DNA of 64,000 bases. It comes from Bacteroidota bacterium. GTDB taxonomy: Bacteria > Bacteroidota > Ignavibacteria > SZUA-365. The notes under the pieces are model-generated. The model searched no databases. It was not told where the DNA came from and saw only the letters and a program-made list of their open reading frames with translations. This document shows, piece by piece, positions 1 to 64,000 of the stretch; positions within the stretch are counted from its first letter, which is position 1, and every line of letters begins with the position of its first letter. Location of the stretch: assembly GCA_035362335.1 (NCBI GenBank), contig DAOSDL010000009.1:208-64207 (forward strand), given 5' to 3'. Position numbers and translations under genes: made by a program.

Positions 1-11
1 CATCGCATACT

Positions 12-569
12 TTACCGAACGGTGAATTGCGCCGTCCGACTGCCCTCCGGTCCTGTTACTCGAAGGAAATACAAACCTGCGGGGAGCGCAGGGAGGCGCA
101 GCGCATGATTTGCGCCGCGAGCACCTTCCATATCCTGTCGCTGTAATTCCACACCAAGCACGCTGTGAATGCGCAGTGTTTGCGCACCTTCAAACGGAAG
201 TGCGACTGTCACAGTAGCGGCTGCGGAAGCGATACTCGGGAATAGCACTAATCGACTGTCGTTCGGGAAGCTCACCGCCCGATGTTGCTCAGCTTGCTTC
301 GGCGTGGGCGACTCGTGAAAGTAATGGTCGCGCGAAAGCGTCATACTGTAAGAACCGGTCACAAACGGTCCACGCCAGGCCGTGGTATGCAGCGTCACCG
401 TCGCTTGTTGCACACCGCTGGGAAGCTCCAGTCCAATGATGAGCGTGGTGTCGGCCTTCCCGGGCGGTATACGGTACTCACCACCACGAACAAGCACGGT
501 GTTGGTGAGGACGTCACCGACGGTGCAGGTTTCACATAGGGTCAAGGTGCCTCCTTTCTCACTTTCCAC
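12..569 (-). CDS. T9SS C-terminal sorting domain protein, probable fragment (no N-terminal signal peptide from the annotated Met)
   Basis: C-terminus ...LPAGLYFLRVTGPEGSRTAQFTVR matches the Por/T9SS CTD pattern. The ORF begins without a signal peptide. A MITE-like element and repeat array lie immediately upstream. Confidence 0.45.
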   Translation of the reverse strand: MESEKGGTLTLCETCTVGDVLTNTVLVRGGEYRIPPGKADTTLIIGLELPSGVQQATVTLHTTAWRGPFVTGSYSMTLSRDHYFHESPTPKQAEQHRAVSFPNDSRLVLFPSIASAAATVTVALPFEGAQTLRIHSVLGVELQRQDMEGARGANHALRLPALPAGLYFLRVTGPEGSRTAQFTVR

Positions 570-849
570 ATCAATGCGAGTTCAGGCAAAGCGGTATGTA
601 TCTGATGTGCTTTCCCAATAACCGTCAATGATGCGACACCATCATGGACATTTCCACGACGTTCACATGCCATAACACCCGCCAATCGGGTCACTGCTCG
701 CGTCGCATTCGGTGGAACGCCCGCAAGGTAAGGATTATCGGAGCAATTTGTCAAGAGATAGACGTTTTGAATTTTCTCGTGCTTACATGCTCGGTTGCGC
801 ATCACACGCTTTACGTCCAAACGCACATTCAGCACCCGCTGGCCAGCCC

Positions 850-1201
850 CCGGATTTCGTCATTTCAGCACCCGTGACACGGGAGGAAGCACAATTTCCG
901 CCTCGCTGCAGAAAGCTCATTGATTCGCGAAACGAGAACAACTCCCTCTCGTCACGTTGCGTCTCTGCTTCTCTGCGACGTTGCGTTCCATTCTTCTGAA
1001 GTCAGAAGGGAATGCAACGAAAAGATGCCAAGGCGCAATGACAGAAAGTAATGGCTATTCTCACGAGCCCTGTCGTTTTGTGAAATAGACGCCTACGCCC
1101 TGATATCGCTATTGCAGCACCCAGATCACAAGCGGAGCCCCCGTAAGTCATTGAAAACAATGATTCACATTTGCAATCCTGAAAAGCGTGGCGAAATCAG
1201 G
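850..1201. repeat. MITE-like element copy A (~350 bp, with ~90-bp internal insertion/partial duplication). Termini CCGGATTTCGTCA...GCGAAATCAGG.
   Basis: Near-identical to 2369-2624 over ~250 bp. Terminal inverted repeats are CCTGATTTCGCCA / TGGCGAAATCAGG. Contains stem-loop CATTCTTCTGAagTCAGAAGGGAATG. Confidence 0.6.
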
Positions 1202-1245
1202 AATATCGGCACGGGATGCTCGCGTCTGGTCTTGGACTTGGTCAG

Positions 1246-2360
1246 GGCTATTCACTGAATATGTCGACCGGAACAGTACGACCTCCATGACGGGATCAAT
1301 TTCGCGTGAGCGAAACCGATGACGTCGGCGCGGAGGCCAAGGATCGGGATTTGGCTATTCAGTGAATATGCCAGCTGATGCCGCTGGTAAGGGCCGAGGT
1401 TCCGGGCTTGGCTATTCAGTGAACATGCCAGCTGATGCCGCTGGCGAGGGTCGAGGTCCTGGGTTTGGCTATTCAGTGAATATGCCAGCTGATGCCGCTG
1501 GCGAGAGCCGAGATCCCGGGCTTGGCTATTCAGTGAACAACCCACGCCCTGAGCGGAAAGGCGGAGCGGGCGGGCCAGGATTAGGCTATTCACTGAATGA
1601 CCCACGCTCGGCGCGGAAAGACGGAGCGGGCGACGGGGATTTGGCTATTCAGTGAACATGCCAGCCGATGCCGCTGGCGAGGGTCGAGGTCCCGGGCCTG
1701 GCTATTCAGTGAACAACCCACGCCCTGAGCGGAAAGGCGGAGCGGGCGGGCCAGGATTTGGCTATTCAGTGAACATGCCAGCCGATGCCGCTGGTAAGGG
1801 TCGAGGTCCCGGGCTTGGCTATTCAGTGAACATGCCAGCCGATGCCGCTGGCGAAGGTCGATGTCCCGAGCTTGGCTATTCAGTGAACAACCCACGCCCT
1901 GAGCGGAAGGACGGAGCGGGCGGGCCAGGATTTGGCTATTCACTGAATGACCCACGCTCGGCGCGGAAGGCGGAGCTGTCGGGCCAGGATTTGGCTATTC
2001 ACTGAATGACCCACGCTCGGCGCGGAAGGCGGAGCTGTCGGCGGGGATTTGGCTATTCAGTGAATATGCCAGCCGATGCCGCTGGCGAGGGTCGAGGTCC
2101 CGGGCTTGGCTATTCAGTGAACAACCCACGCTCAGCGCGGAAAGGCGGAGCGGGCGGGCCAGGATTTGGCTATTCAGTGAACATGCCAGCCGATGCCGCT
2201 GGCGAGGGCCGAGGTCCCGGGCTTGGCTATTCAGTGAACAACCCACGCCCTGAGCGGAAGGCGGAGCGGGCGGCGGGGATTTGGCTATTCAGTGAATATG
2301 TCGGATGGGGATACTCGCGCCTGATCTCGGATTCGGACTTGGCTATTCACTGAATATGTC
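1246..2360. repeat. Tandem array 1: ~19 copies of a 56-60-bp unit with conserved 22-bp core GGNTTGGCTATTCA(G/C)TGAA(C/T)A and recurrent GC-rich ~36-bp 'spacers'
   Basis: Core occurrences at ~1246, 1351, 1408, 1464 ... 2281, 2341. Spacers fall into 3 families. Overlapping ORFs on both strands are frame-broken, so the array is non-coding. Confidence 0.85.
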
Positions 2361-2368
2361 TGGCCGAA

Positions 2369-2624
2369 CCTGATTTCGCCATTGCAGCACCCGAGACACG
2401 GGAGGAAGCACAATTTCCTCCTCGCAGCAGAAAGCTCATTGATTCTCGAAACGAGAACAACTCCCTCGCGTCACGTTGCGTCTCTGCTTCTCTGCGACGT
2501 TGCGTTCCATTCTTCTGAAATCAGAAGGGAATGCGACGAAACGACGCCAAGGCGCAATGACGGAAATAAGTCATTGATAACAATGATTCACATTGGCAAT
2601 CCCGAAAATCGTGGTGAAGTCAGG
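2369..2624. repeat. MITE-like element copy B (256 bp) with 13-bp terminal inverted repeats
   Basis: Starts CCTGATTTCGCCATTGCAGCACCCG and ends GTGGTGAAGTCAGG (reverse complement of the start). Direct-orientation duplicate of 850-1201. Confidence 0.6.
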
Positions 2625-3012
2625 CCACGGCGTCCACCACGGCGCGTAGCGTTTCCTCGACTTCGTCGGGAATGTCGCCGAGTCCCGCGTCGGGCATGAT
2701 GGCATTCATGGCCGAGGGACGCATGAGCTGCACCATGGTATGCTCGCCATCGGCGTATACCACAATGCGACACGGCAGCATCATGCCCACCGGCTTGAAG
2801 GCGCTGATGGCCTGAAAGGCGTAACGTGCGTTACACACCTCGATGATGCTGTAGGAGGGAATGTCGAAACCCTTGTCCCTGAGTGTGGCCTGCACGTCAT
2901 GCACGTGCAGTGTGCGGAAACCGCGCTCGAGAGCCGCGTCCTGCACCGCATTCACCACATCCGCAAAGGGCTTGGAAGAGGTCTTGCTGTATTCGAGTTG
3001 CGAAAGATCCAT
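2620..3012 (-). CDS. DUF302-family protein
   Basis: 130 aa with the size and pattern of DUF302 proteins. The stop codon lies inside the terminal repeat of MITE copy B. Confidence 0.6.
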   Translation of the reverse strand: MDLSQLEYSKTSSKPFADVVNAVQDAALERGFRTLHVHDVQATLRDKGFDIPSYSIIEVCNARYAFQAISAFKPVGMMLPCRIVVYADGEHTMVQLMRPSAMNAIMPDAGLGDIPDEVEETLRAVVDAVA

Positions 3013-3113
3013 GTCGTACTCCGTTCATCGTTCCATTCAACGGACATCGTATCGTGTGCCGGCCGATGTCGCCTGCGTTATGCATGTCGGATGCGCGGAG
3101 TGCGCGGGGAGAT

Positions 3114-3401
3114 TCAGTGCTCGTCGGCAACGCCGAGAGCTGCGAGGAGTGATTTGCGCGCGTCTTCAGGAAAGCAGGGCGACGCCGCCCGGTACAGACC
3201 GATCATTTTGTCCATGGAGTCGCAATAGGTACTGCAATCCGGACAGGCGTCGAGGTGTTTCTTCAATTCGCGACAACGCTCGGAGTTTTCGTCCTCACCA
3301 AAGTGCCCGCAAATGTAGTCGACCACTTCCTGGCAATTGGCAAAATGCGTATGCATCGTTCTATCCATCCTGCTGTTCATCAAATACGGGTGAGAGTTCA
3401 T
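3114..3401 (-). CDS. Anti-sigma factor, zf-HC2 type (true start likely internal, around 3356-3380)
   Basis: ANCQEVVDYICGHFGEDE...HLDACPDC zinc-finger anti-sigma signature. Immediately downstream of, and overlapping, the ECF sigma gene. Confidence 0.6.
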   Translation of the reverse strand: MNSHPYLMNSRMDRTMHTHFANCQEVVDYICGHFGEDENSERCRELKKHLDACPDCSTYCDSMDKMIGLYRAASPCFPEDARKSLLAALGVADEH

Positions 3402-3942
3402 TGCGTAAAAACGCCCGGGCGCGGTGCAGACGCGATTTCACGGCAGGCACGCTGAGATTAGTGATGCTGCTCACTTCCTCCGTCGACAGGCCCTCGATGT
3501 CCCGCAGGACGAAAATCACCTTGTACTCGGGAGCGAGTTTGTCTATGGCCGCGTCGAGATGTTGTTTGAGATCGGCGCGCTCCACCGCCGCCTCGGGATC
3601 GTGATCCCAATGATCGACGGCGATATCCGGGTAGTTGCCTTCGTCGTCGTCGAGCGAGACGTGGCGACGCGATTTCTCGCTGCGGGCCAGCATCAGGCAG
3701 TGATTGGACACGATGGTGTACAACCAGGTGCTGAATTTCGAGCGATTGTCGAATTGCTTCAATTTCTTGAGCACACTCATGAAGGTTTCCTGCGTGGTGT
3801 GCTCGGCCTTGTCCTGATTGCGGCAGATGTTGTACGAGAAACGAAAGATCACCGGCGCGTACTCGTCCACCAGTTGCCGTATCGCTCGTGCGTCTCCTTG
3901 CTTGGCTTTCTCGATGACTTCGACTTCGTCTTCAGCGCTCAT
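3361..3942 (-). CDS. ECF-family RNA polymerase sigma-70 factor
   Basis: Region 2 and region 4 motifs (..YAPVIFRFSYNICRNQDKAEHTTQETF.., ..LSTEEVSSITNLSVPAVKSRLHRAR..). Confidence 0.85.
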   Translation of the reverse strand: MSAEDEVEVIEKAKQGDARAIRQLVDEYAPVIFRFSYNICRNQDKAEHTTQETFMSVLKKLKQFDNRSKFSTWLYTIVSNHCLMLARSEKSRRHVSLDDDEGNYPDIAVDHWDHDPEAAVERADLKQHLDAAIDKLAPEYKVIFVLRDIEGLSTEEVSSITNLSVPAVKSRLHRARAFLRNELSPVFDEQQDG

Positions 3943-4032
3943 ACATGTGATGCCCGTGAGTGGGAAATGATTCGAATGAGAAACATACGGAATTCCCCGC
4001 TGCGGAGGTACGCGAATCCTCGTGCCTCGCGA

Positions 4033-4749
4033 TCATTCCAGCAACCATGCCGCCTCGCGCAGCAAACGCCGCTGCGTCCGATACTCCGGGCAATGCCGTT
4101 CCACCAGCGCCCAGAATCGTCGGGAGTGATTCAGTTCTACCATGTGCGCAAGTTCATGCAGCAGCACATAGTCGCTGAGCGACTCGGGAAGGCAGACGAG
4201 CAGGGCATTGAGACTGATGCTTCTCTGCGCGGAACAACTCCCCCATTTCGTCGTCTGTTTGCGCACGGTCACGCGCGTCGGTTGTCTGGAAAAATTCTCC
4301 GCCAGCAACATGATGCGCCGTGTGAGATACCAGCGCGCGTATTTGCGCAGCCATTGCTCGAAAATGGAGCGGACCACCGCCTCCTCGTCGTCAAGCCCTG
4401 TCGGCAGGTCGATCAAAAAGTCCCTTCCCTCCAAGCGCAAGCGGGCCTGGGCGGAATGCCATTGCCGCACAGTGATGCGATGCGGTACGCCGTGCAAAGG
4501 AAACTCGTCACCGTCGCGATAGCGTAGTGTACGCTGACTCCGCGCCTGTTCCTCGAATTCGCGCAGCTTACCGGCGATCCACGCCGCTTTTTCCCGCACC
4601 AACGCATGCATGGCGGCTTCGGGACATCCGCGAGGCGCGGAGACACGCACGCCGGTACGCGCGGACACGGTGATGCGGATGTTTTTATTCTTCCGCGTCT
4701 TCAGTACGCGATACGCGATGTCGACATCCCCGTGGCGAATACTGAACAC
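4033..4749 (-). CDS. YgjP/DUF45-like zinc metallopeptidase (M48/WLM superfamily)
   Basis: HELAHMVELNHSRRFW (HExxH...H) near the C-terminus. ~240 aa. Confidence 0.65.
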   Translation of the reverse strand: MFSIRHGDVDIAYRVLKTRKNKNIRITVSARTGVRVSAPRGCPEAAMHALVREKAAWIAGKLREFEEQARSQRTLRYRDGDEFPLHGVPHRITVRQWHSAQARLRLEGRDFLIDLPTGLDDEEAVVRSIFEQWLRKYARWYLTRRIMLLAENFSRQPTRVTVRKQTTKWGSCSAQRSISLNALLVCLPESLSDYVLLHELAHMVELNHSRRFWALVERHCPEYRTQRRLLREAAWLLE

Positions 4750-4758
4750 CGCTGGGCC

Positions 4759-5385
4759 TCAGCGCTTGGTGCATACGAGCAAACCGTCGCGCAGAGGGAG
4801 AATCATCGCATCGCAGGCGGGATCGGCAAAGGCCATGCGATTCAATTCCACCACGCCCCGTGTTGAAGCGCTGTCGTCGCCTTCGAGCATGCGCCCGCTC
4901 CACAGCGCATTGTCGAATATCAGCAAGCCGCCGCGACGCACGCGGGGAAGCGCCGCGCGGTAGGCGTCCGGATACTCGTGCTTGTCGATGTCGCAGAAGA
5001 TCATATCGAACATACCCTCCACTGTCGAGAATACCGTCAGCGCATCGCCCACGTGCATGGTGATGTTCTCTTCCACGCCGGCGCGCGCGAAGGCCTCGCG
5101 CGCCCGTCGGGCATTCTCCGCATCGCCATCGGTGCAGATGATGCGCGCATCGGCGTGCAGGGCCGCGGCAACATGCAAGGCCGAGTACCCGAAGCCCGAC
5201 CCCAGCTCCATGACCCGGCGCGCGTCGATCAGCGTTGCCAGGCGCGCGATAGCCACTCCGGCGAGCGGGCCGATGATGGGGAAGCGATGTTCCGCCGCCC
5301 AGGCCTCCATTTCCCGCAGCACTTCGGAGCGCTGCGGCAGCAGTTCCAGCATGTAGTGTTCGATTCGCTCATCGACAATGCGCAT
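4759..5385 (-). CDS. Class I SAM-dependent O-methyltransferase (caffeoyl-CoA OMT-like, family 3)
   Basis: VMELGSGFGYSALHVA SAM-binding motif. ~208 aa, typical family-3 OMT size. Confidence 0.75.
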   Translation of the reverse strand: MRIVDERIEHYMLELLPQRSEVLREMEAWAAEHRFPIIGPLAGVAIARLATLIDARRVMELGSGFGYSALHVAAALHADARIICTDGDAENARRAREAFARAGVEENITMHVGDALTVFSTVEGMFDMIFCDIDKHEYPDAYRAALPRVRRGGLLIFDNALWSGRMLEGDDSASTRGVVELNRMAFADPACDAMILPLRDGLLVCTKR

Positions 5386-5559
5386 CGCTTGTCCTTTCCA
5401 TTTGCCTGTGCCGTGAAAATAAAACGCCCCTCCACCGCTGACCGCGCTTCGCCGTCCCCCGGTGCAAGTAGTGAGGAATGGTTCTCATGCGACGGTCCCT
5501 TTCACGACGATGGCAGGGGCAGGGGGACGACGAATTTTCACTCTAACAGCGCTATGCCT

Positions 5560-8500
5560 CTATTTGGCCAGCACCATCGAAATCATGCGTACATACGATC
5601 CGCTCCGCAGGCGCGTGATATACACGCCGCTCGGCAAGGCGCTGCCGTCGAAATGTACACGATGGGTTCCTTCTTGCAGTGGTCCGTCATGCAGCACTCG
5701 TACGACGCGGCCATGCATATCCAACACTTCCAGCACGCCCGGCATTCCCGTCAAGGCATCGGAAACCACGTACTCGATCACCGTGACCGGGTTGAAGGGA
5801 TTCGGTGCATTTTGTCGGAGGAACAGGTCGCTTTTCAACGGCTCGATGCAATCACCCGACACGGTGATCAGCCCGTCGCTGTACACCACGGCGATGCCCG
5901 GTCCGAAGTCCGGAGTACCCGCGAAGAGCACCGGGTAACGGAACACCCCGAAGGCGCCGTCCCTGCCCTTTTGCGGCAACAGCAGGCATCGCAGCGAGAA
6001 CAACACGCCGTCATCAACAATGGGCGTACCCGAAGCGCCATCGATTGTCACACCGGTTGCGGTTTCGTTCATGGCCAACGGCCAACCCGCGGCGAGCGCG
6101 CCTTCCTTCTTCACTTCCAGAATGCGGACGGCGGCGGGGTCGACGTCGATGCGCATGGACATGCGCCGCAGCAGCGCGCGTCGGGGATTGCTGAATCGCA
6201 CCGGCACTGTCACCTCGCGTCCCATCATTCCGACGATATCCTGCGGCATGCTCAACAGCACCACCAGCAAACGCGACTGCACGAGTATGGACTGCGCGCA
6301 TTCCACTGAGCTGGTCTGATCGCTATTCACGATACAGCGAATCGTACTCAGTACATCGTCATCGCCGCCCGAGGGAACGCAGGTGAAGGAGAGCACGCCC
6401 GTGGCGCCCGGCTGCAAGTCCACACCGAGCACTTTGACCGGGGTTTCTCCGGTATTCAACGTGATATTCGCCGGCAGCATGAGCATGCCCGAAATACCTG
6501 TCAACGTGCGATTGCCATTGTTGTGAATACGCACCGTTACCGTAAATGGCGAGGGCACGTACGTATCGCTGCCGGCATCGTAACGGATGGTGTCGGGAAT
6601 GTCGCAATCGATAGCCAGCGAGGCGCTGTCCACGATCGGCGGGTGATGGAGCAGAATATCGCTGCCGCATTGCCGAGACGAGGCGGCGTCGGCGGTGACG
6701 GTGACGACGGGACGCAGTATTGTGCTGGCGCTTTGCGGCGCCGCCCGCAACAGCCATCCGATGGTGGCTATTTCACCGGGAGCGAGATCCACGCCCAGTG
6801 GCTTGGTGTAGCTTTCGCCCGCTTCCACCGATGCGATGGAGGGAAGCGAGAGCGTCGCGCGGATACCGCGCAGCGTGGTCGATCCGGTATTTTGAATTTC
6901 CACGGTGAATGAAAACGGTGCGGGGCGATAGCCCTGCGAGGCGCCAATGAACCAGAGTGTATCGGGCGCATCACAGCGTACGACAAAACCCGTGGGCTGC
7001 GGCGGAGCCGGCATCAGCGTCACCGACGCGGTACACTGCTGCAAATCGCCGCCAGCATAGGCGCGGACACGGAATATACGCGACCGCGGTACTGTGGCGG
7101 TATCGACCAGCATGCGCACATGCCATATCGCATTCGCGGAGGTACCGGCAGCGATGTTCCGCAGCACGATATCCAATTGCTCGCCGCTTTCGAGCTGTGC
7201 CCCTTGCGGCAGTTGGAGCGTTGCCACAACGGAGTCCAGCATGACGGGAGAAGGATTGCCAATCCGCGCCGACACCGTCAGCAGCGGATACAATCCAGAT
7301 TGCTCATCCACGCGCAGTGTATCCATATCGAGCGCGCATTGCACATCGAAGCTCGCCTCTTCCAGCGCGGGAATGCGCACCATGGTACAACAACGCTCGG
7401 GCGCGAGCCCGCGGGCGGCGCTCTCTATACAGACTGCTACAGAATCGACCTGCATGCCGCGTTGTACAACTGCTTTCCATGTGGCGGTGAACTGCGCTCC
7501 CGGAGCCAGAACGCCGACATCGATCACGGGAAGGGGCGTCTCGGCCGTAAGCCGGAGACGCTGCGGCACTTCGATACGCAGATTGCCCTGATAAGCGGAA
7601 GCGCTGCCCACATTGCGCAGCACCGCGCTGATCACCACGGTGTCGTCCTCGCCAGCCTGTTTGAGCAGTTCGCAACTCAGGCGCAACTGCGGCATGCGGG
7701 CGGCGGGGATGTGAATTTCCACCGGGCAGGGTGCGGTCTGTTGCAGAGTTTTTCCCTTGGCCTTCACCTGCACGAGCACCGTATCCATGCGCGCAACCGA
7801 GCGCGGCGTGGCGCGCAGCCACCAGCGCGCATTGCCCGTCTCGCCCACGGCGAGTGTGGATGGCAGCAGCATTTTCGCGGCCTGCTCGCCGGTGGCCATG
7901 GTCATATCGGGAGGCGGCAGGATTTCCGCGACCACCGAATCGGCGAGAGCAGTACCGATATTACGCACATCCACCGACACCAGGAAGGGCTCGGGCATGT
8001 ACCCGGCCAGCGAGTCCACGAAGTGCAGGGAGTCGGGTCCGGCACAGGCGAGTTCGAGCACGGGTCCTTTCACCGCTTCGATAAACATGCGCTTGGCACA
8101 CAAGGTCCCGCCACCGTTGGCCGCGAACACCGTGATTTTCACCGTGTCGTGCCTCGCATTGTCGCGATCGAGTACGCGCAAACGGAAGGAGCCTTCCACC
8201 GAAGCACCGGCGGCGAGAGAATCGCTCAACAATTTGAACGGTTGGTCGCTGCCGTCGATGGACAAATCCTCGCCCTGAAGCAACGCGGCGGTCACACCCT
8301 TGGCTGGAGTTGTGCCGTTGTTGGTCACACGCACGCGCACCGTCATGGGATTCGGATCGTATGCGCCGTCGATATACCGCACCGTATCCGGACCCTCCAC
8401 TGTGCAGGCGAGCGAGGGAATGGCATTGTCCACAATCACATCGAGCGGCGTGCAGCACTGCGCACCGGCAAAATTTTCGGCGGTGACATTCACGCAAATG

Positions 8501-10830
8501 GAAGAGGGCAATACCGGCTGGCCGCGCAACTCCACCACCCACATCACCACACCGCTATCGCCCGGGAGAATCACCGCACCGTTCGGAAAATCCTTCGACG
8601 CAAAATCCGACGAACCCAGTCGGGCAAAGGATGGCAACTGAATATGCGCACGCGCGCCCGTCATGTTCAGGGCCGACACGTTGCGCACCGTAGTGCTGAT
8701 AAACAGATACGCCGGATCGTAATTCCCCGAGCCGTCGTCGAAGCGCACCACGCGCGTATCTGTGCACAGCATGCGCGCACGCACAGGCGAGGCGGTAATG
8801 AACAGCTCCTGACAACATTCAGCGGTATCGCCTCCCACGGCAACCTTGATACAGAACCGCAACAGGTCCGATGTCGTACGCTCGAGCGGACGCACATACC
8901 ACAGCACGTAGCCGGAGTCGTTGCGCGTCAGCGTACCGGGTGCGACGAAGGTGTTGACCGGCGTGGTACTATCCACGACGAATCCCTGCGGCACATGAAT
9001 CCACGCCGCCACATCCCGCGCTGCGAGGTCACTGTGATTTGTCACGAGCACGCGCACGGGGAAGCGATCGGGAACGAAGGAATTCAGACTGTCACTCCAC
9101 TCGATGCGATTGATAAAATCGCATTCCACGCGGAGCTTCGGATAGGCCTTCTCCACCAGCACTTCGGTGCAGCACCGCGTGATCTGCCCGCTGTCGGGTT
9201 GCACCTCCACGCAAATGGAGAGGCGTCGCTCCCTGTCCGCCGGCAGCATGCGCAAATCGAAGGAGGCGTATTCGGTGGCACCCACCGGGAGTTCGGTGGC
9301 ACTGAGATAAATTTCGTTTGACGGTGAAATCAATTCCACGCCATCAGGGACGTCGATACGCACGCGGGTATTTTTCGCGGTAAGCACACCCGGATTGCGC
9401 ACGGTGACAGAGACGCGGAAGTATCCATTATTGTAGCGTCCCTCGTTGCGATCCCAGGTGATGCGCAAGGTGTCCTCGCACACCGCGCTGAGTTTCGGGC
9501 GTTGAAGAATGGCGACGTTGGTGGTTCGGGCCAGTAGACGGAGGCATTCCACCGTTGTTTTATCGAGGAAAAACGCCGGATACACGAAGCTGGTATCTTT
9601 CGTCAGCGTGCCGGGAGTGGAGTAGCGCAGCACCAGCAGAGTATCGCGATTTCCGCTGAGTGCAAGCGGTCCGGTAAGTTCGCAGATCACCGAATCCACC
9701 ACCCGACCAAAAATTGCAGTCATCTTCTCGGCCACATACCCTGTGGTCACAATACCCTTGTACTGCAGCGGTGCGCGTTCGAGTACTTTGAAGTTGAGAT
9801 GATTCAGCGTGGCACCCGCCGGTCCTTCGATCATCACGGGTATGCGCATCTCGCCGCCGGCATAAGCGAAGGTGGAGTCGAATGACACTTTGATGTCCGG
9901 TACCGAAGGATGATGCGGCGTACGGAAGCGTACCTCGGCGGTATCGGCCACACCACAGGCCTCGGCGATCACCCGCAACTCGCGCATCGATCCATCCGGA
10001 CAATCGGAGGTGTAATTCATGCGGCAATCGTTTGCACCGCCGGTAATCAGGGACATGATCGAAGTGAAGGCCGGCACGATATCGTCCGGATGATTGAGTT
10101 CGATGTACATGCCACCAGTTTGGTCCGCGATCATGCGCATCACATCGAGATCGGCGTTGTCGTCGACATAAGAAAGGCCGAGGCAATACACCGGAATCCC
10201 GGTACTTACTGATCGCAGAATCACGTCCTGGGCAGTAGCGATACTGTTGTTGTCTCCTCCGTCGGAGAGCAACACCACTGCCTTGATTGGATTACTCGCA
10301 TTGGCCGCCACTTCGTTGATGCCCGCGATGACGGCGTCGAACATCGTGGTGACGCCGTAGGGATAAATGTTGCGAATGGCGTCGAACAGCAGGGCGATGT
10401 TGGAGGTCATGCCCTGATGCATGGTGACGTTGTCCCCGAAACTGAAAATCGCCCCTTCGTCGCTGCCGGTTGTGTGATGCTGAAACATTTCCACAAACTT
10501 CCATGCGGCGTCGCGTATGCGAAAGATGCTGGTGCCCGCCACCGAGCCACTGCGATCCAGCACCAGAGCCACGGACATGGGTACAGTTTGCTGCGGGCAG
10601 GTCAAGGATTGCAGCGTGCGCAGTTGACCGTTTTCATAGATGCGCACAGTGAGCTGATTGCCGATGCCGACTTGCTGCCCGCCGCAAAAAGCGCGCACGT
10701 GCACATTGACGGAGGGAAAATTCTGCGTATCCACATGGAGGATGCGGACCTCATTGCCGATTTGTGCCTCGACGAGCACAGGCGGCAGGAACAGCAGGAG
10801 GAGTACGACATACGGGAGCAATCGACTCAT
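5560..10830 (-). CDS. Giant secreted adhesin-like protein: N-terminal VWA domain, ~9 DUF11/CARDB-like repeats, C-terminal T9SS sorting domain
   Basis: Signal peptide MSRLLPYVVLLLLFLPPVLVEAQ. VWA motif VALVLDRSGSV. Repeats show V(R/T)N.G...A....LP.G and end in CC/C motifs. C-terminus SGVYITRLRSGSYVRMISMVLAK. Confidence 0.8.
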   Translation of the reverse strand: MSRLLPYVVLLLLFLPPVLVEAQIGNEVRILHVDTQNFPSVNVHVRAFCGGQQVGIGNQLTVRIYENGQLRTLQSLTCPQQTVPMSVALVLDRSGSVAGTSIFRIRDAAWKFVEMFQHHTTGSDEGAIFSFGDNVTMHQGMTSNIALLFDAIRNIYPYGVTTMFDAVIAGINEVAANASNPIKAVVLLSDGGDNNSIATAQDVILRSVSTGIPVYCLGLSYVDDNADLDVMRMIADQTGGMYIELNHPDDIVPAFTSIMSLITGGANDCRMNYTSDCPDGSMRELRVIAEACGVADTAEVRFRTPHHPSVPDIKVSFDSTFAYAGGEMRIPVMIEGPAGATLNHLNFKVLERAPLQYKGIVTTGYVAEKMTAIFGRVVDSVICELTGPLALSGNRDTLLVLRYSTPGTLTKDTSFVYPAFFLDKTTVECLRLLARTTNVAILQRPKLSAVCEDTLRITWDRNEGRYNNGYFRVSVTVRNPGVLTAKNTRVRIDVPDGVELISPSNEIYLSATELPVGATEYASFDLRMLPADRERRLSICVEVQPDSGQITRCCTEVLVEKAYPKLRVECDFINRIEWSDSLNSFVPDRFPVRVLVTNHSDLAARDVAAWIHVPQGFVVDSTTPVNTFVAPGTLTRNDSGYVLWYVRPLERTTSDLLRFCIKVAVGGDTAECCQELFITASPVRARMLCTDTRVVRFDDGSGNYDPAYLFISTTVRNVSALNMTGARAHIQLPSFARLGSSDFASKDFPNGAVILPGDSGVVMWVVELRGQPVLPSSICVNVTAENFAGAQCCTPLDVIVDNAIPSLACTVEGPDTVRYIDGAYDPNPMTVRVRVTNNGTTPAKGVTAALLQGEDLSIDGSDQPFKLLSDSLAAGASVEGSFRLRVLDRDNARHDTVKITVFAANGGGTLCAKRMFIEAVKGPVLELACAGPDSLHFVDSLAGYMPEPFLVSVDVRNIGTALADSVVAEILPPPDMTMATGEQAAKMLLPSTLAVGETGNARWWLRATPRSVARMDTVLVQVKAKGKTLQQTAPCPVEIHIPAARMPQLRLSCELLKQAGEDDTVVISAVLRNVGSASAYQGNLRIEVPQRLRLTAETPLPVIDVGVLAPGAQFTATWKAVVQRGMQVDSVAVCIESAARGLAPERCCTMVRIPALEEASFDVQCALDMDTLRVDEQSGLYPLLTVSARIGNPSPVMLDSVVATLQLPQGAQLESGEQLDIVLRNIAAGTSANAIWHVRMLVDTATVPRSRIFRVRAYAGGDLQQCTASVTLMPAPPQPTGFVVRCDAPDTLWFIGASQGYRPAPFSFTVEIQNTGSTTLRGIRATLSLPSIASVEAGESYTKPLGVDLAPGEIATIGWLLRAAPQSASTILRPVVTVTADAASSRQCGSDILLHHPPIVDSASLAIDCDIPDTIRYDAGSDTYVPSPFTVTVRIHNNGNRTLTGISGMLMLPANITLNTGETPVKVLGVDLQPGATGVLSFTCVPSGGDDDVLSTIRCIVNSDQTSSVECAQSILVQSRLLVVLLSMPQDIVGMMGREVTVPVRFSNPRRALLRRMSMRIDVDPAAVRILEVKKEGALAAGWPLAMNETATGVTIDGASGTPIVDDGVLFSLRCLLLPQKGRDGAFGVFRYPVLFAGTPDFGPGIAVVYSDGLITVSGDCIEPLKSDLFLRQNAPNPFNPVTVIEYVVSDALTGMPGVLEVLDMHGRVVRVLHDGPLQEGTHRVHFDGSALPSGVYITRLRSGSYVRMISMVLAK

Positions 10831-10887
10831 ACCTTCCTCGAAGAGGTTAATCGACAACAGAATCAGGTGTACAAGGCCGGGCGTTGG

Positions 10888-12243
10888 TCAACGCTCCGGG
10901 CTTTCGTGCGTGACCTTCGGCCATTCGCGCACGCCTTCGGCATCGACGGTGGAAAGAATGAGCGCCGGATGTTCCGGAATTCCATCCGCGATACGAAACG
11001 CGGCGGTGGCGCGCTCGCGAAACGCGACGAGGCTCTCTACTGTCGACGAGCAGAGTCGACACAGTGCTTCGTCCTCAGCGACAGCATCACCGCGTTTTTT
11101 CAATACAATGATGCCCGCAGTGTGATCGACCATGTCGCTCGAACGCCGTCTGCCTGCACCGATTTCCGTCGCGATCATACCAAGCGTACGAGCGTTGATC
11201 CCTTGCACCACTCCAGATCGCGGCGCGGGCACGTCCACCATGGAGCGGGGATTCGGGTAACGGAGAGTATCCTCCACCATGGTCACATCACCACCTTGAG
11301 CGCGGACGAGTGCTAGCCAGCGTTCCCACGCAAGACCCGAACGCACGGTTTCGCGGGCAATCGCCATACCTTCCTCAACGCTTTGGGCCTTCCGTCCTTC
11401 ATGGAGCATCACTCCTGCGAGAGCGTAGGTCACCTCCATGAGATCGGGACTTGAGCGGCCTTGCAGGCAATCCACCACTTCCACTACTTCCAGCCATGAG
11501 CCGATAGCGCGGCCGAGAGGTTCGCTCATATCCGTGATCAGGGCGGTCGTGGTCAGACCGAAGTGCCCGCCGACACGGACCAGCAGACGAGCAAGCTCCT
11601 CCGCCTCTTCCCGTCGTTGCATGAAGGCGCCTTCGCCGGTTTTGACATCGAGCACCAGCGCATCCGCGCCGGTTACGATTTTCTTGCTCATGATACTCGC
11701 CGCAATGAACGGCAAAATCTCCACCGTGGCGGTCACGTCGCGTAGCGCGTACATCCTTTTGTCCAGCGGAACCAGTCCCTCGCTTTGGCCTGCGAGCACT
11801 GCACCAGTTTGATCGAGTATGCGCAGAAACTCCGATGAACCCAGTGTGGTACGGAAGCCTGGAATACTCTCCAGTTTGTCCAGTGTTCCACCGGTGTGTC
11901 CCAATGCTCGACCAGACATCATCGGCACTCGCACACCCGCCGCCGCGACGATAGGTGCCAGCAACAGCGAGGTTTTGTCCCCCACACCGCCGGTGGAGTG
12001 CTTGTCCACCTTCCGGCCCTGTACGCTTGATAAATCCAGCCGTGTACCGGAATCGATGAACAGTTGCGTAAGCAGCAACGCCTCCTGCTCGTCGGGAGGA
12101 TGGAAGTAACTGGCCATGAGAAACGCGGCCATCTGATAGTCCGCAACCTCCCCTGCCAGATATCCGGCAAAGAATTCACGCAGCTCGTCCGACGACAGTG
12201 TCAGTCCGTCACGCCGTTTTCGAATGGTTTCTTGTGGAAGCAT
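10888..12243 (-). CDS. Thymidine/pyrimidine-nucleoside phosphorylase
   Basis: KHSTGGVGDKTSL motif and glycosyltransferase family 3 architecture. 451 aa. Confidence 0.85.
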   Translation of the reverse strand: MLPQETIRKRRDGLTLSSDELREFFAGYLAGEVADYQMAAFLMASYFHPPDEQEALLLTQLFIDSGTRLDLSSVQGRKVDKHSTGGVGDKTSLLLAPIVAAAGVRVPMMSGRALGHTGGTLDKLESIPGFRTTLGSSEFLRILDQTGAVLAGQSEGLVPLDKRMYALRDVTATVEILPFIAASIMSKKIVTGADALVLDVKTGEGAFMQRREEAEELARLLVRVGGHFGLTTTALITDMSEPLGRAIGSWLEVVEVVDCLQGRSSPDLMEVTYALAGVMLHEGRKAQSVEEGMAIARETVRSGLAWERWLALVRAQGGDVTMVEDTLRYPNPRSMVDVPAPRSGVVQGINARTLGMIATEIGAGRRRSSDMVDHTAGIIVLKKRGDAVAEDEALCRLCSSTVESLVAFRERATAAFRIADGIPEHPALILSTVDAEGVREWPKVTHESPER

Positions 12244-12574
12244 CTCTCACATCGCCTATAACGTTTCATGGTAAGAAAACTCCCCTCAATATGCAATGGA
12301 CATCGTGCAGCCCGAAGCCGCCCGGTCCGCCGGGCCGCACGGCATGCCGCGAAGATTCGGTGACTCGTAATGACGATACCATCGGATGGATATCGCTCGT
12401 GAGGCCGTTCGCGCGTCATGCGCACCGCCTCGCCGTTTCACAACCACGAGGTGCGATCGACCCAGCCTTCCCCAGGTGGCAAGCCCTGAGCGCATACAGA
12501 AGTGCATTGCGGGATTCGAACGTCCTGGATATGTTGCACGTTCCATTTCACTTTCATCCATTAGTTGGGAGCTA

Positions 12575-13399
12575 ATGATGCAACTTGAGATACCCTATCG
12601 GCACGCGCGCGCGCGCGGCCACAACTACTCCGAACCCGGCACCTACTGCCTGCGACTCGAAACCGCAGGCGAAGAGGCGTTGTTCGGCGAGGACGGCGAC
12701 GGCGGGCTGCGGCTCAACGCCTTCGCGGAAATCGCCTTCGAGAAGCTCGCCCTCGCCGTGCAGCGTTACCCCTGTCTGCGCCTGGACGCAGCGCGCTTCA
12801 CGCCCGACGCGCTTGAAATCCTTGTGACCATTACCGAGTACCGCAATCACAAGGCGGAGAATCCGGAGCTGTGGGGAAATCGCCTTCGCGCGCGTCGTCT
12901 GATGACCATCCCCATGTTCGTGGGCTTTCTGAAAATGAACAGCGCCCGAGCCATCAACACCGCGCGCGGCACACGTGGACGCGCCGTGTGGAAACGGCGT
13001 TACCACGATTGCATCGTCGCGGAGGCTGGAGAAATCCAGAATATCCGCTGCGCATTCAACGCTGCGATGCAGCGTACGCAGCTCACGCGCGACAAGGCGA
13101 ATCCCTCGGTGCGCAATCTGCGCACCGTGCTGAACGAGGCCTTTGCGCTGTTCGGTGAGGATCACGCCCGGGCACCGCGGTCCGAGGCGCAGCCAACCTC
13201 CGGATTGCTCATGCTCGGCCGCGCGGTGTTCCTGCGAGACACCGTACTGAGATCGCCATCCATGGTTTCGGCATCGTCTCGAACTGGTAAGGGGAAAAAG
13301 AAGCGATCCCCCACGGTAACGGAAATGGTGGACGCCTCGCTGGCGATGCTGCACACCGTGGATCCGGAGGCGATGTTGCTATCGATGGCGCCGGGGTAG
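12575..13399 (+). CDS. IS200/IS605-like (RAYT-like) Y1-transposase-fold protein with degenerate HuH motif. Possibly domesticated.
   Basis: Aligns by eye to IS200 TnpA. GTYCLRLETAG..ALFG matches the YHIVF..AFYG strand. PDALEILVTI replaces the HuH segment (both His lost). FVGFLKMNSARAIN and AVWKRRYHDCIV match FMGYLKGKSSLMLY and FWCRGYYVDTV (catalytic-Tyr region kept). RBS GGAG lies upstream of the ATG at 12575. Confidence 0.5.
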   Translation: MMQLEIPYRHARARGHNYSEPGTYCLRLETAGEEALFGEDGDGGLRLNAFAEIAFEKLALAVQRYPCLRLDAARFTPDALEILVTITEYRNHKAENPELWGNRLRARRLMTIPMFVGFLKMNSARAINTARGTRGRAVWKRRYHDCIVAEAGEIQNIRCAFNAAMQRTQLTRDKANPSVRNLRTVLNEAFALFGEDHARAPRSEAQPTSGLLMLGRAVFLRDTVLRSPSMVSASSRTGKGKKKRSPTVTEMVDASLAMLHTVDPEAMLLSMAPG

Positions 13400-13664
13400 T
13401 GCATCAGGATATAGGACGGGATGGTCCGCGATAGGCCGTCGCATCCGCTTGCTGTAATCGATTGATTTCCGAGTGAGGTCCGAAGCGCCCCGCGGCGATT
13501 CGCGGGAGAGCTATGCGCGGAGGCGGAGGATTTGGGACGTGGGAGTGGTTTTTCCGAGGTTGTCGCGGACGTTCAGCGATTTCGGAGCTTACGGTATTGT
13601 GAAATTCGGGGAAATCGGCTGGGGGGCGGGGCGGTCGAGGGCTGAGATTGCGGGTTCGGGGTGG

Positions 13665-14270
13665 GGATTTGGCTATTCACTGAATAACCCATGCCCGGAT
13701 CGGGAGGCGGCGCGGTCGGCCCGGATTTGGCTATTCACTGAATATCTCAGCCGGGCCGGGGTGCACGGAGACCAGGGTCTGGATTTGGCTATTCACTGAA
13801 TAACCCTGGCCTTGCGACGGGAGGTGGCGCTGTCGGTCCGGATTTGGCTATTCACTGAATAACCCTGGCCTTTGGACGGGAGATGGCGCTGTCGGTCCGG
13901 ATTTGGCTATTCACTGAATAACCCTGGCCTTGGGAGGGGAGGCGGCGCGGTCGGCCCGGATTTGGCTATTCACTGAATATCTCAGCCGGGCCGGGGTGCA
14001 CGGAGACCAGGGTCTGGATTTGGCTATTCACTGAATAACCCTGGCCTTGCGACGGGAGGTGGCGCTGTCGGTCCGGATTTGGCTATTCACTGAATCACCC
14101 ACGCCCTGAGCGGAAGGCTGTGCGGTCGACCCGGATTTGGCTATTCACTCAATATCTCAGCCGGACCGGGGTGCGCGGAGACCAGGGTCTGGATTTGGCT
14201 ATTCACTGAATATGTCAGCTGGCGATGCCCGCGCCGAGTCCTGGTTCCGAGCTTGGCTATTCACTGAATC
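13665..14270. repeat. Tandem array 2: 11 copies of a 58-59-bp unit with core GGATTTGGCTATTCACTGAAT(A/C) and recurrent ~37-bp spacers
   Basis: Core starts at 13669, 13727, 13785, 13844, 13903, 13962, 14020, 14079, 14137, 14195, 14254. Spacer families recur (S2=S6~S9; S3~S4~S5~S7). Confidence 0.85.
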
Positions 14271-14315
14271 ACCCACGCCCTGAGAAGGGTCACGCCTCAC
14301 CCGCGCTTCCACGAT

Positions 14316-14360
14316 TCATCTGTGCTAATCTGTGTAAAATCTGTGCAATCTGTGGTTTTG
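14316..14360. promoter_or_regulatory. Four helically phased ATCTGTG heptamers (iteron-like putative protein-binding array)
   Basis: tcATCTGTGctaATCTGTGtaaaATCTGTGcaATCTGTGg with 9-11-bp spacing. Confidence 0.3.
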
Positions 14361-14525
14361 AAACTCTGCTGATCCGCTCCGACAGTAATCATGGCACACG
14401 CACCATGTTCATTCTCCCGGGTGTGACGAAGGAACATGAAAGACTGTGGTTCCCCCCCCGCAATCCCAACCACGGTCATTGCGCCTTTGCGGCAACGCGT
14501 CTCATTCCCCGCTGCGCTCCCGCAA

Positions 14526-14978
14526 CTATTCCAACTCCATGTCGATGCGCTCGCTCAGTAACACCTTCCCCGCTGCATCAAAACGTACAAGCAGTGCGTC
14601 CGCGTCACTCTCCAGCGTGGCTTCGTAGTAACTGCCGCCTGCGGGTTCCTCCACCTTCATCACATCGTACATCTCGTAAGAGGAGTACTTCCTCGCAACA
14701 GTGGCATGAATCGGCTGCGGGACGTCCGACTGATCGAGATAGATGAGCGTTCCCAGCCACATACCCTTCTCGTCGTAACGCGAACTCAATTCCAACGCGC
14801 CAAGCATGAAGGTGGCGACGAACTCGCCCTCCTCCGTGGCATCCCAAATCACCGCCTCCGCCTTGGGATAGCGCAAGTTCTGCGCCTCCTGCACCGGAAC
14901 AGGTATCTCGATCTGCTGCGCCATCAGCGTGAGAACAAGAGAGAAAAAAAGGGCGAGACTGAATGTGAGCTGTTTCAT
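14526..14978 (-). CDS. Secreted PepSY-like/BLIP-like small protein (hypothetical)
   Basis: Signal peptide MKQLTFSLALFFSLVLTLMAQQ. ~150 aa two-lobed pattern. Confidence 0.45.
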   Translation of the reverse strand: MKQLTFSLALFFSLVLTLMAQQIEIPVPVQEAQNLRYPKAEAVIWDATEEGEFVATFMLGALELSSRYDEKGMWLGTLIYLDQSDVPQPIHATVARKYSSYEMYDVMKVEEPAGGSYYEATLESDADALLVRFDAAGKVLLSERIDMELE

Positions 14979-15464
14979 GGCTGTGCGTATGTATGGAATC
15001 GGCGCGCGCGGGAGAACGGCGTGATGATTTTCATCCGATCCTTTTCTGTTTCGTAATCAGACGCACTGCCCCCGCGCCCGGCCTCCGCGTTCGCGTGACC
15101 GGCATGCAAATATAGATGAGCGAACGCGGCACTATCAAGAGCACCACGCGTGGAGCCAATGTTTACAGGGGGAAAAATCGTTACCACACCGAACCGCATC
15201 CGCATTGCGATTTGCATCGCGCCTTCCCAGCACCTTCGTGGCAGGCATGCGCTGTTCGCAGCATCCCGGCGTATGGAAATGGTGTCGTGCAAAAGATTGG
15301 ACTTTACACATCACCACAAAACCAACAATGGAAATTTCAAAGAATCTAGTTAGAGAAGACCAGGTTGAAGATCGATGATCCTCAGTGGAGAGGCGACAAG
15401 AGGGATCATCCACAGAACCTTTTCCCGTTCAACTCCCCGCACCGTGTACGGGATCTTCACCACT

Positions 15465-16766
15465 TCACGAGTGCGACGACTTCGCGCGTATTTCCGCTTC
15501 CAACTCCGCACGAAAACGCTCGATCGTAAAGCGCACGGGCCAGGCCGCGGCATCGCCGAGGGCGCATACCGTGTTGCCCTCGATGTTGCTCGCCACGCTG
15601 TGTAGCAAATCCAGATCGGCCGAAGCACCGTCTCCATGCTCGAGGCGATGCAGCACCTTGAGCATCCAGCCGGTGCCTTCCCGGCAAGGCGTGCACTGGC
15701 CGCAGGATTCCACTTTGTAAAAATGGGTGATACGCGTCAACACGCGCGTGAGATCGGTATCCTCATCCATCACCATGATGCCGGCGGTGCCGATGGCCGA
15801 ACCCACCTCCTTGAGGGAATCGGCATCCATGCGCACGCCTTCGAGCTGGTCGCCGCGAAGCGGCGGCATGGACGAGCCCCCGGGGATCACCATTTTGATG
15901 CGCTTGCCGCCCGGTACTCCACCCGCTACCTCGTGAATCAGCTCGGTGAGCAACATTCCCGTGGGCAACTCATACACGCCGGGCTTGTTCACGTGTCCGC
16001 TGATGCCATACAGTATCGGACCAGGATGCTTCTCCGCGCCAATGGCTTTGAACCAATCTGGACCGCGATCAATGATCACCGGCACGTTCGCGATGGTTTC
16101 CACATTGTTGATCGTGGTCGGACAACCCCAGAGACCGTACTGCGCGGGGAACGGTGGCTTGACTCGCGGATAGGGTCGCTTGCCCTCGATGGAATTCATC
16201 AGCGACGACTCTTCGCCGCAAATGTACGCGCCTGCGCCGCGGTGCACATAAATATCCATGGCGAAATCGGTGCCAAAGGTCTGTTTCATCCGCTCGCCGA
16301 TGTACCCCCGCTCGTAAGCGTCCTTCACCGCCGCCTCGACCATGCGCACCCAGGTTTCGTACTCGCCGCGAATGTAAATGTACGCCGCACGCAACCCCAA
16401 TGCCCAACCCGCGATGAGTATGCCCTCGATCATGAGATGCGGATTGAACTCGAAAATCTGGCGATCCTTGAACGACCCGGGCTCCGACTCGTCGCCATTC
16501 ACACAGAGATACTTGGGCTTGTCTGTCTCCTTGGGCATGAACGACCACTTGAGCCCGGTGGGAAACGCCGCGCCACCGCGTCCGCGCAGACCCGAGGCCT
16601 TCACGACATTGATCACCTCGTCGGGTGTCATGCCTATGGCCTTGCGAATATGCTGATACCCCCGGTGCTGCTCGTACACATCGATGCGGTGCAGGTCGGG
16701 AATGGAAGGAAGAATGACGGGCTGGTAATCGATCATGGCGTTCGCGCGCTTCATGGCCGGGGTCAC
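15465..16766 (-). CDS. nuoF: NADH-quinone oxidoreductase subunit F
   Basis: GGAAFPTGLKWSF motif for NADH/FMN binding and 4Fe-4S cysteine motif CGQCTPCREG. Confidence 0.9.
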   Translation of the reverse strand: MTPAMKRANAMIDYQPVILPSIPDLHRIDVYEQHRGYQHIRKAIGMTPDEVINVVKASGLRGRGGAAFPTGLKWSFMPKETDKPKYLCVNGDESEPGSFKDRQIFEFNPHLMIEGILIAGWALGLRAAYIYIRGEYETWVRMVEAAVKDAYERGYIGERMKQTFGTDFAMDIYVHRGAGAYICGEESSLMNSIEGKRPYPRVKPPFPAQYGLWGCPTTINNVETIANVPVIIDRGPDWFKAIGAEKHPGPILYGISGHVNKPGVYELPTGMLLTELIHEVAGGVPGGKRIKMVIPGGSSMPPLRGDQLEGVRMDADSLKEVGSAIGTAGIMVMDEDTDLTRVLTRITHFYKVESCGQCTPCREGTGWMLKVLHRLEHGDGASADLDLLHSVASNIEGNTVCALGDAAAWPVRFTIERFRAELEAEIRAKSSHS

Positions 16767-17242
16767 GCCCGGGCCTTCAGATTATCGATGAGTGCATTGA
16801 TGGATTCAGGTGTCAGCTTCTCGTGGTATTCCTTGTTCACCGAGACCACCGGAGCGGTGCCGCAGGAACCGAGGCATTCCACTTCGTGCACGGAGAACAG
16901 TCCGTCGGCCGTGGTCTCGCCGATGCCGATGCCGATCTTGTCTTTGATCGTCTTCAACACCATATCGGATCCGCACAACAGGCAGGAGACATTTGTACAC
17001 ACCTGCAGCTTGTACTTGCCCGTCGGGTGCTGATGGTACATTTCGTAAAATGTCACCACACCTAGCACATTCTCTTCGGGAATGTCGAGCAGCTTCGCCA
17101 CCGAGGTGATGGCTTCGTCGGAAATGTAGCCGTATTTGTCCTGCACCATGTGCAGCACACCCATCACCGCGGCCAAATTGGTCGGGTAGTGGGACCGGAT
17201 TTCCTGAACCTGTTGCAGTTCTTCTTCTGTGAACATGGGCAT
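16763..17242 (-). CDS. nuoE: NADH-quinone oxidoreductase subunit E (24 kDa)
   Basis: 2Fe-2S cysteine motif CLGSCGTAP. 4-nt overlap with nuoF. Confidence 0.9.
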   Translation of the reverse strand: MPMFTEEELQQVQEIRSHYPTNLAAVMGVLHMVQDKYGYISDEAITSVAKLLDIPEENVLGVVTFYEMYHQHPTGKYKLQVCTNVSCLLCGSDMVLKTIKDKIGIGIGETTADGLFSVHEVECLGSCGTAPVVSVNKEYHEKLTPESINALIDNLKARA

Positions 17243-17254
17243 GTACGAGTATGG

Positions 17255-18556
17255 CTATTTGTCGGCCTCGCCCATCACGGGGTCGATGCTGCCGAGCACC
17301 GCGAGAATATCGGACAACAGATGTCCCTTGAGAAGCACCGGCAGGGCCTGAAGGTTGCAGAATGACGGCGATCGAATCTTCAATCGCCACGGGTGGCCTT
17401 CGCCACGGGATACGATATAAAATCCGAGCTGGCCTTTGGAGGATTCGATGGCGTGATACACTTCGCCGGAGGGCGGATTCACACCGAAATTCACAATCAT
17501 GAAATCGTGAATTAGCTCTTCCATGCGCGTGTAAATGCGCTCCTTGCGGGGCAGCACTTTCTTCGGCTCATGCGCGTGCACCGGTCCCGCCGGAATCTTG
17601 TCCATGCATTGAAGCACGATTTTCACGCTCTCCTTCATTTCACGGAGACGCACGTAGTAGCGCGAAAGCGAATCGCATTCGTTCTCCGTGATCACATCGA
17701 AGTCGAGGTCGTTGTACACGAGATACGGCTGGTCGCGCCGTAAATCATGCGCCACGCCGGAACCGCGGAGATTCGGACCGGTGAAGCCCCAGGCCAGAGC
17801 TTGCTCCGCCGTCATGATTCCCGTACCGCGACAGCGGTCGAAGAAAATGCGGTTGCGGTTCAGCAAGCGCTCGCCCTCGTTGAGCCGCTCGGGGAATTGA
17901 TCGATAAACGCGCGAATTGCCGCAAGACCCTCGTCCGTAATGTCCTGTGCAACACCGCCAATGCGGGTGTAGCTGGTGGTGAAACGCGCGCCGATGACGA
18001 GATCGTAGATGTCATGGATTTTCTCGCGCTCGCGGAAACACCACAGCAGCAGTGTCATCGCGCCCACGTCCATGGCCATCACGCCGAAGCCGACCAGATG
18101 TGAGGAAATGCGTGCCAACTCGGCCAGCAACGTACGGATGTACTGCGCACGGGGTGGCGCCTCTATACCCAGCAGCTTCTCCACCGCCAGGATGTAGCCC
18201 ACGTTGTTGTGCACAGGCTGGAGATAGTCGAGACGGTCGGTGTGCGTGATGAATTCGTGATAGGTTTCATTTTCCGCGATTTTTTCATAACCGCGGTGCA
18301 AATAACCGAGTTCGGGCATGGCCGAGACAATGGTCTCGCCATCGAGACGCAACAGGATGCGCAACACCCCGTGCGTGGCGGGATGCGACGGACCCATGTT
18401 GAGAATCATGTCGTTCTCGAGCGGATCGTCGAAAGAGATGTCCGGATCCATGTCGAGCAGCGCCTGGAGCAGCTTTGTACGCTTCTCTTTCGGCGGCAGA
18501 CTCGCCGTCATCACAGGAGCATTGAAAAAATCACCGTCGTGTGCCTGGCTGCTCAT
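17255..18556 (-). CDS. nuoD: NADH-quinone oxidoreductase subunit D (49 kDa)
   Basis: NMGPSHPATHGVLRILLRLDGE motif. Confidence 0.9.
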   Translation of the reverse strand: MSSQAHDGDFFNAPVMTASLPPKEKRTKLLQALLDMDPDISFDDPLENDMILNMGPSHPATHGVLRILLRLDGETIVSAMPELGYLHRGYEKIAENETYHEFITHTDRLDYLQPVHNNVGYILAVEKLLGIEAPPRAQYIRTLLAELARISSHLVGFGVMAMDVGAMTLLLWCFREREKIHDIYDLVIGARFTTSYTRIGGVAQDITDEGLAAIRAFIDQFPERLNEGERLLNRNRIFFDRCRGTGIMTAEQALAWGFTGPNLRGSGVAHDLRRDQPYLVYNDLDFDVITENECDSLSRYYVRLREMKESVKIVLQCMDKIPAGPVHAHEPKKVLPRKERIYTRMEELIHDFMIVNFGVNPPSGEVYHAIESSKGQLGFYIVSRGEGHPWRLKIRSPSFCNLQALPVLLKGHLLSDILAVLGSIDPVMGEADK

Positions 18557-18559
18557 CGC

Positions 18560-19054
18560 TCAACCCCGTTTCGGCAAGGGAATGGAACCGGGAACACCCA
18601 TCAGCGGAAAATCCTTCCGCAATGGATGGTATTCGAAGTCCTCGGTCATGTACATGCGGCGCAAATCCTTATGCCCTGGGAAGTGTACGCCGATCATATC
18701 GTAGGCTTCGCGTTCGTACCAGCCGGCTCCAGGAAATACGCCGGTAATGCTCGGTACGGAGGCATCGTCCTCGTCGACGCGCACCTTCAGGTGGATGCGC
18801 ACTTTCTTGAGTACGGAGAAAAAGTGGTAGTTGACTTCGAAGCGCTTCTTGCGCGTGAATTGATCGATGCCGAACACATCCTCGCACAACGGAAATGGAC
18901 AGAAGGGGTGGTCGCGGAGATACTCCACCACGGTCACTATACTGTCGCGTGCCACGGTCACCACCACGTCGCCGCGGAATTCGACGACATCCTCCACGGC
19001 CTCGCCGAAGCGCTCGCGGAGCGATGCAATCACCTGTTCCAAAGTCTCGTTCAT
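18560..19054 (-). CDS. nuoC: NADH-quinone oxidoreductase subunit C (30 kDa)
   Basis: MNETLEQVIASLRERFG... 164 aa. The listed ORF to 19525 is an artefactual 5' extension overlapping nuoB. Confidence 0.85.
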   Translation of the reverse strand: MNETLEQVIASLRERFGEAVEDVVEFRGDVVVTVARDSIVTVVEYLRDHPFCPFPLCEDVFGIDQFTRKKRFEVNYHFFSVLKKVRIHLKVRVDEDDASVPSITGVFPGAGWYEREAYDMIGVHFPGHKDLRRMYMTEDFEYHPLRKDFPLMGVPGSIPLPKRG

Positions 19055-19080
19055 AACTATACTATCCGGCGGCTGCGCCG

Positions 19081-19587
19081 CTATTGAATGTGAATCGCTT
19101 CCTTGCGGTCGCGGTAATCCAACACGCTGGAATTCTCCACCTTTTTCTGCAACTCCATCAGCGCATGGAAAAGATTTTCCGGGCGCGGCGGACATCCCGC
19201 AGTGAACACATCCACGGGCAGAAACTGATCGATACCCTGCACAACGGAGTAGGAGCGGAACATGCCACCCGAGGATGCGCAGGCACCCATGGCCACTACC
19301 CAGCGCGGCTCCGCCATTTGATCGTAAATCTTCCGCACCACACTCGCCATTTTGTAGGTGATGGTGCCCGCCACCAGCAACACGTCGGACTGCCGCGGCG
19401 AAAAACGCATCACTTCCATGCCATAGCGCGAAATATCGTGCCGCGGATCGCCCGCCGACATCAATTCGATCGCGCAGCACGAGGTGCCCATGGGCATGGG
19501 CCACAGCGAACTTTTGCGCGCCCAACCCACCAGCGCATCGAGTTTCGTGGTGAGATATCCCTCACCCAGCGCCGATTCTAATCCCAT
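19081..19587 (-). CDS. nuoB: NADH-quinone oxidoreductase subunit B (20 kDa)
   Basis: CCAIE...GACASSGG...GCPPRP Fe-S motifs. Start [10 protein letters not shown] chosen. Overlaps the nuoA stop by 10 nt. Confidence 0.85.
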
Positions 19588-19949
19588 CGTAAAGCTCCTT
19601 TCTTCAGCTCGTACACAAAACCGACCACGAGAACAAGGACGAACACCAGCATAACAACAAAACCGGTCCATCCGAGTTCCTGAACGCGCACGGCCCAGGG
19701 ATACATGAACACCACTTCGATGTCGAAAATGATGAACGACAACGCCACCATGTAGTATTTCACCGAAAAACGGTAATGCGCGGTGCTCACGGGCTCCACG
19801 CCGCTCTCGTAGGTGGTCATTTTCTCGCGGTAGGGCCGCTGCGGACCCAACAGCCACGACAGATTCACCGAAACCACACCGAACACCACGGCGGCGCCCA
19901 GAATGAGGAAGATGGGTATGTACGATTCGATCATGCCGTCACGAAACAA
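19578..19949 (-). CDS. nuoA: NADH-quinone oxidoreductase subunit A
   Basis: ~120-aa 3-TM protein with YESGVEP motif. Confidence 0.85.
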
Positions 19950-20241
19950 GTGTTAGTATCAAAAGATGAATGTAGGAAATTCCCCGTCCCTGACCAAACC
20001 CGCCCGCCTCCGGCAGCCCGCGGCCTCTTCGGCGTGGCAAGGGTGTCCCTTGAGCGCACTGCCCCCGGTCACTCCCCGGCCCGGCAGTTCCCCGTCACAC
20101 CAGCGTTCGCACGCTCCGGGTCAGCGCGCAAGCATTGTCCCGCCCGTCAATACCGCCACCGAAAACGAGCGGAAATACACCGGCCGGTAATTTGGAATGT
20201 TCTATGACCTGCGCATGACAGACCAACAGCCCCGGCTCCCG

Positions 20242-22050
20242 TCAGGAGCGGTACATGCCTTCGATCACGTCCTTGTAGTGTTCCTCTACGGCCTTGCGGC
20301 GGATTTTCATGCTCGGCGTCATCTGACCGTTTTCTATGGTGAAGGGCTCCTTGAGCAAGGTAAAGCGCCGCACCTTCTCGAAATTCGCCAAATCCTTCTG
20401 CCGCGCCTGTATGGTCTGCTCGATGAGCTTGAGAATGTCCGGATGTCCGGTCAATTCTTCGGGATCATCGTAGGTGATGCCGTTCTTGGCGGCGTACTGC
20501 TTCAGCGCCTCATAATCCGGCACAATCAACGCGGTGAGAAACATGCGTTTGTCGCCGATGAGCACGAACTGGTCGATGAACTCGCTGCCGGCGAAGAGAT
20601 TCTCGATGGGCTGCGGTGCGATGTTCTTGCCACCCGAACTCACGAAAAGATGCTTTTTCCTGTCGGTGATGTGCAGGAAACCTTCCTCGTCCAGCACGCC
20701 AATGTCGCCGGTGTGCAGCCACCCCTCGGCGTCGATGGCCTCGGCGGTGGCCTCGGGATTGTTGTAGTAACCACGCATCACATGGGGACCGCGCGTGAGT
20801 ATTTCCCCGTCTTCGGCAATGCGCACTTCAATACCCGGCAAGGGCAATCCCACCGAGCCGAAGCGGTAATTGTCGAGGCGGTTCGCGGCGATCACGGGTG
20901 AACTTTCCGTGAGTCCGTAACCTTCGATAATCAGCAAGCCCACTGCTTCGAAAAATTCGCCCAACTCGCGGGGCAGTGCGGCCCCGCCGGAAACGAAATA
21001 GCGAATCCGTCCGCCGGTGCGCTGCTTGAGTTTGCCGAACACGAGCGCGTTGGCGGCGGCATGTCGCGCGGCGAGCAGCGGACCCACGCCGGACTGCTTC
21101 CTTGCGCGCGCGTAGGCCTTGCCGGTGCCGATTGCGGCGTGGAAAATGCGCCGTTTCACGGCGGCATCCTTCTCGACCATGCGCATCACGCGATTGTAAA
21201 TGCGCTCGAACAGGCGCGGCACGGCAATGACAATGGTGGGTTTGATCTCCAACATGTTCTCGGCCACGGTTTCGATGCTTTCGGCGTAGGCCACGGTGGC
21301 GCCGCAGGAAATGGCGGTGTAATAGCCAGCCATGCGCTCGAACACATGGCACAGCGGAAGGAAAGAAAGCAGGGTATCCGTGTCCGAAATCGGCAGGATT
21401 TTCGCGGCCGCGACGATGTTCGATACGAAATTCGCATGCGAAAGCATCACGCCTTTGGGATTGCCCGTGGTGCCCGAGGTGTAGATGATGGTGCACAAAT
21501 CCTCGGGCAGGATGGTGGCCGCCGCTTCGCGCAACGCGTGCGGGTGCTGCTGATGATCCGAAGCGCCGGAAGCGAGTACTTCAGCGAAGGACAGCACATT
21601 GTCCGGCCTGTCGTCGAGTTCGTTCATCACGATAACGTGCTTCAGCGACGGCACATCGTCACGTATGCGTTCGATCTTGGATAGCTGGTAACGATTCGAC
21701 ACCACCACTACCGAGGCACCGGCGTCGCGGAGAATGAACTCGATTTGCTTGGCGGTCTGCGAGGGAAAAATGGGAACGTTCACCGCACCGTGAAACAACA
21801 CTGCCTGATCGGTGATCACCCACTCCGGGCGATTCTCCGACACCAACGCGACACGATCGCCCCGGCGCACACCCAGCTTGAGCAGGCCGTGGAAAAACAT
21901 GGCCACCTGCGTGCGCATGTCCCCATACCGCAACGGCTGGAATTGCCCCTCCACCTTGCGCATGAACAACGGTCGCTCTTCATGGGCATACAGATCCGTG
22001 AGATTCAGGAACATCTCCGGAATTGTCGAAAAGGTCACGGCAAGACTCAT
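20242..22050 (-). CDS. Long-chain fatty-acid--CoA ligase (AMP-dependent synthetase)
   Basis: TSGTTGNPKGVMLSH AMP-binding motif. 602 aa. Confidence 0.85.
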   Translation of the reverse strand: MSLAVTFSTIPEMFLNLTDLYAHEERPLFMRKVEGQFQPLRYGDMRTQVAMFFHGLLKLGVRRGDRVALVSENRPEWVITDQAVLFHGAVNVPIFPSQTAKQIEFILRDAGASVVVVSNRYQLSKIERIRDDVPSLKHVIVMNELDDRPDNVLSFAEVLASGASDHQQHPHALREAAATILPEDLCTIIYTSGTTGNPKGVMLSHANFVSNIVAAAKILPISDTDTLLSFLPLCHVFERMAGYYTAISCGATVAYAESIETVAENMLEIKPTIVIAVPRLFERIYNRVMRMVEKDAAVKRRIFHAAIGTGKAYARARKQSGVGPLLAARHAAANALVFGKLKQRTGGRIRYFVSGGAALPRELGEFFEAVGLLIIEGYGLTESSPVIAANRLDNYRFGSVGLPLPGIEVRIAEDGEILTRGPHVMRGYYNNPEATAEAIDAEGWLHTGDIGVLDEEGFLHITDRKKHLFVSSGGKNIAPQPIENLFAGSEFIDQFVLIGDKRMFLTALIVPDYEALKQYAAKNGITYDDPEELTGHPDILKLIEQTIQARQKDLANFEKVRRFTLLKEPFTIENGQMTPSMKIRRKAVEEHYKDVIEGMYRS

Positions 22051-22123
22051 ACGCGTCTCGTGCTATGATGGTGAGGCCTGATGCCGGAAAATACCTCCCG
22101 GCGCGGTAACGATCAATGCGGCG

Positions 22124-22705
22124 TCACTTCTTGCCGGAACGACCCGGCTTGCGTATGGGCACGCCGTCGCGGCACAGTGGACAGTCGTCGGGCTGATGCG
22201 TGATCACGTCCAGCGTGAGCAACGCCCGTGAGGGAATGCCGAAATCCACCTTGCCTCCACTGCGGTCCACCAAGAATGCGAGCCCCAGCAGCGTGGCGCC
22301 CGTGGCCTTCACCACGTCGATCACTTCGAACATGCTGCCACCCGTGGTCACAATATCCTCCACCAGCAGCACGCGGTCCTCGTCTGTCAGCTCGAAGCCC
22401 CGGCGCAGCACCATGGCACCATCCACCCGCTCGGTGAACATGGCGCGAATGCCCAGCTGCTTTGCGGTTTCATGCGCGAGAATAATGCCTCCCGTGGCGG
22501 GACCAAGTACAACGGTGGGACTCTGTGCGCCCCACTGCGCCACGAATTCCGCGCATAGCTCCGCTGTGTGCGCGGGATGCTCCAGCACGCGGAACTTCTC
22601 CACGTAATGCGGGCTGTGCAACCCGGAAGTGAGCACGAAATGCCCTTCGAGAAACGCTCCCGCCTGCTTGAAAATGTTCAACAATTCGTCGTGTGTCTTT
22701 GCCAT
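22124..22705 (-). CDS. pyrE: Orotate phosphoribosyltransferase
   Basis: PRPP-binding motif VLLVEDIVTTGGS. Start MAKTHDEL chosen (the ORF track extends further upstream). Confidence 0.8.
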   Translation of the reverse strand: MAKTHDELLNIFKQAGAFLEGHFVLTSGLHSPHYVEKFRVLEHPAHTAELCAEFVAQWGAQSPTVVLGPATGGIILAHETAKQLGIRAMFTERVDGAMVLRRGFELTDEDRVLLVEDIVTTGGSMFEVIDVVKATGATLLGLAFLVDRSGGKVDFGIPSRALLTLDVITHQPDDCPLCRDGVPIRKPGRSGKK

Positions 22706-22789
22706 GCATGCTCCTGCTTTCGCGTGAAAAACGATGCGATGGTCAAGTATACGCAAAGCACGGGGGCTCATGCAATTCCTCGACATTCC

Positions 22790-22890
22790 GGGTTGGCACA
22801 GTACGGGATACATTCGAAGGGCGCGGAGACGATTAGGCGCGAACCCTCTGAGCCCTCGGTGTGGCGAAGCCCTCGGTGTTCTCCGTGTTC
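22790..22890. repeat. Small dispersed intergenic repeat (copy 1), shared with 41905-42130
   Basis: Shares GTACGGGATACATTCGAAG and CCTCTGAGCCCTCGGTGT..CGAAGC.CTC.G.GTTCTC.GTGTTC with the second copy. Confidence 0.4.
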
Positions 22891-22930
22891 ACATTGCATT
22901 CACCCGGACCACGATGCAAGCAAGCTCCCA

Positions 22931-23218
22931 CTACCCGCCCACATACGCTTCGTCAATCCCCCGCGCAAGAGCAACGTCCTTCTCCGTGATGCCGCCTTCA
23001 CTGTGCGTGGACAGCGCGAAGGTGACGCGATTGTAACGGATGTCGATGTCCGGATGATGATCGGCAACATCGGCGAGCATGCCCGCCTGAACCACGAGGG
23101 CGATGGCGCGATGAAAGGTGGGGGTGACAAATACGCGGTGCAACTGGCCATTCACAATCGACCATCCGTCGAGTGTGGCGAGTTGCGCGTCGAGTTGACT
23201 GGCTGTGAGCAATGCCAT
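22931..23218 (-). CDS. 4a-hydroxytetrahydrobiopterin (pterin-4a-carbinolamine) dehydratase
   Basis: ~95 aa PCD/DCoH pattern (..WSIVNGQLHRVFVTPTFHRAIALV..HHPDIDIRYNRVTF..). Confidence 0.75.
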   Translation of the reverse strand: MALLTASQLDAQLATLDGWSIVNGQLHRVFVTPTFHRAIALVVQAGMLADVADHHPDIDIRYNRVTFALSTHSEGGITEKDVALARGIDEAYVGG

Positions 23219-23311
23219 GATCGTTCCTTGCTGATGGGACATGACAGACACAACACGCACCGCGCTTGTATGGTTCTGGCCCGCGTTCCCTTCGCCGCCC
23301 GGCCGCCGGTG

Positions 23312-25180
23312 CTATTCCTCGTCCGGATCCGGAAGTTCGGTGATGCCAGCGATGTCGTTCAACGTGAGCAGAATTTTATCCACTTCCGCCTTTTTCCGCA
23401 TGAGGTCGAGCTGCGTTTCCGTGTCGAGGGCGACACGCAGAGCGTCCATGTAGCCACGCCGGCGCTCGTCGAAACGCAGCCGCAGCACGGCGCGGTAGTC
23501 GTCGCAGAGCACACGGCGATGGTCCACATCCACCACGGTTTGCCGCTCGCTCCAATCGCTGTTGGGTTCGTCGCGTGGCATCATCAGATCGGCGAGCAGC
23601 GTGTGCATCGCGGCATCGTCGGTGGCGAGATTCCACAGGGCGTTGCTGTTCACCGCGCCTTCGTGCTCCTCCTGCTCGAACAGCTCATGCAGTATGCGCT
23701 GTATGCGCGGATGGCGGAAATGGGCGATGCTGATGGAGTGCAACACCTCGCTCTGCACGTCGCTCGGGGCCAGCAGTAGATGCGAACAGAATATCCGTTC
23801 CTCCTTCGGTAGCGGCGCATCACGTTCCTCGGCCCGCGGCGCTTCCTCCGCTTCTTCCACGCGCACAGGTCGTTCGCCGCGCTTCGTCCCGCGCAGCACC
23901 TTGGCCAATTCCTGAAACAGCACGTTCTCGTACATCCCGTATTTGCGGGCGATATGACGCACGTAGAATTCACGCCTGATGGGATCGTCCATTTTCGCGA
24001 TCATGCCCACGATGTGATGCACGGCCGAGGCCATGCCTTCGGGTGAATCCAGCCGACCCTCGGCCTTATAGCGGTCGGTGACGAAATCCACGAAGGAGAC
24101 GGCGGTGCCGAGCTGCTCGCGCACGGCTTCTTCTCCGAATTTCAGGACGTAGGAATCCGGATCCTCCCCCGCGGGCAAGCGCACCACGCGCGCATCGCAA
24201 TCCTCGGCGAGTATCACATCGAGGCCGCGCAGCATGGCTGCTATACCGGCCGAGTCGGCGTCGTAGAGGAAGAAGATGTTCCGCGTGTACCGCCGCAGCA
24301 TGTGCACCTGATCAGGCGTGAGCGCGGTGCCACTGGTCGACACGGTGTTGCGCACACCGGCCTGATGCATGCTGATCACATCCGCGTAGCCCTCGACCAC
24401 AATAACAGCGTCGCGCTCGCGAATAGCCGAGGATGCCTGCGACAAACCGTACAGCACGCGGCTTTTGTTGTATATCACCGAATCGGGCGAATTCAGATAC
24501 TTGGGTTCATCCTCGGGCGACAGTGCGCGGGCACCGAAGCCCACCACCTTGCGCGTGACGTGGATGATGGGGAACACCACGCGATTGCGGAAGCGGTCGT
24601 AGTTGCGGCCACCATCCTTGCGCACCACCAGGCCGGCTTTCTCCATGATATCCATATCCACGCCTTCACTGCGCAAATGGTCGAGCAAGCCGCTCCAGCC
24701 CGAAGGCGCAAAACCCAGCCCGAACGCGCGCTGCGTCTCGATGGTCCACTGCCGGCGCTTGTAATACTCCCGCCCGATGGCGCCCGCATCCGATTGCAGG
24801 GTGTCGTGGAAAAAATGCGCGGCCAGGCGCGTGGCGTCGTACAGCGCCTCGATGTCTTCACGCTTCTCCGCCGTGGGTTGCGTGCCCTCGCGATCGATCG
24901 CGATGCCGTAGCGGTCGGCGAGTTCCTCCACGGCTTCGAGAAAGGACACGCTCTCGATGTCCATGATAAAACCGATCGGATCGCCTCCTTTGCCGCAGCC
25001 GAAACATTTGTAAATGTTCCGCTCGGGATTCACGTTGAAGGAAGGCGTTTTTTCCTTGTGAAACGGACAGAGGCCGACGAAATTCCGCCCGGCCTTTCTC
25101 AAACGCACGAAGCCGCTGACAATGTCGACGATGTCAGCGGCCGCGCGTACACGTTCTATCGTGCCGTCCGTTATTCTCAT
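23312..25180 (-). CDS. dnaG: DNA primase
   Basis: Zinc ribbon CPFHKEKTPSFNVNPERNIYKCFGCGKGGD. TOPRIM region EGYADVISMHQAG. Confidence 0.9.
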   Translation of the reverse strand: MRITDGTIERVRAAADIVDIVSGFVRLRKAGRNFVGLCPFHKEKTPSFNVNPERNIYKCFGCGKGGDPIGFIMDIESVSFLEAVEELADRYGIAIDREGTQPTAEKREDIEALYDATRLAAHFFHDTLQSDAGAIGREYYKRRQWTIETQRAFGLGFAPSGWSGLLDHLRSEGVDMDIMEKAGLVVRKDGGRNYDRFRNRVVFPIIHVTRKVVGFGARALSPEDEPKYLNSPDSVIYNKSRVLYGLSQASSAIRERDAVIVVEGYADVISMHQAGVRNTVSTSGTALTPDQVHMLRRYTRNIFFLYDADSAGIAAMLRGLDVILAEDCDARVVRLPAGEDPDSYVLKFGEEAVREQLGTAVSFVDFVTDRYKAEGRLDSPEGMASAVHHIVGMIAKMDDPIRREFYVRHIARKYGMYENVLFQELAKVLRGTKRGERPVRVEEAEEAPRAEERDAPLPKEERIFCSHLLLAPSDVQSEVLHSISIAHFRHPRIQRILHELFEQEEHEGAVNSNALWNLATDDAAMHTLLADLMMPRDEPNSDWSERQTVVDVDHRRVLCDDYRAVLRLRFDERRRGYMDALRVALDTETQLDLMRKKAEVDKILLTLNDIAGITELPDPDEE

Positions 25181-26148
25181 TGCAGCAGGAGCATGCTCCT
25201 CGTCGCGGTGACACCACCACTGAGCAGCCGCGCCATGTACATACCCGGCGGCAAGCCACGCGCATCGAATTGCACACTGTGCGATCCGGCATCCATCATG
25301 CCATCGGCCAACACCGATACCACACGGCCGAGCATGTCATGCACGGTGAGCGTTATTGCCGCACGCCCGGGCAGGGAGTAATGCAGCGTGGTGCCCGAGA
25401 TGAAGGGATTGGGAAAATTGGCAGCAAGCGTCGGCTGCGCAGGCAGGGGCGTTTCCTCCACCGCGGTGACATCCACATTCGGGAGATTGGGATTGTACGT
25501 CACCACCGAGCGGATGAACAGTGAGACATTCGCGCCTTGCGTGGCGAAGTCGTTGCGCGAATTCTTTTCTTCGGGAGCGATGAGGTAGCGGCGGTAACGC
25601 TGATACTCCGGCTGCTCGGGATTGGAAAGCACGCTGAAGCCATTCCACAATCCCTGCCCCACCGCGATTTTCTGCCGCGAGAGGATTTTCACCCCTACGA
25701 TGAAATCGCGCTTTGGCGAGAAAATAATCGGCGGATTGAGTTTCACCGCCAGCACGTCGCGGCCACCGGCTTCGAGTGGATCCTGGAAGCGAATGTTCGG
25801 ACTGGGGAAGCCCGCGTCGCCGAGATTGACCGTGTAGGTTTTCTGCAACCCCACCAGCATCGGCGGCACATTGCCGTTTTCGAACACGAACACCACCAGC
25901 GTGTCGTTGCCGGTCAGCGCCTGAAACTTCACCACGCTGAAGCCCACCAGCACGGTGTGCAGGGTACATTTTTCCGCAGGCGAAAAGCGGGCATTGAAAA
26001 TCACGTCCAGCTCGCCCGGAAAGCGGGTAACGGCGATGAGCTTGCCTTCCATGATGTTGGTGATACCGTCGTACATCAACGTATCCACCTGCGCATGCGC
26101 GGGCAGGACGAGTGTGCAGGCGAGAATGAGAGCGGCCAGGTAACGCAT
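25177..26148 (-). CDS. Secreted protein with T9SS C-terminal sorting domain
   Basis: Signal peptide MRYLAALILACTLVLPAHAQ. C-terminus NFPNPFISGTTLHYSLPGRAAITLTVHDMLGRVV...GMYMARLLSGG. Confidence 0.7.
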   Translation of the reverse strand: MRYLAALILACTLVLPAHAQVDTLMYDGITNIMEGKLIAVTRFPGELDVIFNARFSPAEKCTLHTVLVGFSVVKFQALTGNDTLVVFVFENGNVPPMLVGLQKTYTVNLGDAGFPSPNIRFQDPLEAGGRDVLAVKLNPPIIFSPKRDFIVGVKILSRQKIAVGQGLWNGFSVLSNPEQPEYQRYRRYLIAPEEKNSRNDFATQGANVSLFIRSVVTYNPNLPNVDVTAVEETPLPAQPTLAANFPNPFISGTTLHYSLPGRAAITLTVHDMLGRVVSVLADGMMDAGSHSVQFDARGLPPGMYMARLLSGGVTATRSMLLLQ

Positions 26149-26202
26149 GGGTACTCCTCTATACTCTACTCTTGTGATAGCATTGCGTGCGCGTGCGCGC
26201 CA

Positions 26203-27891
<1,689 letters not shown>

Positions 27892-28821
27892 CTACGCGAA
27901 TACAATGAAATCAAGGTAGAGAAAGACCGCAGGCGATACAAATATAAGACTGTCGAAGCGGTCGAACACGCCGCCATGTCCGGGCAGCATGCCTGAGGAA
28001 TCCTTCACCCCGGCATCGCGCTTGAGCAGCGATTCCGTCAGATCGCCGAGCTGCCCGAGCACGCCGATCATGAGTCCGAGCAGCACGGCATCGACAACGC
28101 CGAGATAATCGAGCGCGATGGCGCGCGCCGCCAGCATGCTGCCCACAGCCGCCACGGCACCCCAGATGGCTCCTTCCCAGGTTTTTTTCGGACTCACCCG
28201 CGGGAAGAGTTTGTGCCGTCCCATGGCCCGTCCGCCGAAATATGCGGCCGTGTCGCACATCCAGATTCCGGCCAGCACGGCTATCATGGTGCCGCCACCC
28301 CAGCGTTCGAGTTGCGCAAGCTGCGCGGTGTTGAGCGTGGCCGTGCCGAATACGCGGCCGACGGGGAATTCCACCACGGTGAAAATCTCGCGAATTCCCA
28401 CGGTGGTGGCCAGAAACAGTCCGATGTACATCACGCCCAGCAGCGTGCTTCCGAGATTGAGCAAGGGCGCGTCGGCACCACGGAACAATTCCACCAGCAA
28501 CGCCAGCATCACGCCCAGCAACAGCACCCAGAGCAACGCCTGCCATTGCAGCGGCCAGGCGAGCGGACCAAACAGCAGCACCGCATCCGCCGCCAGGCGC
28601 TCGTGCATGAACACCACGAGTAGCAGCAGCGACAATGCGATCATGGTACCGCGTTGCGGCGTGGCACCCTTGGCACGCACAAGGCGGCCGTACTCCACTA
28701 TCGCGGCGACCTGCACCGCCGCGATAAACAGCATCCACGCGTAACCGCCAAACCACGCCATAGCCACCACTGCGGGGATGGCAAACAGCGCGAACAGGAC
28801 GCGCGTCCGCGTATCACTCAC
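27892..28821 (-). CDS. cdsA: Phosphatidate cytidylyltransferase
   Basis: C-terminal signature LGDLTESLLKRDAGVKDSSGMLPGHGGVFDRFDS. Confidence 0.85.
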   Translation of the reverse strand: MSDTRTRVLFALFAIPAVVAMAWFGGYAWMLFIAAVQVAAIVEYGRLVRAKGATPQRGTMIALSLLLLVVFMHERLAADAVLLFGPLAWPLQWQALLWVLLLGVMLALLVELFRGADAPLLNLGSTLLGVMYIGLFLATTVGIREIFTVVEFPVGRVFGTATLNTAQLAQLERWGGGTMIAVLAGIWMCDTAAYFGGRAMGRHKLFPRVSPKKTWEGAIWGAVAAVGSMLAARAIALDYLGVVDAVLLGLMIGVLGQLGDLTESLLKRDAGVKDSSGMLPGHGGVFDRFDSLIFVSPAVFLYLDFIVFA

Positions 28822-29396
28822 GCGCCGTTCTCCTCGGGCAATTCCCCTTCGGCAAGGCCTTCGTCCTTGAGCAGCGCCTCGATGATTTCACGCGCCTCTT
28901 CGAGTTGCGCGCGCGGCACCATCACATTCACCAACGCCAGCATGCCCATGGTGGTGAAATACACATGATCGTGCTGGTTGAAAATCAGCGCATGAATGCC
29001 CGCACCGTCAAGATTGGCCTTGATCATCTCGGCTTCATAATCCGTGGACGTGGTGTACACCACCACGAAACCCTGATGCACATTCAGATGCTCATCGCTC
29101 TCGCAGAACACGCGGCCATTTTGCTCGCGCGCGCAATCCTCGCACAGCGGTTTGCCGCAGATCACGCAGCCACCCACCGCATCGCGGTCGGGGTGGTTTT
29201 CGCATTCCGGAGTTTCATCTCCGGGAATTTCCTCCAGCAGCACGCCGCAGTTGTTGCAGAACGTGTCGTTCGCCGATACCGGCTCCTGGCAATTGTAGCA
29301 AAACACGGGCGTACCCTCGACGAGGGGAATGCCGCAATCCACGCATTCGGCCACGCCGGCTTGATACTCGGTTTGACATTGCGGACAGTACGACAT
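28818..29396 (-). CDS. Zinc-ribbon protein with C-terminal DUF2007-like domain (hypothetical)
   Basis: Three CxxC..CxxC ribbons (CPQC..CVDC, CYNC..CNNC, CVIC..CEDC). 4-nt overlap with cdsA. Confidence 0.5.
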   Translation of the reverse strand: MSYCPQCQTEYQAGVAECVDCGIPLVEGTPVFCYNCQEPVSANDTFCNNCGVLLEEIPGDETPECENHPDRDAVGGCVICGKPLCEDCAREQNGRVFCESDEHLNVHQGFVVVYTTSTDYEAEMIKANLDGAGIHALIFNQHDHVYFTTMGMLALVNVMVPRAQLEEAREIIEALLKDEGLAEGELPEENGA

Positions 29397-29408
29397 GGGA
29401 TCCTCCTT

Positions 29409-30347
29409 CTACATTGTGTCGGCGTGTGGCTCCGCGGTCATGCGCCAGAACATCCGCGCGAACACGGCGAACACCGCGAGTGCAAGCGCAAGGATGAGCA
29501 GCAGCGGACCGAAGGGCAACGCACCGCCGGATGAAGTGGGAACAAGTTGCTCGGTGTCCAACGCATACAACGCCACCACGGCGAAGGTGTTGTTCACCGC
29601 ATGTCCGAGAACGGGATAGGCAATGGATTTTCCACGCCACACCGTGGCGCTGAACCACATGCCCAACGCGGTGAGCGGAATGAGTGTGACGGGATTGAGA
29701 TGAAAGGCCGCGAACAGCCCGCCGGACAACACGATGGCCCAACGCGCGGGAAGCACCTTTTCGAACGAGTACTGCACCGTGCCCCGGAACAAGCCCTCCT
29801 CGCACAGCGCCGGTGTGAGTCCGACCACCAACCACACAAACAGCGCCTCGGGCAACGAGTGCATGCCGAGCAGGGACGAGTACAGCTCGGTGATCATTTC
29901 CTCGAAGGCATCCAGGACCGGCAGCAGAAAATCCGGCAGAAGATATTCGCGCAGCACGAATTGCTGCATCTCCAACCAGGCCTGCCCCGCCATCTGCAAG
30001 GCCAACACCGACACGATCACGGCGATCGATGGACCCAGCCGCGGCCAGCGGAGACGCAGCACCTGCCGTATGGACCAGGGTTGCAGATACAGCATGGCCA
30101 CCGCGGGGCCCAGCAACAGCACGTATTGCGACACCATGGTCGCAACGCGTACGGCGTGCGTGTTCTTCCCGAAATCCAACCCGAAAAGCAAAAAGCTTAT
30201 CAGACCGCCGACGAGCTGATAGGAGATGAACACCAACGCCAGCACGAGCACCGCGAAGCCCGCGGGATGAATGGTCCACTCCCGCAGCAGCGGAGTGACG
30301 GGTGCGCGTTCTTCCTCGGGTTCGATATGCGGCGTCGGTTCGCTCAT
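29409..30347 (-). CDS. CPBP-family intramembrane metalloprotease (CAAX protease-like)
   Basis: EEGLFRG, FAAFHL and HAVNN motifs in a polytopic membrane protein. Confidence 0.75.
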   Translation of the reverse strand: MSEPTPHIEPEEERAPVTPLLREWTIHPAGFAVLVLALVFISYQLVGGLISFLLFGLDFGKNTHAVRVATMVSQYVLLLGPAVAMLYLQPWSIRQVLRLRWPRLGPSIAVIVSVLALQMAGQAWLEMQQFVLREYLLPDFLLPVLDAFEEMITELYSSLLGMHSLPEALFVWLVVGLTPALCEEGLFRGTVQYSFEKVLPARWAIVLSGGLFAAFHLNPVTLIPLTALGMWFSATVWRGKSIAYPVLGHAVNNTFAVVALYALDTEQLVPTSSGGALPFGPLLLILALALAVFAVFARMFWRMTAEPHADTM

Positions 30348-31298
30348 TCAGGATGTTCCTTCCAAAGCGCCATGCACCAATGCGGCCAGCAGTGGCAGCA
30401 TGATTTCATGATGGCCGGTGAAAGAAAATGCCCGGCCCTCGTGCTGCGTGGGACGCGTCACCACGTTGAGATTGGGCCGGTAATGTTGAATCATGTCGAA
30501 ATTCGCGGCGGCGAAGCCCCTTGCGGCATGGCCGAGATTGCGGGCCACGGTGAGCGCCTTGAGAAACACCTCGGGCAAAATCACCGCCGAGCCCACATTC
30601 ATCACCACACTGTGTGCACGCAAGCCCGCCACGCTGTGCGCGAACACACGAAAATCCCGGAAGCTCATCTCGCCTGTCACCGCGCCATCCATGCCCGGCT
30701 GCTGATGCACAATATCGGTGCCGATGGCCGCGTGCACGCTCACCGGCACGCCCAGCCGCACGCCGGCCGCCAGAATGCTGTGGTCCAGATGCGGAGCCCG
30801 CGCCTGCTGCAACGCGGCTCCGATCGCTTCGCCAAAACCCACCGTATCGCCATGACAAGCCGCGGCCAACGAGCCGTTGATGAAATCCCCCGTCTCGCGC
30901 CACATGCCGAAGGAGCCGTCCTGCAAATTGGTCGCCACATCCTCCGAGGTCACACCAAACAGCGCGGATTCCGCATCGTGAATGGCGCCGGCGCTGTTCA
31001 TGGCCACATGCGTCAGCACGCCGCGCTGCATCAAATCGATGATCAGCGGTGCACAACCGGTCTTGATCACGTGCGCGCCCATCATCAAGAGACAGGACTC
31101 GCCCGCGAGTCGCGCATCGGCGATGAGCTGGGCAAAGGCGCGCAATTCGGCGGCTTTGAGAATGTTGGGCAAGGTGCGGGCAAAATCCGCGAAACTGCCG
31201 CCGTGAAACGGACGCGCGCAATCGCTCAGCGCAACCTTGCTCCGTCGTTCACGCACCGACTGCGTCGTGATGCCGCTGAAATCAAGTTGGGGAAACAT
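30348..31298 (-). CDS. Deoxyhypusine synthase-like family protein (tentative)
   Basis: By-eye similarity to DHS segments: LLMMGAHVIKTG..LTHVAMNSAGAIHD vs IFLGYTSNLISSG..DVLVTTAGGVEED, and PVSVHAAIGTDIV vs PVFSPALTDGSLG. Confidence 0.4.
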   Translation of the reverse strand: MFPQLDFSGITTQSVRERRSKVALSDCARPFHGGSFADFARTLPNILKAAELRAFAQLIADARLAGESCLLMMGAHVIKTGCAPLIIDLMQRGVLTHVAMNSAGAIHDAESALFGVTSEDVATNLQDGSFGMWRETGDFINGSLAAACHGDTVGFGEAIGAALQQARAPHLDHSILAAGVRLGVPVSVHAAIGTDIVHQQPGMDGAVTGEMSFRDFRVFAHSVAGLRAHSVVMNVGSAVILPEVFLKALTVARNLGHAARGFAAANFDMIQHYRPNLNVVTRPTQHEGRAFSFTGHHEIMLPLLAALVHGALEGTS

Positions 31299-31496
31299 GC
31301 TGCTCTCGTTGGGAACGTCCAGTGAGCGTTGACTTCGTACCTCCTCCCAAGGTACAAAATTCCCCGACGAGGCGCATCAGCGCCAAGGTATGGATGTGAG
31401 CGGGAAAATGAGTGGAAAAGGTCAGGGCATTATCGCGTCGGCTCGACGGGCGGCGGAGCGCAGATTCCGGCGACCGTGTTCGTCCGCTCGCCGCGA

Positions 31497-32324
31497 TTAC
31501 TTGACCTTCGCGCGCACAGGCCCCTTGACGCCCTTTACTTCGGTGAGTTCGCTTTTAATGGAGCCGATGGGAATTTCGGCTTCAACCTGCACGGGAATTT
31601 TCTTTTCGTCGTCGGTCAGCCACACGTAAATGCTGCCGGAGGCCTTGAACAATCCGCCCTCCTCCATCACCGGCTCGAGCACGATGGTGCGGAACGTGCC
31701 GGCTTCGACCTCGATGGTCTCTTTGCGATGGTACACCACGGTCAGCGTGTACGTGCTGTCCTTGTAAAAATTCCGCAGCGTCACCTTCTGCCCGGGCTTC
31801 ATTCCGGAATAATCCTGCGTGCGCATGTAATAGAAGGCGGACAGAATATCCTGCGTGAACATGGGCACGGGATACACGCCCTCGGATGTATAGGCCTTCT
31901 GCGCGTCGTGGTCGAAGCGTGCGTTGAAGTCACGCTTGAAATTGCCCTCGCGGATCTGCTGCACGAATTTCCACGGGAAAAGGCCATCCACATCGATATG
32001 CGATTCGTAGCGGTCGCGCACACGGTAGAAGCTGTCGAAAAACGACGTGGATTTCACCAGGAACTGCACGTTGTAGCATTTGCGTCCCTTCTGCCACGAG
32101 TACGAGGGAATGGCCATGCGCGCCTGCCCGGCGGTGACGAAACCGTAGTTCACGTCGAATATGAGTTCCTCGCCCACATCGAAGGCCTTGTTCTCGATTT
32201 TCCGATACGAGGGCGGGCGCTTGCTGTCGGGGGCGCCGCTGCCTGTTTTCTGCGCGAGCAATTCGGGAAATATCAGCGACGTGTAGAACAGGGCGAGCAG
32301 TGCATATATGGAAAGGCGTTTCAT
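31497..32324 (-). CDS. DUF3108-like secreted protein
   Basis: Signal peptide MKRLSIYALLALFYTSLIFPELLAQ. The ORF track extends spuriously to 32708. Confidence 0.55.
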   Translation of the reverse strand: MKRLSIYALLALFYTSLIFPELLAQKTGSGAPDSKRPPSYRKIENKAFDVGEELIFDVNYGFVTAGQARMAIPSYSWQKGRKCYNVQFLVKSTSFFDSFYRVRDRYESHIDVDGLFPWKFVQQIREGNFKRDFNARFDHDAQKAYTSEGVYPVPMFTQDILSAFYYMRTQDYSGMKPGQKVTLRNFYKDSTYTLTVVYHRKETIEVEAGTFRTIVLEPVMEEGGLFKASGSIYVWLTDDEKKIPVQVEAEIPIGSIKSELTEVKGVKGPVRAKVK

Positions 32325-32518
32325 CGTCGTTCTCCAGTTGGTACTCATTGTATGCCCTGTCCCAATTTCCAGTTCCATGATTTGTGACGTTCTTGCATTC
32401 TCCACAGTATTCGCATTCCGATCAAGGATGTTGCACGTGACCGTACGCGGCATTGCCCCGCACGAGTGCACCCCGCATCCACTGCGACGTGTGTCCACAC
32501 CACAGCGGGGGCGCGTGC

Positions 32519-33553
32519 TCAGCGTTCCTGAGTGCGCGGCTGTTGCAGCAATTCCTCCAGCGCCGTCAACGCCTCGTCCACGCTGATGCGCTCCATCGCA
32601 TCGTGCTCGTCGCAACGACCGGCCGCACAGGCGGCGCAGTCGGACGCGGGCCGAGGCATAAGCACGCGCGTGGCCGTGCCGAGCGGGCCCCATCTGCGCG
32701 GATGGCATTCACGCTGGAATGGATACAGGCCCAGCACCGGCGTACCCAACGCGGCTGCCATATGCAGGGGACCGGTGGAATTGGCCACCACGCAATCGAC
32801 GGCGGCGAGCACGGCGGCGAGTTCGGTGAGCGCGAGCCCCCGAGGCAGCACATGCGCACGCTGGTCCAGTCCTTCGCGCAGAGCGCGCACGCGTGGCAAT
32901 TCCTCGGTGGAAGCGGAAAACAGCACGCGCACGTCGGCGTGACGCGCCATAACGTCGCGGGCCAATGCGTTCATGCGCTCCATGGGCCAGTCCTTGGCCG
33001 AGCCGCCACTGCCGGGATGCAGCAGCACGACGCGCCCTGCGGCGATTCCGCTTTCCTCGAGTATCCTGCGTCCCGCCGTGCGTTGAGCGGCATCGAGCAC
33101 GAGGCGCGGCGCGGGGAAGTCCTCCTGGACGCTACCGAGTGCGCCGAGCAGCGACAGGTTGTAGTCGCGTTCATGGCGCACGCTTTCGCGTCGATGTTCG
33201 TGATGACGGTGGGTGAACAGGGGCGCATACCAGCGGTAGGCCGTTCCGACGCGAAGCGGTACGCGCGCCAGGGCCGCGGCAAGCGCCAGTCCGGGACGCG
33301 GATAGGCGAAGAGCACGAGCCGAACCTGCCGCTGCCGCAACAGCCGCGCGAGAGGAAAGGGATTGCGCACATCGCGCTCCTCTATTTCCATCACCTCGTC
33401 CACATCGGGACAGAGTCGAGGGATGGCGGCCGCGTAACGCTGCGCGCAGAAGAGCACGCGTTCGCCTGGATACTGCCGGCGGAGGGCGCTGGCCAGAGGC
33501 AGGGTCAGCACCACATCGCCGATACGATCGGTGCGGAAAATGAGAATGCTCAT
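32519..33553 (-). CDS. Glycosyltransferase family 9 (heptosyltransferase-like)
   Basis: ILIFRTDRIGDVVLTLP N-terminus. C-terminal GT9 region ANSTGPLHMAAALGTPVLGLY. Confidence 0.8.
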   Translation of the reverse strand: MSILIFRTDRIGDVVLTLPLASALRRQYPGERVLFCAQRYAAAIPRLCPDVDEVMEIEERDVRNPFPLARLLRQRQVRLVLFAYPRPGLALAAALARVPLRVGTAYRWYAPLFTHRHHEHRRESVRHERDYNLSLLGALGSVQEDFPAPRLVLDAAQRTAGRRILEESGIAAGRVVLLHPGSGGSAKDWPMERMNALARDVMARHADVRVLFSASTEELPRVRALREGLDQRAHVLPRGLALTELAAVLAAVDCVVANSTGPLHMAAALGTPVLGLYPFQRECHPRRWGPLGTATRVLMPRPASDCAACAAGRCDEHDAMERISVDEALTALEELLQQPRTQER

Positions 33554-33572
33554 CGCCCCGCTCGGCGTGGGA

Positions 33573-34193
33573 TTAAAGTTCGGCCATGTAGGCCTTGGCG
33601 CGCGCGGCGTCTTCGGAGTCGGGGAAGCGCTTGATCAAATCCTGCCAGGCCTTTTTCGCCTCGGCCTTGCGCTCGGTGGAAGCGTAAATGGCGCCGAGAT
33701 TGTACATCGCGGTGGTGTTGTTCGGCTCGACACTCAGCACCTTGCGCGTCATTTGTTCCGCTTTGTCCACCTGCTTGGTCTTGGCGTAGGCGGCGGCGAG
33801 ATCCAGCATGACCGGCACATTCCTGGGCGCGGCCTTGTGATAGCGCTCGAAAAGGGGCACGGATTGTTTTTCCTGATGCGCGTCGAGCAGCATGCGTGCA
33901 TACACGAGCACATCGCTGGTGTCGCTCGCGGGCTGGGCTTCCACCTTGTCGCGCAGCCGCGTGAAAGTTTCCATGAAATCCGAGCGCACATTGCCCGCGC
34001 CGGGCTGCGTTTCGGCACCCGCGCCCTGCTGCATCTGGTTCACATCCGGATGTCCGGGCGGCATGTCCGTGGCCTGCTCGTGCACATGCGTGTCATTGCC
34101 TTCGGGCAGCAACAGGAACACCACCACCGCGGTGAGCAGTAGAGCGCCGATGATCAGGTACAGTCGTTGCGTATTCATAGTGTCCTCTTCCAT
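33573..34193 (-). CDS. Membrane-anchored TPR-repeat protein
   Basis: TM segment LYLIIGALLLTAVVVFLLL. TPR-like repeats (..AMYNLGAIYASTERKAEAKKAWQ..). Confidence 0.55.
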   Translation of the reverse strand: MEEDTMNTQRLYLIIGALLLTAVVVFLLLPEGNDTHVHEQATDMPPGHPDVNQMQQGAGAETQPGAGNVRSDFMETFTRLRDKVEAQPASDTSDVLVYARMLLDAHQEKQSVPLFERYHKAAPRNVPVMLDLAAAYAKTKQVDKAEQMTRKVLSVEPNNTTAMYNLGAIYASTERKAEAKKAWQDLIKRFPDSEDAARAKAYMAEL

Positions 34194-34399
34194 TCGAGAT
34201 TGAGTAACGGATTCAAACAATAATGATACGAATCGCACGGCAAGGGGAAAAATGCCCGAACGAGCAGTCCATTGCATCCTCTGGTAGAGGAGGCGTGCTG
34301 CGTTTACCCTCATTCCGTGCTGATGGCACATTTTTCCCTTTTTCCAAAGGCCGCGAGTCGCCATATTGAATTTTTTTCGTAGTCCATCCATCATTCGAC

Positions 34400-34990
34400 G
34401 TGCAACCACCGCCCATTGTCCTCGCCTCGGCCTCGCCGCGCCGCAAACATCTGCTGCGACAGATCGGCCTGACCTTTGACTGCATCCCGAGCGGCGTGGA
34501 GGAATTCATCGATCCTCCCGTGCCGCCGGACGAGCACGCCATGATTTTGGCCGAGCGCAAGGCACGCGACGTGGCCTTTCGCGTACCCGGCGGCATCGTG
34601 ATCGGCGCGGACACCATCGTGGTGCTCGAGGGCGAGATCATCAACAAGCCGGAGTCCGCAGACGATGCCGTGCGCATTCTCCATCGGCTCAGCGATCAGC
34701 GCCACGAGGTGTACACCGGCTTCTCGCTGGTGGAAGTGCCCGGACTGCGCACGATCACGCGCGTGGAGCGCACCGAGGTGTGGTTTCGCAAGCTGTCGAG
34801 CACGGAAATCCTCGATTACGTGCGCTCCGGCAGTTGCATGGACAAGGCCGGCGCCTACGGTATACAGGACGACTTCGGCGCGGTGTTCGTGCGCCGCATC
34901 GACGGGGATTTTTACAATGTGATGGGTTTGCCACTCTGCAATTTTTACTGTGCGTTTCAGGAATTCACCGGTCGGGGGCCACGGCCATGA
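34400..34990 (+). CDS. maf: Maf-like nucleoside triphosphate pyrophosphatase
   Basis: IVLASASPRRKHLL...GADTIVVLEGEIINKP pattern. Confidence 0.85.
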   Translation: MQPPPIVLASASPRRKHLLRQIGLTFDCIPSGVEEFIDPPVPPDEHAMILAERKARDVAFRVPGGIVIGADTIVVLEGEIINKPESADDAVRILHRLSDQRHEVYTGFSLVEVPGLRTITRVERTEVWFRKLSSTEILDYVRSGSCMDKAGAYGIQDDFGAVFVRRIDGDFYNVMGLPLCNFYCAFQEFTGRGPRP

Positions 34991-35958
34991 AGAAGAACTG
35001 GCGCACCAAACTGCTGTTGTCGCTGGCCTTCGGCGCACTCGTGTTTTTTGCGTTGACGCTGTACGCCGACATGGACAAGCTGATCGCGGCGTTCGCCGGC
35101 TTCAACTGGGCCTGGGCCCCGGTGATACTGGCCTGCACGCTCACGAATTATTTTTTCCGTTTCTGGAAATGGGATTACTACACGCGTGCGCTGGACATGC
35201 ATCCGGGCCGTGGCACCAACGCCATCATTTTTTTCACCGCCTTCACCATGGCCGTCACGCCGGGCAAATTCGGTGAAGTGCTGAAATCCTATTTGCTCAA
35301 ACGTGTGAACGGCACACCGATCAGCAAATCGGCGCCCATTGTGATCGCCGAGCGTCTCACGGATTTCATCGGTCTGGTGCTGCTGCTTATTCTCGGCGCA
35401 TGGATGTTCGGCATAGCGCGGGGCGCCGTGCTGGCCTTTGCGCTGTTTTTCAGCGCCGTGACCGTGCTGCTGGCCTGGCGCCGCGGCGCGCTGGCCATCA
35501 TCGGCTGGATGGCGCGCCTGCCGTTGCTGCGCCGTTATGCCTCGCATGGCGCCGATGCCTACGAGAGCATGCACGCGATGCTGCGTCCGGGACCGCTCGG
35601 CATAGCGGTGCTGCTGAGCGTGGTCGCGTGGTTTTTCGAATGCCTCGGCTATTGGATCATCCTGCACGTCTTCGACGCCCCGCCCACGGTGTTGAAAGCC
35701 ACCTTCATCTACGCATTTTCCACCGTTGTGGGCGCGGTAAGCATGTTGCCCGGCGGACTCGGCACGACCGAGGGCAGCCTGACCGGGCTCAGTCAACTCG
35801 CGGGAGTCACACGCGATGTCGCCGTGGCTTCCACCTTCATCATCCGTGTCGCCACACTGTGGTTCGCCGTGTTGCTGGGCATACTGGTGACGCTGGTATT
35901 TCAGCACCGGCTGCCCGTCTCGCTCGACGACGTCCCTTTGGACGAATTGCAATCCTGA
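34987..35958 (+). CDS. Flippase-like / LPG-synthase-TM (UPF0104) domain membrane protein
   Basis: 8 predicted TM helices. ATGA start/stop overlap with maf. Confidence 0.6.
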   Translation: MKKNWRTKLLLSLAFGALVFFALTLYADMDKLIAAFAGFNWAWAPVILACTLTNYFFRFWKWDYYTRALDMHPGRGTNAIIFFTAFTMAVTPGKFGEVLKSYLLKRVNGTPISKSAPIVIAERLTDFIGLVLLLILGAWMFGIARGAVLAFALFFSAVTVLLAWRRGALAIIGWMARLPLLRRYASHGADAYESMHAMLRPGPLGIAVLLSVVAWFFECLGYWIILHVFDAPPTVLKATFIYAFSTVVGAVSMLPGGLGTTEGSLTGLSQLAGVTRDVAVASTFIIRVATLWFAVLLGILVTLVFQHRLPVSLDDVPLDELQS

Positions 35959-36071
35959 CCCACTGCGCATCGCGTACAGGGAGTGCGCGCGATAGCTGAC
36001 TCGCCGCGCGGCGTCGCATGCCGCCTGTCCGTATCATTCACTGTTGTTCACGGTATTTGGGAGAATCCGTC

Positions 36072-38081
36072 ATGACATCGCATCACCACGGCCGATTGAT
36101 TTCGGCAATACTGATCCTTTTTCTTTGCACGCACAGCAGCCGGTCGCAACAGAGCGACGCGCGTGCCAGCCATTGGGAGCGCGCCTACGACGTGCTGCTC
36201 GAGCGTTCGGAGGAGGGCGATTGCTCCGACCTTGCCGAGATGCTGGAGCGCGCTGTGGAACAGCCGCTGTGCCTCCACAGCAGCACGCTCGGCGAGCTGG
36301 AGGAGCTTCCCTTTCTCACGCCCGTGTCGGCCCGTGCGCTGCACGCGCTGCTGCAAGCGGACAGCGCCATCGGCTGGTCCGACATCCGCGCACTACCGCA
36401 ATTGAGCCGCGACGACTATGCCTTGCTGCGTGTCTGCGCTACACTGCAGTGTCCGCGACGTGCCGTGTTGCCCACGCACACGTCGTACCGTCTCCGCATG
36501 CAGCAGGAGGACGAGCCGCGGGCGGGCTTTCTCGACGGAAGTTATCCCGGCGGGAGGGCGCGCGTGGTGCAGCGCATCGAAGTGCAGCGCTGGGAGCACG
36601 TGCGTGTTGCGCTTCTGCAGGAGCGCGATCCCGGTGAAAAGGACTTCGCGGATCATCTTTCCGGACACATCGCTCTGGAACACCTCGGAGCCGTGCGGCG
36701 CGCGGTGCTTGGTGATTTCCACGTCACCGCCGGACAGGGCCTGGTGTTCTGGCAGCCCTTTGGCTTCGCCAAGGGTGGCGACGCATTGACGGTGGCGAAA
36801 CGTGGCGCGATGGAGCTTCGTCCATCCGCGTCGGCCACCGAGGGGCTGTTCTTTCGCGGCGCGGCGATGCAGCTGAGCAGCGGCGAATTCCGTCTGCTGG
36901 GTTTCGGCAGCAGCAGCGCACTCGACGCCGGGCTGGACGAAGAGACAGGCACCGTCGGCAGCTTCTCCGCCGATGGCATGCATCGCGGCGCGAGCGAGGC
37001 GGCGCGGAAAGCCGCGGTACGTGAGCGGATTTTCGGCGGCGGACTGGCGTGGCGCAGGGAGCGCGAACACTGGCTGCTGGATCTCGGCATCACCGGCTGG
37101 CACGGCAGCTACTCGCAGGTATCCGAGCCGCGTACGCCCTTCGGCTTTCGCGGCGATCGCGCCTGGGCAAGCGGAGTGAATTTGAACGCGGCCTGGGGCG
37201 ATGCGCAGCTGTTCGGCGAACTCGCCCTCTGTCACACACGGCACAGTGCCATGCTGCTGGGCGCACGCGCGCGCCTCTCCGAGCGCATTGATGCAGTGCT
37301 GCTCTATCGCCGGTACGACGCAAGGTTTATCAACATCCATGGACTGGGCTTCGGCGAGCGCGGCGGAGAGTTGCAGAATGAAGAAGGCGTGTACGCCGGG
37401 GTGCGCCTGCGCGCAGGCCGTGAATGGCGCATCGACGCCTGGACCGATGTGTTCCGCCTTCCCAATCGCACCTACTTCCTTCACCTGCCAACGTCGGGCG
37501 GAGAATTCCTCCTCCACGCGCAGTGGCAGCGCGACGATGGTCTGCATGCGTCGCTGCGCTTCGCGCATGGCCAAAAGGACATGACCATCGCCGCGGTCGA
37601 CGTATTGGGTCGCGACATCCGTCCCCTCGCGCGTCGGGCCGCCGGCAGTGTGCGAGTGCAAATGGGTTGCGAGCCCGGCGATGGCGTACGATTGCGTCTG
37701 CGTCTGGATCGCAGCTATACGCGCTACGATGCGTGGGGCAACGATGACGATGGCATGCTCCTGGCCGCGTCCTGCCGCCTCCGTCTTCGCCACAACCTCT
37801 CCTGCACGTTTTCTGTGAGTTCCACCGCCACGGGCGCATACGATGCGCGATTGTACGAATTCGAGCACGATGTACCCGGCGTGTTCCAGAATGTGGCCGT
37901 GTACGGCGACACCTGGCGCTGTGCCGTGTTGTGCGAATGGCATGCGGCCGACTGGCTGCGCGCGGCTGTGCGTTACGGCGTGCAACTGCGCGAGGGAAGC
38001 ACTGCCATCGGCGAAGGACGCGACCGCGTGCTCGGCGATCGCCTCGGGCGCGTCTCCGCGCAAATCGACCTGCGCTACTGA
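36072..38081 (+). CDS. Hypothetical outer-membrane beta-barrel-like protein with N-terminal helix-hairpin-helix (ComEA-like) motif
   Basis: Signal peptide and LGELEELPFLTPVSARALHALL HhH motif. Long beta-rich C-terminal part ending ...QIDLRY. Confidence 0.4.
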   Translation: MTSHHHGRLISAILILFLCTHSSRSQQSDARASHWERAYDVLLERSEEGDCSDLAEMLERAVEQPLCLHSSTLGELEELPFLTPVSARALHALLQADSAIGWSDIRALPQLSRDDYALLRVCATLQCPRRAVLPTHTSYRLRMQQEDEPRAGFLDGSYPGGRARVVQRIEVQRWEHVRVALLQERDPGEKDFADHLSGHIALEHLGAVRRAVLGDFHVTAGQGLVFWQPFGFAKGGDALTVAKRGAMELRPSASATEGLFFRGAAMQLSSGEFRLLGFGSSSALDAGLDEETGTVGSFSADGMHRGASEAARKAAVRERIFGGGLAWRREREHWLLDLGITGWHGSYSQVSEPRTPFGFRGDRAWASGVNLNAAWGDAQLFGELALCHTRHSAMLLGARARLSERIDAVLLYRRYDARFINIHGLGFGERGGELQNEEGVYAGVRLRAGREWRIDAWTDVFRLPNRTYFLHLPTSGGEFLLHAQWQRDDGLHASLRFAHGQKDMTIAAVDVLGRDIRPLARRAAGSVRVQMGCEPGDGVRLRLRLDRSYTRYDAWGNDDDGMLLAASCRLRLRHNLSCTFSVSSTATGAYDARLYEFEHDVPGVFQNVAVYGDTWRCAVLCEWHAADWLRAAVRYGVQLREGSTAIGEGRDRVLGDRLGRVSAQIDLRY

Positions 38082-38232
38082 GGCGGTGGTGCTAGGCGTC
38101 CGCCGCAGTGCATCGCGGATGCGGCGGACGCACGCGGTCGGCGGTGCAACATGGTGTACGTCCTCCTCCGGTCGATTCCCTCGTTGCAACGATGTATCTT
38201 TGCAGGACCATCATCAGATTCCGGAGAGTGCC

Positions 38233-40593
38233 ATGAAAGGATTTGTCACCGCCATCTGCACGCTGCTGCTTCTCGCCGCGGGCACGAAGGCGCAGGATGT
38301 GCTGATTCAGCGAGACAATGGTTCGGCGTACGGCGCGTATTACAACAATCCCTCATTCACCAACGAATCGGTGATCATCCCACTCGCCGGGCCCTGCCAG
38401 ATTCTGGAGGTGCATGTCTATTACATGGGCACGACGGCCACACGCGACACGCTGATCATTGCCGGCGATGCCTCGGAAGGCGCAGTGCCGCCCACACACT
38501 GGGTGTGGGATTACAATCTGCGCAGCGATCCCATTATCGTGGACTACGGCGGCCAAGCGGAGTGGAAGATCATCGATCTGCGCGCGCGCAATTTGCGGGC
38601 CGACGGACACGAACGTCTGGTGGTGCAGCATTGGACCAAGCCCGGCGGGCCGTTCTTCGCCGTGGACCGCGACGCGCAGACCACGCCGTACTGGTCGTTC
38701 ATCATGAATCCCGCCGAAACCAATTCGCTCGGTGGTCCTGGCAAATACTATCTCAGCACGAACGACTTCATGGTGCGCCTTCTGGTTCGTTACGACTATC
38801 CTCTGAACAACGGTTCGCAACCGCCTCCTTCGCCAAGTCTGGTGAATGTAACCACGCAGGCGGGCCTGCTCAGCGGCAACGCACCGGTAAAATCCGCCAT
38901 TGCTTCCGTGGCCGACTGGAACAACGACGGCTGGGACGACATCGCCATCGGCCGCAACTACTTCCGCAATCGTGGCGACGGAACGTTCGAGCGCGAAACG
39001 GGGCTGGGACTGAGTGCCGGCTACGCGGTGTGGGGAGATTTCGACGACGACGGACTCGTCGACGCCTACATGGCGAACGGCGGAGAAGCGGACAGTCTAT
39101 TCCGCAATACCGGCAGCGGCTTTGTGAACGTCACCGCCGCAACCGGCATACGCAATCCCGCGCCCACGGTGTCGCCGGTGTGGTTGGACTACAACAACGA
39201 CGGGAAGCTCGACCTCTTTCTGGCGAATGGTCGCCGTGAATCCGGAGGCAACGAGACCTATTTTCAGGACAAGCTCTGGCGCAACAACGGCGACGGCAGT
39301 TTCACCGATGTCACCACCGAAGCGGGCATCGCCGCGGCCGAAAAGGCGCCCTTCCTCGATACCTGGGGCGCCACCGCCTGCGATTACAACAATGATGGGT
39401 TGACGGATATATTCGTGGCGACGTATCGCCTCGCTCCGGATTACCTCTACCGCAACAACGGCGACGGAACCTTTACGGAGGTGGGCGCCGCCACCGGAGC
39501 GTGCGGCGCTCCCACGGCTTCGCCGCAGTACTTCGGCCATGGCATGGGCTGTGACTGGGGCGATTTCGACAATGACGGGTGGAGCGACGCCGCGGTGGGC
39601 AATCTCGGTCATCCGGACTGGAGGGGATCGGTGTCCAATCCTTCGCTCATTCTGCACAACAATGCGGGACAGACGTTTGAAAATGTACAGCCGCAGCTCG
39701 GGTTGAAATTTTACGAAATGAACAGCGGTATCGCCTGGGTGGATCTGGACAACGACGGCTGGCTCGACCTCTGGCAATCGCAATACGCCTATCAGCCCGC
39801 CGGTACGCAGGGCGAACCCGCACGCTACTCGCGCGTGTACCGCAACAGCGGCGCTCCCGACTACACGCTGCGCGACATGACCTGGCATTACGGCGCATTG
39901 ATCCATGGCGCCTGGACGGTGTCGCGCCTGGATTACGACAACGATGGCGATGTGGATCTGCTGGTCGCGAGTCCGCACGACGGGGTGCTGCTGTTCCGCA
40001 ACGACATCCGCCGCGAGGGTCGCTGGCTGGCGCTGCGTCTTGGTGGCAAGCCTGATGAGGGTGTGACGCGCGCCGCCTTCGGTACGCGCGTGCAGGTCCA
40101 TGCCGGAGGCCGCGTGTACACGCGCACACTGTCAACAAGCAGCGCGGGGTCGCGCGCGGCTACGCATAGCACCGAACTGTTCTTCGGCCTCGGCTGGGTG
40201 CAGTCCATCGACAGCGTGGTGGTGCTGTATCCCAATGGCGTACGCCGTACGCACGTCACGCTCTCCATCGACCGCCGCTATTTCCTGCCCTATGACGGCG
40301 CGCCGACTGTGGATGTGGAGCGCGTGGCGAGTCCGGCGCAGTGGGACATCGCTTCCGCATCGCTGAGCAACGGCCTGCTGCAATTCACGCTCGAAGGCGC
40401 TGTTCCGACGGAGGAAATGACCGTGGAGTTGTACTCCTTGCTCGGACAGCGGCTGTTCACGCTCGCGCTGCCCTTGGCTCGGGCGGGACAGCACGCGCTG
40501 TACGTGCCTGCGGCGCTCGCCAGCGGTTCGTACCATCTCGTGCTGCGCAGCGCGTCTGCCACACGGATCACACGCGTGCTCATGACGCGGTAA
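38233..40593 (+). CDS. FG-GAP repeat / UnbV-ASPIC (CRTAC1-like) protein with T9SS C-terminal sorting domain
   Basis: Repeated DxDxDGxxD (NNDGWDD, DDDGLVD, NNDGKLD, NNDGLTD, DNDGWSD, DNDGWLD, DNDGDVD). ASPIC-like tail. CTD ...SGSYHLVLRSASATRITRVLMTR. Confidence 0.75.
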   Translation: MKGFVTAICTLLLLAAGTKAQDVLIQRDNGSAYGAYYNNPSFTNESVIIPLAGPCQILEVHVYYMGTTATRDTLIIAGDASEGAVPPTHWVWDYNLRSDPIIVDYGGQAEWKIIDLRARNLRADGHERLVVQHWTKPGGPFFAVDRDAQTTPYWSFIMNPAETNSLGGPGKYYLSTNDFMVRLLVRYDYPLNNGSQPPPSPSLVNVTTQAGLLSGNAPVKSAIASVADWNNDGWDDIAIGRNYFRNRGDGTFERETGLGLSAGYAVWGDFDDDGLVDAYMANGGEADSLFRNTGSGFVNVTAATGIRNPAPTVSPVWLDYNNDGKLDLFLANGRRESGGNETYFQDKLWRNNGDGSFTDVTTEAGIAAAEKAPFLDTWGATACDYNNDGLTDIFVATYRLAPDYLYRNNGDGTFTEVGAATGACGAPTASPQYFGHGMGCDWGDFDNDGWSDAAVGNLGHPDWRGSVSNPSLILHNNAGQTFENVQPQLGLKFYEMNSGIAWVDLDNDGWLDLWQSQYAYQPAGTQGEPARYSRVYRNSGAPDYTLRDMTWHYGALIHGAWTVSRLDYDNDGDVDLLVASPHDGVLLFRNDIRREGRWLALRLGGKPDEGVTRAAFGTRVQVHAGGRVYTRTLSTSSAGSRAATHSTELFFGLGWVQSIDSVVVLYPNGVRRTHVTLSIDRRYFLPYDGAPTVDVERVASPAQWDIASASLSNGLLQFTLEGAVPTEEMTVELYSLLGQRLFTLALPLARAGQHALYVPAALASGSYHLVLRSASATRITRVLMTR

Positions 40594-40620
40594 GCGTCGA
40601 TGATCGATTTGATTGGTTTT

Positions 40621-40665
40621 TGAAAAAAAAGGAAACGCCGATTCTTTGCGGAATCGGCGTTTCCA
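40621..40665 (-). terminator. Rho-independent terminator between convergent genes (mainly for the minus-strand lipoprotein gene)
   Basis: Perfect 14-bp stem GGAAACGCCGATTC-tttgc-GGAATCGGCGTTTCC. AAAAAAAA on the plus strand becomes a U8 tract after the hairpin in the minus transcript. Confidence 0.7.
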
Positions 40666-40684
40666 CTTGTAATTCATCACGAAC

Positions 40685-41836
40685 TTACCTGGGATTGCTC
40701 AACTCGCGTGAAAGTGCGAGCGGACCGCTCAGTTTTCCTCGGGCGATCACGCGCTGGATTCCACCTCCGCGCTGAGCTACAATCCAGGCGTCGTCATTCT
40801 CGGTGGTCTTTGCGCGCATTGCAAACCAGGCGGCATCCGGACTGATGCTCAAGTCTTGCACCACAGCGGTGAAGGGCAGTAGTTCCGTCGCCGAGAGTCC
40901 GCCCGCAATGGGTCGGAGCAGCACCTCGGAACTATTCCAGTCGATGTATTCCGAACTGCCCGCAGTGACGCGGTGACTGGCATGCTCGAAGTAGGGCACA
41001 AAGCCAACTTCGCGCACGCCGAGTGAGGTGGCGTCGAAGGCCAAGGTGCGGAGATGCCTGCCCTGCTCGTTCCAGGCGGAAGCGTATAGCACTCCGGTCG
41101 CCGGATCGAATATGTTGTACCGAGTAAAGGTGAGGTCGGTGAACGTTTCGTATCCGGGAAAGGTCTCGAGCTGCCCGTTGCGATAACGCAGCAACGCGGC
41201 GAAGTTCCTCAGGTTACTATCCGCTGCCTGAACCACGATAATGCCGAGTAGGGCGGTCGCGCCGTCGGCCGAGAGCCACACCGCCTCGCAGCGGAGGCGG
41301 AACGCCTCCGACAATTCCGCAGGGAAGCGTTCACGCAAAAAAGCGGTGACGTCGGCACTTTCCATGCGCCAGGCCGCGCAATCGAACACGCAGATGCGCG
41401 CAGACCATGCGCTGCTGTCGGTGGATGTTTTCAGCTTGTCCCACACCACGAAGGCGGCGTGATGCCCGGCGCGTGAGAGAGCCGGCTCGGCCTCGTCCAG
41501 CAGCGCTTCGCGCTGCACATCCGACGAGATGGGCATGGGCACAGCGAGAATGCTGCCGTTGTCACAGCGTCCCCACAGCTGCATTCCCACAGCGCTGTGC
41601 GAGCGAAACAGCACGATGCCGTTGTCGGCCACGGTGCTCAGCCAGCGCACATCGCCTTCGAACACCGTCTCGTCTCGATGCGTGTACAGCCACTGCCGGT
41701 GCAGTCCTTCACCGCCAATGATATAGTAGGCAAATCGATCGGGTTGAACGTTATCCGCATCGTCGTCGCAGGCGAGGCAGAAGCACAGCAGCAGGGAGAG
41801 CAGTGCGATGCGCGATGTCATGGCGGGGGTCCTCAT
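40685..41836 (-). CDS. Hypothetical lipoprotein
   Basis: MRTPAMTSRIALLSLLLCFCLAC lipobox. No recognisable catalytic motifs. Confidence 0.5.
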   Translation of the reverse strand: MRTPAMTSRIALLSLLLCFCLACDDDADNVQPDRFAYYIIGGEGLHRQWLYTHRDETVFEGDVRWLSTVADNGIVLFRSHSAVGMQLWGRCDNGSILAVPMPISSDVQREALLDEAEPALSRAGHHAAFVVWDKLKTSTDSSAWSARICVFDCAAWRMESADVTAFLRERFPAELSEAFRLRCEAVWLSADGATALLGIIVVQAADSNLRNFAALLRYRNGQLETFPGYETFTDLTFTRYNIFDPATGVLYASAWNEQGRHLRTLAFDATSLGVREVGFVPYFEHASHRVTAGSSEYIDWNSSEVLLRPIAGGLSATELLPFTAVVQDLSISPDAAWFAMRAKTTENDDAWIVAQRGGGIQRVIARGKLSGPLALSRELSNPR

Positions 41837-41904
41837 GTTCACACAGGATGTTATTGTCATAATAGGGATTTTTGCGATTTCTTTTCGGCTATTAATTTCT
41901 GGGC

Positions 41905-42130
41905 TGGCTGAGTACGGGATACATTTGAAGAGATGAAAGAGAGCGGAGAGGATTTGTTGAGGTCGCATCCCCCCCGAATCCTGCGCCCCGCCGCATTCGA
42001 GCCAACGCAAGGACGGTAGAGACTCAAAGCCGCGATTCCTCTGAGCCCTCCGTGTTCGCGAAGCGCTCAGGGTTCTCTGGGCTAGCGAAGCTCGGTGTTC
42101 GCGAAGCGCTCAGGGTTCTCTGTGTTCCCG
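41905..42130. repeat. Small dispersed intergenic repeat (copy 2) with internal 45-bp tandem duplication
   Basis: GTGTTCGCGAAGCGCTCAGGGTTCTCTG occurs twice (42052-42079, 42097-42124). 5' part GAGTACGGGATACATTTGAAG matches the 22790 copy. Confidence 0.4.
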
Positions 42131-42200
42131 CGACGCCCCTCCTTACTCTCACCACCTCACTACTCTCATTCTTCATTTGCGTCTGAAACATTCGCCGCAT

Positions 42201-42220
42201 ATATTCGTCTATGCGAATAT
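42201..42220. promoter_or_regulatory. Putative ArsR operator (7-bp inverted repeat)
   Basis: ATATTCG-tctatg-CGAATAT, 16 bp upstream of the arsR ATG. Confidence 0.5.
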
Positions 42221-42235
42221 GCGAATGGATTTACC

Positions 42236-42619
42236 ATGACAAAGAAAGCAAGCACCGCCTCCTCTCTCGATGATCTCGTACTGCTCATGCAGGCGTTGGG
42301 CGATGCCAATCGTCTGCGTATACTCGCGCTGCTGATCGGCAGGGACGAGTTGTGCGTGTGCGACATTCAACGCGTGCTGGACATGCCGCAGCCCCGCGTT
42401 TCGCGCCATCTCAACATGCTGCGGCATGCGGGCTGCGTGCGCGCGCGGCGAAGCGGACGCTGGATGTACTACGCGTTGCGACGGGACAACGTGGCGCTGC
42501 TTGAATTGCTCGACGCGCTGAATCGCGGCTTCTCCATGTTGCCGGAATTCATTCACGACCGCAACTCCCTCGATCACACACCGGATCTGGTGTGTTGCAG
42601 CATTCCCCTCACCGACTAA
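42236..42619 (+). CDS. arsR: ArsR/SmtB-family metalloregulator
   Basis: wHTH with ELCVCD metal-binding motif. LGDANRLRILALL. Confidence 0.85.
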   Translation: MTKKASTASSLDDLVLLMQALGDANRLRILALLIGRDELCVCDIQRVLDMPQPRVSRHLNMLRHAGCVRARRSGRWMYYALRRDNVALLELLDALNRGFSMLPEFIHDRNSLDHTPDLVCCSIPLTD

Positions 42620-42628
42620 GGAAGGACC

Positions 42629-43702
42629 ATGAGCACCTCACCGCGCAAGCTCGGCTTTCTCGATCGCTATCTCACTGTGTGGATTTTTCTGGCCATGGGC
42701 GCCGGTGTGGCGCTCGGGCATTTCCAACCGGGTATAGCGGAGTTCTGGAACCGATTTCAATCGGGCACCACCAACATCCCCATTGCACTCGGGCTGATTC
42801 TGATGATGTATCCTCCGCTCGCGAAGGTGCGCTATGAGGAACTCGGTGACGTGTTCCGCAATCGTCGCGTGCTGCTGCTGTCGCTGGTGCAGAACTGGAT
42901 CATCGGTCCGGTATTGATGTTCGTGCTGGCGATCATCTTCCTTCCCGATCGTCCGGAATACATGACGGGACTCATTCTCATCGGTCTCGCGCGCTGTATC
43001 GCCATGGTGATCGTGTGGAATGAGCTGGCCTGCGGCGACAACGAATACGCGGCGGGGCTGGTGGCCTTCAACTCCATTTTCCAGGTGCTGTTCTATTCGC
43101 TGTACGCCTGGGTGTTCATCACCGTGCTGCCCACCTGGTTCGGTTTGGAAAGCATTGTGGTGAATGTGTCGATGGGCGACATCGCCGAGTCGGTGTTCAT
43201 TTACCTCGGCATCCCCTTTCTCGCGGGCATGCTCACGCGCGCAGCGTTGGTGAAGGCGAAGGGGAAGCAATGGTATCACGAGCGCTTCATCCCGCGCATT
43301 TCCCCCATCACTCTGATAGCGTTGCTGTTCACCATTTTCGTGATGTTCTCGCTCAAGGGCGAATTGATCGTGGAATTGCCCCTGGATGTACTGCGCATCG
43401 CCCTCCCGCTCCTGATTTATTTCGTGCTGATGTTTCTCGTGTCCTTTTTCATGGGACGCGTCTTCGGAGCGGATTATCCCAAAACAGCGACGTTGTCCTT
43501 CACCGCCGCGAGCAACAACTTCGAACTGGCCATCGCCGTGGCGGTGGCGGTGTTCGGTATCAGCTCCGGCGAGGCCTTCGCGGCCGTCATCGGTCCCCTC
43601 GTCGAAGTACCCGTGCTCATCGCTCTCGTCGCGGTGGCCTTGCGCCTTCGGGGGAAGTACTTCTCCGCCATTGACATTCGATTGAAAGGCGGCGCCTGTT
43701 GA
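42629..43702 (+). CDS. acr3: Arsenite efflux transporter, ACR3 family
   Basis: [24 protein letters not shown]-terminus. 10 predicted TM helices. RBS AAGGAAGG. Confidence 0.9.
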
Positions 43703-43773
43703 TCGCTCCGGCTCTTTCACGAGCCGGATACGGCACACAGCCGACGCTACACATTTTAGATCATGGAGCACAC

Positions 43774-45216
43774 ATGTCATCAACAGCATTTCACTCCGTT
43801 CTCGAAGACAGCGTACGCACACTCGCAACGCTCGAGGCCGATATTCCCGAAGCGCGACGCGACGTGTTGCGCGACATCGCGCAATGGATAGCGAAGCGAT
43901 GCAACGTCGGCGAGCGCGCGGACCTCGTGTTCATTTGCACACACAACTCCCGCCGAAGCCATATAAGCCAGATCTGGGCTCGCGCCCTGGCCTGGAAATT
44001 CGGCCTCGGCCGCGTGCGCAGCTTCTCGGGAGGCACGGAGGCGACAGCCTTCCATCCCAATGCCATACGCGCATTGCGCGAATTGGGTTTTTCCATCGAG
44101 TTGAAAGAAGGTGGCGACAATCCCCGCTACACCGTGTCCTTCGCCGGAAGCGCACCCACCATCGAAGCGTTTTCCAAAACATTCAACGACAGCTTCAATC
44201 CCTCGGCCGGCTTCGCAGCCATCATGACCTGCAACGAAGCCGACGAAGCTTGTCCGGTGGTGCCCGGCGCGGCTGCGCGGTTTTCCCTTCCCTCCATCGA
44301 TCCCAAACATGCCGACGGCACGGAACAGGAGACCGCGGAGTACCGCGAGCGCTCGTTGCGCATCGGAGCGGAAATGCTCTTTCTGATGCGACTGGCGTCC
44401 TCTCTGGTGGCGGAGGATTTGAAAAACGTGGTGCGTGAAAAATATGCGATGATCGCCGAGCAGTCGCGCGATCGCAATGCCTCGTCCTGCTGCGGCGCCA
44501 CATCGTCGTGCTGCGGCGACGGGATGACCTACACCATCATGGCCGATGACTACAGCGGTCGTGCGGGCTATGTGGAAGACGCCGATCTCGGTCTCGGCTG
44601 CGGCATCCCCACAGATGCGGCGCGGCTGCGTCCCGGCATGACTGTGCTGGATCTCGGCAGCGGTGCGGGCAACGATGCGTTCATCGCCGCGCGCAGCGTG
44701 GGCGATGAGGGACTGGTGATCGGCGTGGACATGACCGAGGCCATGATCGCCAAGGCCAATGAGAACAAAATCAAGGTGGGCGCTCGCAATGTGGACTTCC
44801 GTCTCGGAGAAATCGAGGCCTTGCCGGTGGACAGCGACAGCGTGGATGTGATTCTTTCCAATTGCGTGCTGAACCTCGTACCGGACAAGCGTGCGGCGTT
44901 TACCGAGATGCGCCGCGTACTCAAATCCAATGGGCACTTCGCCGTTTCCGATATCGTGCATGACGGCGATATGCCGCCGGCGCTGAAAAGCGTGGCCGAG
45001 CTGTACGCCGGCTGTGTGTCGGGCGCGATCCACAAGGACGAGTACCTCGCCTTGATCGCCGAAGCCGGCTTCACCGATGTGGAAATTTGCAAAGAGAAGA
45101 CCATCGATATTCCGGAGGATGTACTCCGCGAAGTGGCTTCCACCTTGCCCGACGACGTAGCCACATTGAACGCCACGCGCTTGCTGAGCGTTACTGTCCG
45201 CGCACGCAAGCCCTGA
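43774..45216 (+). CDS. arsM: Fusion protein: LMW-PTP-type arsenate reductase (ArsC) domain + arsenite S-adenosylmethionine methyltransferase (ArsM) domain
   Basis: N-terminal domain has CX5R P-loop VFICTHNSRRSHIS and the Cys pair CNEADEAC. C-terminal domain has VREKYA..SCCGATSSCCGDG cysteine pairs and SAM motif VLDLGSGAGND. Single uninterrupted ORF. Confidence 0.75.
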   Translation: MSSTAFHSVLEDSVRTLATLEADIPEARRDVLRDIAQWIAKRCNVGERADLVFICTHNSRRSHISQIWARALAWKFGLGRVRSFSGGTEATAFHPNAIRALRELGFSIELKEGGDNPRYTVSFAGSAPTIEAFSKTFNDSFNPSAGFAAIMTCNEADEACPVVPGAAARFSLPSIDPKHADGTEQETAEYRERSLRIGAEMLFLMRLASSLVAEDLKNVVREKYAMIAEQSRDRNASSCCGATSSCCGDGMTYTIMADDYSGRAGYVEDADLGLGCGIPTDAARLRPGMTVLDLGSGAGNDAFIAARSVGDEGLVIGVDMTEAMIAKANENKIKVGARNVDFRLGEIEALPVDSDSVDVILSNCVLNLVPDKRAAFTEMRRVLKSNGHFAVSDIVHDGDMPPALKSVAELYAGCVSGAIHKDEYLALIAEAGFTDVEICKEKTIDIPEDVLREVASTLPDDVATLNATRLLSVTVRARKP

Positions 45217-45267
45217 TCCCCGCACATTCGCGGATATCCGCACGCCCGGAGCGTTGTCGTCACGACG

Positions 45268-45300
45268 TTGTCGTCACGACGCTTCGGGCGTTGCTTTTCT
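45268..45300 (+). terminator. Weak candidate intrinsic terminator after the ars operon
   Basis: Short stem aCGCttcggGCGt followed by TGCTTTTCT. Stem only 4 bp. Confidence 0.2.
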
Positions 45301-45359
45301 GACCCTCGCGCCGTAACATGCCGCATGAACAAGGGTGCTCATTATCCGGAGTCCTCGCG

Positions 45360-45851
45360 ATGCGCACGGTATTACCGCTGCTCCTTCTGCTGATCTTCGT
45401 TGCCTGTTCGGGTGGCGAAACCAAACCCGCATTCACCAACTATCTCGAAATTCGCGCCGTGCTGGACGACGATCCTCTCGCAACGGTATTCAAGGACGAA
45501 GAGGGCGAGACGCTGCGCCTCGGCGACGCCGTGTTGCACGGCCGCAACGTGTCGCGCATGCAGGTAAAAGGCGGCAGCGACCGCTACGATCTGCTGCTGA
45601 CACTCACCGGCGCCGAAGATGCGCGTTGGCGCCGCTTTGCCCGCAGCCGCGTGGGCAAACCCGCCGCACTGGTGCTGGACGGCAGGGTGCGCACGGTGTT
45701 CAACATTGTCGATCCCGGTCAACCCGAAGAGGACAAGCTCCTTGTGCTGACCGTGCCCAATGTGGCGCAATCCCCCGATGGCGCGCAGCAGCTCGACACC
45801 TGGCTGGAAGCGAACAAGCCCGCAAGCAAACCGGCGAAGCGGGAGCAATAG
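45360..45851 (+). CDS. Hypothetical lipoprotein
   Basis: MRTVLPLLLLLIFVACSGG lipobox. 163 aa. Confidence 0.5.
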   Translation: MRTVLPLLLLLIFVACSGGETKPAFTNYLEIRAVLDDDPLATVFKDEEGETLRLGDAVLHGRNVSRMQVKGGSDRYDLLLTLTGAEDARWRRFARSRVGKPAALVLDGRVRTVFNIVDPGQPEEDKLLVLTVPNVAQSPDGAQQLDTWLEANKPASKPAKREQ

Positions 45852-45854
45852 GCC

Positions 45855-46457
45855 ATGCGCCGCGTACTGCTCTGGTCTGTTCTCGGCATTGCGGTGATCT
45901 TCACCGTAGTGCATTTCTGGCCGGAAAAAGTCATCGAACGCGAGCACGGCGTGCTCTGCCCCGACGAACCCGCGCAGACGCCCAGCACACGCAAGGCACC
46001 CTGGCTGCACGGGGATTTCATGATGACAGCGCTCGCCGACTACGACATTCGCGCACTGGTGCTGCACCGCTACGAGTATTCCAACGGCAAGGAGTCCGAA
46101 ATCTCGCCGGTGGATTTCGCGCTCGGCTGGGGACCGATGTCGGACATGTTTGTCGTGGAAAAGCTCGAGATCTCCCAAGGGCATCGCTGGTATCAATGGC
46201 GCGTAAAGGAATTGATGCCGATTCCCCAGCGCGACATCGAACGCTCGAGCGCCAATGTGCATATCATCCCCGCCACCGCCGATGTCGAGGACAAACTCGA
46301 CGACGTGTATCAGGGCAGCATCGTACACATGAAGGGCCACCTGGTGAAAGTCACCTCCGATGGCGGGTGGCATTGGGTCTCCTCCACCTCGCGCGACGAC
46401 ACCGGGCATGGCGCCTGCGAGGTATTCTGGGTGGATGAGATCACTGTTGAAAATTGA
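45855..46457 (+). CDS. Hypothetical N-terminally membrane-anchored protein
   Basis: TM segment LLWSVLGIAVIFTVVHFW. No recognisable motifs. 4-bp gap to the upstream gene. Confidence 0.45.
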   Translation: MRRVLLWSVLGIAVIFTVVHFWPEKVIEREHGVLCPDEPAQTPSTRKAPWLHGDFMMTALADYDIRALVLHRYEYSNGKESEISPVDFALGWGPMSDMFVVEKLEISQGHRWYQWRVKELMPIPQRDIERSSANVHIIPATADVEDKLDDVYQGSIVHMKGHLVKVTSDGGWHWVSSTSRDDTGHGACEVFWVDEITVEN

Positions 46458-46539
46458 CAACGATTGACGCACCTCCGCGCCGCCTCGGCAGACAGGGGCG
46501 GCGTGCATTTTCTCATTTCACACTGCAAGGAGCGTTGCC

Positions 46540-47325
46540 ATGTGGATTGCCGCCATCATTCTGATCGGAGTCGGTGGACTGCTGCTGTATTTCCGGAAGC
46601 GTACACAGGATCGATTGCTTGACATTCGTTTCGTGAAAACCAGCAGCATCGCCGAAACACTCGAGGAGCAGCGCGCCATCGCTGCCGAACTGGGTCCCGG
46701 CGGCTATGCGCAGCAGAAAGAATTCAAAGGCACGGTACGTTGCGATGCACCGCTCACCGGGGAGTTGTCAGGTCAGCCCTGCGTCTACTACACGATGAGT
46801 GTAGAGGAGCGCTACGAGGAAACGTACACCGAGCGCGACTCGCAGGGCAACACGCAGACACGCACGCGCACGGGCAGTGCCGTGGTGGCAAGCAACACGC
46901 AACACACGCGTTTTCTTTTGGACGATGGCAGCGGCAGCATTGCCGTGGACTTCGATGGCGCCAGCGTGGACGCGCGCAAGGTGGTGGAGCGCTACGAACC
47001 CTACGCGGGCGGCGGTGGTTCGCTGCGCGTGGGGAGTTTCACCCTGTCGCTGGGCATGGCTGCTGGTCCCCGGCGTGTACTCGGCTACCAGTACCGCGAG
47101 TCCATCATCCCGGTCGGCCAGGCACTGTACGCGCTGGGCGAGGTAAACGACAGCGGTGGCGAGGCGGTGCTGCGGCGTCCCGGGGATAAAAAAGCCCCGT
47201 TCATTCTTTCCATCAAGAGCGAAGAGGAACTCACCCGCGACAGCGAGCGCAGCATCACCTTTCTGCTCTGGGGCGCGGTGGGTTGTTTCGTCATCGGCGC
47301 AGTGCTGTTGGCACTGTCGTTCTGA
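46540..47325 (+). CDS. Hypothetical membrane protein with N- and C-terminal TM helices (GIDE-like architecture)
   Basis: TM1 WIAAIILIGVGGLLLYF and TM2 FLLWGAVGCFVIGAVLLALSF flank a ~200-aa soluble domain. Confidence 0.4.
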   Translation: MWIAAIILIGVGGLLLYFRKRTQDRLLDIRFVKTSSIAETLEEQRAIAAELGPGGYAQQKEFKGTVRCDAPLTGELSGQPCVYYTMSVEERYEETYTERDSQGNTQTRTRTGSAVVASNTQHTRFLLDDGSGSIAVDFDGASVDARKVVERYEPYAGGGGSLRVGSFTLSLGMAAGPRRVLGYQYRESIIPVGQALYALGEVNDSGGEAVLRRPGDKKAPFILSIKSEEELTRDSERSITFLLWGAVGCFVIGAVLLALSF

Positions 47326-47653
47326 GCCGGGTAACTGGCGCCTGCGCTGCGTGACAAACGCAACGTGACGGTATTAACGGGGCGAAGCAACACCGACCAT
47401 GTCATGTGTTGTCGGAGTGCCCTTTTCAATAAATGCTACAGCGATGTCACGCTGCACTGGCGCGTTCCTGGATTGTGACTTCCAACTTGGCAATCGCCCC
47501 GCCACTCCTGAACCTTTGCGCGTGATCGCATTTCGCAGCGGACAACTTCCGTCTCACGCATCTCATACACATTGCGAACGTGTTGCGAACACTTTGGATG
47601 TAGATTGACATGCGGCAATTTCGCCGTGATGTATCAACAACGTCGGTCGTCGC

Positions 47654-48457
47654 ATGTTTACAACGAGCGGAATCGAGAGCAACAGCACCATACATGCGCA
47701 GCGGTTTTTACCGCTGATGCAGGCCCTGGCCAACGCCAGCGCGGCCTGGATCATGCCGTACTTCCAGTCGGGCACCGCAGTGGAAATGAAGCCCGACGCC
47801 ACGCCCGTTACCGAGGCCGATCGCGGTGCCGAGCGCGTCATGCGCGAGATGATACTCACCGCTTATCCCGAGCATGGGGTGACGGGTGAGGAATATGGCA
47901 GTGTGCACGCCGACGCCGAGTACCGCTGGGTGCTCGATCCCATCGACGGCACAAAATCCTTCGTGGCCGGTGTGCCACTGTTCGGCACGCTTATCGCGCT
48001 GTGCCACTACGGCGTGCCTGTACTGGGCTGTATCAACCTGCCGGCGCTGGGCATGCGCGTGCTGGGCGACGGTACGCGCTGCACGCTGAACGGGCGGGCG
48101 GTGCGTGCACGCAATATCGGCTCGGTGGATCGGGCGACCCTGTTGGTGACCGACCCTGCCGATATCGCGCGCCGGAAATCCGCCGCGGCTTTCCATCGCC
48201 TCAGCCAGCGCGTGGCGCTGTATCGAAGCTGGGGCGATTGCTACGGCTACGCCCTGCTGGCCACCGGCGCGGCCGACATCATGATCGATGCTTCGCTGCA
48301 GTCCTGGGACATGATGGCGCTGCTTCCGATTTTTGCCGGCGCGGGATTGGCCGCCGTGAATTACGAAGGAGGCGGCGCGTTGGGCTCCAACAGTCTTGTT
48401 GCCGCACATCCCGCCCTGCTCGATACCGTGATCTCCCTGCTCAACGAAAAACACTGA
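47654..48457 (+). CDS. Inositol monophosphatase-family phosphatase (possibly histidinol-phosphatase HisN-type)
   Basis: WVLDPIDGTKSF metal-binding motif. WGDCYGYALLATG. Confidence 0.75.
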   Translation: MFTTSGIESNSTIHAQRFLPLMQALANASAAWIMPYFQSGTAVEMKPDATPVTEADRGAERVMREMILTAYPEHGVTGEEYGSVHADAEYRWVLDPIDGTKSFVAGVPLFGTLIALCHYGVPVLGCINLPALGMRVLGDGTRCTLNGRAVRARNIGSVDRATLLVTDPADIARRKSAAAFHRLSQRVALYRSWGDCYGYALLATGAADIMIDASLQSWDMMALLPIFAGAGLAAVNYEGGGALGSNSLVAAHPALLDTVISLLNEKH

Positions 48458-48761
48458 ACCACGCCACGCGCCGCGAAGATGTCGGTATTCGTGATGGGCT
48501 TCATCGGGCTGGGGAGGAACACTCGTGGCTTGCCACTCCGGACACACATTCATCCCGCGAATCTTACCACCTTCGGCGCAGTCCACATCCGTTCAGCGAC
48601 CATCGGTCCGCATCCACGCAATCCGTATGGTGTCGACTTCGCCATCGCCGTGGGACGATTACGCGTCAGCGCACCGAATATTAGGCGGGCGTTCGAATTT
48701 CCCAACAGGGTTTTCACAGAACCGTAACAGGGCGGGAATATTGCGGTGATAGCTTTGTTGC

Positions 48762-49841
48762 ATGAAACAACGCATCACCCCCCGCACACTGCTTTCCCGC
48801 TTCCTCGTCGCATTGCTGCTGGCCGGGAGCGCCTATGTGTTCTGGCTTCAGATTGGCGACGTTCCGCTCCGAAACATCTACTCGCTCATCGCCGACATGG
48901 GACCATCGATCGCGCTGATCCTTCTTCCGTTCGGCGTGGTGATGTTTTTCGATGTGCTTGGCTGGCGGCATTGCATCACCGACGAGCGCGTGTTGCCGCT
49001 GCGTCGCCTCTTCGCCATCCGTCTCTCGACGGATGCGGTGATGAACACCTTGCCTGCGGGCGTGGCCGTGGCCGAGCCCCTGCGCAGCGTGTTGCTGCGT
49101 GACGTGCTCGGACTGCGCATGACCGATGCAGTGGGCGCCACCATTCTCGCCAAGATCAATCTGGCCATCGCGCAATTCCTCTTCATTCTTACAGGCGTGG
49201 GACTGGTGCTGCTGCACGCCCGGCAGCACGAGGGCAGCGCGATGTTGCTCGATGCGGCTGGAGGATGGACATCGGTGCTGCCGGTATCGGTACTCGCTTT
49301 GGGACTGCTGGCGCTGCCCTACAGCGGGCCCCGACTGTCGCAGCTCCTGCGCTTGCTGGCAAGCATTCCCTTGCGGCCGTTGCGGCGCGGTCTTGCGCGC
49401 ATTGACGAGGCCGTGCGCTCCATTGACAGCTATGTGGGAACGTTCGCGCGGGAGCATCGCAGTCGCTTCGTGACCTCGCTGTTGCTGTTCACCTGGAGTT
49501 GGCTGTTCATGGCCGCCGAGACCTGGTTGATCCTGCAGTTGCTCGGCGCGGACATCAGCATGACGCAGGCCATTGTCTTCGAGGGCGTTGCCTCGATTGT
49601 GCGGCTGATGTTCTTCTTCCTTCCCGCTGGCATCGGCGCGCAGGATGTGAGTTTCGTGGCCATGCTGCAGGCTTCGGGCATTCCCGAGGCGGCCGTCATC
49701 GCGGTGGCCTTTGTGCTGCTGCGCCGAGGCAAGGAACTGCTGTGGAACGGCGGTGGCCTGCTCTTACTGGCATGGCTGCGGGTGGGACGGTTGCGGCGCC
49801 GCGATGATGGACTCGCGCTGTCGCCGGAGGCCGCCACATGA
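48762..49841 (+). CDS. Flippase-like / LPG-synthase-TM (UPF0104) domain membrane protein
   Basis: Polytopic membrane protein. Second member of this family in the window. ATGA overlap with the next gene. Confidence 0.6.
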   Translation: MKQRITPRTLLSRFLVALLLAGSAYVFWLQIGDVPLRNIYSLIADMGPSIALILLPFGVVMFFDVLGWRHCITDERVLPLRRLFAIRLSTDAVMNTLPAGVAVAEPLRSVLLRDVLGLRMTDAVGATILAKINLAIAQFLFILTGVGLVLLHARQHEGSAMLLDAAGGWTSVLPVSVLALGLLALPYSGPRLSQLLRLLASIPLRPLRRGLARIDEAVRSIDSYVGTFAREHRSRFVTSLLLFTWSWLFMAAETWLILQLLGADISMTQAIVFEGVASIVRLMFFFLPAGIGAQDVSFVAMLQASGIPEAAVIAVAFVLLRRGKELLWNGGGLLLLAWLRVGRLRRRDDGLALSPEAAT

Positions 49842-50890
49842 AGCGCATTCTTTTCATCTGCGGATCGATGAATCAGACCACGCAGATGCACGCCATCGCT
49901 CGGCAGCTCGAGGAATACGACTGCCATTTCACTCCGTTTTATTCGCATGGTCTGCTGGGATGGCTCGCGAAGCATGGCGTGCTGGAGTTTTCCATTCTGG
50001 GATCGAAGCTCGGTACACGAGCGCTTGCATACATGCGTCAGCACGATCTCCAGGTGGACCTTCATGGCAAACAGCATCGCTACGATCTCGTACTCACATG
50101 CAGCGACCTCGTCATACCTCGCAACATCCGCGATAATCGTGTGATACTGGTGCAGGAGGGCATGACCGATCCGGAGGGACTGGCCTATCATCTGGTGAAA
50201 TGGCTGCGACTTCCGCGATGGCTGGCCAGCACGAGCACAACGGGACTGAGTCACCGGTACGATCTGTTCTGCGTGGCGAGCGAGGGTTATCGTCGTCATT
50301 TCCTCCGCAAGGGTGTGCGGCCGGAAACACTGCGCGTGACGGGTATTCCCAATTTCGACAACTGCGCGGCCTATCGCGACAACAGCTTCCCGCATCGGGA
50401 TTTCGTGCTTGTGGCCACCAGCGATGCGCGTGAGACCTTCAAGTACGAGAATCGCTCCGCACTGATCCGTCGCTGTCTGCGCATCGCCGATGGACGGCAG
50501 CTCATTTTCAAACTCCATCCGAACGAGGACGCGCGGCGCGCCACGCGCGAAATCGCCGCGCTGGCACCGGAAGCTCTGGTGTATGCCGACGGCGACATTC
50601 ATCACATGATCGCCAACTGTGCGGTGCTCGTCACACGTTTCTCCAGTGTGGTGTATGTGGGACTCGCGCTGGGAAAAGAGGTGTACTCCGCCTTCGACAT
50701 CGACGAATTGCGCGCGCTGCTCCCGTTGCAAAACGGCGGCACATCGGCGCAGCATATCGCTCGGGAGTGTCGCATGCTCATGGAACGGGAAAGCGCGCCA
50801 CGACGTGTTGTCCGCGACGCGTATCCCTGGCTCGACACGTTCTTTTCTCCACAACCATTCGCGCGCCTGCGCGCAAAATTCCGGGGCTGA
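49838..50890 (+). CDS. Putative GT-B-fold glycosyltransferase (MGDG-synthase/2-epimerase-like)
   Basis: N-terminus KRILFICGSMNQTTQMHAIARQL and C-terminal Rossmann-like half. Translationally coupled to the upstream membrane protein. Confidence 0.45.
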   Translation: MKRILFICGSMNQTTQMHAIARQLEEYDCHFTPFYSHGLLGWLAKHGVLEFSILGSKLGTRALAYMRQHDLQVDLHGKQHRYDLVLTCSDLVIPRNIRDNRVILVQEGMTDPEGLAYHLVKWLRLPRWLASTSTTGLSHRYDLFCVASEGYRRHFLRKGVRPETLRVTGIPNFDNCAAYRDNSFPHRDFVLVATSDARETFKYENRSALIRRCLRIADGRQLIFKLHPNEDARRATREIAALAPEALVYADGDIHHMIANCAVLVTRFSSVVYVGLALGKEVYSAFDIDELRALLPLQNGGTSAQHIARECRMLMERESAPRRVVRDAYPWLDTFFSPQPFARLRAKFRG

Positions 50891-50893
50891 ACA

Positions 50894-51742
50894 ATGCGCA
50901 TCGTGATAGTGATACAAGCGCGCATGGGCAGCACGCGATTGCCCGGCAAAGTGATGCTGCCTCTTGCCGGCGAGCCGCTGCTGCTGCGCATGATCGAGCG
51001 CGTGAAAGCCGCGCGCACGCATGCCACCGTTGTGGTGGCAACAACCAGCAGCAAGGATGACGACCCCATCCGCGCGCTTTGCGCAGCCAACTTCGTGCCC
51101 TGCTACAGCGGCGACGAGCACGACCTGTTGGACCGGCACTACCGCGCCGCCTTGCTGCACGATGCCGATGTCGTGGTGAAAATTCCTTCGGACTGCCCTC
51201 TCATTGACCCCAAAGTCATCGATCGCGTCATTCTGGAGTACGTACGCTACGCGCGGGCCTACGATTACGTGAGCAATCTCCACCCCGCCACCTGGCCCGA
51301 CGGCAACGATGTGGAGGTGATGCCCATCCGTGTGCTGCGCGAGGCATGGAAAGAAGCGCGCCGGCTCTTCGAGCGCGAGCACACCACACCATTCATCTGG
51401 GAGCAGCCCGACCGGTATCGCATCGGCAATGTGCTGTGGGAGAGTGGACTGGATTACTCGATGTCGCATCGCTGGACTATCGATTATGAAGAGGACTACC
51501 GCTTCATCGCGGCGGTGTACGATGCGTTGTACAGTGCGGAGCGCCCGATCTTCGGCGTACACGACATACTCGCGCTGCTACATCGACAACCCGACATCGC
51601 GACGCTCAACAGCGGCTACGTGGGAGTAAACTGGTACCGCCATCATTTGCACGAGTTGCGTACCGTGCGACCGGAACACACGTGCATGCCTGGCAACTCA
51701 CGGGATTTTCATTCACCTTTCGCCATTGGGAACGCCTCATGA
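50894..51742 (+). CDS. Cytidylyltransferase, CTP_transf_3 family (SpsF/PseF/NeuA-like CMP-sugar synthetase)
   Basis: MRIVIVIQARMGSTRLPGKVMLPLAGEPLL N-terminal signature. Confidence 0.75.
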   Translation: MRIVIVIQARMGSTRLPGKVMLPLAGEPLLLRMIERVKAARTHATVVVATTSSKDDDPIRALCAANFVPCYSGDEHDLLDRHYRAALLHDADVVVKIPSDCPLIDPKVIDRVILEYVRYARAYDYVSNLHPATWPDGNDVEVMPIRVLREAWKEARRLFEREHTTPFIWEQPDRYRIGNVLWESGLDYSMSHRWTIDYEEDYRFIAAVYDALYSAERPIFGVHDILALLHRQPDIATLNSGYVGVNWYRHHLHELRTVRPEHTCMPGNSRDFHSPFAIGNAS

Positions 51743-52596
51743 CCGATATGGAACACCTCGCCTTGCACGAACGCGCGATGCGCGTGCGCGAACATATCAT
51801 CCGCATGTCCACCGACGGCGGCTGCTTCATCGGCGCCTCGCTCTCCTGCACCGATCTCATCATGTATCTGTACAGCAGCGTGCTGAACATCGCGCCCGAT
51901 CGCGTGGACGATGCGCAGCGCGACTACTTTCTGCTCTCGAAAGGCCACGATGTACCGGCGGTGTACGGCACCTTCGCCGAGCTGGGCTACATCGGCGCGG
52001 AGCGACTGCGCAATCACCTGCACGCGCATGACGTTCTGTACTGGCATCCGAATCGCGGCGTGCCCGGCGTGGAATTCCACTCCGGCTCGCTCGGTCACCT
52101 CTTGTCGGTGGGCATCGGCGTCGCGCTGGATATTCGCCTGCGCAAGGCGGGCAATCGCGTGTTCGTAATGCTGGGTGATGGCGAATTGAACGAAGGCAGC
52201 GTATGGGAGGCCTGCCTGGTGGCGGGTGCGCAAAAACTGGATCAGCTGGTTGTGATTATCGATCGCAATGGCTTTCAGGCGAACCTGCGCACCGAAGAAC
52301 TGCTTCCGCTGGAATCGCTGGAACAAAAGTTCGAGGCCTTTGGCTGGGCTGTGCGCCGCATCGACGGGCATTCCTTTCCCGCGATGGAGGACGCCTTCTC
52401 GTCACTGCCGTTCGAACAGGGCAAACCGAGCGTGCTCATTGCGGATACTGTGCGTGGCAAGGGCCTCCCAAGCATAGAGCAACGCGCGGACCGCTGGTTC
52501 GTGAATTTCAGCGGCGAGGAAGTGAGTATGCTGTTGGACGAATTGCACGGGCACTCCGCGGCGCAACTGCACTCGGCCGCTCTGCACGTGCGTTGA
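51739..52596 (+). CDS. Transketolase, N-terminal (TPP-binding) subunit of split transketolase
   Basis: HPNRGVPGVEFHSGSLGHLLSVGIGVAL and VMLGDGELNEGSVWEA motifs. Confidence 0.85.
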   Translation: MTDMEHLALHERAMRVREHIIRMSTDGGCFIGASLSCTDLIMYLYSSVLNIAPDRVDDAQRDYFLLSKGHDVPAVYGTFAELGYIGAERLRNHLHAHDVLYWHPNRGVPGVEFHSGSLGHLLSVGIGVALDIRLRKAGNRVFVMLGDGELNEGSVWEACLVAGAQKLDQLVVIIDRNGFQANLRTEELLPLESLEQKFEAFGWAVRRIDGHSFPAMEDAFSSLPFEQGKPSVLIADTVRGKGLPSIEQRADRWFVNFSGEEVSMLLDELHGHSAAQLHSAALHVR

Positions 52597-52626
52597 TCAA
52601 CTATCCGTGTACAAGGACATCGCATC

Positions 52627-53580
52627 ATGACGTACGAAGAACAACTCCTCGCCCTCGCCAAAGAGGACGAGCGCATTGTGGTGATGACAGCCGAGAATCG
52701 CGCCGCCATCCGCGGTTTGCCCGCGCAACTGGGCGAGCGCTTCATCGACGTGGGTATTTGCGAACAGACCATGGTGGGCGCGGCCGCCGGGCTGGCGCTG
52801 CGCGGGCGCATTCCCGTGCTGCACGCTCTCGCCACCTTCCTCACCATGCGCGCCTTCGAATTCATTCGCACCGACATCGGCATCGGGGGACTGCCCGTGA
52901 AACTGGTTGGCGCCGTTCCCGGGTTTCTTTCCGATGGCAACGGCCCCACGCATCAGGCGTTGGAAGACATCGCCATCATGCGCGGCATTCCGGGTATGCA
53001 GGTGTTTTGTCCCGCCGACAACGATGAATTGCTGGCGGGTCTGCCCGCCATGCTGGCGACACCCTTCCCCTGCTACATCCGCTACAATGCGATGCCGGCA
53101 GTGGTGCGGCATCACGAGCCCTTCGCGCCGGGACGCGCCGAGCAATTCGGAGAGGGAAATGATGTGGCCTTGCTGACCTACGGTTTCCTGTTGCGCGAAG
53201 TGCTCGAAGCGCAGCGCCTGCTCGAAGCCGAGGGATTGGCCTGCCGCGTGGTGAATCTGCGCACGCTCGCTCCCCTCGACAAGGACATGCTGCTTTCCGC
53301 CGTCGCCGCGTGCGGCACCGTGGTGACCGTGGAGGATCACTTCCTCACCGGCGGCTTGTACAGCATACTCGCCGAGTTGCTGTTGGCGCATGGCATGACC
53401 GCTTCGGTGCTGGCCATCGCCATGGACAGCCGCTGGTTTCGTCCGGCCACCCTTCCGCGCGTGCTTGAGCACGAGCATTTCACCGGCGCACATATCGCGC
53501 GTCGCATACTCCACGCCCTTGCCCCCGAGGAAGAATTTGTGCGCGGCAACGGGCAACCTCTGTTCAAAACCTATCTCTGA
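52627..53580 (+). CDS. Transketolase, C-terminal (pyrimidine-binding) subunit
   Basis: FIDVGICEQTMVGAAAGLALRGRIP. HQALEDIAIMRGIPGMQVFCPAD. Confidence 0.85.
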   Translation: MTYEEQLLALAKEDERIVVMTAENRAAIRGLPAQLGERFIDVGICEQTMVGAAAGLALRGRIPVLHALATFLTMRAFEFIRTDIGIGGLPVKLVGAVPGFLSDGNGPTHQALEDIAIMRGIPGMQVFCPADNDELLAGLPAMLATPFPCYIRYNAMPAVVRHHEPFAPGRAEQFGEGNDVALLTYGFLLREVLEAQRLLEAEGLACRVVNLRTLAPLDKDMLLSAVAACGTVVTVEDHFLTGGLYSILAELLLAHGMTASVLAIAMDSRWFRPATLPRVLEHEHFTGAHIARRILHALAPEEEFVRGNGQPLFKTYL

Positions 53581-53583
53581 GTC

Positions 53584-54924
53584 ATGGCCAATACCGTCGC
53601 TTTCAACGAACACTACCCCGTCATCGAGCAATCCACACAACTGCTCGCGCGCGCCGAAGCGCTGATACCCGCGCAAACGCAAACGCTCGCCAAAGGTCCC
53701 GGACAATACGTGCGCGGCGTGGCGCCGGTGTTTGCCGTGCGCGGCAAGGGTGCGCATGTGTGGGATGTGGACGGCAACGAATACATCGACTACAACATGG
53801 GGATCGGTCCGATTTCGCTGGGCTACGCCTACCCGCGCGTGGACGAAGCGATACGCGCGCAGCTCGAGGACGGCATCACCTTCTCGCTGGTGCATCCGCT
53901 GGAAGTGGAAGTGGGAGAATTGCTGCGCGAGATTGTGCCATCGATCGAGATGCTGCGCTACTCCAAAGCCGGCAACGACGTGACCTCGGCAGCGGTGCGT
54001 CTGGCGCGCGCGTTCACCGGCCGCAACACCGTGCTGTGTTGTGGCTACCACGGCTGGCACGACTGGTACATTGCCGTGACCGACCGCAATCGCGGCATTC
54101 CGCAAGCGACACAGGATTTGACGTACACCTTTCAATACAACGACATCAACTCCGTGATCGACTCCATCGACGACGACACCGCCTGCGTGATTCTCGAACC
54201 CGCGGTATTCGAGGCGCCGCGGGAGGGATTTCTCGAAGAACTCCGCGCGGTGTGTGATCGGCACGGCGTGTTGTTGATTTTCGATGAAATGTGGACGGGG
54301 TTTCGTCTGGCCCTGGGCGGAGCGCAGGAGTACTTCGGAGTGCGCGCGGATCTGGTGTGCTACTCGAAGGCCATTGCCAACGGCATGCCGCTCAGTGTGC
54401 TGGGCGGTCGCGCCGACGTGCTTCGCCTGTGCGAGCGCGACGTGTTCTTCTTCACCACTTTCGGCGGAGAGGCGCTGTCGCTGGCGGCGGCCAAGGCCAC
54501 CATGCTGGAAATGCGCGAGAAGCATGTGCAGGACGAGCTGTTCCGCCTGGGCTCACGAATGATGAATGGTTTCCGGAGTCTCCTGTCGGATATGCATATC
54601 GACTATGTGGGCATCACCGGCTTCGCCCCGCGCAGCATGGTGACCTTCGATGCGCGTGCCGGCAATCCACTCATTCTCAAATCGCTGGCGCAGCAGGAAT
54701 TGATAAAGCGCGGCGTGCTGTGGTCCGGATTTCACACCATGAGTTTCTCCCACAGCGATGCCGACATCGACCACACGCTGGCGGCATGGCGCGAGACACT
54801 GCAATTGCTGGACGAGGCCGTGGCCGGCGGCGATCCCTCAGCGATGCTGCGGGGCGCACCGGTGGAGCCGGTGTTTCGCAAGACGTCGAATTTCAACACG
54901 CGGGCACGCGGCGTGACGCGTTAG
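53584..54924 (+). CDS. Class-III PLP-dependent aminotransferase (glutamate-1-semialdehyde aminomutase-like)
   Basis: LIFDEMWTGFRLALGG and catalytic Lys in YSKAIANGMP. Confidence 0.8.
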   Translation: MANTVAFNEHYPVIEQSTQLLARAEALIPAQTQTLAKGPGQYVRGVAPVFAVRGKGAHVWDVDGNEYIDYNMGIGPISLGYAYPRVDEAIRAQLEDGITFSLVHPLEVEVGELLREIVPSIEMLRYSKAGNDVTSAAVRLARAFTGRNTVLCCGYHGWHDWYIAVTDRNRGIPQATQDLTYTFQYNDINSVIDSIDDDTACVILEPAVFEAPREGFLEELRAVCDRHGVLLIFDEMWTGFRLALGGAQEYFGVRADLVCYSKAIANGMPLSVLGGRADVLRLCERDVFFFTTFGGEALSLAAAKATMLEMREKHVQDELFRLGSRMMNGFRSLLSDMHIDYVGITGFAPRSMVTFDARAGNPLILKSLAQQELIKRGVLWSGFHTMSFSHSDADIDHTLAAWRETLQLLDEAVAGGDPSAMLRGAPVEPVFRKTSNFNTRARGVTR

Positions 54925-54957
54925 GTCGCCAGCAACATACGCAAGCCGGAGCATGCC

Positions 54958-55911
54958 ATGATAAGCCAGTTGATGTCGGAAGCGGTGCGCACACGAAGCA
55001 CCATACTGCGCGAACGCCTGAGTGCGCAACTCACCGCCGAATACCGTCTGCGCTGTCTCTCCATCAATACACATCGCGGCCAGGGACCGAAGTTGTCGCT
55101 GTTGCGCGACACGCGTTCGCCCGAAGAGGCGCAGCGCATTGCGCTGATGCACGACACGCGCGCCTACGCGTATTTCATCGCGGAGTGGTTGAATACGCAT
55201 CGGCAGCGCTACGATGTGGTGGCCTTGCAGGAAGTGTTCAGCGGCATTTTGGGCGTGGGCGAGCGCATCGTGCAGAAGTATCGGCAGCGCGACCATTACC
55301 GCGTACTGAGCGGTTTCGCGAGTTATCTCGAGCACGGTGTGGGCTTCGCGGGATTCCGGTATCAGAATCTGCTGCTCAGTCAGATGCCCAAGCTCTCGCA
55401 ATGCGCCTTCAACCGCCATCTCCCCGGCAAGGTGTTTTTTCTCGCGAGTTGCGGTTTTACGCTCGCGCCGTTTCTTTTAAAAGATGTGATCGTCTGGATT
55501 GGCAATACGCATTTGCACGCGTACAGTCCCGCCGCGCGCATGCGGCAGGCGCGCAGCATCGCGCAGGTGATACGCTCGCTGGGTGATGTGCCCGTGGTGT
55601 TCATGGGCGACTTCAACACCGTGCCGGAGGGTTTCCGCATCGACAGTTTCGGACCGGGCGACATCGACCGCTACGACTACCGCAACGACAGCACGCTGCG
55701 CATACTCGAGGACGCCGGTCTCTCGACCGTGCACCATGCCGACGCGCGGCCCTTTCACACCTATCCCACAGGCATGCCCAATCGCACACTCGACTACATC
55801 ATGTGGAGTCGGCATTGGCATGTGCACGATTACGGCGTACTGCACGATTTCACCCTCAGCGACCATTATCCTGTCCACGCCGAACTGGAATTGAAACTCC
55901 GCGACAACTGA
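54958..55911 (+). CDS. Endonuclease/exonuclease/phosphatase (EEP) family protein
   Basis: C-terminal [13 protein letters not shown] motif. NTHLHA..., GDFNTVP. Confidence 0.6.
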
Positions 55912-55918
55912 GAACAGC

Positions 55919-56776
55919 ATGCACAACATCACCATGAACGGCGCCGCCGAGCAGGGCGCGCTGCAGCAGTTTCGACTCGATGGCCGCGTGGCCATCGTCA
56001 CCGGCGCTCTCGGTCTGATCGGCCGCGAGCATTGTCGCGCTCTGGCGGAGGCGGGTGCCACCGTGGTGCTCACCGATACCCGCGCCGACGCCTGCGAGCA
56101 GGCCGCAGCAGCACTGGCCGCTTCCACGGGCATGCCCGCCTTGGGAATGGCGACGGACATTACCGACGCCGAAGCGCTGCGCGGGTTGCGCGACACTGTA
56201 CTCGAGCGCTTCGGCCGCGTGGACATTCTGGTGAACAATGCCGCCATCAACGATATGGTGGAAGATCCCGTGGCCGCCGCCGAGCTTTCGCGCTTCGAGA
56301 ATTATCCGCTCGAACTCTGGCGTCGCTGCCTCGATGTGAATGTGACGGGCGCCTTTCTCTGCTCGCAAATTCTTGGAGCACCCATGGCCGAAGCGGGCCG
56401 GGGCTCCATCATCAACATAGCGAGCACTTACGGCATAGTGGCGCCCGACCAGTCGCTGTACCTCAAACCCGATGGGACGCAGCCCTTTTTCAAATCGCCC
56501 GTGTATCCCGCAAGCAAGGGGGCGATACTCTCCTTCACGCGTTTTCTCGCCGCCTACTGGGGAGCGCGCGGTGTGCGCGTCAACGCGCTCTCGCCCGGCG
56601 GTGTGGAGAACGGGCAGGCCGACTACTTCGTGCAGGCCTACAGCCGCCGCACTCCGCTGGGACGCATGGCATCGAACAGCGACTACCGCGGTGCCCTGCT
56701 CTTCCTTGCCAGCGACGCATCGTCGTATGTCACCGGCGCGAATCTCGTGGTGGATGGCGGCTGGACCATCTGGTGA
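55919..56776 (+). CDS. SDR-family oxidoreductase
   Basis: [11 protein letters not shown] Rossmann motif. NNAAIND. Catalytic YPASK. Confidence 0.85.
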
Positions 56777-56811
56777 TTGCGGGACACGCGCCCGCGTTGT
56801 ACTTTGAGCGC

Positions 56812-57378
56812 ATGAACACACTCGAAGCCAACAGCATACTCCCCGCGCCGCTCGGCGGCTTTCAACATATCGCGCCGGCCGAGGCCCGCAAACGCGCAGC
56901 CCGCATTCGCCTGCTGCTCACCGACAACGATGGCGTGCTGACCGACACCGGCGTGTACTACGGTCCCGACGGCGAACTGGTGAAGCGCTACAGCATACGC
57001 GACGGCATGGGCGTCGAGCGGCTTAAGCTCATCGGCGTGGAAACCGGCATCATCACCGGCGAGAAATCGCTCAATCTCAAACGTCGCGCCGAAAAGCTCC
57101 GCCTCGCGCATCTGTACCTCGGCATCAAGGACAAGACCGCCACCATCGAGGCCATTCGCCGCGCGGCGAATTTGTCCATGGATGAAATCGCCTATATCGG
57201 CGACGATGTGAACGATCTCCGCGCCATGGATCTGATCGGCGAGCGCGGACTGACCGCGGCTCCCGCCGACGCCATGCCGCAGGTGCGCGCCATCGCCCAG
57301 TACCTCTGCGCCTGGAATGGCGGCGCGGGCGCGTTCCGCGATTTCGCCGAGGCGCTGATTACCTTGCGGGGGAGGTGA
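56812..57378 (+). CDS. HAD-family KdsC/YrbI-like phosphatase (Kdo-8-P / KDN-9-P phosphatase type)
   Basis: LLLTDNDGVLTD motif I. IGDDVNDL motif. Confidence 0.8.
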   Translation: MNTLEANSILPAPLGGFQHIAPAEARKRAARIRLLLTDNDGVLTDTGVYYGPDGELVKRYSIRDGMGVERLKLIGVETGIITGEKSLNLKRRAEKLRLAHLYLGIKDKTATIEAIRRAANLSMDEIAYIGDDVNDLRAMDLIGERGLTAAPADAMPQVRAIAQYLCAWNGGAGAFRDFAEALITLRGR

Positions 57379-57425
57379 ATCGGTAATCGTGAATCGTGAA
57401 TCGTTAATCGTTAATCGTGAAATGT
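57377..57425. repeat. Tandem octamer repeat (AATCGTKA)x6 immediately after the KdsC-like stop
   Basis: gaatcggtaatcgtgaatcgtgaatcgttaatcgttaatcgtgaaatg. Confidence 0.5.
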
Positions 57426-57707
57426 GAACAGGCGTGAGGAAGCTGTCCTTGAGACGAGAGCGTCCACTTTCCAGGCGCCTGCTGTCAGACTCGACTAATA
57501 CGCGCATATACCTCGATTAACGTCACTTGATCCTGTCGCAATCGGCGTACCGTCTTTACTCTTTACTCTCCTCCTCCCCTCACACTGCGCTCACACCACC
57601 CTCACCCCGGCGCAACGAAAGACACAACAGTATTTAACCGAGCGCTCAAATTCTCCTTACATGCCGCGGCTACATTGCTATCGTAAGGTAATTCCACCAT
57701 TGGAGGC

Positions 57708-58619
57708 ATGCGTATGGCAACGGCAGTGCGCCGCATCGGAGACATCGAGGTCGGGGAAGGTCATCCCGTCTATATCATCGCGGAGATCGGCATCAATCAC
57801 AACGGTTCGCTGGACATCGCGAAAAAGCTGATCGACGGCGCGGTGTTCGCCGGCTGCAACGCGGTGAAATTCCAGAAACGCACGCCTGAACTGTGCGTAC
57901 CCCGCGAACAATGGGACGTGCAGCGCGATACGCTGTGGGGTCGCATGTCGTACATCGATTACCGGCGTTTGATGGAGTTCACCGAGGAGCAATACGCCGA
58001 GATCGATCACTACTGTCGTGCGAAAGGTATACACTGGTTCGTGTCCGCATGGGACGAGGAAGCGGTGGACTTCATCGAACGCTTCGACACTCCGTTGTAC
58101 AAGGCGCCGTCCGCATCGCTCACCGATCTCCCGCTGCTCCATCACATGAAAGCCACGGGCAAGCCGCTGATGATATCCACGGGGATGTCCAGCATGGAAG
58201 AGATCGAAACCGCAGTGGACGAACTCGGCACCGACAATCTCCTCATCGCGCATTCCACCTCCGCCTATCCCTGCGAGATTCACGAGTTGAATCTCCGCAT
58301 GATCGACACGCTGAAAAGCAACTATCCGGACACCCCGATCGGGTATTCGGGACATGAAACGGGTCTCGCGCCCACCTGGGCGGCGGTGGCGCGTGGCGCC
58401 TGCTTCGTCGAGCGCCATATCACGCTGGATCGCGCCATGTGGGGATCCGACCACGCGGCGTCGGTGGAAATCGTCGGTTTGTACCGCATGGTGTCCAATA
58501 TCCGCGACATCGAGCGCGCGATGGGCGACGGCGTGAAGCGCGTGTACGAAAGCGAACTCGCCCCGCGGAAGAAATTGCGCCGCGTGCACACGAACACGCA
58601 GGCAATGACCACGAACTGA
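57708..58619 (+). CDS. NeuB-family synthase (sialic acid/KDN-9-P/pseudaminic-type PEP-condensing enzyme). Apparently lacks the C-terminal SAF domain.
   Basis: IIAEIGINHNGSLDIAKKLIDGA. HSTSAYPC. 302 aa. Confidence 0.8.
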   Translation: MRMATAVRRIGDIEVGEGHPVYIIAEIGINHNGSLDIAKKLIDGAVFAGCNAVKFQKRTPELCVPREQWDVQRDTLWGRMSYIDYRRLMEFTEEQYAEIDHYCRAKGIHWFVSAWDEEAVDFIERFDTPLYKAPSASLTDLPLLHHMKATGKPLMISTGMSSMEEIETAVDELGTDNLLIAHSTSAYPCEIHELNLRMIDTLKSNYPDTPIGYSGHETGLAPTWAAVARGACFVERHITLDRAMWGSDHAASVEIVGLYRMVSNIRDIERAMGDGVKRVYESELAPRKKLRRVHTNTQAMTTN

Positions 58620-58707
58620 CTCTCCGTACCATTCATCTCCGCGCTTCGCCGGCATCGGTACGCACGCCACGGCGTCCGATGCCGGTCGAAGTTTCGGCTT
58701 CATCCGT

Positions 58708-59490
58708 ATGACGCTCACCCTGCTCTCTCCCCTGATCATCGTCGCCGCGGCCGTGCTGATCGTGCTGCTGGAGCGCCGCTTTCCCTATGCGCCAGAACAG
58801 CACTTTTTGCGCGAAGGATTCTGGAACGACCTGCTGCTGTACTCCATCGTACAGAGTTACGTACTCGGTTTGCTGATCAGCGTTGCGTTGACGGCGGTGG
58901 ACAATGCCACCGGACTGTCGCGGGCCCGCATCGTCAGCGATTGGCCGGTATGGACGCAGGTGTTGCTGTTCGTGGTGACGCACGATTTGTACATTTATGG
59001 CTTCCACCGCTGGCAGCATCGCAACAAGCGACTGTGGCGTTTGCACGAGGCGCATCATTCCACCAGGGACGTGGATTGGTTGTCGGGTTCACGCTCGCAC
59101 GCACTGGAGATTGTGATCAATCAAAGCGTGGAATTCGCTCCCATCGTGTTGTTGGGCGCCGCACCGGAGGTGGCGCTGTACAAAGGCATGATCTCCGCCG
59201 TGTGGGGCATGTGGATACATGCCAATGTCAATGTGCGCAGTGGCTGGCTGCAGTTCGTGATCAACGGTCCGGAAATGCACCGTTGGCATCACTCCGACGA
59301 GATCGCCGATGGGTCGTACAACTACGCCACCAAGCTGGCGCTGTGGGATTGGTTGTTCGGAACGGCCCGCCTTCCCGGACGCAAACCCGGCGCCTATGGC
59401 CTCAAGGAAATCGATTTCCCCCGCAACTATCTCCGCCAACATCTTTTCGCCTTCCGTCCTTTCCGCGGCGACGTGTATCTCGATCGCTGA
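58708..59490 (+). CDS. Fatty acid hydroxylase/sterol desaturase superfamily membrane protein
   Basis: Histidine boxes HRWQH, HEAHH, HRWHH. Confidence 0.8.
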   Translation: MTLTLLSPLIIVAAAVLIVLLERRFPYAPEQHFLREGFWNDLLLYSIVQSYVLGLLISVALTAVDNATGLSRARIVSDWPVWTQVLLFVVTHDLYIYGFHRWQHRNKRLWRLHEAHHSTRDVDWLSGSRSHALEIVINQSVEFAPIVLLGAAPEVALYKGMISAVWGMWIHANVNVRSGWLQFVINGPEMHRWHHSDEIADGSYNYATKLALWDWLFGTARLPGRKPGAYGLKEIDFPRNYLRQHLFAFRPFRGDVYLDR

Positions 59491-59630
59491 TGGAGTTTCC
59501 GCCGCCAAGCTGCTCACGCTGGTCATTAGCGTGGAAGCATGGCGGCGATACGACGTTCAGGATAGCAGCGTCCCGCTGGTGAGGTTCATCGCGGACCTCC
59601 GTGCCGGAGTGCTTTCGAAGAAGTGAGCCC

Positions 59631-59930
59631 TCACCCGCCGGCCACGCGCAGCATTTTCGTGTGCGTGCCGCGTTCGGTGTGCAGACGCAGTATGTACACG
59701 CCGCCGGGCATCCCGGCTGTGGAAATGCCGCGCGCGTGCTCGCCCGCCGGCAGCGCCGCGTCCACAACGGTGTGAAGCGTCCGGCCCAGCAGATCGTGTA
59801 TCGTGACACGCGCCCGCCCGGGGCCGGACAACAGGAAGGTCACCGTGGCGTGACGGGGCGCCGGGTCGGGATACGCGCCGCGGAGTTTGTCAACGGGGAG
59901 GACGTAAGGCACACGAACTGAATGCACCAG
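59631..59930 (-). pseudogene. Remnant of a T9SS-substrate gene (CTD only). The 5' part is missing or displaced by the IS1380 insertion.
   Basis: ...TVTFLLSGPGRARVTIHDLLGRTLHTVVDAALPAGEHARGISTAGMPGGVYILRLHTERGTHTKMLRVAGG is a T9SS CTD. The ORF track's run to 61376 is an artefactual antisense read-through of the transposase gene. Confidence 0.45.
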
Positions 59931-60099
59931 AATACCTGCAACATCTAGAAATGTTAAAAATCCATCGCTCTGTCCTGCTCTCATTTTTTGCATTGCATCC
60001 GGTGTTAAAGGATAGTCGTTTGAGTACGTCATGCCCGGAAGTGCGATGGTTCCGTTCTGATAGTATGCATCGCCCAGTGTGGTGTAATCCGACCCTCCA

Positions 60100-61700
60100 T
60101 ATCGTATTCCATACACAAGATTGGAAAAAGAGCTGTCAATTATCCCTGAATCCATGAGTCCCGATTTTTGAGAAGTGCGTTTGAGGCCGTATTTTAGGGG
60201 GTACGCGCCACTTTCCACCTTCCGAACGGTCTCACCTGACAGGTTATGAACATTCGCGTTGAATCCACCTCCTCGACGATCACCAATCACGATGGTTTGT
60301 TTCCGATCGGCGAGTTTTTCAAGAAATCCGATTTCGGAAAGGACATCAACGCCCACTCGTCGGTTGTGGAGCGAAAGAGTGTGCCGAGTGACCGCGACGT
60401 GGTTTTCAGCATGATCGCGCTGTATGTGATCGGCAAGCCCACCTACGAAGCCATCGAGGAGTATCGCTATGACCGGTATTTCCGCGAGGTGCTCGGAATA
60501 CGAAAGATTCCATCGGCCGAAACCCTTCGCCAGCGTATCGAACAGCTTCCCGCAGGTGTGCAGCGGGTGATCCTTCGCTGGAACGCGGAAATCATCAAGG
60601 CCGGGTTTGCCGATGTGGCATCGCAGGGAAGCGCACGGGAGCGGTGGAGCGAAGCGGTGACGGTCGGAGAGAGGCAGTACATGATGGTCGACAGCGATGA
60701 CTCGGTGCTCGACAACTCGAACAGCAACAAGGAAGGCGTGAGCTGGACCTACAAGAAATGCGATGGCTACGGCCCGATGTTCAGCTATATAGGCAGGAGC
60801 GGTTATATGCTCAACAACGAGTTGCGCGAGGGCTCGGCGCACTCGAACTGCCCCGGTACGGTGGAGTATTTCACCGAAACGATCACGTTGGCGAAGACGA
60901 TGACGGATTTTCCGCTGTTGATGGTACTCGACAGCGGGAACGACGCGAAACCCGTGTTGCAGGAAATGCTCTACATCGACAATGTGTTTTTCGCCATCAA
61001 GCGCAATCCCCGCAAGGAACCGACGCAGGAATGGATCGATTACGCCATCGAGCACGCGGAGCATGTGCGCACGGCGAAAGATGGCAGCACGGTATACTAT
61101 GCGACGGAGAAGCGCGATCTGAACTTCGATGACGTCGTCATGCCGGTCCGCGTGGTGCATGTGGCGCGCGAGCGCTTCGCCGATGAGCACGGCCAGATGC
61201 TGCTCGAATCGGAGCGGAGTGTCGAGGGCTACTGGACGAACCTCGACGCGACGGCGACCGAGGTCGAAGAGGTATATCATCAGCACGGAACGAGCGAGCA
61301 ATATCACGCCGAATTGAAAAGCGATCTCGGCGTGGAACGCCTCCCTTCTGGGAAATTTTATGCCAACAAGTTGCACTTGCTGTTCTCCATGATCGGGTTC
61401 AATCTGCTGCGTCGTATGGGAACGAAGTTGCTGTTGACCGGGAAATCGCCCGGCAAGCGCGGCAGACGTCTACGCTTGCGCACGGTTCTCCAGAGTGCGA
61501 TCTATCTCGCCGGCGTTGTGGTCTCGCACGCGGGCCAGTTGATTCTGCGTGTTTGCGAGCACAATGCCTGGACGCCGGCATTTCTCTCGTCTCTCTGAGG
61601 AAGCTCCTCCTCCCGTGTTGAAATAATGCCTTCGCTCCGATCACCGGAGCCGTTCCGGCATGTACATGATCATATTATCCGATATATTCAGCGCATGAAA
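60100..61700 (+). mobile_element. IS1380-family insertion sequence (ends not precisely defined)
   Basis: Transposase ORF plus lower-GC flanks. Terminal inverted repeats could not be confidently identified by eye. Confidence 0.4.
60246..61598 (+). CDS. IS1380-family DDE transposase
   Basis: C-terminal signature YHQHGTSEQYHAELKSDLGVERLPSGKFYANKLHLLFSMIGFNLLR. 450 aa. Confidence 0.8.
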   Translation: MNIRVESTSSTITNHDGLFPIGEFFKKSDFGKDINAHSSVVERKSVPSDRDVVFSMIALYVIGKPTYEAIEEYRYDRYFREVLGIRKIPSAETLRQRIEQLPAGVQRVILRWNAEIIKAGFADVASQGSARERWSEAVTVGERQYMMVDSDDSVLDNSNSNKEGVSWTYKKCDGYGPMFSYIGRSGYMLNNELREGSAHSNCPGTVEYFTETITLAKTMTDFPLLMVLDSGNDAKPVLQEMLYIDNVFFAIKRNPRKEPTQEWIDYAIEHAEHVRTAKDGSTVYYATEKRDLNFDDVVMPVRVVHVARERFADEHGQMLLESERSVEGYWTNLDATATEVEEVYHQHGTSEQYHAELKSDLGVERLPSGKFYANKLHLLFSMIGFNLLRRMGTKLLLTGKSPGKRGRRLRLRTVLQSAIYLAGVVVSHAGQLILRVCEHNAWTPAFLSSL

Positions 61701-61950
61701 TCGTCATAAAAATCGAATCGGTCATGTGAAAGGAACTGGCCATCTCGGAAGTCAATCTCGATTATGTTATTTGGGACGCGCAGATGGAGCTACTCACGGA
61801 TTCAGGCAGCTAGCATGAGTTTGTTGCTGCGCCAAGGTTGCATTTGAAGCCAGCAATAACATCGACAATAATATAGGCAGGCGTTTAATTATTTTCGCGA
61901 TCATAACGTCTCCTTTAAACTTCTGATAAGTACAGTTAGAATCAGAATTC

Positions 61951-63222
61951 TTATTGAGCGAGCGGTTCTTGTATTCCATGAAATACTAGCGACACGATCC
62001 CACCAGAAATTCGTCGCATTCTGGCTAAAACAAAGACATGCCCATCTGAAATATTTATTTGCTTAAATGTCAGATAATCGTTTTCCAATCTCGCAACTTG
62101 TGTGCTTTTCATTCCTTCTACTCGGAATATCTCTCCATCTTCTGTCATGGCAAATAGGTTTGAGTATTGATCCTCAGCCATGGACACTACTGAACTGCCT
62201 TCCCTCAAATCACATATCTCGGAGATCTGGTCGTTAATTACCTGATATATACTGTTACCACCAAATATATATACACTGCCTGAACTACCAAGATAGAATC
62301 GTACATGTTCGCCATTTGATCCTAAGCGCTCATTAAGATTGATACTAAGTATCAACTTATTGAAATATTTATATACATTCCGTAAGCTTCTTCCAGTTGA
62401 CCTCTCGTAGGTTGACACAATCGCATATGTTTCGCTTCGCTCTGTGATTAGAACATCAGATATATAATGTCTCGTTCCTCCTTCGGAATATTTTGCAACG
62501 GGCATTACTACGCTCTCCCAATTAACTCCATTTGAAAGATAAATTGCACCTGAATCCGCACCTAATACGATCTCCCCTTTCGAATTTATAGCACCAGAAT
62601 AAATATGATTGTTCATCTTTACTAAGTTATCAGATCTGTTATTTGTTGCTAAAAAGCCAGTCTCAGTGAGGCTAATTCGTTCTCCTGCTAAGAAATACTC
62701 TGAATTTAATCTTCCAAACACTGAGCTCGGGCTCAGGTCGGATGTGCTCTGGTATCTTTGCTCGATCATTATTGCTCGCCAGGAAGTACCATTATATTCC
62801 CAAACATCCCCACCACGAGAAGAGCAAAAACCCGCAACCACAATCAACGACGGATCATGCCCCCAAAGCTCAGTAAGATCTGTTTGATACGTACCTTGGA
62901 AACTGAGAGTATCACACTCCCATTCCAACTTATCGAATATGCTGATTTTGGCGGTCGATTGAGAAATATCGTCGTTACACCCTCCTATCAATATTCCAAT
63001 CAGAAGACAAGTCACCTGAATAGCATGACGACTCGTTCGCGATACTTTAGTATCAAATAAACGTATTTTGTCCAAAATATATCGAACCCATCTCAACTCT
63101 CGAAGGACTTGCCGGTCAACTTCGTTGATCATATCCTGAATAGCTAAAGCGTATTCTCCGTTGATCAGCCACAGTTTCCGCGAAAAGTTCTGCTTGGACA
63201 TCTTAGACGCTCCACCCGTCAT
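61951..63222 (-). CDS. Hypothetical protein in low-GC island, possibly a lipoprotein with beta-propeller-like repeats
   Basis: Internal ..VTCLLIGILIGGCNDD.. lipobox-like segment. Repeated GxxxxIYxSxxG/W beta-strand-like motifs. ~40% GC vs ~65% surroundings. Confidence 0.4.
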   Translation of the reverse strand: MTGGASKMSKQNFSRKLWLINGEYALAIQDMINEVDRQVLRELRWVRYILDKIRLFDTKVSRTSRHAIQVTCLLIGILIGGCNDDISQSTAKISIFDKLEWECDTLSFQGTYQTDLTELWGHDPSLIVVAGFCSSRGGDVWEYNGTSWRAIMIEQRYQSTSDLSPSSVFGRLNSEYFLAGERISLTETGFLATNNRSDNLVKMNNHIYSGAINSKGEIVLGADSGAIYLSNGVNWESVVMPVAKYSEGGTRHYISDVLITERSETYAIVSTYERSTGRSLRNVYKYFNKLILSINLNERLGSNGEHVRFYLGSSGSVYIFGGNSIYQVINDQISEICDLREGSSVVSMAEDQYSNLFAMTEDGEIFRVEGMKSTQVARLENDYLTFKQINISDGHVFVLARMRRISGGIVSLVFHGIQEPLAQ

Positions 63223-63936
63223 TGTTGATCTGCTTTATTGCACGGTCAGAGAACATAATACCTATTTATATTTTATGGCAATCCCCAGACCCAGAGACCA
63301 CCCCACTCGATCTTCCAGCGATTCTTACATACTGAGGATATCTCCGTTGGTTGATCCACTCCACCCACAGCGAACGGGAAAGAGAGCACATAGCATATAC
63401 TCGACGGATACAAACCGCTATTTCGTACAAATCCCATACTATGCACGCCATGCAGTTTAACACGTATCGAATCCGGCAGATCCTGTCCCCCGGCTTCGAC
63501 TGCCGCCAACATGCCGGACGTCGACACCATCACATTGAGCGATACCAAACACACCGCTATCGTAATCTTCGCATGTCTCGCGAAATATGCGGGTTGATTG
63601 TTCACACGGCCACTCCAAGCTCGGATTGCAGGGGAACGTATTCGTCAGCCGACACACCAGACCCCACGAGATCCGCATATCGCAGCATTACCGTCGATCA
63701 CGTACCGGACTATTGTTCAGGCAGGTCTGGTTGAATGAAACTCGACGATGCGCAAGGATAACATAAAAACACGTCCCTGTCAAGTATAGCCGATGGCTTT
63801 CCGGGCGCAGGAGCCCGCGGCCCTTTGCGACGGAGCAGTCTCCCGCGGCAACGAACGCACGCGCCCCGCCGTGTGCTTGCGGCGGGGCGCGTGCGGGGTG
63901 CAGTGCGGGAATGAATTCGCGCGAAGCGCGACAAGG

Positions 63937-64000
63937 TTATTTCACCTCCACCACCACGCCGGCGGTGTGCGCGGCGAATTCGGGAGCGTACATGCTCTGT
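63937..64000 (-). CDS. 3' end of an unidentified gene (partial)
   Basis: Reads ...MYAPEFAAHTAGVVVEVK* in high-GC sequence running off the window. Confidence 0.25.
   Translation of the reverse strand, partial: QSMYAPEFAAHTAGVVVEVK

Follow-up and report, generated by a model that had tools for sequence, protein, structure and literature searches.

Analysis of a 64,000-nucleotide stretch of DNA (the window) showed that it carries a genuine arsenic-resistance operon in which arsC and arsM are merged into one conserved gene. It is probable, in our judgement, that this locus of an uncultured Bacteroidota-lineage bacterium works as an As(III)-inducible operon, controlled by ArsR through a palindrome and encoding the exporter Acr3 and a bifunctional reductase-methyltransferase, the latter being a fusion born by deletion. 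The novelty is modest, the fusion being a tidy but fairly ordinary case, and similar fusions are common in databases.

Operon layout and the fused arsC-arsM gene

All three genes lie on the forward strand. The first, arsR (42236-42619, 127 aa), encodes a repressor of the ArsR/SmtB family, which has the metalloid site ELCVCD and, at its C-terminus, VCC; it scored 91.2 bits against NF033788 (cut-off 55), and Pfam HTH_5 was also matched. It is followed by acr3 (42629-43702, 357 aa), encoding an arsenite efflux permease whose residues 8-337 matched positions 1-327 of the TIGR00832 profile with 464.9 bits (cut-off 282.8), with Pfam SBF matched as well. The third, fused arsC-arsM, is a single ORF of 480 aa plus stop (43774-45216). 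Both the ORF coordinates and the family profiles bore out the order given in the original prediction, namely arsR, acr3 and then one 480-aa ORF. The frame is open without a stop from 43699 to 45216, and the conserved ATG at 43774, which gives exactly 480 aa, was taken as the start because the 25 in-frame codons upstream of it are not conserved in the fused gene of locus L001. TTG at 43699, which would add these codons, was rejected as a start. A consensus scan, the only basis for this feature, placed a terminator-like hairpin 3' of the fused gene (45277-45293, forward strand), which is weak because the number of such sites equals chance expectation. Pfam searches with the flanking ORFs were uninformative, and no homologs of the thioredoxin, ArsP and DsbD genes that flank the operons of relatives were found in the window.

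The two genes are separate in all five closest relatives (L004 and L110-L113) and the window is probably metagenome-assembled, which would fit a single ORF produced as an assembly or sequencing artefact, by loss of a stop or by a frameshift that joined two ordinary genes. Such an origin is extremely improbable, however. The same 480-aa protein was found in several independent assemblies (NCBI, JGI, ENA and Logan), and its cluster, P0001, holds six full-length 480-aa members and two shorter ones, including NCBI HOJ03622.1. Moreover, a 90 %-identical ortholog (cluster P0002) with equal length, junction and synteny is present in two further genomes, GCA_035914695.1 and GCA_022710915.1, and differs from the window gene by 140 synonymous vs 60 non-synonymous changes. 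Comparison of the window with the L001 fused gene, identical in length, gave a dS of 0.58 and an overall dN/dS of 0.10, with 0.11 for the N-terminal domain, 0.21 for the junction and 0.07 for ArsM. These values showed that purifying selection acts across the junction in the diverged ortholog. The frameshift artefact against which the original prediction had cautioned was thus excluded, because independent assemblies share the ORF and dN/dS is low across the junction. As there are just two fused sequences, they provide no inter-domain co-evolution signal. When fused and single-domain sequences were aligned together, the single-domain ones were misplaced.

The five closest relatives share the gene order, the ArsR subtype, the operator candidate and the divergent lipoprotein gene with the window, and have the arrangement arsR-acr3-arsC-arsM with 57-139 bp between the last two genes. 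They differ from the window in a thioredoxin-like gene after arsM, which looks exported and which the window lacks. Comparison with their arsC tails and arsM heads placed the junction at the linker LASSLVA (residues 207-213; 44392-44412, forward strand), indicating that the fusion probably arose when an ancestral arsR-acr3-arsC-arsM operon suffered a small deletion. This would have taken out the stop codon of arsC, the spacer and the start codon of arsM, leaving about 7 linker residues. Among 85 loci with ArsC of the same long type (see below), fusion was confined to the window's lineage, so it is clearly dispensable.

The reductase and methyltransferase domains

Residues 214-480 (44413-45213, forward strand) form the ArsM domain, which reached 326.3 bits against NF008823 over residues 213-480 (curated threshold 263). 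It contains the SAM motif VLDLGSGAGND and the Cys pairs C239/240 and C246/247 (SCCG..SCCGDG), and when the domain was aligned with the structures of CrArsM and CmArsM (5evj and 4kw7), C276 (codon 44599-601), C364 (44863-65) and C414 (45013-15), all on the forward strand, fell on Cys72, Cys174 and Cys224 of CmArsM. With the profile score above threshold and the arsenic-binding cysteines aligned, the ArsM C-terminus proposed earlier was confirmed.

Residues 1-206 (43774-44391, forward strand) form the N-terminal domain, and the results suggested that it is a divergent, long-type arsenate reductase of the LMW-PTP fold, in which the catalytic residues of thioredoxin-coupled enzymes are all present. 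It carries the motifs CTHNSRRS (C55, R61, S62) and CNEADEAC (C153, C160), and all four motifs quoted earlier for the 480-aa ORF (these two, SCCG..SCCGDG and VLDLGSGAGND) were found. Against curated profiles the domain stayed below cut-off, with 20.7 vs 23.2 for Pfam LMWPc (PF01451) and 38.1 vs 174.3 for TIGR02691, and the match to both was confined to residues 52-109. A phmmer comparison with B. subtilis ArsC (1jl3) gave E=5e-10 and aligned C10, C82, C89 and D105. C55-THNSR-R61-S62 (codons of C55 at 43936-38 and R61 at 43954-56) aligned to C10..R16-S17 of 1jl3, showing that the P-loop CX5R(S/T) is present, and C153 (44230-32), C160 (44251-53) and D176 (44299-301) matched C82, C89 and D105 column for column; all these codons are on the forward strand. 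The C55/P-loop, C153, C160 and D176 were invariant in 15/15 members of the long-type ArsC family. The AF2 model of the domain (pLDDT 93.2, pTM 0.91) showed the LMW-PTP alpha/beta fold, and in a Foldseek PDB search with this model the top 14 matches were all ArsC structures with a probability of 1.00, the best being thioredoxin-type ArsC structures (TM 0.72-0.80).

Compared with the ArsC of S. aureus pI258, B. subtilis ArsC and D. indicus ArsC2, the domain has the same fold and the same CX5R(S) P-loop, and it shares the Cys10/Cys82/Cys89 triad and Asp105 of the thioredoxin-coupled enzymes. Unlike them, it is fused to ArsM and exceeds their length by about 70 residues, the AF2 model showing two extra helices at the N-terminus and a beta insertion; its loop reads CTHNSRRS rather than the canonical CTGNSCRS, and its identity to thioredoxin-coupled LMW-PTP ArsCs is only about 23 %. 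The earlier claim of an LMW-PTP-type ArsC in the N-terminal 200 aa therefore held for the fold and the catalytic residues, but the domain cannot be classed as a canonical ArsC of the pI258 type. It falls within a large and apparently uncharacterised clade whose members are longer, at about 205 aa, and carry the CTHNSRRS loop. This long-type family has > 6,000 clusters, now labelled protein-tyrosine-phosphatase, the name that NCBI and most database entries give it. A literature search for a characterised member or for the CTHNSRRS motif, with subscription-only papers outside its scope, gave nothing. Signal-peptide-like N-termini were seen in some family members. Among 80 species-representative loci of long-type ArsC, 51 contained an ars gene; acr3 adjoined the long-type gene in 36, often without arsM, and arsM lay directly upstream of arsC in 17.

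Profile scores below threshold, the database name, the unusual P-loop with the additional helices and beta insertion, and the signal-peptide-like N-termini could also be explained if the domain acted as a phosphatase, or served ArsM in a regulatory or structural role, instead of being an arsenate reductase. We regard this as quite unlikely, because the Cys82 and Cys89 equivalents are invariant although they would be dispensable for a phosphatase, the fold search ranks arsenate reductases above phosphatases, and ars genes overwhelmingly dominate the genomic context. Another explanation concerns the substrate: the domain might mainly reduce pentavalent methylated or aromatic arsenicals (MAs(V), DMAs(V), roxarsone-type) and return them to ArsM for further methylation, instead of or besides reducing arsenate. 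Consistent with this, the long-type gene adjoins arsM not only in those 17 species loci but in all five close relatives, the active-site loop is unlike that of canonical ArsC, and reduction of HAPA(V) has been reported for an ArsC2 (PMC11730784). The probability of such a substrate preference is nevertheless low, as the pairing with acr3 in 36/80 loci, often without arsM, fits plain arsenate detoxification, and the canonical short ArsC also occurs fused to ArsM. An arsenate reductase thus remains the preferred reading of the N-terminal domain.

The candidate ArsR operator

The perfect inverted repeat ATATTCG-N6-CGAATAT that the original prediction had reported upstream of arsR is present 16 nt before the arsR ATG (42201-42220), reads ATATTCG-TCTATG-CGAATAT and has no second copy in the window. 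The pattern by itself is unremarkable: perfect 7-N6-7 inverted repeats were observed 9 times in the window vs about 4 expected, and with up to 2 mismatches allowed the motif was matched in 15/100 shuffles. Its significance lies in cross-species conservation. In 10/10 loci with a close ArsR (the window, L001, L002, L004, L005, L085 and L110-L113), the half-sites stand upstream of arsR with <=1 mismatch, around a spacer that varies. A scan of 865 kb of related loci at <=1 mismatch gave no other copies, and the exact sequence did not recur across all 113 loci. Loci with a distant ArsR showed palindromes of different sequence in the corresponding position, likewise over the -10, overlapping TATCAT after TTGACA, and this change of palindrome was accompanied by changes in the recognition helix. 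The operator idea was strengthened by these results, and the comparative evidence, in which the repeat co-varies with the ArsR subtype, points to an ArsR operator. Directly after the inverted repeat lies an additional right-half-site-like repeat, GCGAATGG (42221-42228, forward strand), and such a (C)GAAT(A/G) repeat was found in the window, L001, L004, L110 and L113.

Cross-locus alignment, the only source of this proposal, suggested a putative arsR promoter on the forward strand, with a -35-like TTGCGT (42177-42182) and a -10-like TATATT (42200-42205). TTG(C/A) followed by a 17-nt spacer to TATATT was seen in all 9 aligned relatives, and the -10-like element, conserved in all 9 aligned loci, overlaps the left arm of the repeat. 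A sigma-70 scan upstream of arsR gave no promoter, as TTGCGT matches just 3/6 positions. Since the left arm coincides with TATATT, its conservation could partly reflect the -10; a conserved divergent gene also shares the intergenic region, and perfect 7-N6-7 repeats are common. The repeat might accordingly be conserved only through the -10 element, or through another factor controlling the divergent lipoprotein gene, and not be an ArsR operator. We give little credence to this explanation, because conservation is as strong in the right arm, 13 nt downstream, as in the left, with a variable 6-nt spacer between them, and because the motif follows the ArsR subtype, the distant ArsR loci having another palindrome at this site. 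An ArsR operator is thus the favoured reading, and the conserved palindrome offers a ready-made operator candidate for this ArsR subgroup, which would be useful in biosensor design.

The ELCVCD motif of ArsR is conserved in all relatives, and we take it to align with Cys32/Cys34 of R773 ArsR. This sensory site in helix 3 is shared with R773 ArsR, whereas the Cys37 equivalent is absent from the window ArsR and a C-terminal VCC is present. Like the operators of R773 and other ArsR/SmtB relatives, the window repeat is an A/T-rich palindrome over the regulator's own promoter, but its half-site sequence is specific to the window's ArsR subgroup.

Proposed mechanism and comparison with other arsenic fusions

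According to the mechanism we propose, an ArsR dimer with an R773-like Cys-Val-Cys site would bind ATATTCG-N6-CGAATAT over its own -10 and block transcription, until arsenite binding releases it. The transcript would then yield the arsenite exporter Acr3 together with a single bifunctional enzyme, whose N-terminal domain would reduce arsenate to arsenite via a Cys55 -> Cys153 -> Cys160 disulfide cascade and would be recycled by cellular thioredoxin; the window operon itself has no thioredoxin gene. The ArsM domain would methylate the arsenite with S-adenosylmethionine via C276, C364, C414 and its N-terminal Cys pairs. The fusion would fix a 1:1 stoichiometry and place the arsenite-producing site beside the arsenite-consuming site, and it is reasonable to infer that reduction and methylation are coupled. 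Channelling would be unnecessary for resistance, because Acr3 of the same operon competes for arsenite.

A further-reaching idea is that the fusion is a dedicated arsenate-to-methylarsenical machine, in which either arsenite would pass thiol-to-thiol from the reductase to ArsM without release, or the long-type 'ArsC' would be a methylarsenical (MAs(V)/DMAs(V)) reductase recycling its product into ArsM. We consider this unlikely. If true, the > 6,000-cluster family labelled protein-tyrosine-phosphatase would gain a function under both versions, and the methylarsenical version would identify a bacterial methylarsenate reductase, a subject on which a literature search (subscription-only papers outside its scope) returned nothing relevant.

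ArsC-ArsM fusion as such is not rare, and the novelty implied by the original prediction was overstated. Short-type fusions made up 93 of 122 listed clusters, a count to be read as at least 93, and are found in ars loci; they have about 395-435 aa, typically about 410, and come from Bacteroidales/Bacteroidota MAGs, mostly Bacteroidales (e.g. P0065, P0285, P0411 and P0419). They share with the window the domain order (LMW-PTP ArsC, then ArsM), the arsR/acr3 context and a clearly homologous ArsM half, but their N-terminal domain is the canonical 135-aa ArsC (CTGNSCRS) and not of the long clade. In phmmer searches the window N-terminal domain had no significant match to its counterpart in P0065, and the match to the P0285 domain reached only 14.9 bits. 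The ArsM half of the window, at 68-72 % to unfused ArsMs, is closer to these than to short-type fusions, so the two fusion types arose independently. This suggests recurrent selection for coupling reduction and methylation.

Long-type fusions in the full-length protein search were limited to P0001 and P0002. Fusions were counted from this search, in which any long-type fusion would outscore single-domain matches; the N-terminal-domain search listed neither the window's own protein nor P0002 and was thus unfit for counting. The exhaustive representative search showed no representative of the window's own cluster; clustering at 50 % therefore hides some architectures, and the fusion counts of this search are lower bounds. 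Pfam analysis of its multi-stretch matches revealed ArsM in fusions with a second methyltransferase, CMD/AhpD, GNAT, MarR and LMWPc.

When genes of consecutive enzymes are fused, this is good evidence for both steps working together. With the abundant short-type fusions, the present one argues that arsenate reduction feeds methylation directly in many Bacteroidota and serves more than efflux. The fusion also provides the best functional clue now available to the long LMW-PTP-like proteins of ars operons, and the current understanding of arsenic detoxification is not overturned.

No paper on a long- or short-type ArsC-ArsM fusion was found in the searchable literature, subscription-only papers being outside its scope. 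Published fusions include Acr3-ArsC (M. tuberculosis), AqpS-ArsC (Salinispora), ArsR-ArsC, ArsN-ArsC and ArsR-ArsM (Brevundimonas M20) (PMC6205960; PMC10190100). Like these ArsC and ArsM fusions, the window protein unites consecutive or co-regulated detoxification steps on one polypeptide; the published ones combine an enzyme with a transporter or regulator, whereas the window fusion joins two consecutive enzymes, for reduction and methylation.

Operon organization and origin of the fused gene

The ars region of the window contains three genes on one strand, arsR (42236-42619, 127 aa; ArsR/SmtB, NF033788 91 bits against a cut-off of 55), acr3 (42629-43702, 357 aa; ACR3, TIGR00832 465 bits against 283) and a fused arsC-arsM ORF with an open frame at 43699-45216. 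The 25 in-frame codons preceding the conserved ATG at 43774 showed no relation to the sequence of the fused ortholog at the related locus L001, so the start was placed at 43774, giving a protein of 480 aa. Its ArsM domain (residues 213-480) reached 326 bits with NF008823 against 263. Curated profiles backed three of the four gene assignments in the original prediction (ArsR/SmtB, ACR3 and ArsM), all above cut-off. Overall, the features named in that prediction were confirmed and its reading of them was supported. The locus is an ordinary ars operon, and its fused gene is a variant, specific to this lineage, of a wider fusion architecture. The window ArsR contains ELCVCD, the site of R773-type repressors, but lacks the third R773 cysteine; a C-terminal VCC is also present.

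Two copies of CGTTGTCGTCACGA form a tandem 14-bp duplication directly 3' of the fused gene (45251-45278), extending into a terminator-like hairpin at 45277-45293. Divergent from arsR lies a gene of about 383 aa (40688-41836, minus strand) that resembles a lipoprotein gene, gives no informative Pfam match and may share the arsR regulon. A homolog of its product was confirmed in L110 only (phmmer E=3e-34); at the corresponding divergent position, L001, L004 and L111-L113 have an unannotated gene of like size (378-401 aa).

The single ORF could have come from a frameshift artefact. This was ruled out by its recurrence in independent assemblies and by an ortholog of equal length with low dN/dS. 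The 480-aa protein represents a cluster whose six full-length members derive from independent assemblies (Logan, NCBI, JGI and ENA) and include HOJ03622.1 ('arsenite methyltransferase [Bacteroidota bacterium]'), and a second fused cluster, 90% identical and with the same flanking genes, came from two further NCBI assemblies. Compared codon by codon, the window and L001 genes were equally long with dS = 0.58; the reductase part and ArsM had dN/dS values of 0.11 and 0.07, and the junction 0.21. This pattern of purifying substitution shows selection on both halves in one frame, and the predicted continuous frame thus held.

Among relatives in which the genes stand alone, the five closest (L004, L110-L113) all had the order arsR-acr3-arsC-arsM; arsC and arsM were 57-139 bp apart, and a thioredoxin-like gene followed. 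Alignment of the gene ends placed the arsC tail (...EMLFLMR) and the ArsM head (EDLKNVVREKY) on either side of seven residues, LASSLVA, indicating that a deletion took out the stop codon, spacer and start codon. The thioredoxin-like gene (151-159 aa) directly followed arsM in L004 (5131-5586), L110 (5176-5643) and L111 (6609-7088), with an apparent lipoprotein signal on the protein in L110 and L111; in L112 a 151-aa gene of this kind (6677-7132) lay downstream on the opposite strand. An ArsP/DsbD/thioredoxin cluster was located near the ars locus in L110, L112 and L113, and no homolog of the relatives' thioredoxin-like, ArsP or DsbD genes was found within the window's 64 kb.

A long-type ArsC domain joined to ArsM

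The N-terminal part of the fused protein had been predicted to be an LMW-PTP-type ArsC. This was borne out by catalytic residues, fold and ars context, but not by curated family thresholds, since the domain (residues 1-206) scored 20.7 against 23.2 with the Pfam LMW phosphatase profile and 38 against 174 with TIGR02691 (pI258-type ArsC). A phmmer search of PDB sequences related it to B. subtilis ArsC (1jl3, E = 5e-10, two aligned blocks), and the alignment equated C55, R61, S62, C153, C160 and D176 with Cys10, Arg16, Ser17, Cys82, Cys89 and Asp105, respectively. FICTHNSRRS, both CX6C cysteines and the DPK aspartate were invariant in an alignment of 15 relatives. A confident AlphaFold2 model built from this alignment (pLDDT 93, pTM 0.91) best matched the solved structures of D. 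indicus ArsC2, B. subtilis ArsC and S. aureus pI258 ArsC (TM 0.72-0.80 on target), and thioredoxin-coupled arsenate reductases ranked above true phosphatases. Compared with those reductases, the domain carries two additional elements, an N-terminal helix pair spanning residues 8-44 and a small beta insertion at residues 118-132.

With this domain alone as query, 6,217 significant relatives emerged from 5.8 billion proteins. Among the matches listed, nearly all were stand-alone proteins of 200-250 aa, chiefly from Bacteroidota, named 'protein-tyrosine-phosphatase' or 'arsenate reductase'. In 80 species-representative genomes with this long-type domain, acr3 lay beside it in 36, arsM directly upstream in 17 and arsR in the locus in 31, and 51 had at least one of the three. 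We conclude that the domain probably works like thioredoxin-coupled ArsC and is part of a divergent clade, apparently uncharacterised, that falls below curated membership thresholds; no mention of its loop motif (FICTHNSRRS/CTHNSRRS) was found in the literature searched. One main value of the locus is Rosetta-stone evidence on the function of this long 'protein-tyrosine-phosphatase' family in ars operons. Four stand-alone long-type proteins in the alignment A3 (P0161, P0191, P0228 and P0164) carry hydrophobic, signal-peptide- or lipoprotein-like N-terminal extensions, which would be odd if long-type ArsC is a cytoplasmic thioredoxin-coupled reductase.

When the ArsM half was aligned with the ArsM structures from Chlamydomonas and Cyanidioschyzon, C276, C364 and C414 fell on Cys72, Cys174 and Cys224. 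This half also has the N-terminal Cys pairs, C239/240 and C246/247, and the SAM motif, VLDLGSGAGND.

A candidate ArsR operator

The predicted perfect inverted repeat, ATATTCG-TCTATG-CGAATAT, spans 42201-42220, with its end 16 nt short of the arsR ATG, and occurs once in the window. As nine perfect 7-N6-7 repeats were observed there against about four expected, one such repeat is not unusual by itself, and the weight comes from cross-locus comparison. The 20-mer was identical in L001 and L002 despite large indels in the flanking intergenic DNA, and also in L004, which is far more distant. Ten loci have an ArsR scoring 88 bits or more to the window's (the window, L001, L002, L004, L005, L085 and L110-L113), and every one of them keeps the half-sites with no more than one mismatch, with spacers varying among TCTATG, TTTATG, CATATG, CATAAG, CATAAA and CCTAAG. 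No further match at this stringency was found in 865 kb of related loci, and exact copies, sought in all 113 loci, numbered five, each at one of these ten sites.

When aligned on the repeat, all loci had TTG(C/A) 17 nt upstream of a TATATT overlapping the left arm, which suggests a sigma-70-like promoter that the repressor would mask at its -10 element and start site. Where ArsR is more distant (66-78 bits), differently sequenced palindromes, such as CATATGC-N8-GCATATG and ATATGCG-N6-CGCATAT, lie in the corresponding place over a TTGACA-17-TATCAT promoter. Recognition helices also differed between these two sets of ArsRs, PQY(S/A)VSRHL against PQ(P/T/A)(R/K)VSRHL. An operator co-evolving with its repressor would be expected to vary in this way, making the repeat a well-defined candidate operator for this ArsR subgroup, the other main value of the locus.

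In L110 (2101-2120) and L113 (3519-3538), the arsR start was called on an ATG inside the palindrome spacer; the true start is probably further downstream and the annotated N-termini are likely too long. Between the divergent lipoprotein gene and arsR, the window also has an exact 28-bp direct repeat (GTGTTCGCGAAGCGCTCAGGGTTCTCTG; 42052-42079 and 42095-42122, 43 bp apart; no match expected by chance). L001 and L002 lack this stretch in their orthologous regions, indicating a recent insertion or duplication.

ArsC-ArsM fusions in public sequence data

In a full-length search, where a protein with both domains would outscore single-domain matches, the long-type domain was joined to ArsM in two clusters only, the window's and the 90%-identical one; no fusion was found in any of the 80 species loci or in close relatives. 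The N-domain-only search missed the window's own protein, and a 50%-identity representative library had no fused representative for it. Since fused architectures can be hidden in searches of these two kinds, fusion counts taken from them are lower bounds. P0065, a database protein of 414 aa matched in the full-length search, joins canonical short ArsC (CTGNSCRS) to ArsM, and this architecture occurred in 93 of 122 screened sequences (clusters listed in the P0065 search plus P0249 and P0285). These fusions of 390-435 aa sit in ars loci next to arsR, acr3, ArsP and thioredoxin genes, under names such as 'arsenite methyltransferase [Bacteroidales bacterium]', 'thioredoxin type arsenate reductase' and 'SAM-dependent methyltransferase/protein-tyrosine-phosphatase'. 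The architecture is thus already common in public data and apparently undescribed in searchable papers, as no publication on it was found in a search outside most subscription journals. Other ArsM partners found were a second methyltransferase, AhpD/CMD, GNAT and MarR. Fusion of ArsM to an ArsR domain has been reported (PMC10190100), and reviewed fusions include ArsR-ArsC, Acr3-ArsC, AqpS-ArsC and ArsN-ArsC (PMC6205960).

From established pI258-type ArsC chemistry, Cys55 would attack arsenate, and a Cys153/Cys160 cascade would free arsenite and end as a disulfide to be reduced by thioredoxin. Following established ArsM chemistry, arsenite would then be bound by the ArsM cysteines and methylated with SAM. 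Judging from the architecture, the fusion would enforce 1:1 expression and proximity of the two enzymes, so arsenite derived from arsenate might be preferentially methylated rather than exported by Acr3. Recurrent, apparently independent fusions and frequent arsC-arsM adjacency support a functional link but do not prove channelling. Compared with the short-type fusions, the window ArsM half is nearer to unfused ArsMs (68-72%), and the long and short N-domains can hardly be aligned with each other, so the long and short fusion types appear to have arisen independently.

Follow-up and report, generated by a model that had tools for sequence, protein, structure and literature searches.

The window, by which we mean the whole 64,000 nt stretch analysed here, carries 11 tightly packed genes on the + strand, all in the same direction, between positions 48762 and 59490 (Table 1). 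Gene calls and family profile searches place all 11 where an earlier note, made from the sequence alone, had put them, and in the families that it predicted. The ATGA coupling which it described between the flippase-like gene and the gene of the GT-B-fold protein is present in the sequence, a second ATGA overlap joins the cytidylyltransferase gene to that of the N-terminal transketolase-like subunit, and the junction between the SDR and HAD phosphatase genes is a third 4 bp overlap, provided that the latter starts at GTG 56773, the start called in public assemblies. The flanks are foreign to the cluster: upstream lies a HisN-like gene of the inositol-monophosphatase family (47654-48457), and the IS1380 transposase gene downstream is outside it.

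Table 1. Genes of the cluster, with positions in the window and the principal evidence for each assignment
Product	Position	Strand	Evidence
HpnL-like LPG_synthase_TM (flippase-like) membrane protein	48762..49841	+	PF03706 (formerly UPF0104) 86 bits; TIGR03476 HpnL 99 bits, cut-off 196
Orphan GT-B-fold protein, proposed CMP-ulosonate transferase	49838..50890	+	Predicted fold, invariant residues, orthologues in modules lacking the aminotransferase
SpsF-type cytidylyltransferase (CTP_transf_3), proposed CMP-(modified ulosonate) synthetase	50894..51742	+	PF02348 92 bits; PDB 6oew E 8e-36
Transketolase-like ThDP enzyme, N-terminal (PP-domain) subunit	51739..52596	+	PF00456 102 bits
Transketolase-like ThDP enzyme, C-terminal (Pyr + C domain) subunit	52627..53580	+	PF02779 (Transket_pyr), PF02780 (Transketolase_C)
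Class-III (GSA-aminomutase-like) PLP aminotransferase	53584..54924	+	PF00202 156 bits; PRK06209 393 bits, cut-off 486; GntE 269 bits
EEP-family phosphoesterase (Exo_endo_phos)	54958..55911	+	PF03372 63 bits
Classical SDR oxidoreductase	55919..56776	+	adh_short_C2 175 bits; gluconate 5-dehydrogenase subfamily 200 bits, cut-off 279; KduD 138 bits
KdsC/YrbI-type HAD phosphatase	56773 (GTG) or 56812 (ATG) to 57378	+	TIGR01670 127.5 bits, cut-off 107
Short NeuB-family PEP-condensing synthase, proposed Kdn-9-P synthase	57708..58619	+	PF03102 256 bits
Membrane FA_hydroxylase-family di-iron oxygenase	58708..59490	+	PF04116 103 bits; OlsE model 124 bits, cut-off 475

The cluster had been taken for an atypical feature of one organism, but it proves to be a widespread conserved operon with sharp borders, in which genes for the GT-B protein, the SpsF-type cytidylyltransferase, both transketolase-like subunits, the class-III aminotransferase, the SDR, the KdsC-type phosphatase, NeuB and the FA_hydroxylase recur, and whose proteins are 50-80% identical between phyla. 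Its carriers belong to at least six phyla in all, among them Ignavibacteriota, Bacteroidota (including cultured Hymenobacter), Myxococcota, Chloroflexota and Acidobacteriota. Our counts are based on 37 informative loci outside Streptomyces, 24 of which carry the gene set; the same order is seen in these 24 loci of other species, an arrangement far beyond chance. The NCBIfam names 'transketolase' and 'glutamate-1-semialdehyde aminomutase' would suit an ordinary Kdn or Kdo module that happens to lie beside housekeeping transketolase and heme-pathway (HemL) genes, but those scores all fall under their curated cut-offs, the order is conserved across phyla among unrelated flanks, genes overlap by 4 bp, and the canonical transketolase residues are lost. 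Such a chance juxtaposition is extremely improbable, the comparative data having effectively ruled it out.

Not all of the genes are equally constant. The aminotransferase is found in every operon, with or without the transketolase-like pair, and is still 60-65% identical in the four to seven variants from which that pair is missing, while the FA_hydroxylase, for which the closest curated family is OlsE (ornithine-lipid head-group hydroxylase), is present in 20 of the 24 complete operons. The LPG_synthase_TM gene is accessory, occurring in the clade of the window and, in more divergent form, in Myxococcota loci; analogous genes are also found in two simple modules, L039 (HAD-NeuB-GT-CT-LPG_synthase_TM) and L059 (HAD-NeuB-GSDH-GT-GFO-CT-PhyH-LPG_synthase_TM; GT and CT denote the GT-B protein and the cytidylyltransferase). 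The SDR accompanies NeuB in minimal loci too and, because an SDR-(HAD)-NeuB-FA_hydroxylase sub-module occurs at L001 and L020 with no aminotransferase, cytidylyltransferase or GT-B gene nearby, may act independently of amination. The EEP gene is likewise accessory: a Blastocatellia operon has it in the same place, and in Chloroherpeton it adjoins the SDR. Its family is small (164 matches), and the predicted structure of its product (AF2 pLDDT 82) matches the generic EEP fold.

The earlier note had singled out three enzymes, a NeuB-family synthase, a KdsC-type phosphatase and a cytidylyltransferase; all are present, and the triad is of KDN type rather than canonical Kdo type. The synthase belongs to PF03102 and is not a KdsA, the cytidylyltransferase is not a KdsB (68 bits with the best KdsB model, cut-off 255) and falls far under the cut-offs of both the KdsB and PseF equivalog models, and the phosphatase scores 139 bits with the KDN-9-P phosphatase model (cut-off 180). 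NeuB is 303 aa long, with its Pfam domain at residues 41-277, and its TIGR03569 match ends at model position 279 of 329; it thus lacks the SAF domain, in agreement with the earlier description of a short protein. It is 62-72% identical across phyla and 62-66% identical (63% for the orthologue whose active site was compared) to its counterpart in a Streptomyces Kdn teichulosonic-acid-type cluster (DUF6716-GT / CT::HAD / NeuB), an arrangement which is that of SCO4879-4881, genes implicated in the Kdn-containing teichulosonic acid (PMC3479208; Ostash 2014, as cited in PMC13011467). All four groups (operon, Streptomyces, Chlorobiaceae and Anaerolineales) agree in the 40 conserved or active-site columns inspected, and between the operon and Streptomyces groups there are only seven fixed substitutions over the 303 residues. 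This identity of predicted active-site residues suggests that the substrate is probably ordinary mannose-6-P and not custom-built, the Kdn assignment of the NeuB family being by genetic association in Streptomyces. A Ser replaces the catalytic Glu134 of Neisseria meningitidis NeuB, so that the chemistry may differ in detail.

The earlier note had proposed a different order of events, in which NeuB makes an amino-ulosonic acid by condensing PEP with a non-standard aldose phosphate, perhaps aminated or lengthened in its chain, that the transketolase, aminotransferase and SDR have produced beforehand. All of the genes do lie in one operon, a phosphatase follows, which implies that the NeuB substrate is phosphorylated, and higher-carbon CMP-ulosonic acids occur in nature (bioRxiv 10.64898/2026.04.20.719630). 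We nevertheless consider this route unlikely, since the NeuB active-site columns do not change with the presence or absence of the three enzymes, and the Streptomyces Kdn cluster is no exception; the transketolase-like genes are missing from some operon variants that keep the aminotransferase; it is the cytidylyltransferase, not NeuB, that changes subfamily when the aminotransferase is present; and the transketolase-like enzyme lacks both the phosphate-binding residues and the histidines that cleave a ketose donor.

This last enzyme shares the two-subunit fold of canonical and split transketolases (E 7e-48 and 6e-49 with 6yak and 6yaj of Carboxydothermus hydrogenoformans). It also keeps the ThDP/metal motif, two active-site histidines and the Glu that activates the cofactor, and GDG..N, SKGH, HPN and PTHQ are all retained. 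In alignments with 6yak and human transketolase, however, the N-terminal subunit has other residues in place of the His pair that acts on the donor C3-OH (SGHPG has become GGC-FIG, and WHG has become RWF), and in alignments with 6yaj and human transketolase none of the four residues that bind the sugar phosphate is left in the C-terminal subunit, from which the Asp reading the acceptor 2-OH is missing as well. His37, His258, Arg318, Ser345, His416, Asp424 and Arg474 (human numbering) are lost in every operon orthologue. The pair is therefore no housekeeping transketolase, let alone the sole one of the organism, nor is it a classical one, and these losses would leave it incapable of classical sugar-phosphate chain extension; its active site is predicted to be phosphate-free, more hydrophobic and still ThDP-dependent. 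We take the lost positions to be those mutated in engineered Escherichia coli transketolases that use non-phosphorylated or aliphatic aldehydes with hydroxypyruvate. Rif15 of rifamycin biosynthesis, a tailoring split transketolase, would be a functional precedent.

The timing of amination is indicated by the cytidylyltransferase. In the L039 and L059 modules, which have no aminotransferase, the GT-B protein is 54-55% identical to that of the window, and the cytidylyltransferases are of NeuA type, 54-58% identical to the Anaerolineales enzyme and 32-41% to that of Streptomyces. The window enzyme is only 24% identical to the NeuA-type enzymes of such modules, and the SpsF type is seen only together with the aminotransferase. 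The GT-B protein, NeuB and a flippase-like protein thus form a constant core, and the cytidylyltransferase type co-varies with the aminotransferase; as the subfamily switches while the GT-B protein stays orthologous, amination would follow condensation and precede CMP activation. The restriction of the SpsF type to aminotransferase loci thus suggests that the sugar is tailored while still free, ahead of its CMP activation. The best NCBIfam match of the aminotransferase, PRK06209, is GSA-aminomutase-like and below its cut-off, and its relatives include aldehyde and ketone sugar aminotransferases (GntE, and C-6' aminotransferases in the PDB).

Alternatively, Kdn could be CMP-activated unmodified, with the transketolase-like enzyme, aminotransferase and SDR (and perhaps the FA_hydroxylase) making or modifying an acceptor, for example a 2-amino-1,3-diol (sphingoid-like or amino-polyol) formed by a transketolase-transaminase cascade from a hydrophobic aldehyde, to which the GT-B protein adds Kdn to give a Kdn-aminolipid. 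We think this improbable: a switch of cytidylyltransferase exactly with the aminotransferase would not be expected for an unchanged sugar, the SDR is nearest to sugar-acid dehydrogenases (gluconate 5-dehydrogenase and KduD), the aminotransferase persists unchanged in operons lacking the transketolase-like pair, and the operon has no genes for forming acyl chains or fatty aldehydes. In favour of such an acceptor are the hydrophobic, phosphate-free active site predicted for the transketolase-like enzyme, the lipid-associated trio of OlsE-like FA_hydroxylase, LPG_synthase_TM protein and a GT-B protein with weak MGDG_synth matches, the EEP homologue which at L086 adjoins a Glyco_transf_21 (ceramide-glucosyltransferase family) gene, and the precedents of a neuraminic-acid aminoglycosphingolipid in Chlorobium and a Kdn sphingolipid in E. 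huxleyi (PMC6200933).

The GT-B protein had been called a GT-B-like glycosyltransferase, and the first half of that description is upheld by its predicted fold (AF2 pLDDT 86), while it falls in no curated glycosyltransferase family. Its matches to Epimerase_2, Glyphos_transf and MGDG_synth are all sub-threshold, albeit found in 20-29 of 30 family members, and there is no significant profile match to DUF6716. With bacterial GT-B sialyltransferases, Kdo transferases and TagF-like polymerases it shares the fold, a C-terminal HP motif (H227-P228, invariant) and an N-terminal acidic x-E-G (E107-G108, invariant), although residues 106-108 read Q-E-G where theirs read D/E-D/E-G, and it reaches no curated family threshold. 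Its sole PDB sequence match is a TagF-like polymerase. The Foldseek matches are best for UDP-sugar 2-epimerases (E 8e-11), slightly ahead of the transferases, TagF-like polymerases with CMP, and Epimerase_2 is the commonest weak Pfam match (29 of 30). On this modelled similarity the protein might supply the aldose, as a nucleotide-sugar 2-epimerase or hydrolase akin to NeuC or PseG, making the operon a CMP-sugar factory without its own transferase, but we regard this as quite doubtful: the identities are 12-16% and the Pfam scores sub-threshold, the CMP-binding TagF-like polymerases score almost equally, the phosphatase makes a sugar phosphate a more likely substrate than a sugar derived from an NDP-sugar, and the gene is repeatedly beside, or translationally coupled to, that of the flippase-like membrane protein.

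Our preferred reading, to which we give roughly even odds, is a modular pathway to a CMP-activated, tailored 3-deoxy-2-ulosonic acid of the Kdn type and its transfer to a membrane-associated acceptor. From the enzyme families found we infer the substrates of the core steps, and the tailoring steps in their entirety. In the core, the short NeuB would form Kdn-9-P from PEP and a common sugar phosphate, which is most likely mannose-6-P, the HAD enzyme would dephosphorylate the Kdn-9-P, the cytidylyltransferase would form the CMP-sugar, the orphan GT-B protein, TagF/sialyltransferase-like in its HP motif, would transfer the sugar, and the translationally coupled HpnL-like protein would handle a lipid-linked product; membrane or lipid attachment is suggested by gene neighbours alone (LPG_synthase_TM and the OlsE-like FA_hydroxylase). 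In tailoring, the sugar-acid-type SDR would oxidize one hydroxyl of free Kdn, the aminotransferase would convert the carbonyl to an amine, and the SpsF-type cytidylyltransferase would replace the usual NeuA type because the sugar is now different. The split transketolase-like enzyme would be an optional addition, its lost residues suggesting that, with hydroxypyruvate or pyruvate as the 2-oxo-acid donor, it probably adds a C2 unit to a carbonyl intermediate that bears no phosphate, and the OlsE-like FA_hydroxylase and EEP phosphoesterase would be lineage-variable decorations that may act on the head group or the acceptor.

By its steps this pathway is likened to the Kdn pathway of Bacteroides thetaiotaomicron (KDN-9-P synthase BT1714 and KDN-9-P phosphatase BT1713), and it has in common with that system and with SCO4879-4881 of S. 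coelicolor the NeuB-family PEP condensation, KdsC-type phosphatase, CMP activation and transfer. It differs in that the cytidylyltransferase is SpsF-type, not NeuA-type, and unfused to the phosphatase, in that the proposed transferase is of a different family, and in the presence of the conserved aminotransferase, SDR, transketolase-like pair and FA_hydroxylase. For amination the logic is that of Kdo8N in Shewanella, where the alcohol oxidase KdnB and the aminotransferase KdnA act on Kdo before KdsB and WaaA, so that a hydroxyl of the finished 3-deoxy-ulosonic acid is oxidized, transaminated, CMP-activated and transferred; the window, however, has an SDR in place of a metal-dependent alcohol dehydrogenase, a class-III rather than DegT-type aminotransferase, and a NeuB-type synthase rather than KdsA.

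In summary, we found no account of the operon in the literature covered by our searches, and like the earlier note we matched it to no described pathway. The cluster is real, uncharacterised and conserved across phyla, and most likely makes the sialic-acid-like sugar Kdn, aminates it, activates it with CMP and joins it to a membrane-bound acceptor.

The cluster comprises 11 co-directional ORFs with spacings of -4 to +35 nt, the one exception being a 330-nt gap upstream of the NeuB gene. An earlier note, made from the sequence alone, had assigned these genes to families, and each of its family names is matched by Pfam and NCBIfam: an LPG_synthase_TM protein (formerly UPF0104) whose nearest model is HpnL, a CTP_transf_3 cytidylyltransferase (CT), Transketolase_N on one gene (TK-N) and Transket_pyr plus Transketolase_C on another (TK-C), an Exo_endo_phos protein (EEP), a classical SDR and a membrane FA_hydroxylase (FAH), with the second gene encoding an orphan protein. 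The ATGA overlap that the note had described between the flippase-like gene and this second, GT-B gene is real; another joins the CT and TK-N genes, and in public gene calls the HAD gene starts with a GTG that overlaps the SDR stop codon. An Rfam scan of 47-61 kb of the window yielded no non-coding RNA, and consensus scans for promoters and terminators turned up no more candidates than shuffled sequence did. Long antisense ORFs of up to 710 aa over the cluster genes lack family support and were rejected as artefacts of the ~60% GC content.

Coordinates of the cluster genes and other features (window positions unless a separate genomic locus is named)
Feature	Coordinates	Strand
Whole cluster, LPG_synthase_TM gene to FAH gene	48762-59490	+
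GT-B protein	49838-50890	+
CT, SpsF-type	50894-51742	+
TK-N	51739-52596	+
TK-C	52627-53580	+
Aminotransferase (AT)	53584-54924	+
EEP protein	54958-55911	+
SDR	55919-56776	+
HAD phosphatase	56773 or 56812-57378	+
GTGAATC tandem repeat	57375-57421	
NeuB	57708-58619	+
FAH	58708-59490	+
Antisense ORF, rejected	49430-51562	-
Antisense ORF, rejected	52597-54525	-
Antisense ORF, rejected	57678-58739	-
1765-aa multidomain protein	5560-10857	
Second LPG_synthase_TM paralogue	34780-35958	
Arsenic-resistance-like operon	42095-45216	
ORFs adjoining the GIDE-domain gene	45335-46508	
GIDE-domain protein	46540-47325	
Segment of lowered GC	60000-64000	
IS1380-family transposase	60246-61598	
Large ORF	61951-63222	-
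Fused TK-like protein, Polyangiaceae locus L034	11621-13654	
Simple module, Bacteroidota locus L059	2062-9471	
Sulfotransferase module, Anaerolineales locus L060	4530-11790	
EEP homologue and neighbours, locus L086	7522-10960	

Close relatives of NeuB number in the thousands, and the window proteins were mapped by tblastn onto 80 genomic loci around NeuB orthologues. A recurrent order of GT-B, CT, TK-N, TK-C, AT, SDR, (HAD), NeuB and FAH emerged, with 50-80% identity per protein, in Ignavibacteria, Melioribacteraceae and Kapabacteria, in the Bacteroidota (Chitinophagales, Saprospiraceae, Lewinellaceae and two cultured species, Hymenobacter negativus BT442 and H. setariae Fur1), in Myxococcota (Polyangiaceae) and Chloroflexota (Promineifilum), and, as detected via the EEP protein, in Acidobacteriota (Blastocatellia), a range of at least six phyla. 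The cluster, which the note had called atypical, is a conserved operon rather than an oddity of one genome. Upstream sequence was sufficient at 37 non-Streptomyces loci; in 19 of these the operon includes the transketolase-like genes, and in five it occurs without an orthologous pair. Of 24 operons, 20 have the FAH gene; the HpnL-like gene is found in the window's clade (with more divergent copies in three Myxococcota loci), and the EEP gene in that clade as well as in Blastocatellia and Chloroherpeton. From one locus to another the neighbouring genes are unrelated, so that the operon has sharp borders. Literature searches for NeuB with transketolase, aminotransferase and cytidylyltransferase, and for related combinations, returned no description of the operon, in keeping with the note's statement that its product could be assigned to no described pathway.

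Upstream, an inositol-monophosphatase-family gene was rejected as a member of the cluster, as it is HisN-like and conserved in the closest relative only. Directly downstream lies an IS1380-family transposase gene, and the GC content falls there from ~61% to 46-53%, because of which we consider this stretch probably an insertion or foreign segment that ends the conserved region; the large ORF within it has no family match. The remainder of the window is ordinary chromosome, with nuo genes, dnaG, pyrG, cdsA and an ars operon. The last of these is arsenic-resistance-like, with an ArsR-type regulator, an ACR3/SBF-family transporter and a 505-aa protein in which a low-molecular-weight phosphatase domain (ArsC-like) is fused to a SAM methyltransferase (ArsM-like). 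Elsewhere there is a bacterial protein matching the E3 ubiquitin ligase domain GIDE at 125 bits, whose adjoining ORFs have no family match, and a protein of 1765 aa, probably a large, adhesin-like surface protein, in which VWA, DUF11, CARDB and NPCBM-associated domains occur.

The NeuB protein has the expected TIM barrel (PF03102, 256 bits against a cut-off of 22), and in alignment with Neisseria meningitidis NeuB (NmNeuB) the residues E25, K53, Q55, K129, S132, S154, H215, E234, H236 and D247 correspond to E26, K54, Q56, K132, S135, S157, H216, E235, H237 and D248 of the window protein, these metal-binding and catalytic residues being invariant in 50 orthologues. NmNeuB Glu134 is replaced by Ser137, within a family motif S-A-S-L-T-D. 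The protein is short, as the note had recognized: it ends at residue 303, its alignment to TIGR03569 extends no further than position 279 of the 329 in that model, and the SAF (antifreeze-like) domain, from which NmNeuB contributes R314 to the substrate site, is absent. Its scores fall below the equivalog cut-offs for NeuB_NnaB (259 versus 400 bits) and PseI (193 versus 340). The HAD protein belongs to the KdsC/YrbI (type C0) subfamily (TIGR01670, 127.5 bits against a cut-off of 106.95) and lies below the equivalogs for both KDN-9-P phosphatase (139 versus 180 bits) and KdsC (126 versus 208).

NeuB is unusually well conserved, with 62-72% identity among Bacteroidota, Chlorobiota, Chloroflexota, Myxococcota and Streptomyces, and the window protein shares 62-66% identity and the same predicted active site with NeuB of the Streptomyces Kdn cluster. 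There the gene is preceded by a DUF6716 putative glycosyltransferase and a CT::HAD fusion, an arrangement matched by SCO4879 (NeuE-like), SCO4880 (NeuA) and SCO4881 (NeuB) (PMC3479208), genes of the cluster to which the teichulosonic acid containing Kdn has been assigned (PMC13011467, with reference to Ostash et al. 2014). In Chlorobiaceae HAD and NeuB alone are linked, and in Anaerolineales the context is SDR, CT::HAD, NeuB and sulfotransferase. When 84 NeuB sequences were aligned and 40 conserved columns inspected, including the metal, PEP and sugar ligand columns of NmNeuB, all 40 were the same in the operon, Streptomyces, Chlorobiaceae and Anaerolineales groups; operon-linked and Streptomyces NeuB show fixed differences at seven positions only. 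The substrate of characterized Kdn-9-P synthases is mannose-6-P (PMC6200933), and on the simplest reading of the alignment this common metabolite is most likely the NeuB substrate everywhere. That the columns are the same with or without the TK, AT and SDR genes argues against the note's proposal that these enzymes custom-build the aldose-phosphate substrate of NeuB. NeuB and HAD would form a shared Kdn-type module, an assignment tempered by the Glu134 to Ser change and the missing SAF domain.

The gap upstream of the NeuB gene contains a tandem repeat of the heptamer GTGAATC (~6.7 copies) that begins at the HAD stop codon, with one more copy in the closely related strain L088. Since the gap is not conserved in L002, an 87%-identical relative, NeuB and FAH may have a variable regulatory region of their own.

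The orphan protein has a predicted GT-B fold (pLDDT 86) and a single sequence match in the PDB, a TagF-like polymerase; none of its family members reaches a curated family, Epimerase_2, Glyphos_transf and MGDG_synth all being sub-threshold. Public data hold over 6,000 homologues of this family, in which H227-P228 and E107-G108 are invariant; these resemble two motifs of bacterial sialyltransferases, HP and D/E-D/E-G, although the N-terminal motif is Q106-E107-G108 in place of the D/E-D/E-G of bacterial CMP-sugar GT-B transferases. Profile comparison gave no significant match to the Streptomyces DUF6716 glycosyltransferase. A NeuC-like role retains some probability, given that Foldseek ranks UDP-sugar 2-epimerases first, with TagF-like polymerases bound to CMP close behind. 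The protein accompanies NeuB and CT irrespective of AT, TK and SDR, for which the best explanation is that it acts as the CMP-ulosonate transferase. Its gene is paired with an LPG_synthase_TM gene in independent lineages, namely the window (where the two are translationally coupled), Myxococcota and two simple modules of Bacteroidota (L039 and L059), a recurrence that points to a membrane-anchored product. A hopanoid link through the HpnL match was rejected, its score being far below cut-off and hpn genes being absent. The window also encodes a second LPG_synthase_TM paralogue (163 bits), with 24% identity over 121 residues to the HpnL-like protein of the cluster.

These simple modules are informative about the cytidylyltransferase. 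That of L039 consists of HAD, NeuB, GT, CT and LPG_synthase_TM, and that of L059 of HAD, NeuB, a GSDH-domain protein, GT, a GFO/IDH/MocA oxidoreductase, CT, a PhyH dioxygenase and LPG_synthase_TM. Both lack an aminotransferase; their glycosyltransferases are 54-55% identical to the window GT-B protein, and their cytidylyltransferases are of NeuA type, with 54-58% identity to the Anaerolineales and 32-41% to the Streptomyces enzyme, and 24% to the SpsF-type enzyme of the window. By tblastn mapping, an SpsF-type cytidylyltransferase is found in every AT-containing operon. In this sample of loci the cytidylyltransferase changes with the presence of AT whereas NeuB and GT do not, as expected if the free sugar were aminated after condensation and before CMP activation. 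The window enzyme matches the PF02348 superfamily (92 bits) and is distant from PseF (23.5 versus 206 bits) and from KdsB (best 68.7 versus 255 bits, over the N-terminal 116 residues only); the canonical KdsB kinship that the note had named among the grounds for refuting its reading is not found. In L060 the NeuB/HAD module is accompanied by a sulfotransferase, PAPS synthesis and a PMT-family glycosyltransferase, and the tailoring sets of L059 and L060 suggest that Kdn-type sugars with various decorations make up a family.

The class-III aminotransferase is nearest to the GSA-aminomutase-like PRK06209 (393 versus 486 bits), and its structural relatives include sugar C-6' and other carbonyl aminotransferases; identity as HemL of the heme pathway was rejected, as the equivalog TIGR00713 scores 236 versus 527 bits and the operon context is unrelated to heme. 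The SDR is nearest to gluconate 5-dehydrogenase and KduD, both sugar-acid dehydrogenases. FAH matches its superfamily (103 bits) and falls short of the OlsE equivalog (124 versus 475 bits), though OlsE, an ornithine-lipid head-group hydroxylase, is the nearest curated family. The EEP protein has a generic EEP fold and belongs to a small family (164 matches); in L086 a homologue lies away from NeuB, adjoining genes for a Glyco_transf_21 (ceramide-glucosyltransferase family) protein and a DUF6938 protein.

Both transketolase-like subunits match the fold models (PF00456, PF02779 and PF02780) and align well with the split transketolase of Carboxydothermus hydrogenoformans and with human transketolase, from which residue numbers were read off (human H37/H258 being E. 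coli H26/H261). They retain the ThDP/metal motif GDGELNEG...N, C/A-E-Q with the cofactor-activating Glu, the SKGH and HPN histidines and PTHQ. The catalytic histidine pair is gone from the window proteins and from each of the 24 orthologues, His37 being replaced by Cys-Phe-Ile and His258 by Phe (WHG to WF). Arg318 is also absent, as the C-subunit begins three residues past it in an ORF that cannot be extended; Ser345 is Ala, Asp424 is Asn, Arg474 is deleted, and His416 is Val in the window and Val, Ile or Phe across the family. Conservation in 24 operon-linked orthologues makes these losses a family trait rather than decay. In transketolases His37 and His258 act on the donor C3-OH, Arg318, Ser345, His416 and Arg474 bind substrate phosphate, and Asp424 reads the acceptor 2-OH. 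Against the NCBIfam transketolase equivalogs, whose cut-off is 488 bits, the scores are 209 and 166. With these residues lost, the pair is very unlikely to be a housekeeping transketolase, let alone the sole one as the note had considered, and equally unlikely to act in the extension of sugar phosphates. Deprotonation of a C3-OH is not required with a 2-oxo-acid donor, for instance hydroxypyruvate or pyruvate, and the remodelled site would fit a non-phosphorylated, less polar acceptor; the substitutions coincide with those that engineers reportedly introduced to alter transketolase substrate scope. The Polyangiaceae operon L034 has, after NeuB, a fused 677-aa transketolase-like protein of a different lineage, in which the catalytic histidines are kept and part of the phosphate-binding set is missing. 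It looks like a non-orthologous replacement of the split pair, and this second atypical enzyme suggests that the pathway and a ThDP step do go together in many lineages, though some operons have no transketolase gene.

From the family assignments, the conservation of the operon and the co-variation of gene content we infer all steps of the following pathway, whose closest known logic is the conversion of Kdo to Kdo8N in Shewanella. NeuB would condense mannose-6-P with PEP to Kdn-9-P, which HAD would dephosphorylate to Kdn; SDR would oxidize this to oxo-Kdn and AT would convert it to amino-deoxy-Kdn, with an optional ThDP-dependent C2 addition at this stage in TK-containing operons. The SpsF-type cytidylyltransferase would then form the CMP-sugar and the GT-B protein transfer the sugar to a membrane acceptor, the product being handled by the flippase-like protein and decorated by FAH and EEP. 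The aminated carbon could be C5, giving neuraminic acid, or lie in the tail.

We rate the cluster as a CMP-ulosonic-acid pathway with an uncharacterized tailoring set and a remodelled transketolase-fold enzyme. The fuller reading, to which we give roughly one chance in four, is that the operon makes an amino-ulosonic acid from Kdn and not from UDP-GlcNAc, by a route not described before, either free-amine neuraminic acid by C5 oxidation and transamination or a higher ulosonic acid, tail-aminated or C2-extended, through a natural cascade of ThDP enzyme and transaminase; that the transketolase-like pair represents a new functional class of the fold acting on non-phosphorylated substrates; and that many environmental phyla display the product as the head group of a membrane glycolipid. 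Recent mass spectrometry shows that environmental bacteria contain CMP-ulosonic acids not described before, higher-carbon ones among them, to which no genes have been assigned (bioRxiv 10.64898/2026.04.20.719630).

Ulosonic acids without known genes keep turning up in such surveys, and the operon is a concrete and widespread candidate for one of them, with chemistry that is directly approachable in cultured hosts (Hymenobacter). The naturally remodelled transketolase-fold enzyme is of interest to biocatalysis, and the tracking of ulosonic-acid tailoring by cytidylyltransferase subfamily gives annotators a rough guide. Sialic-acid-like sugars shape bacterial surfaces, their recognition by phages and the immune system, and the matrix of environmental biofilms.
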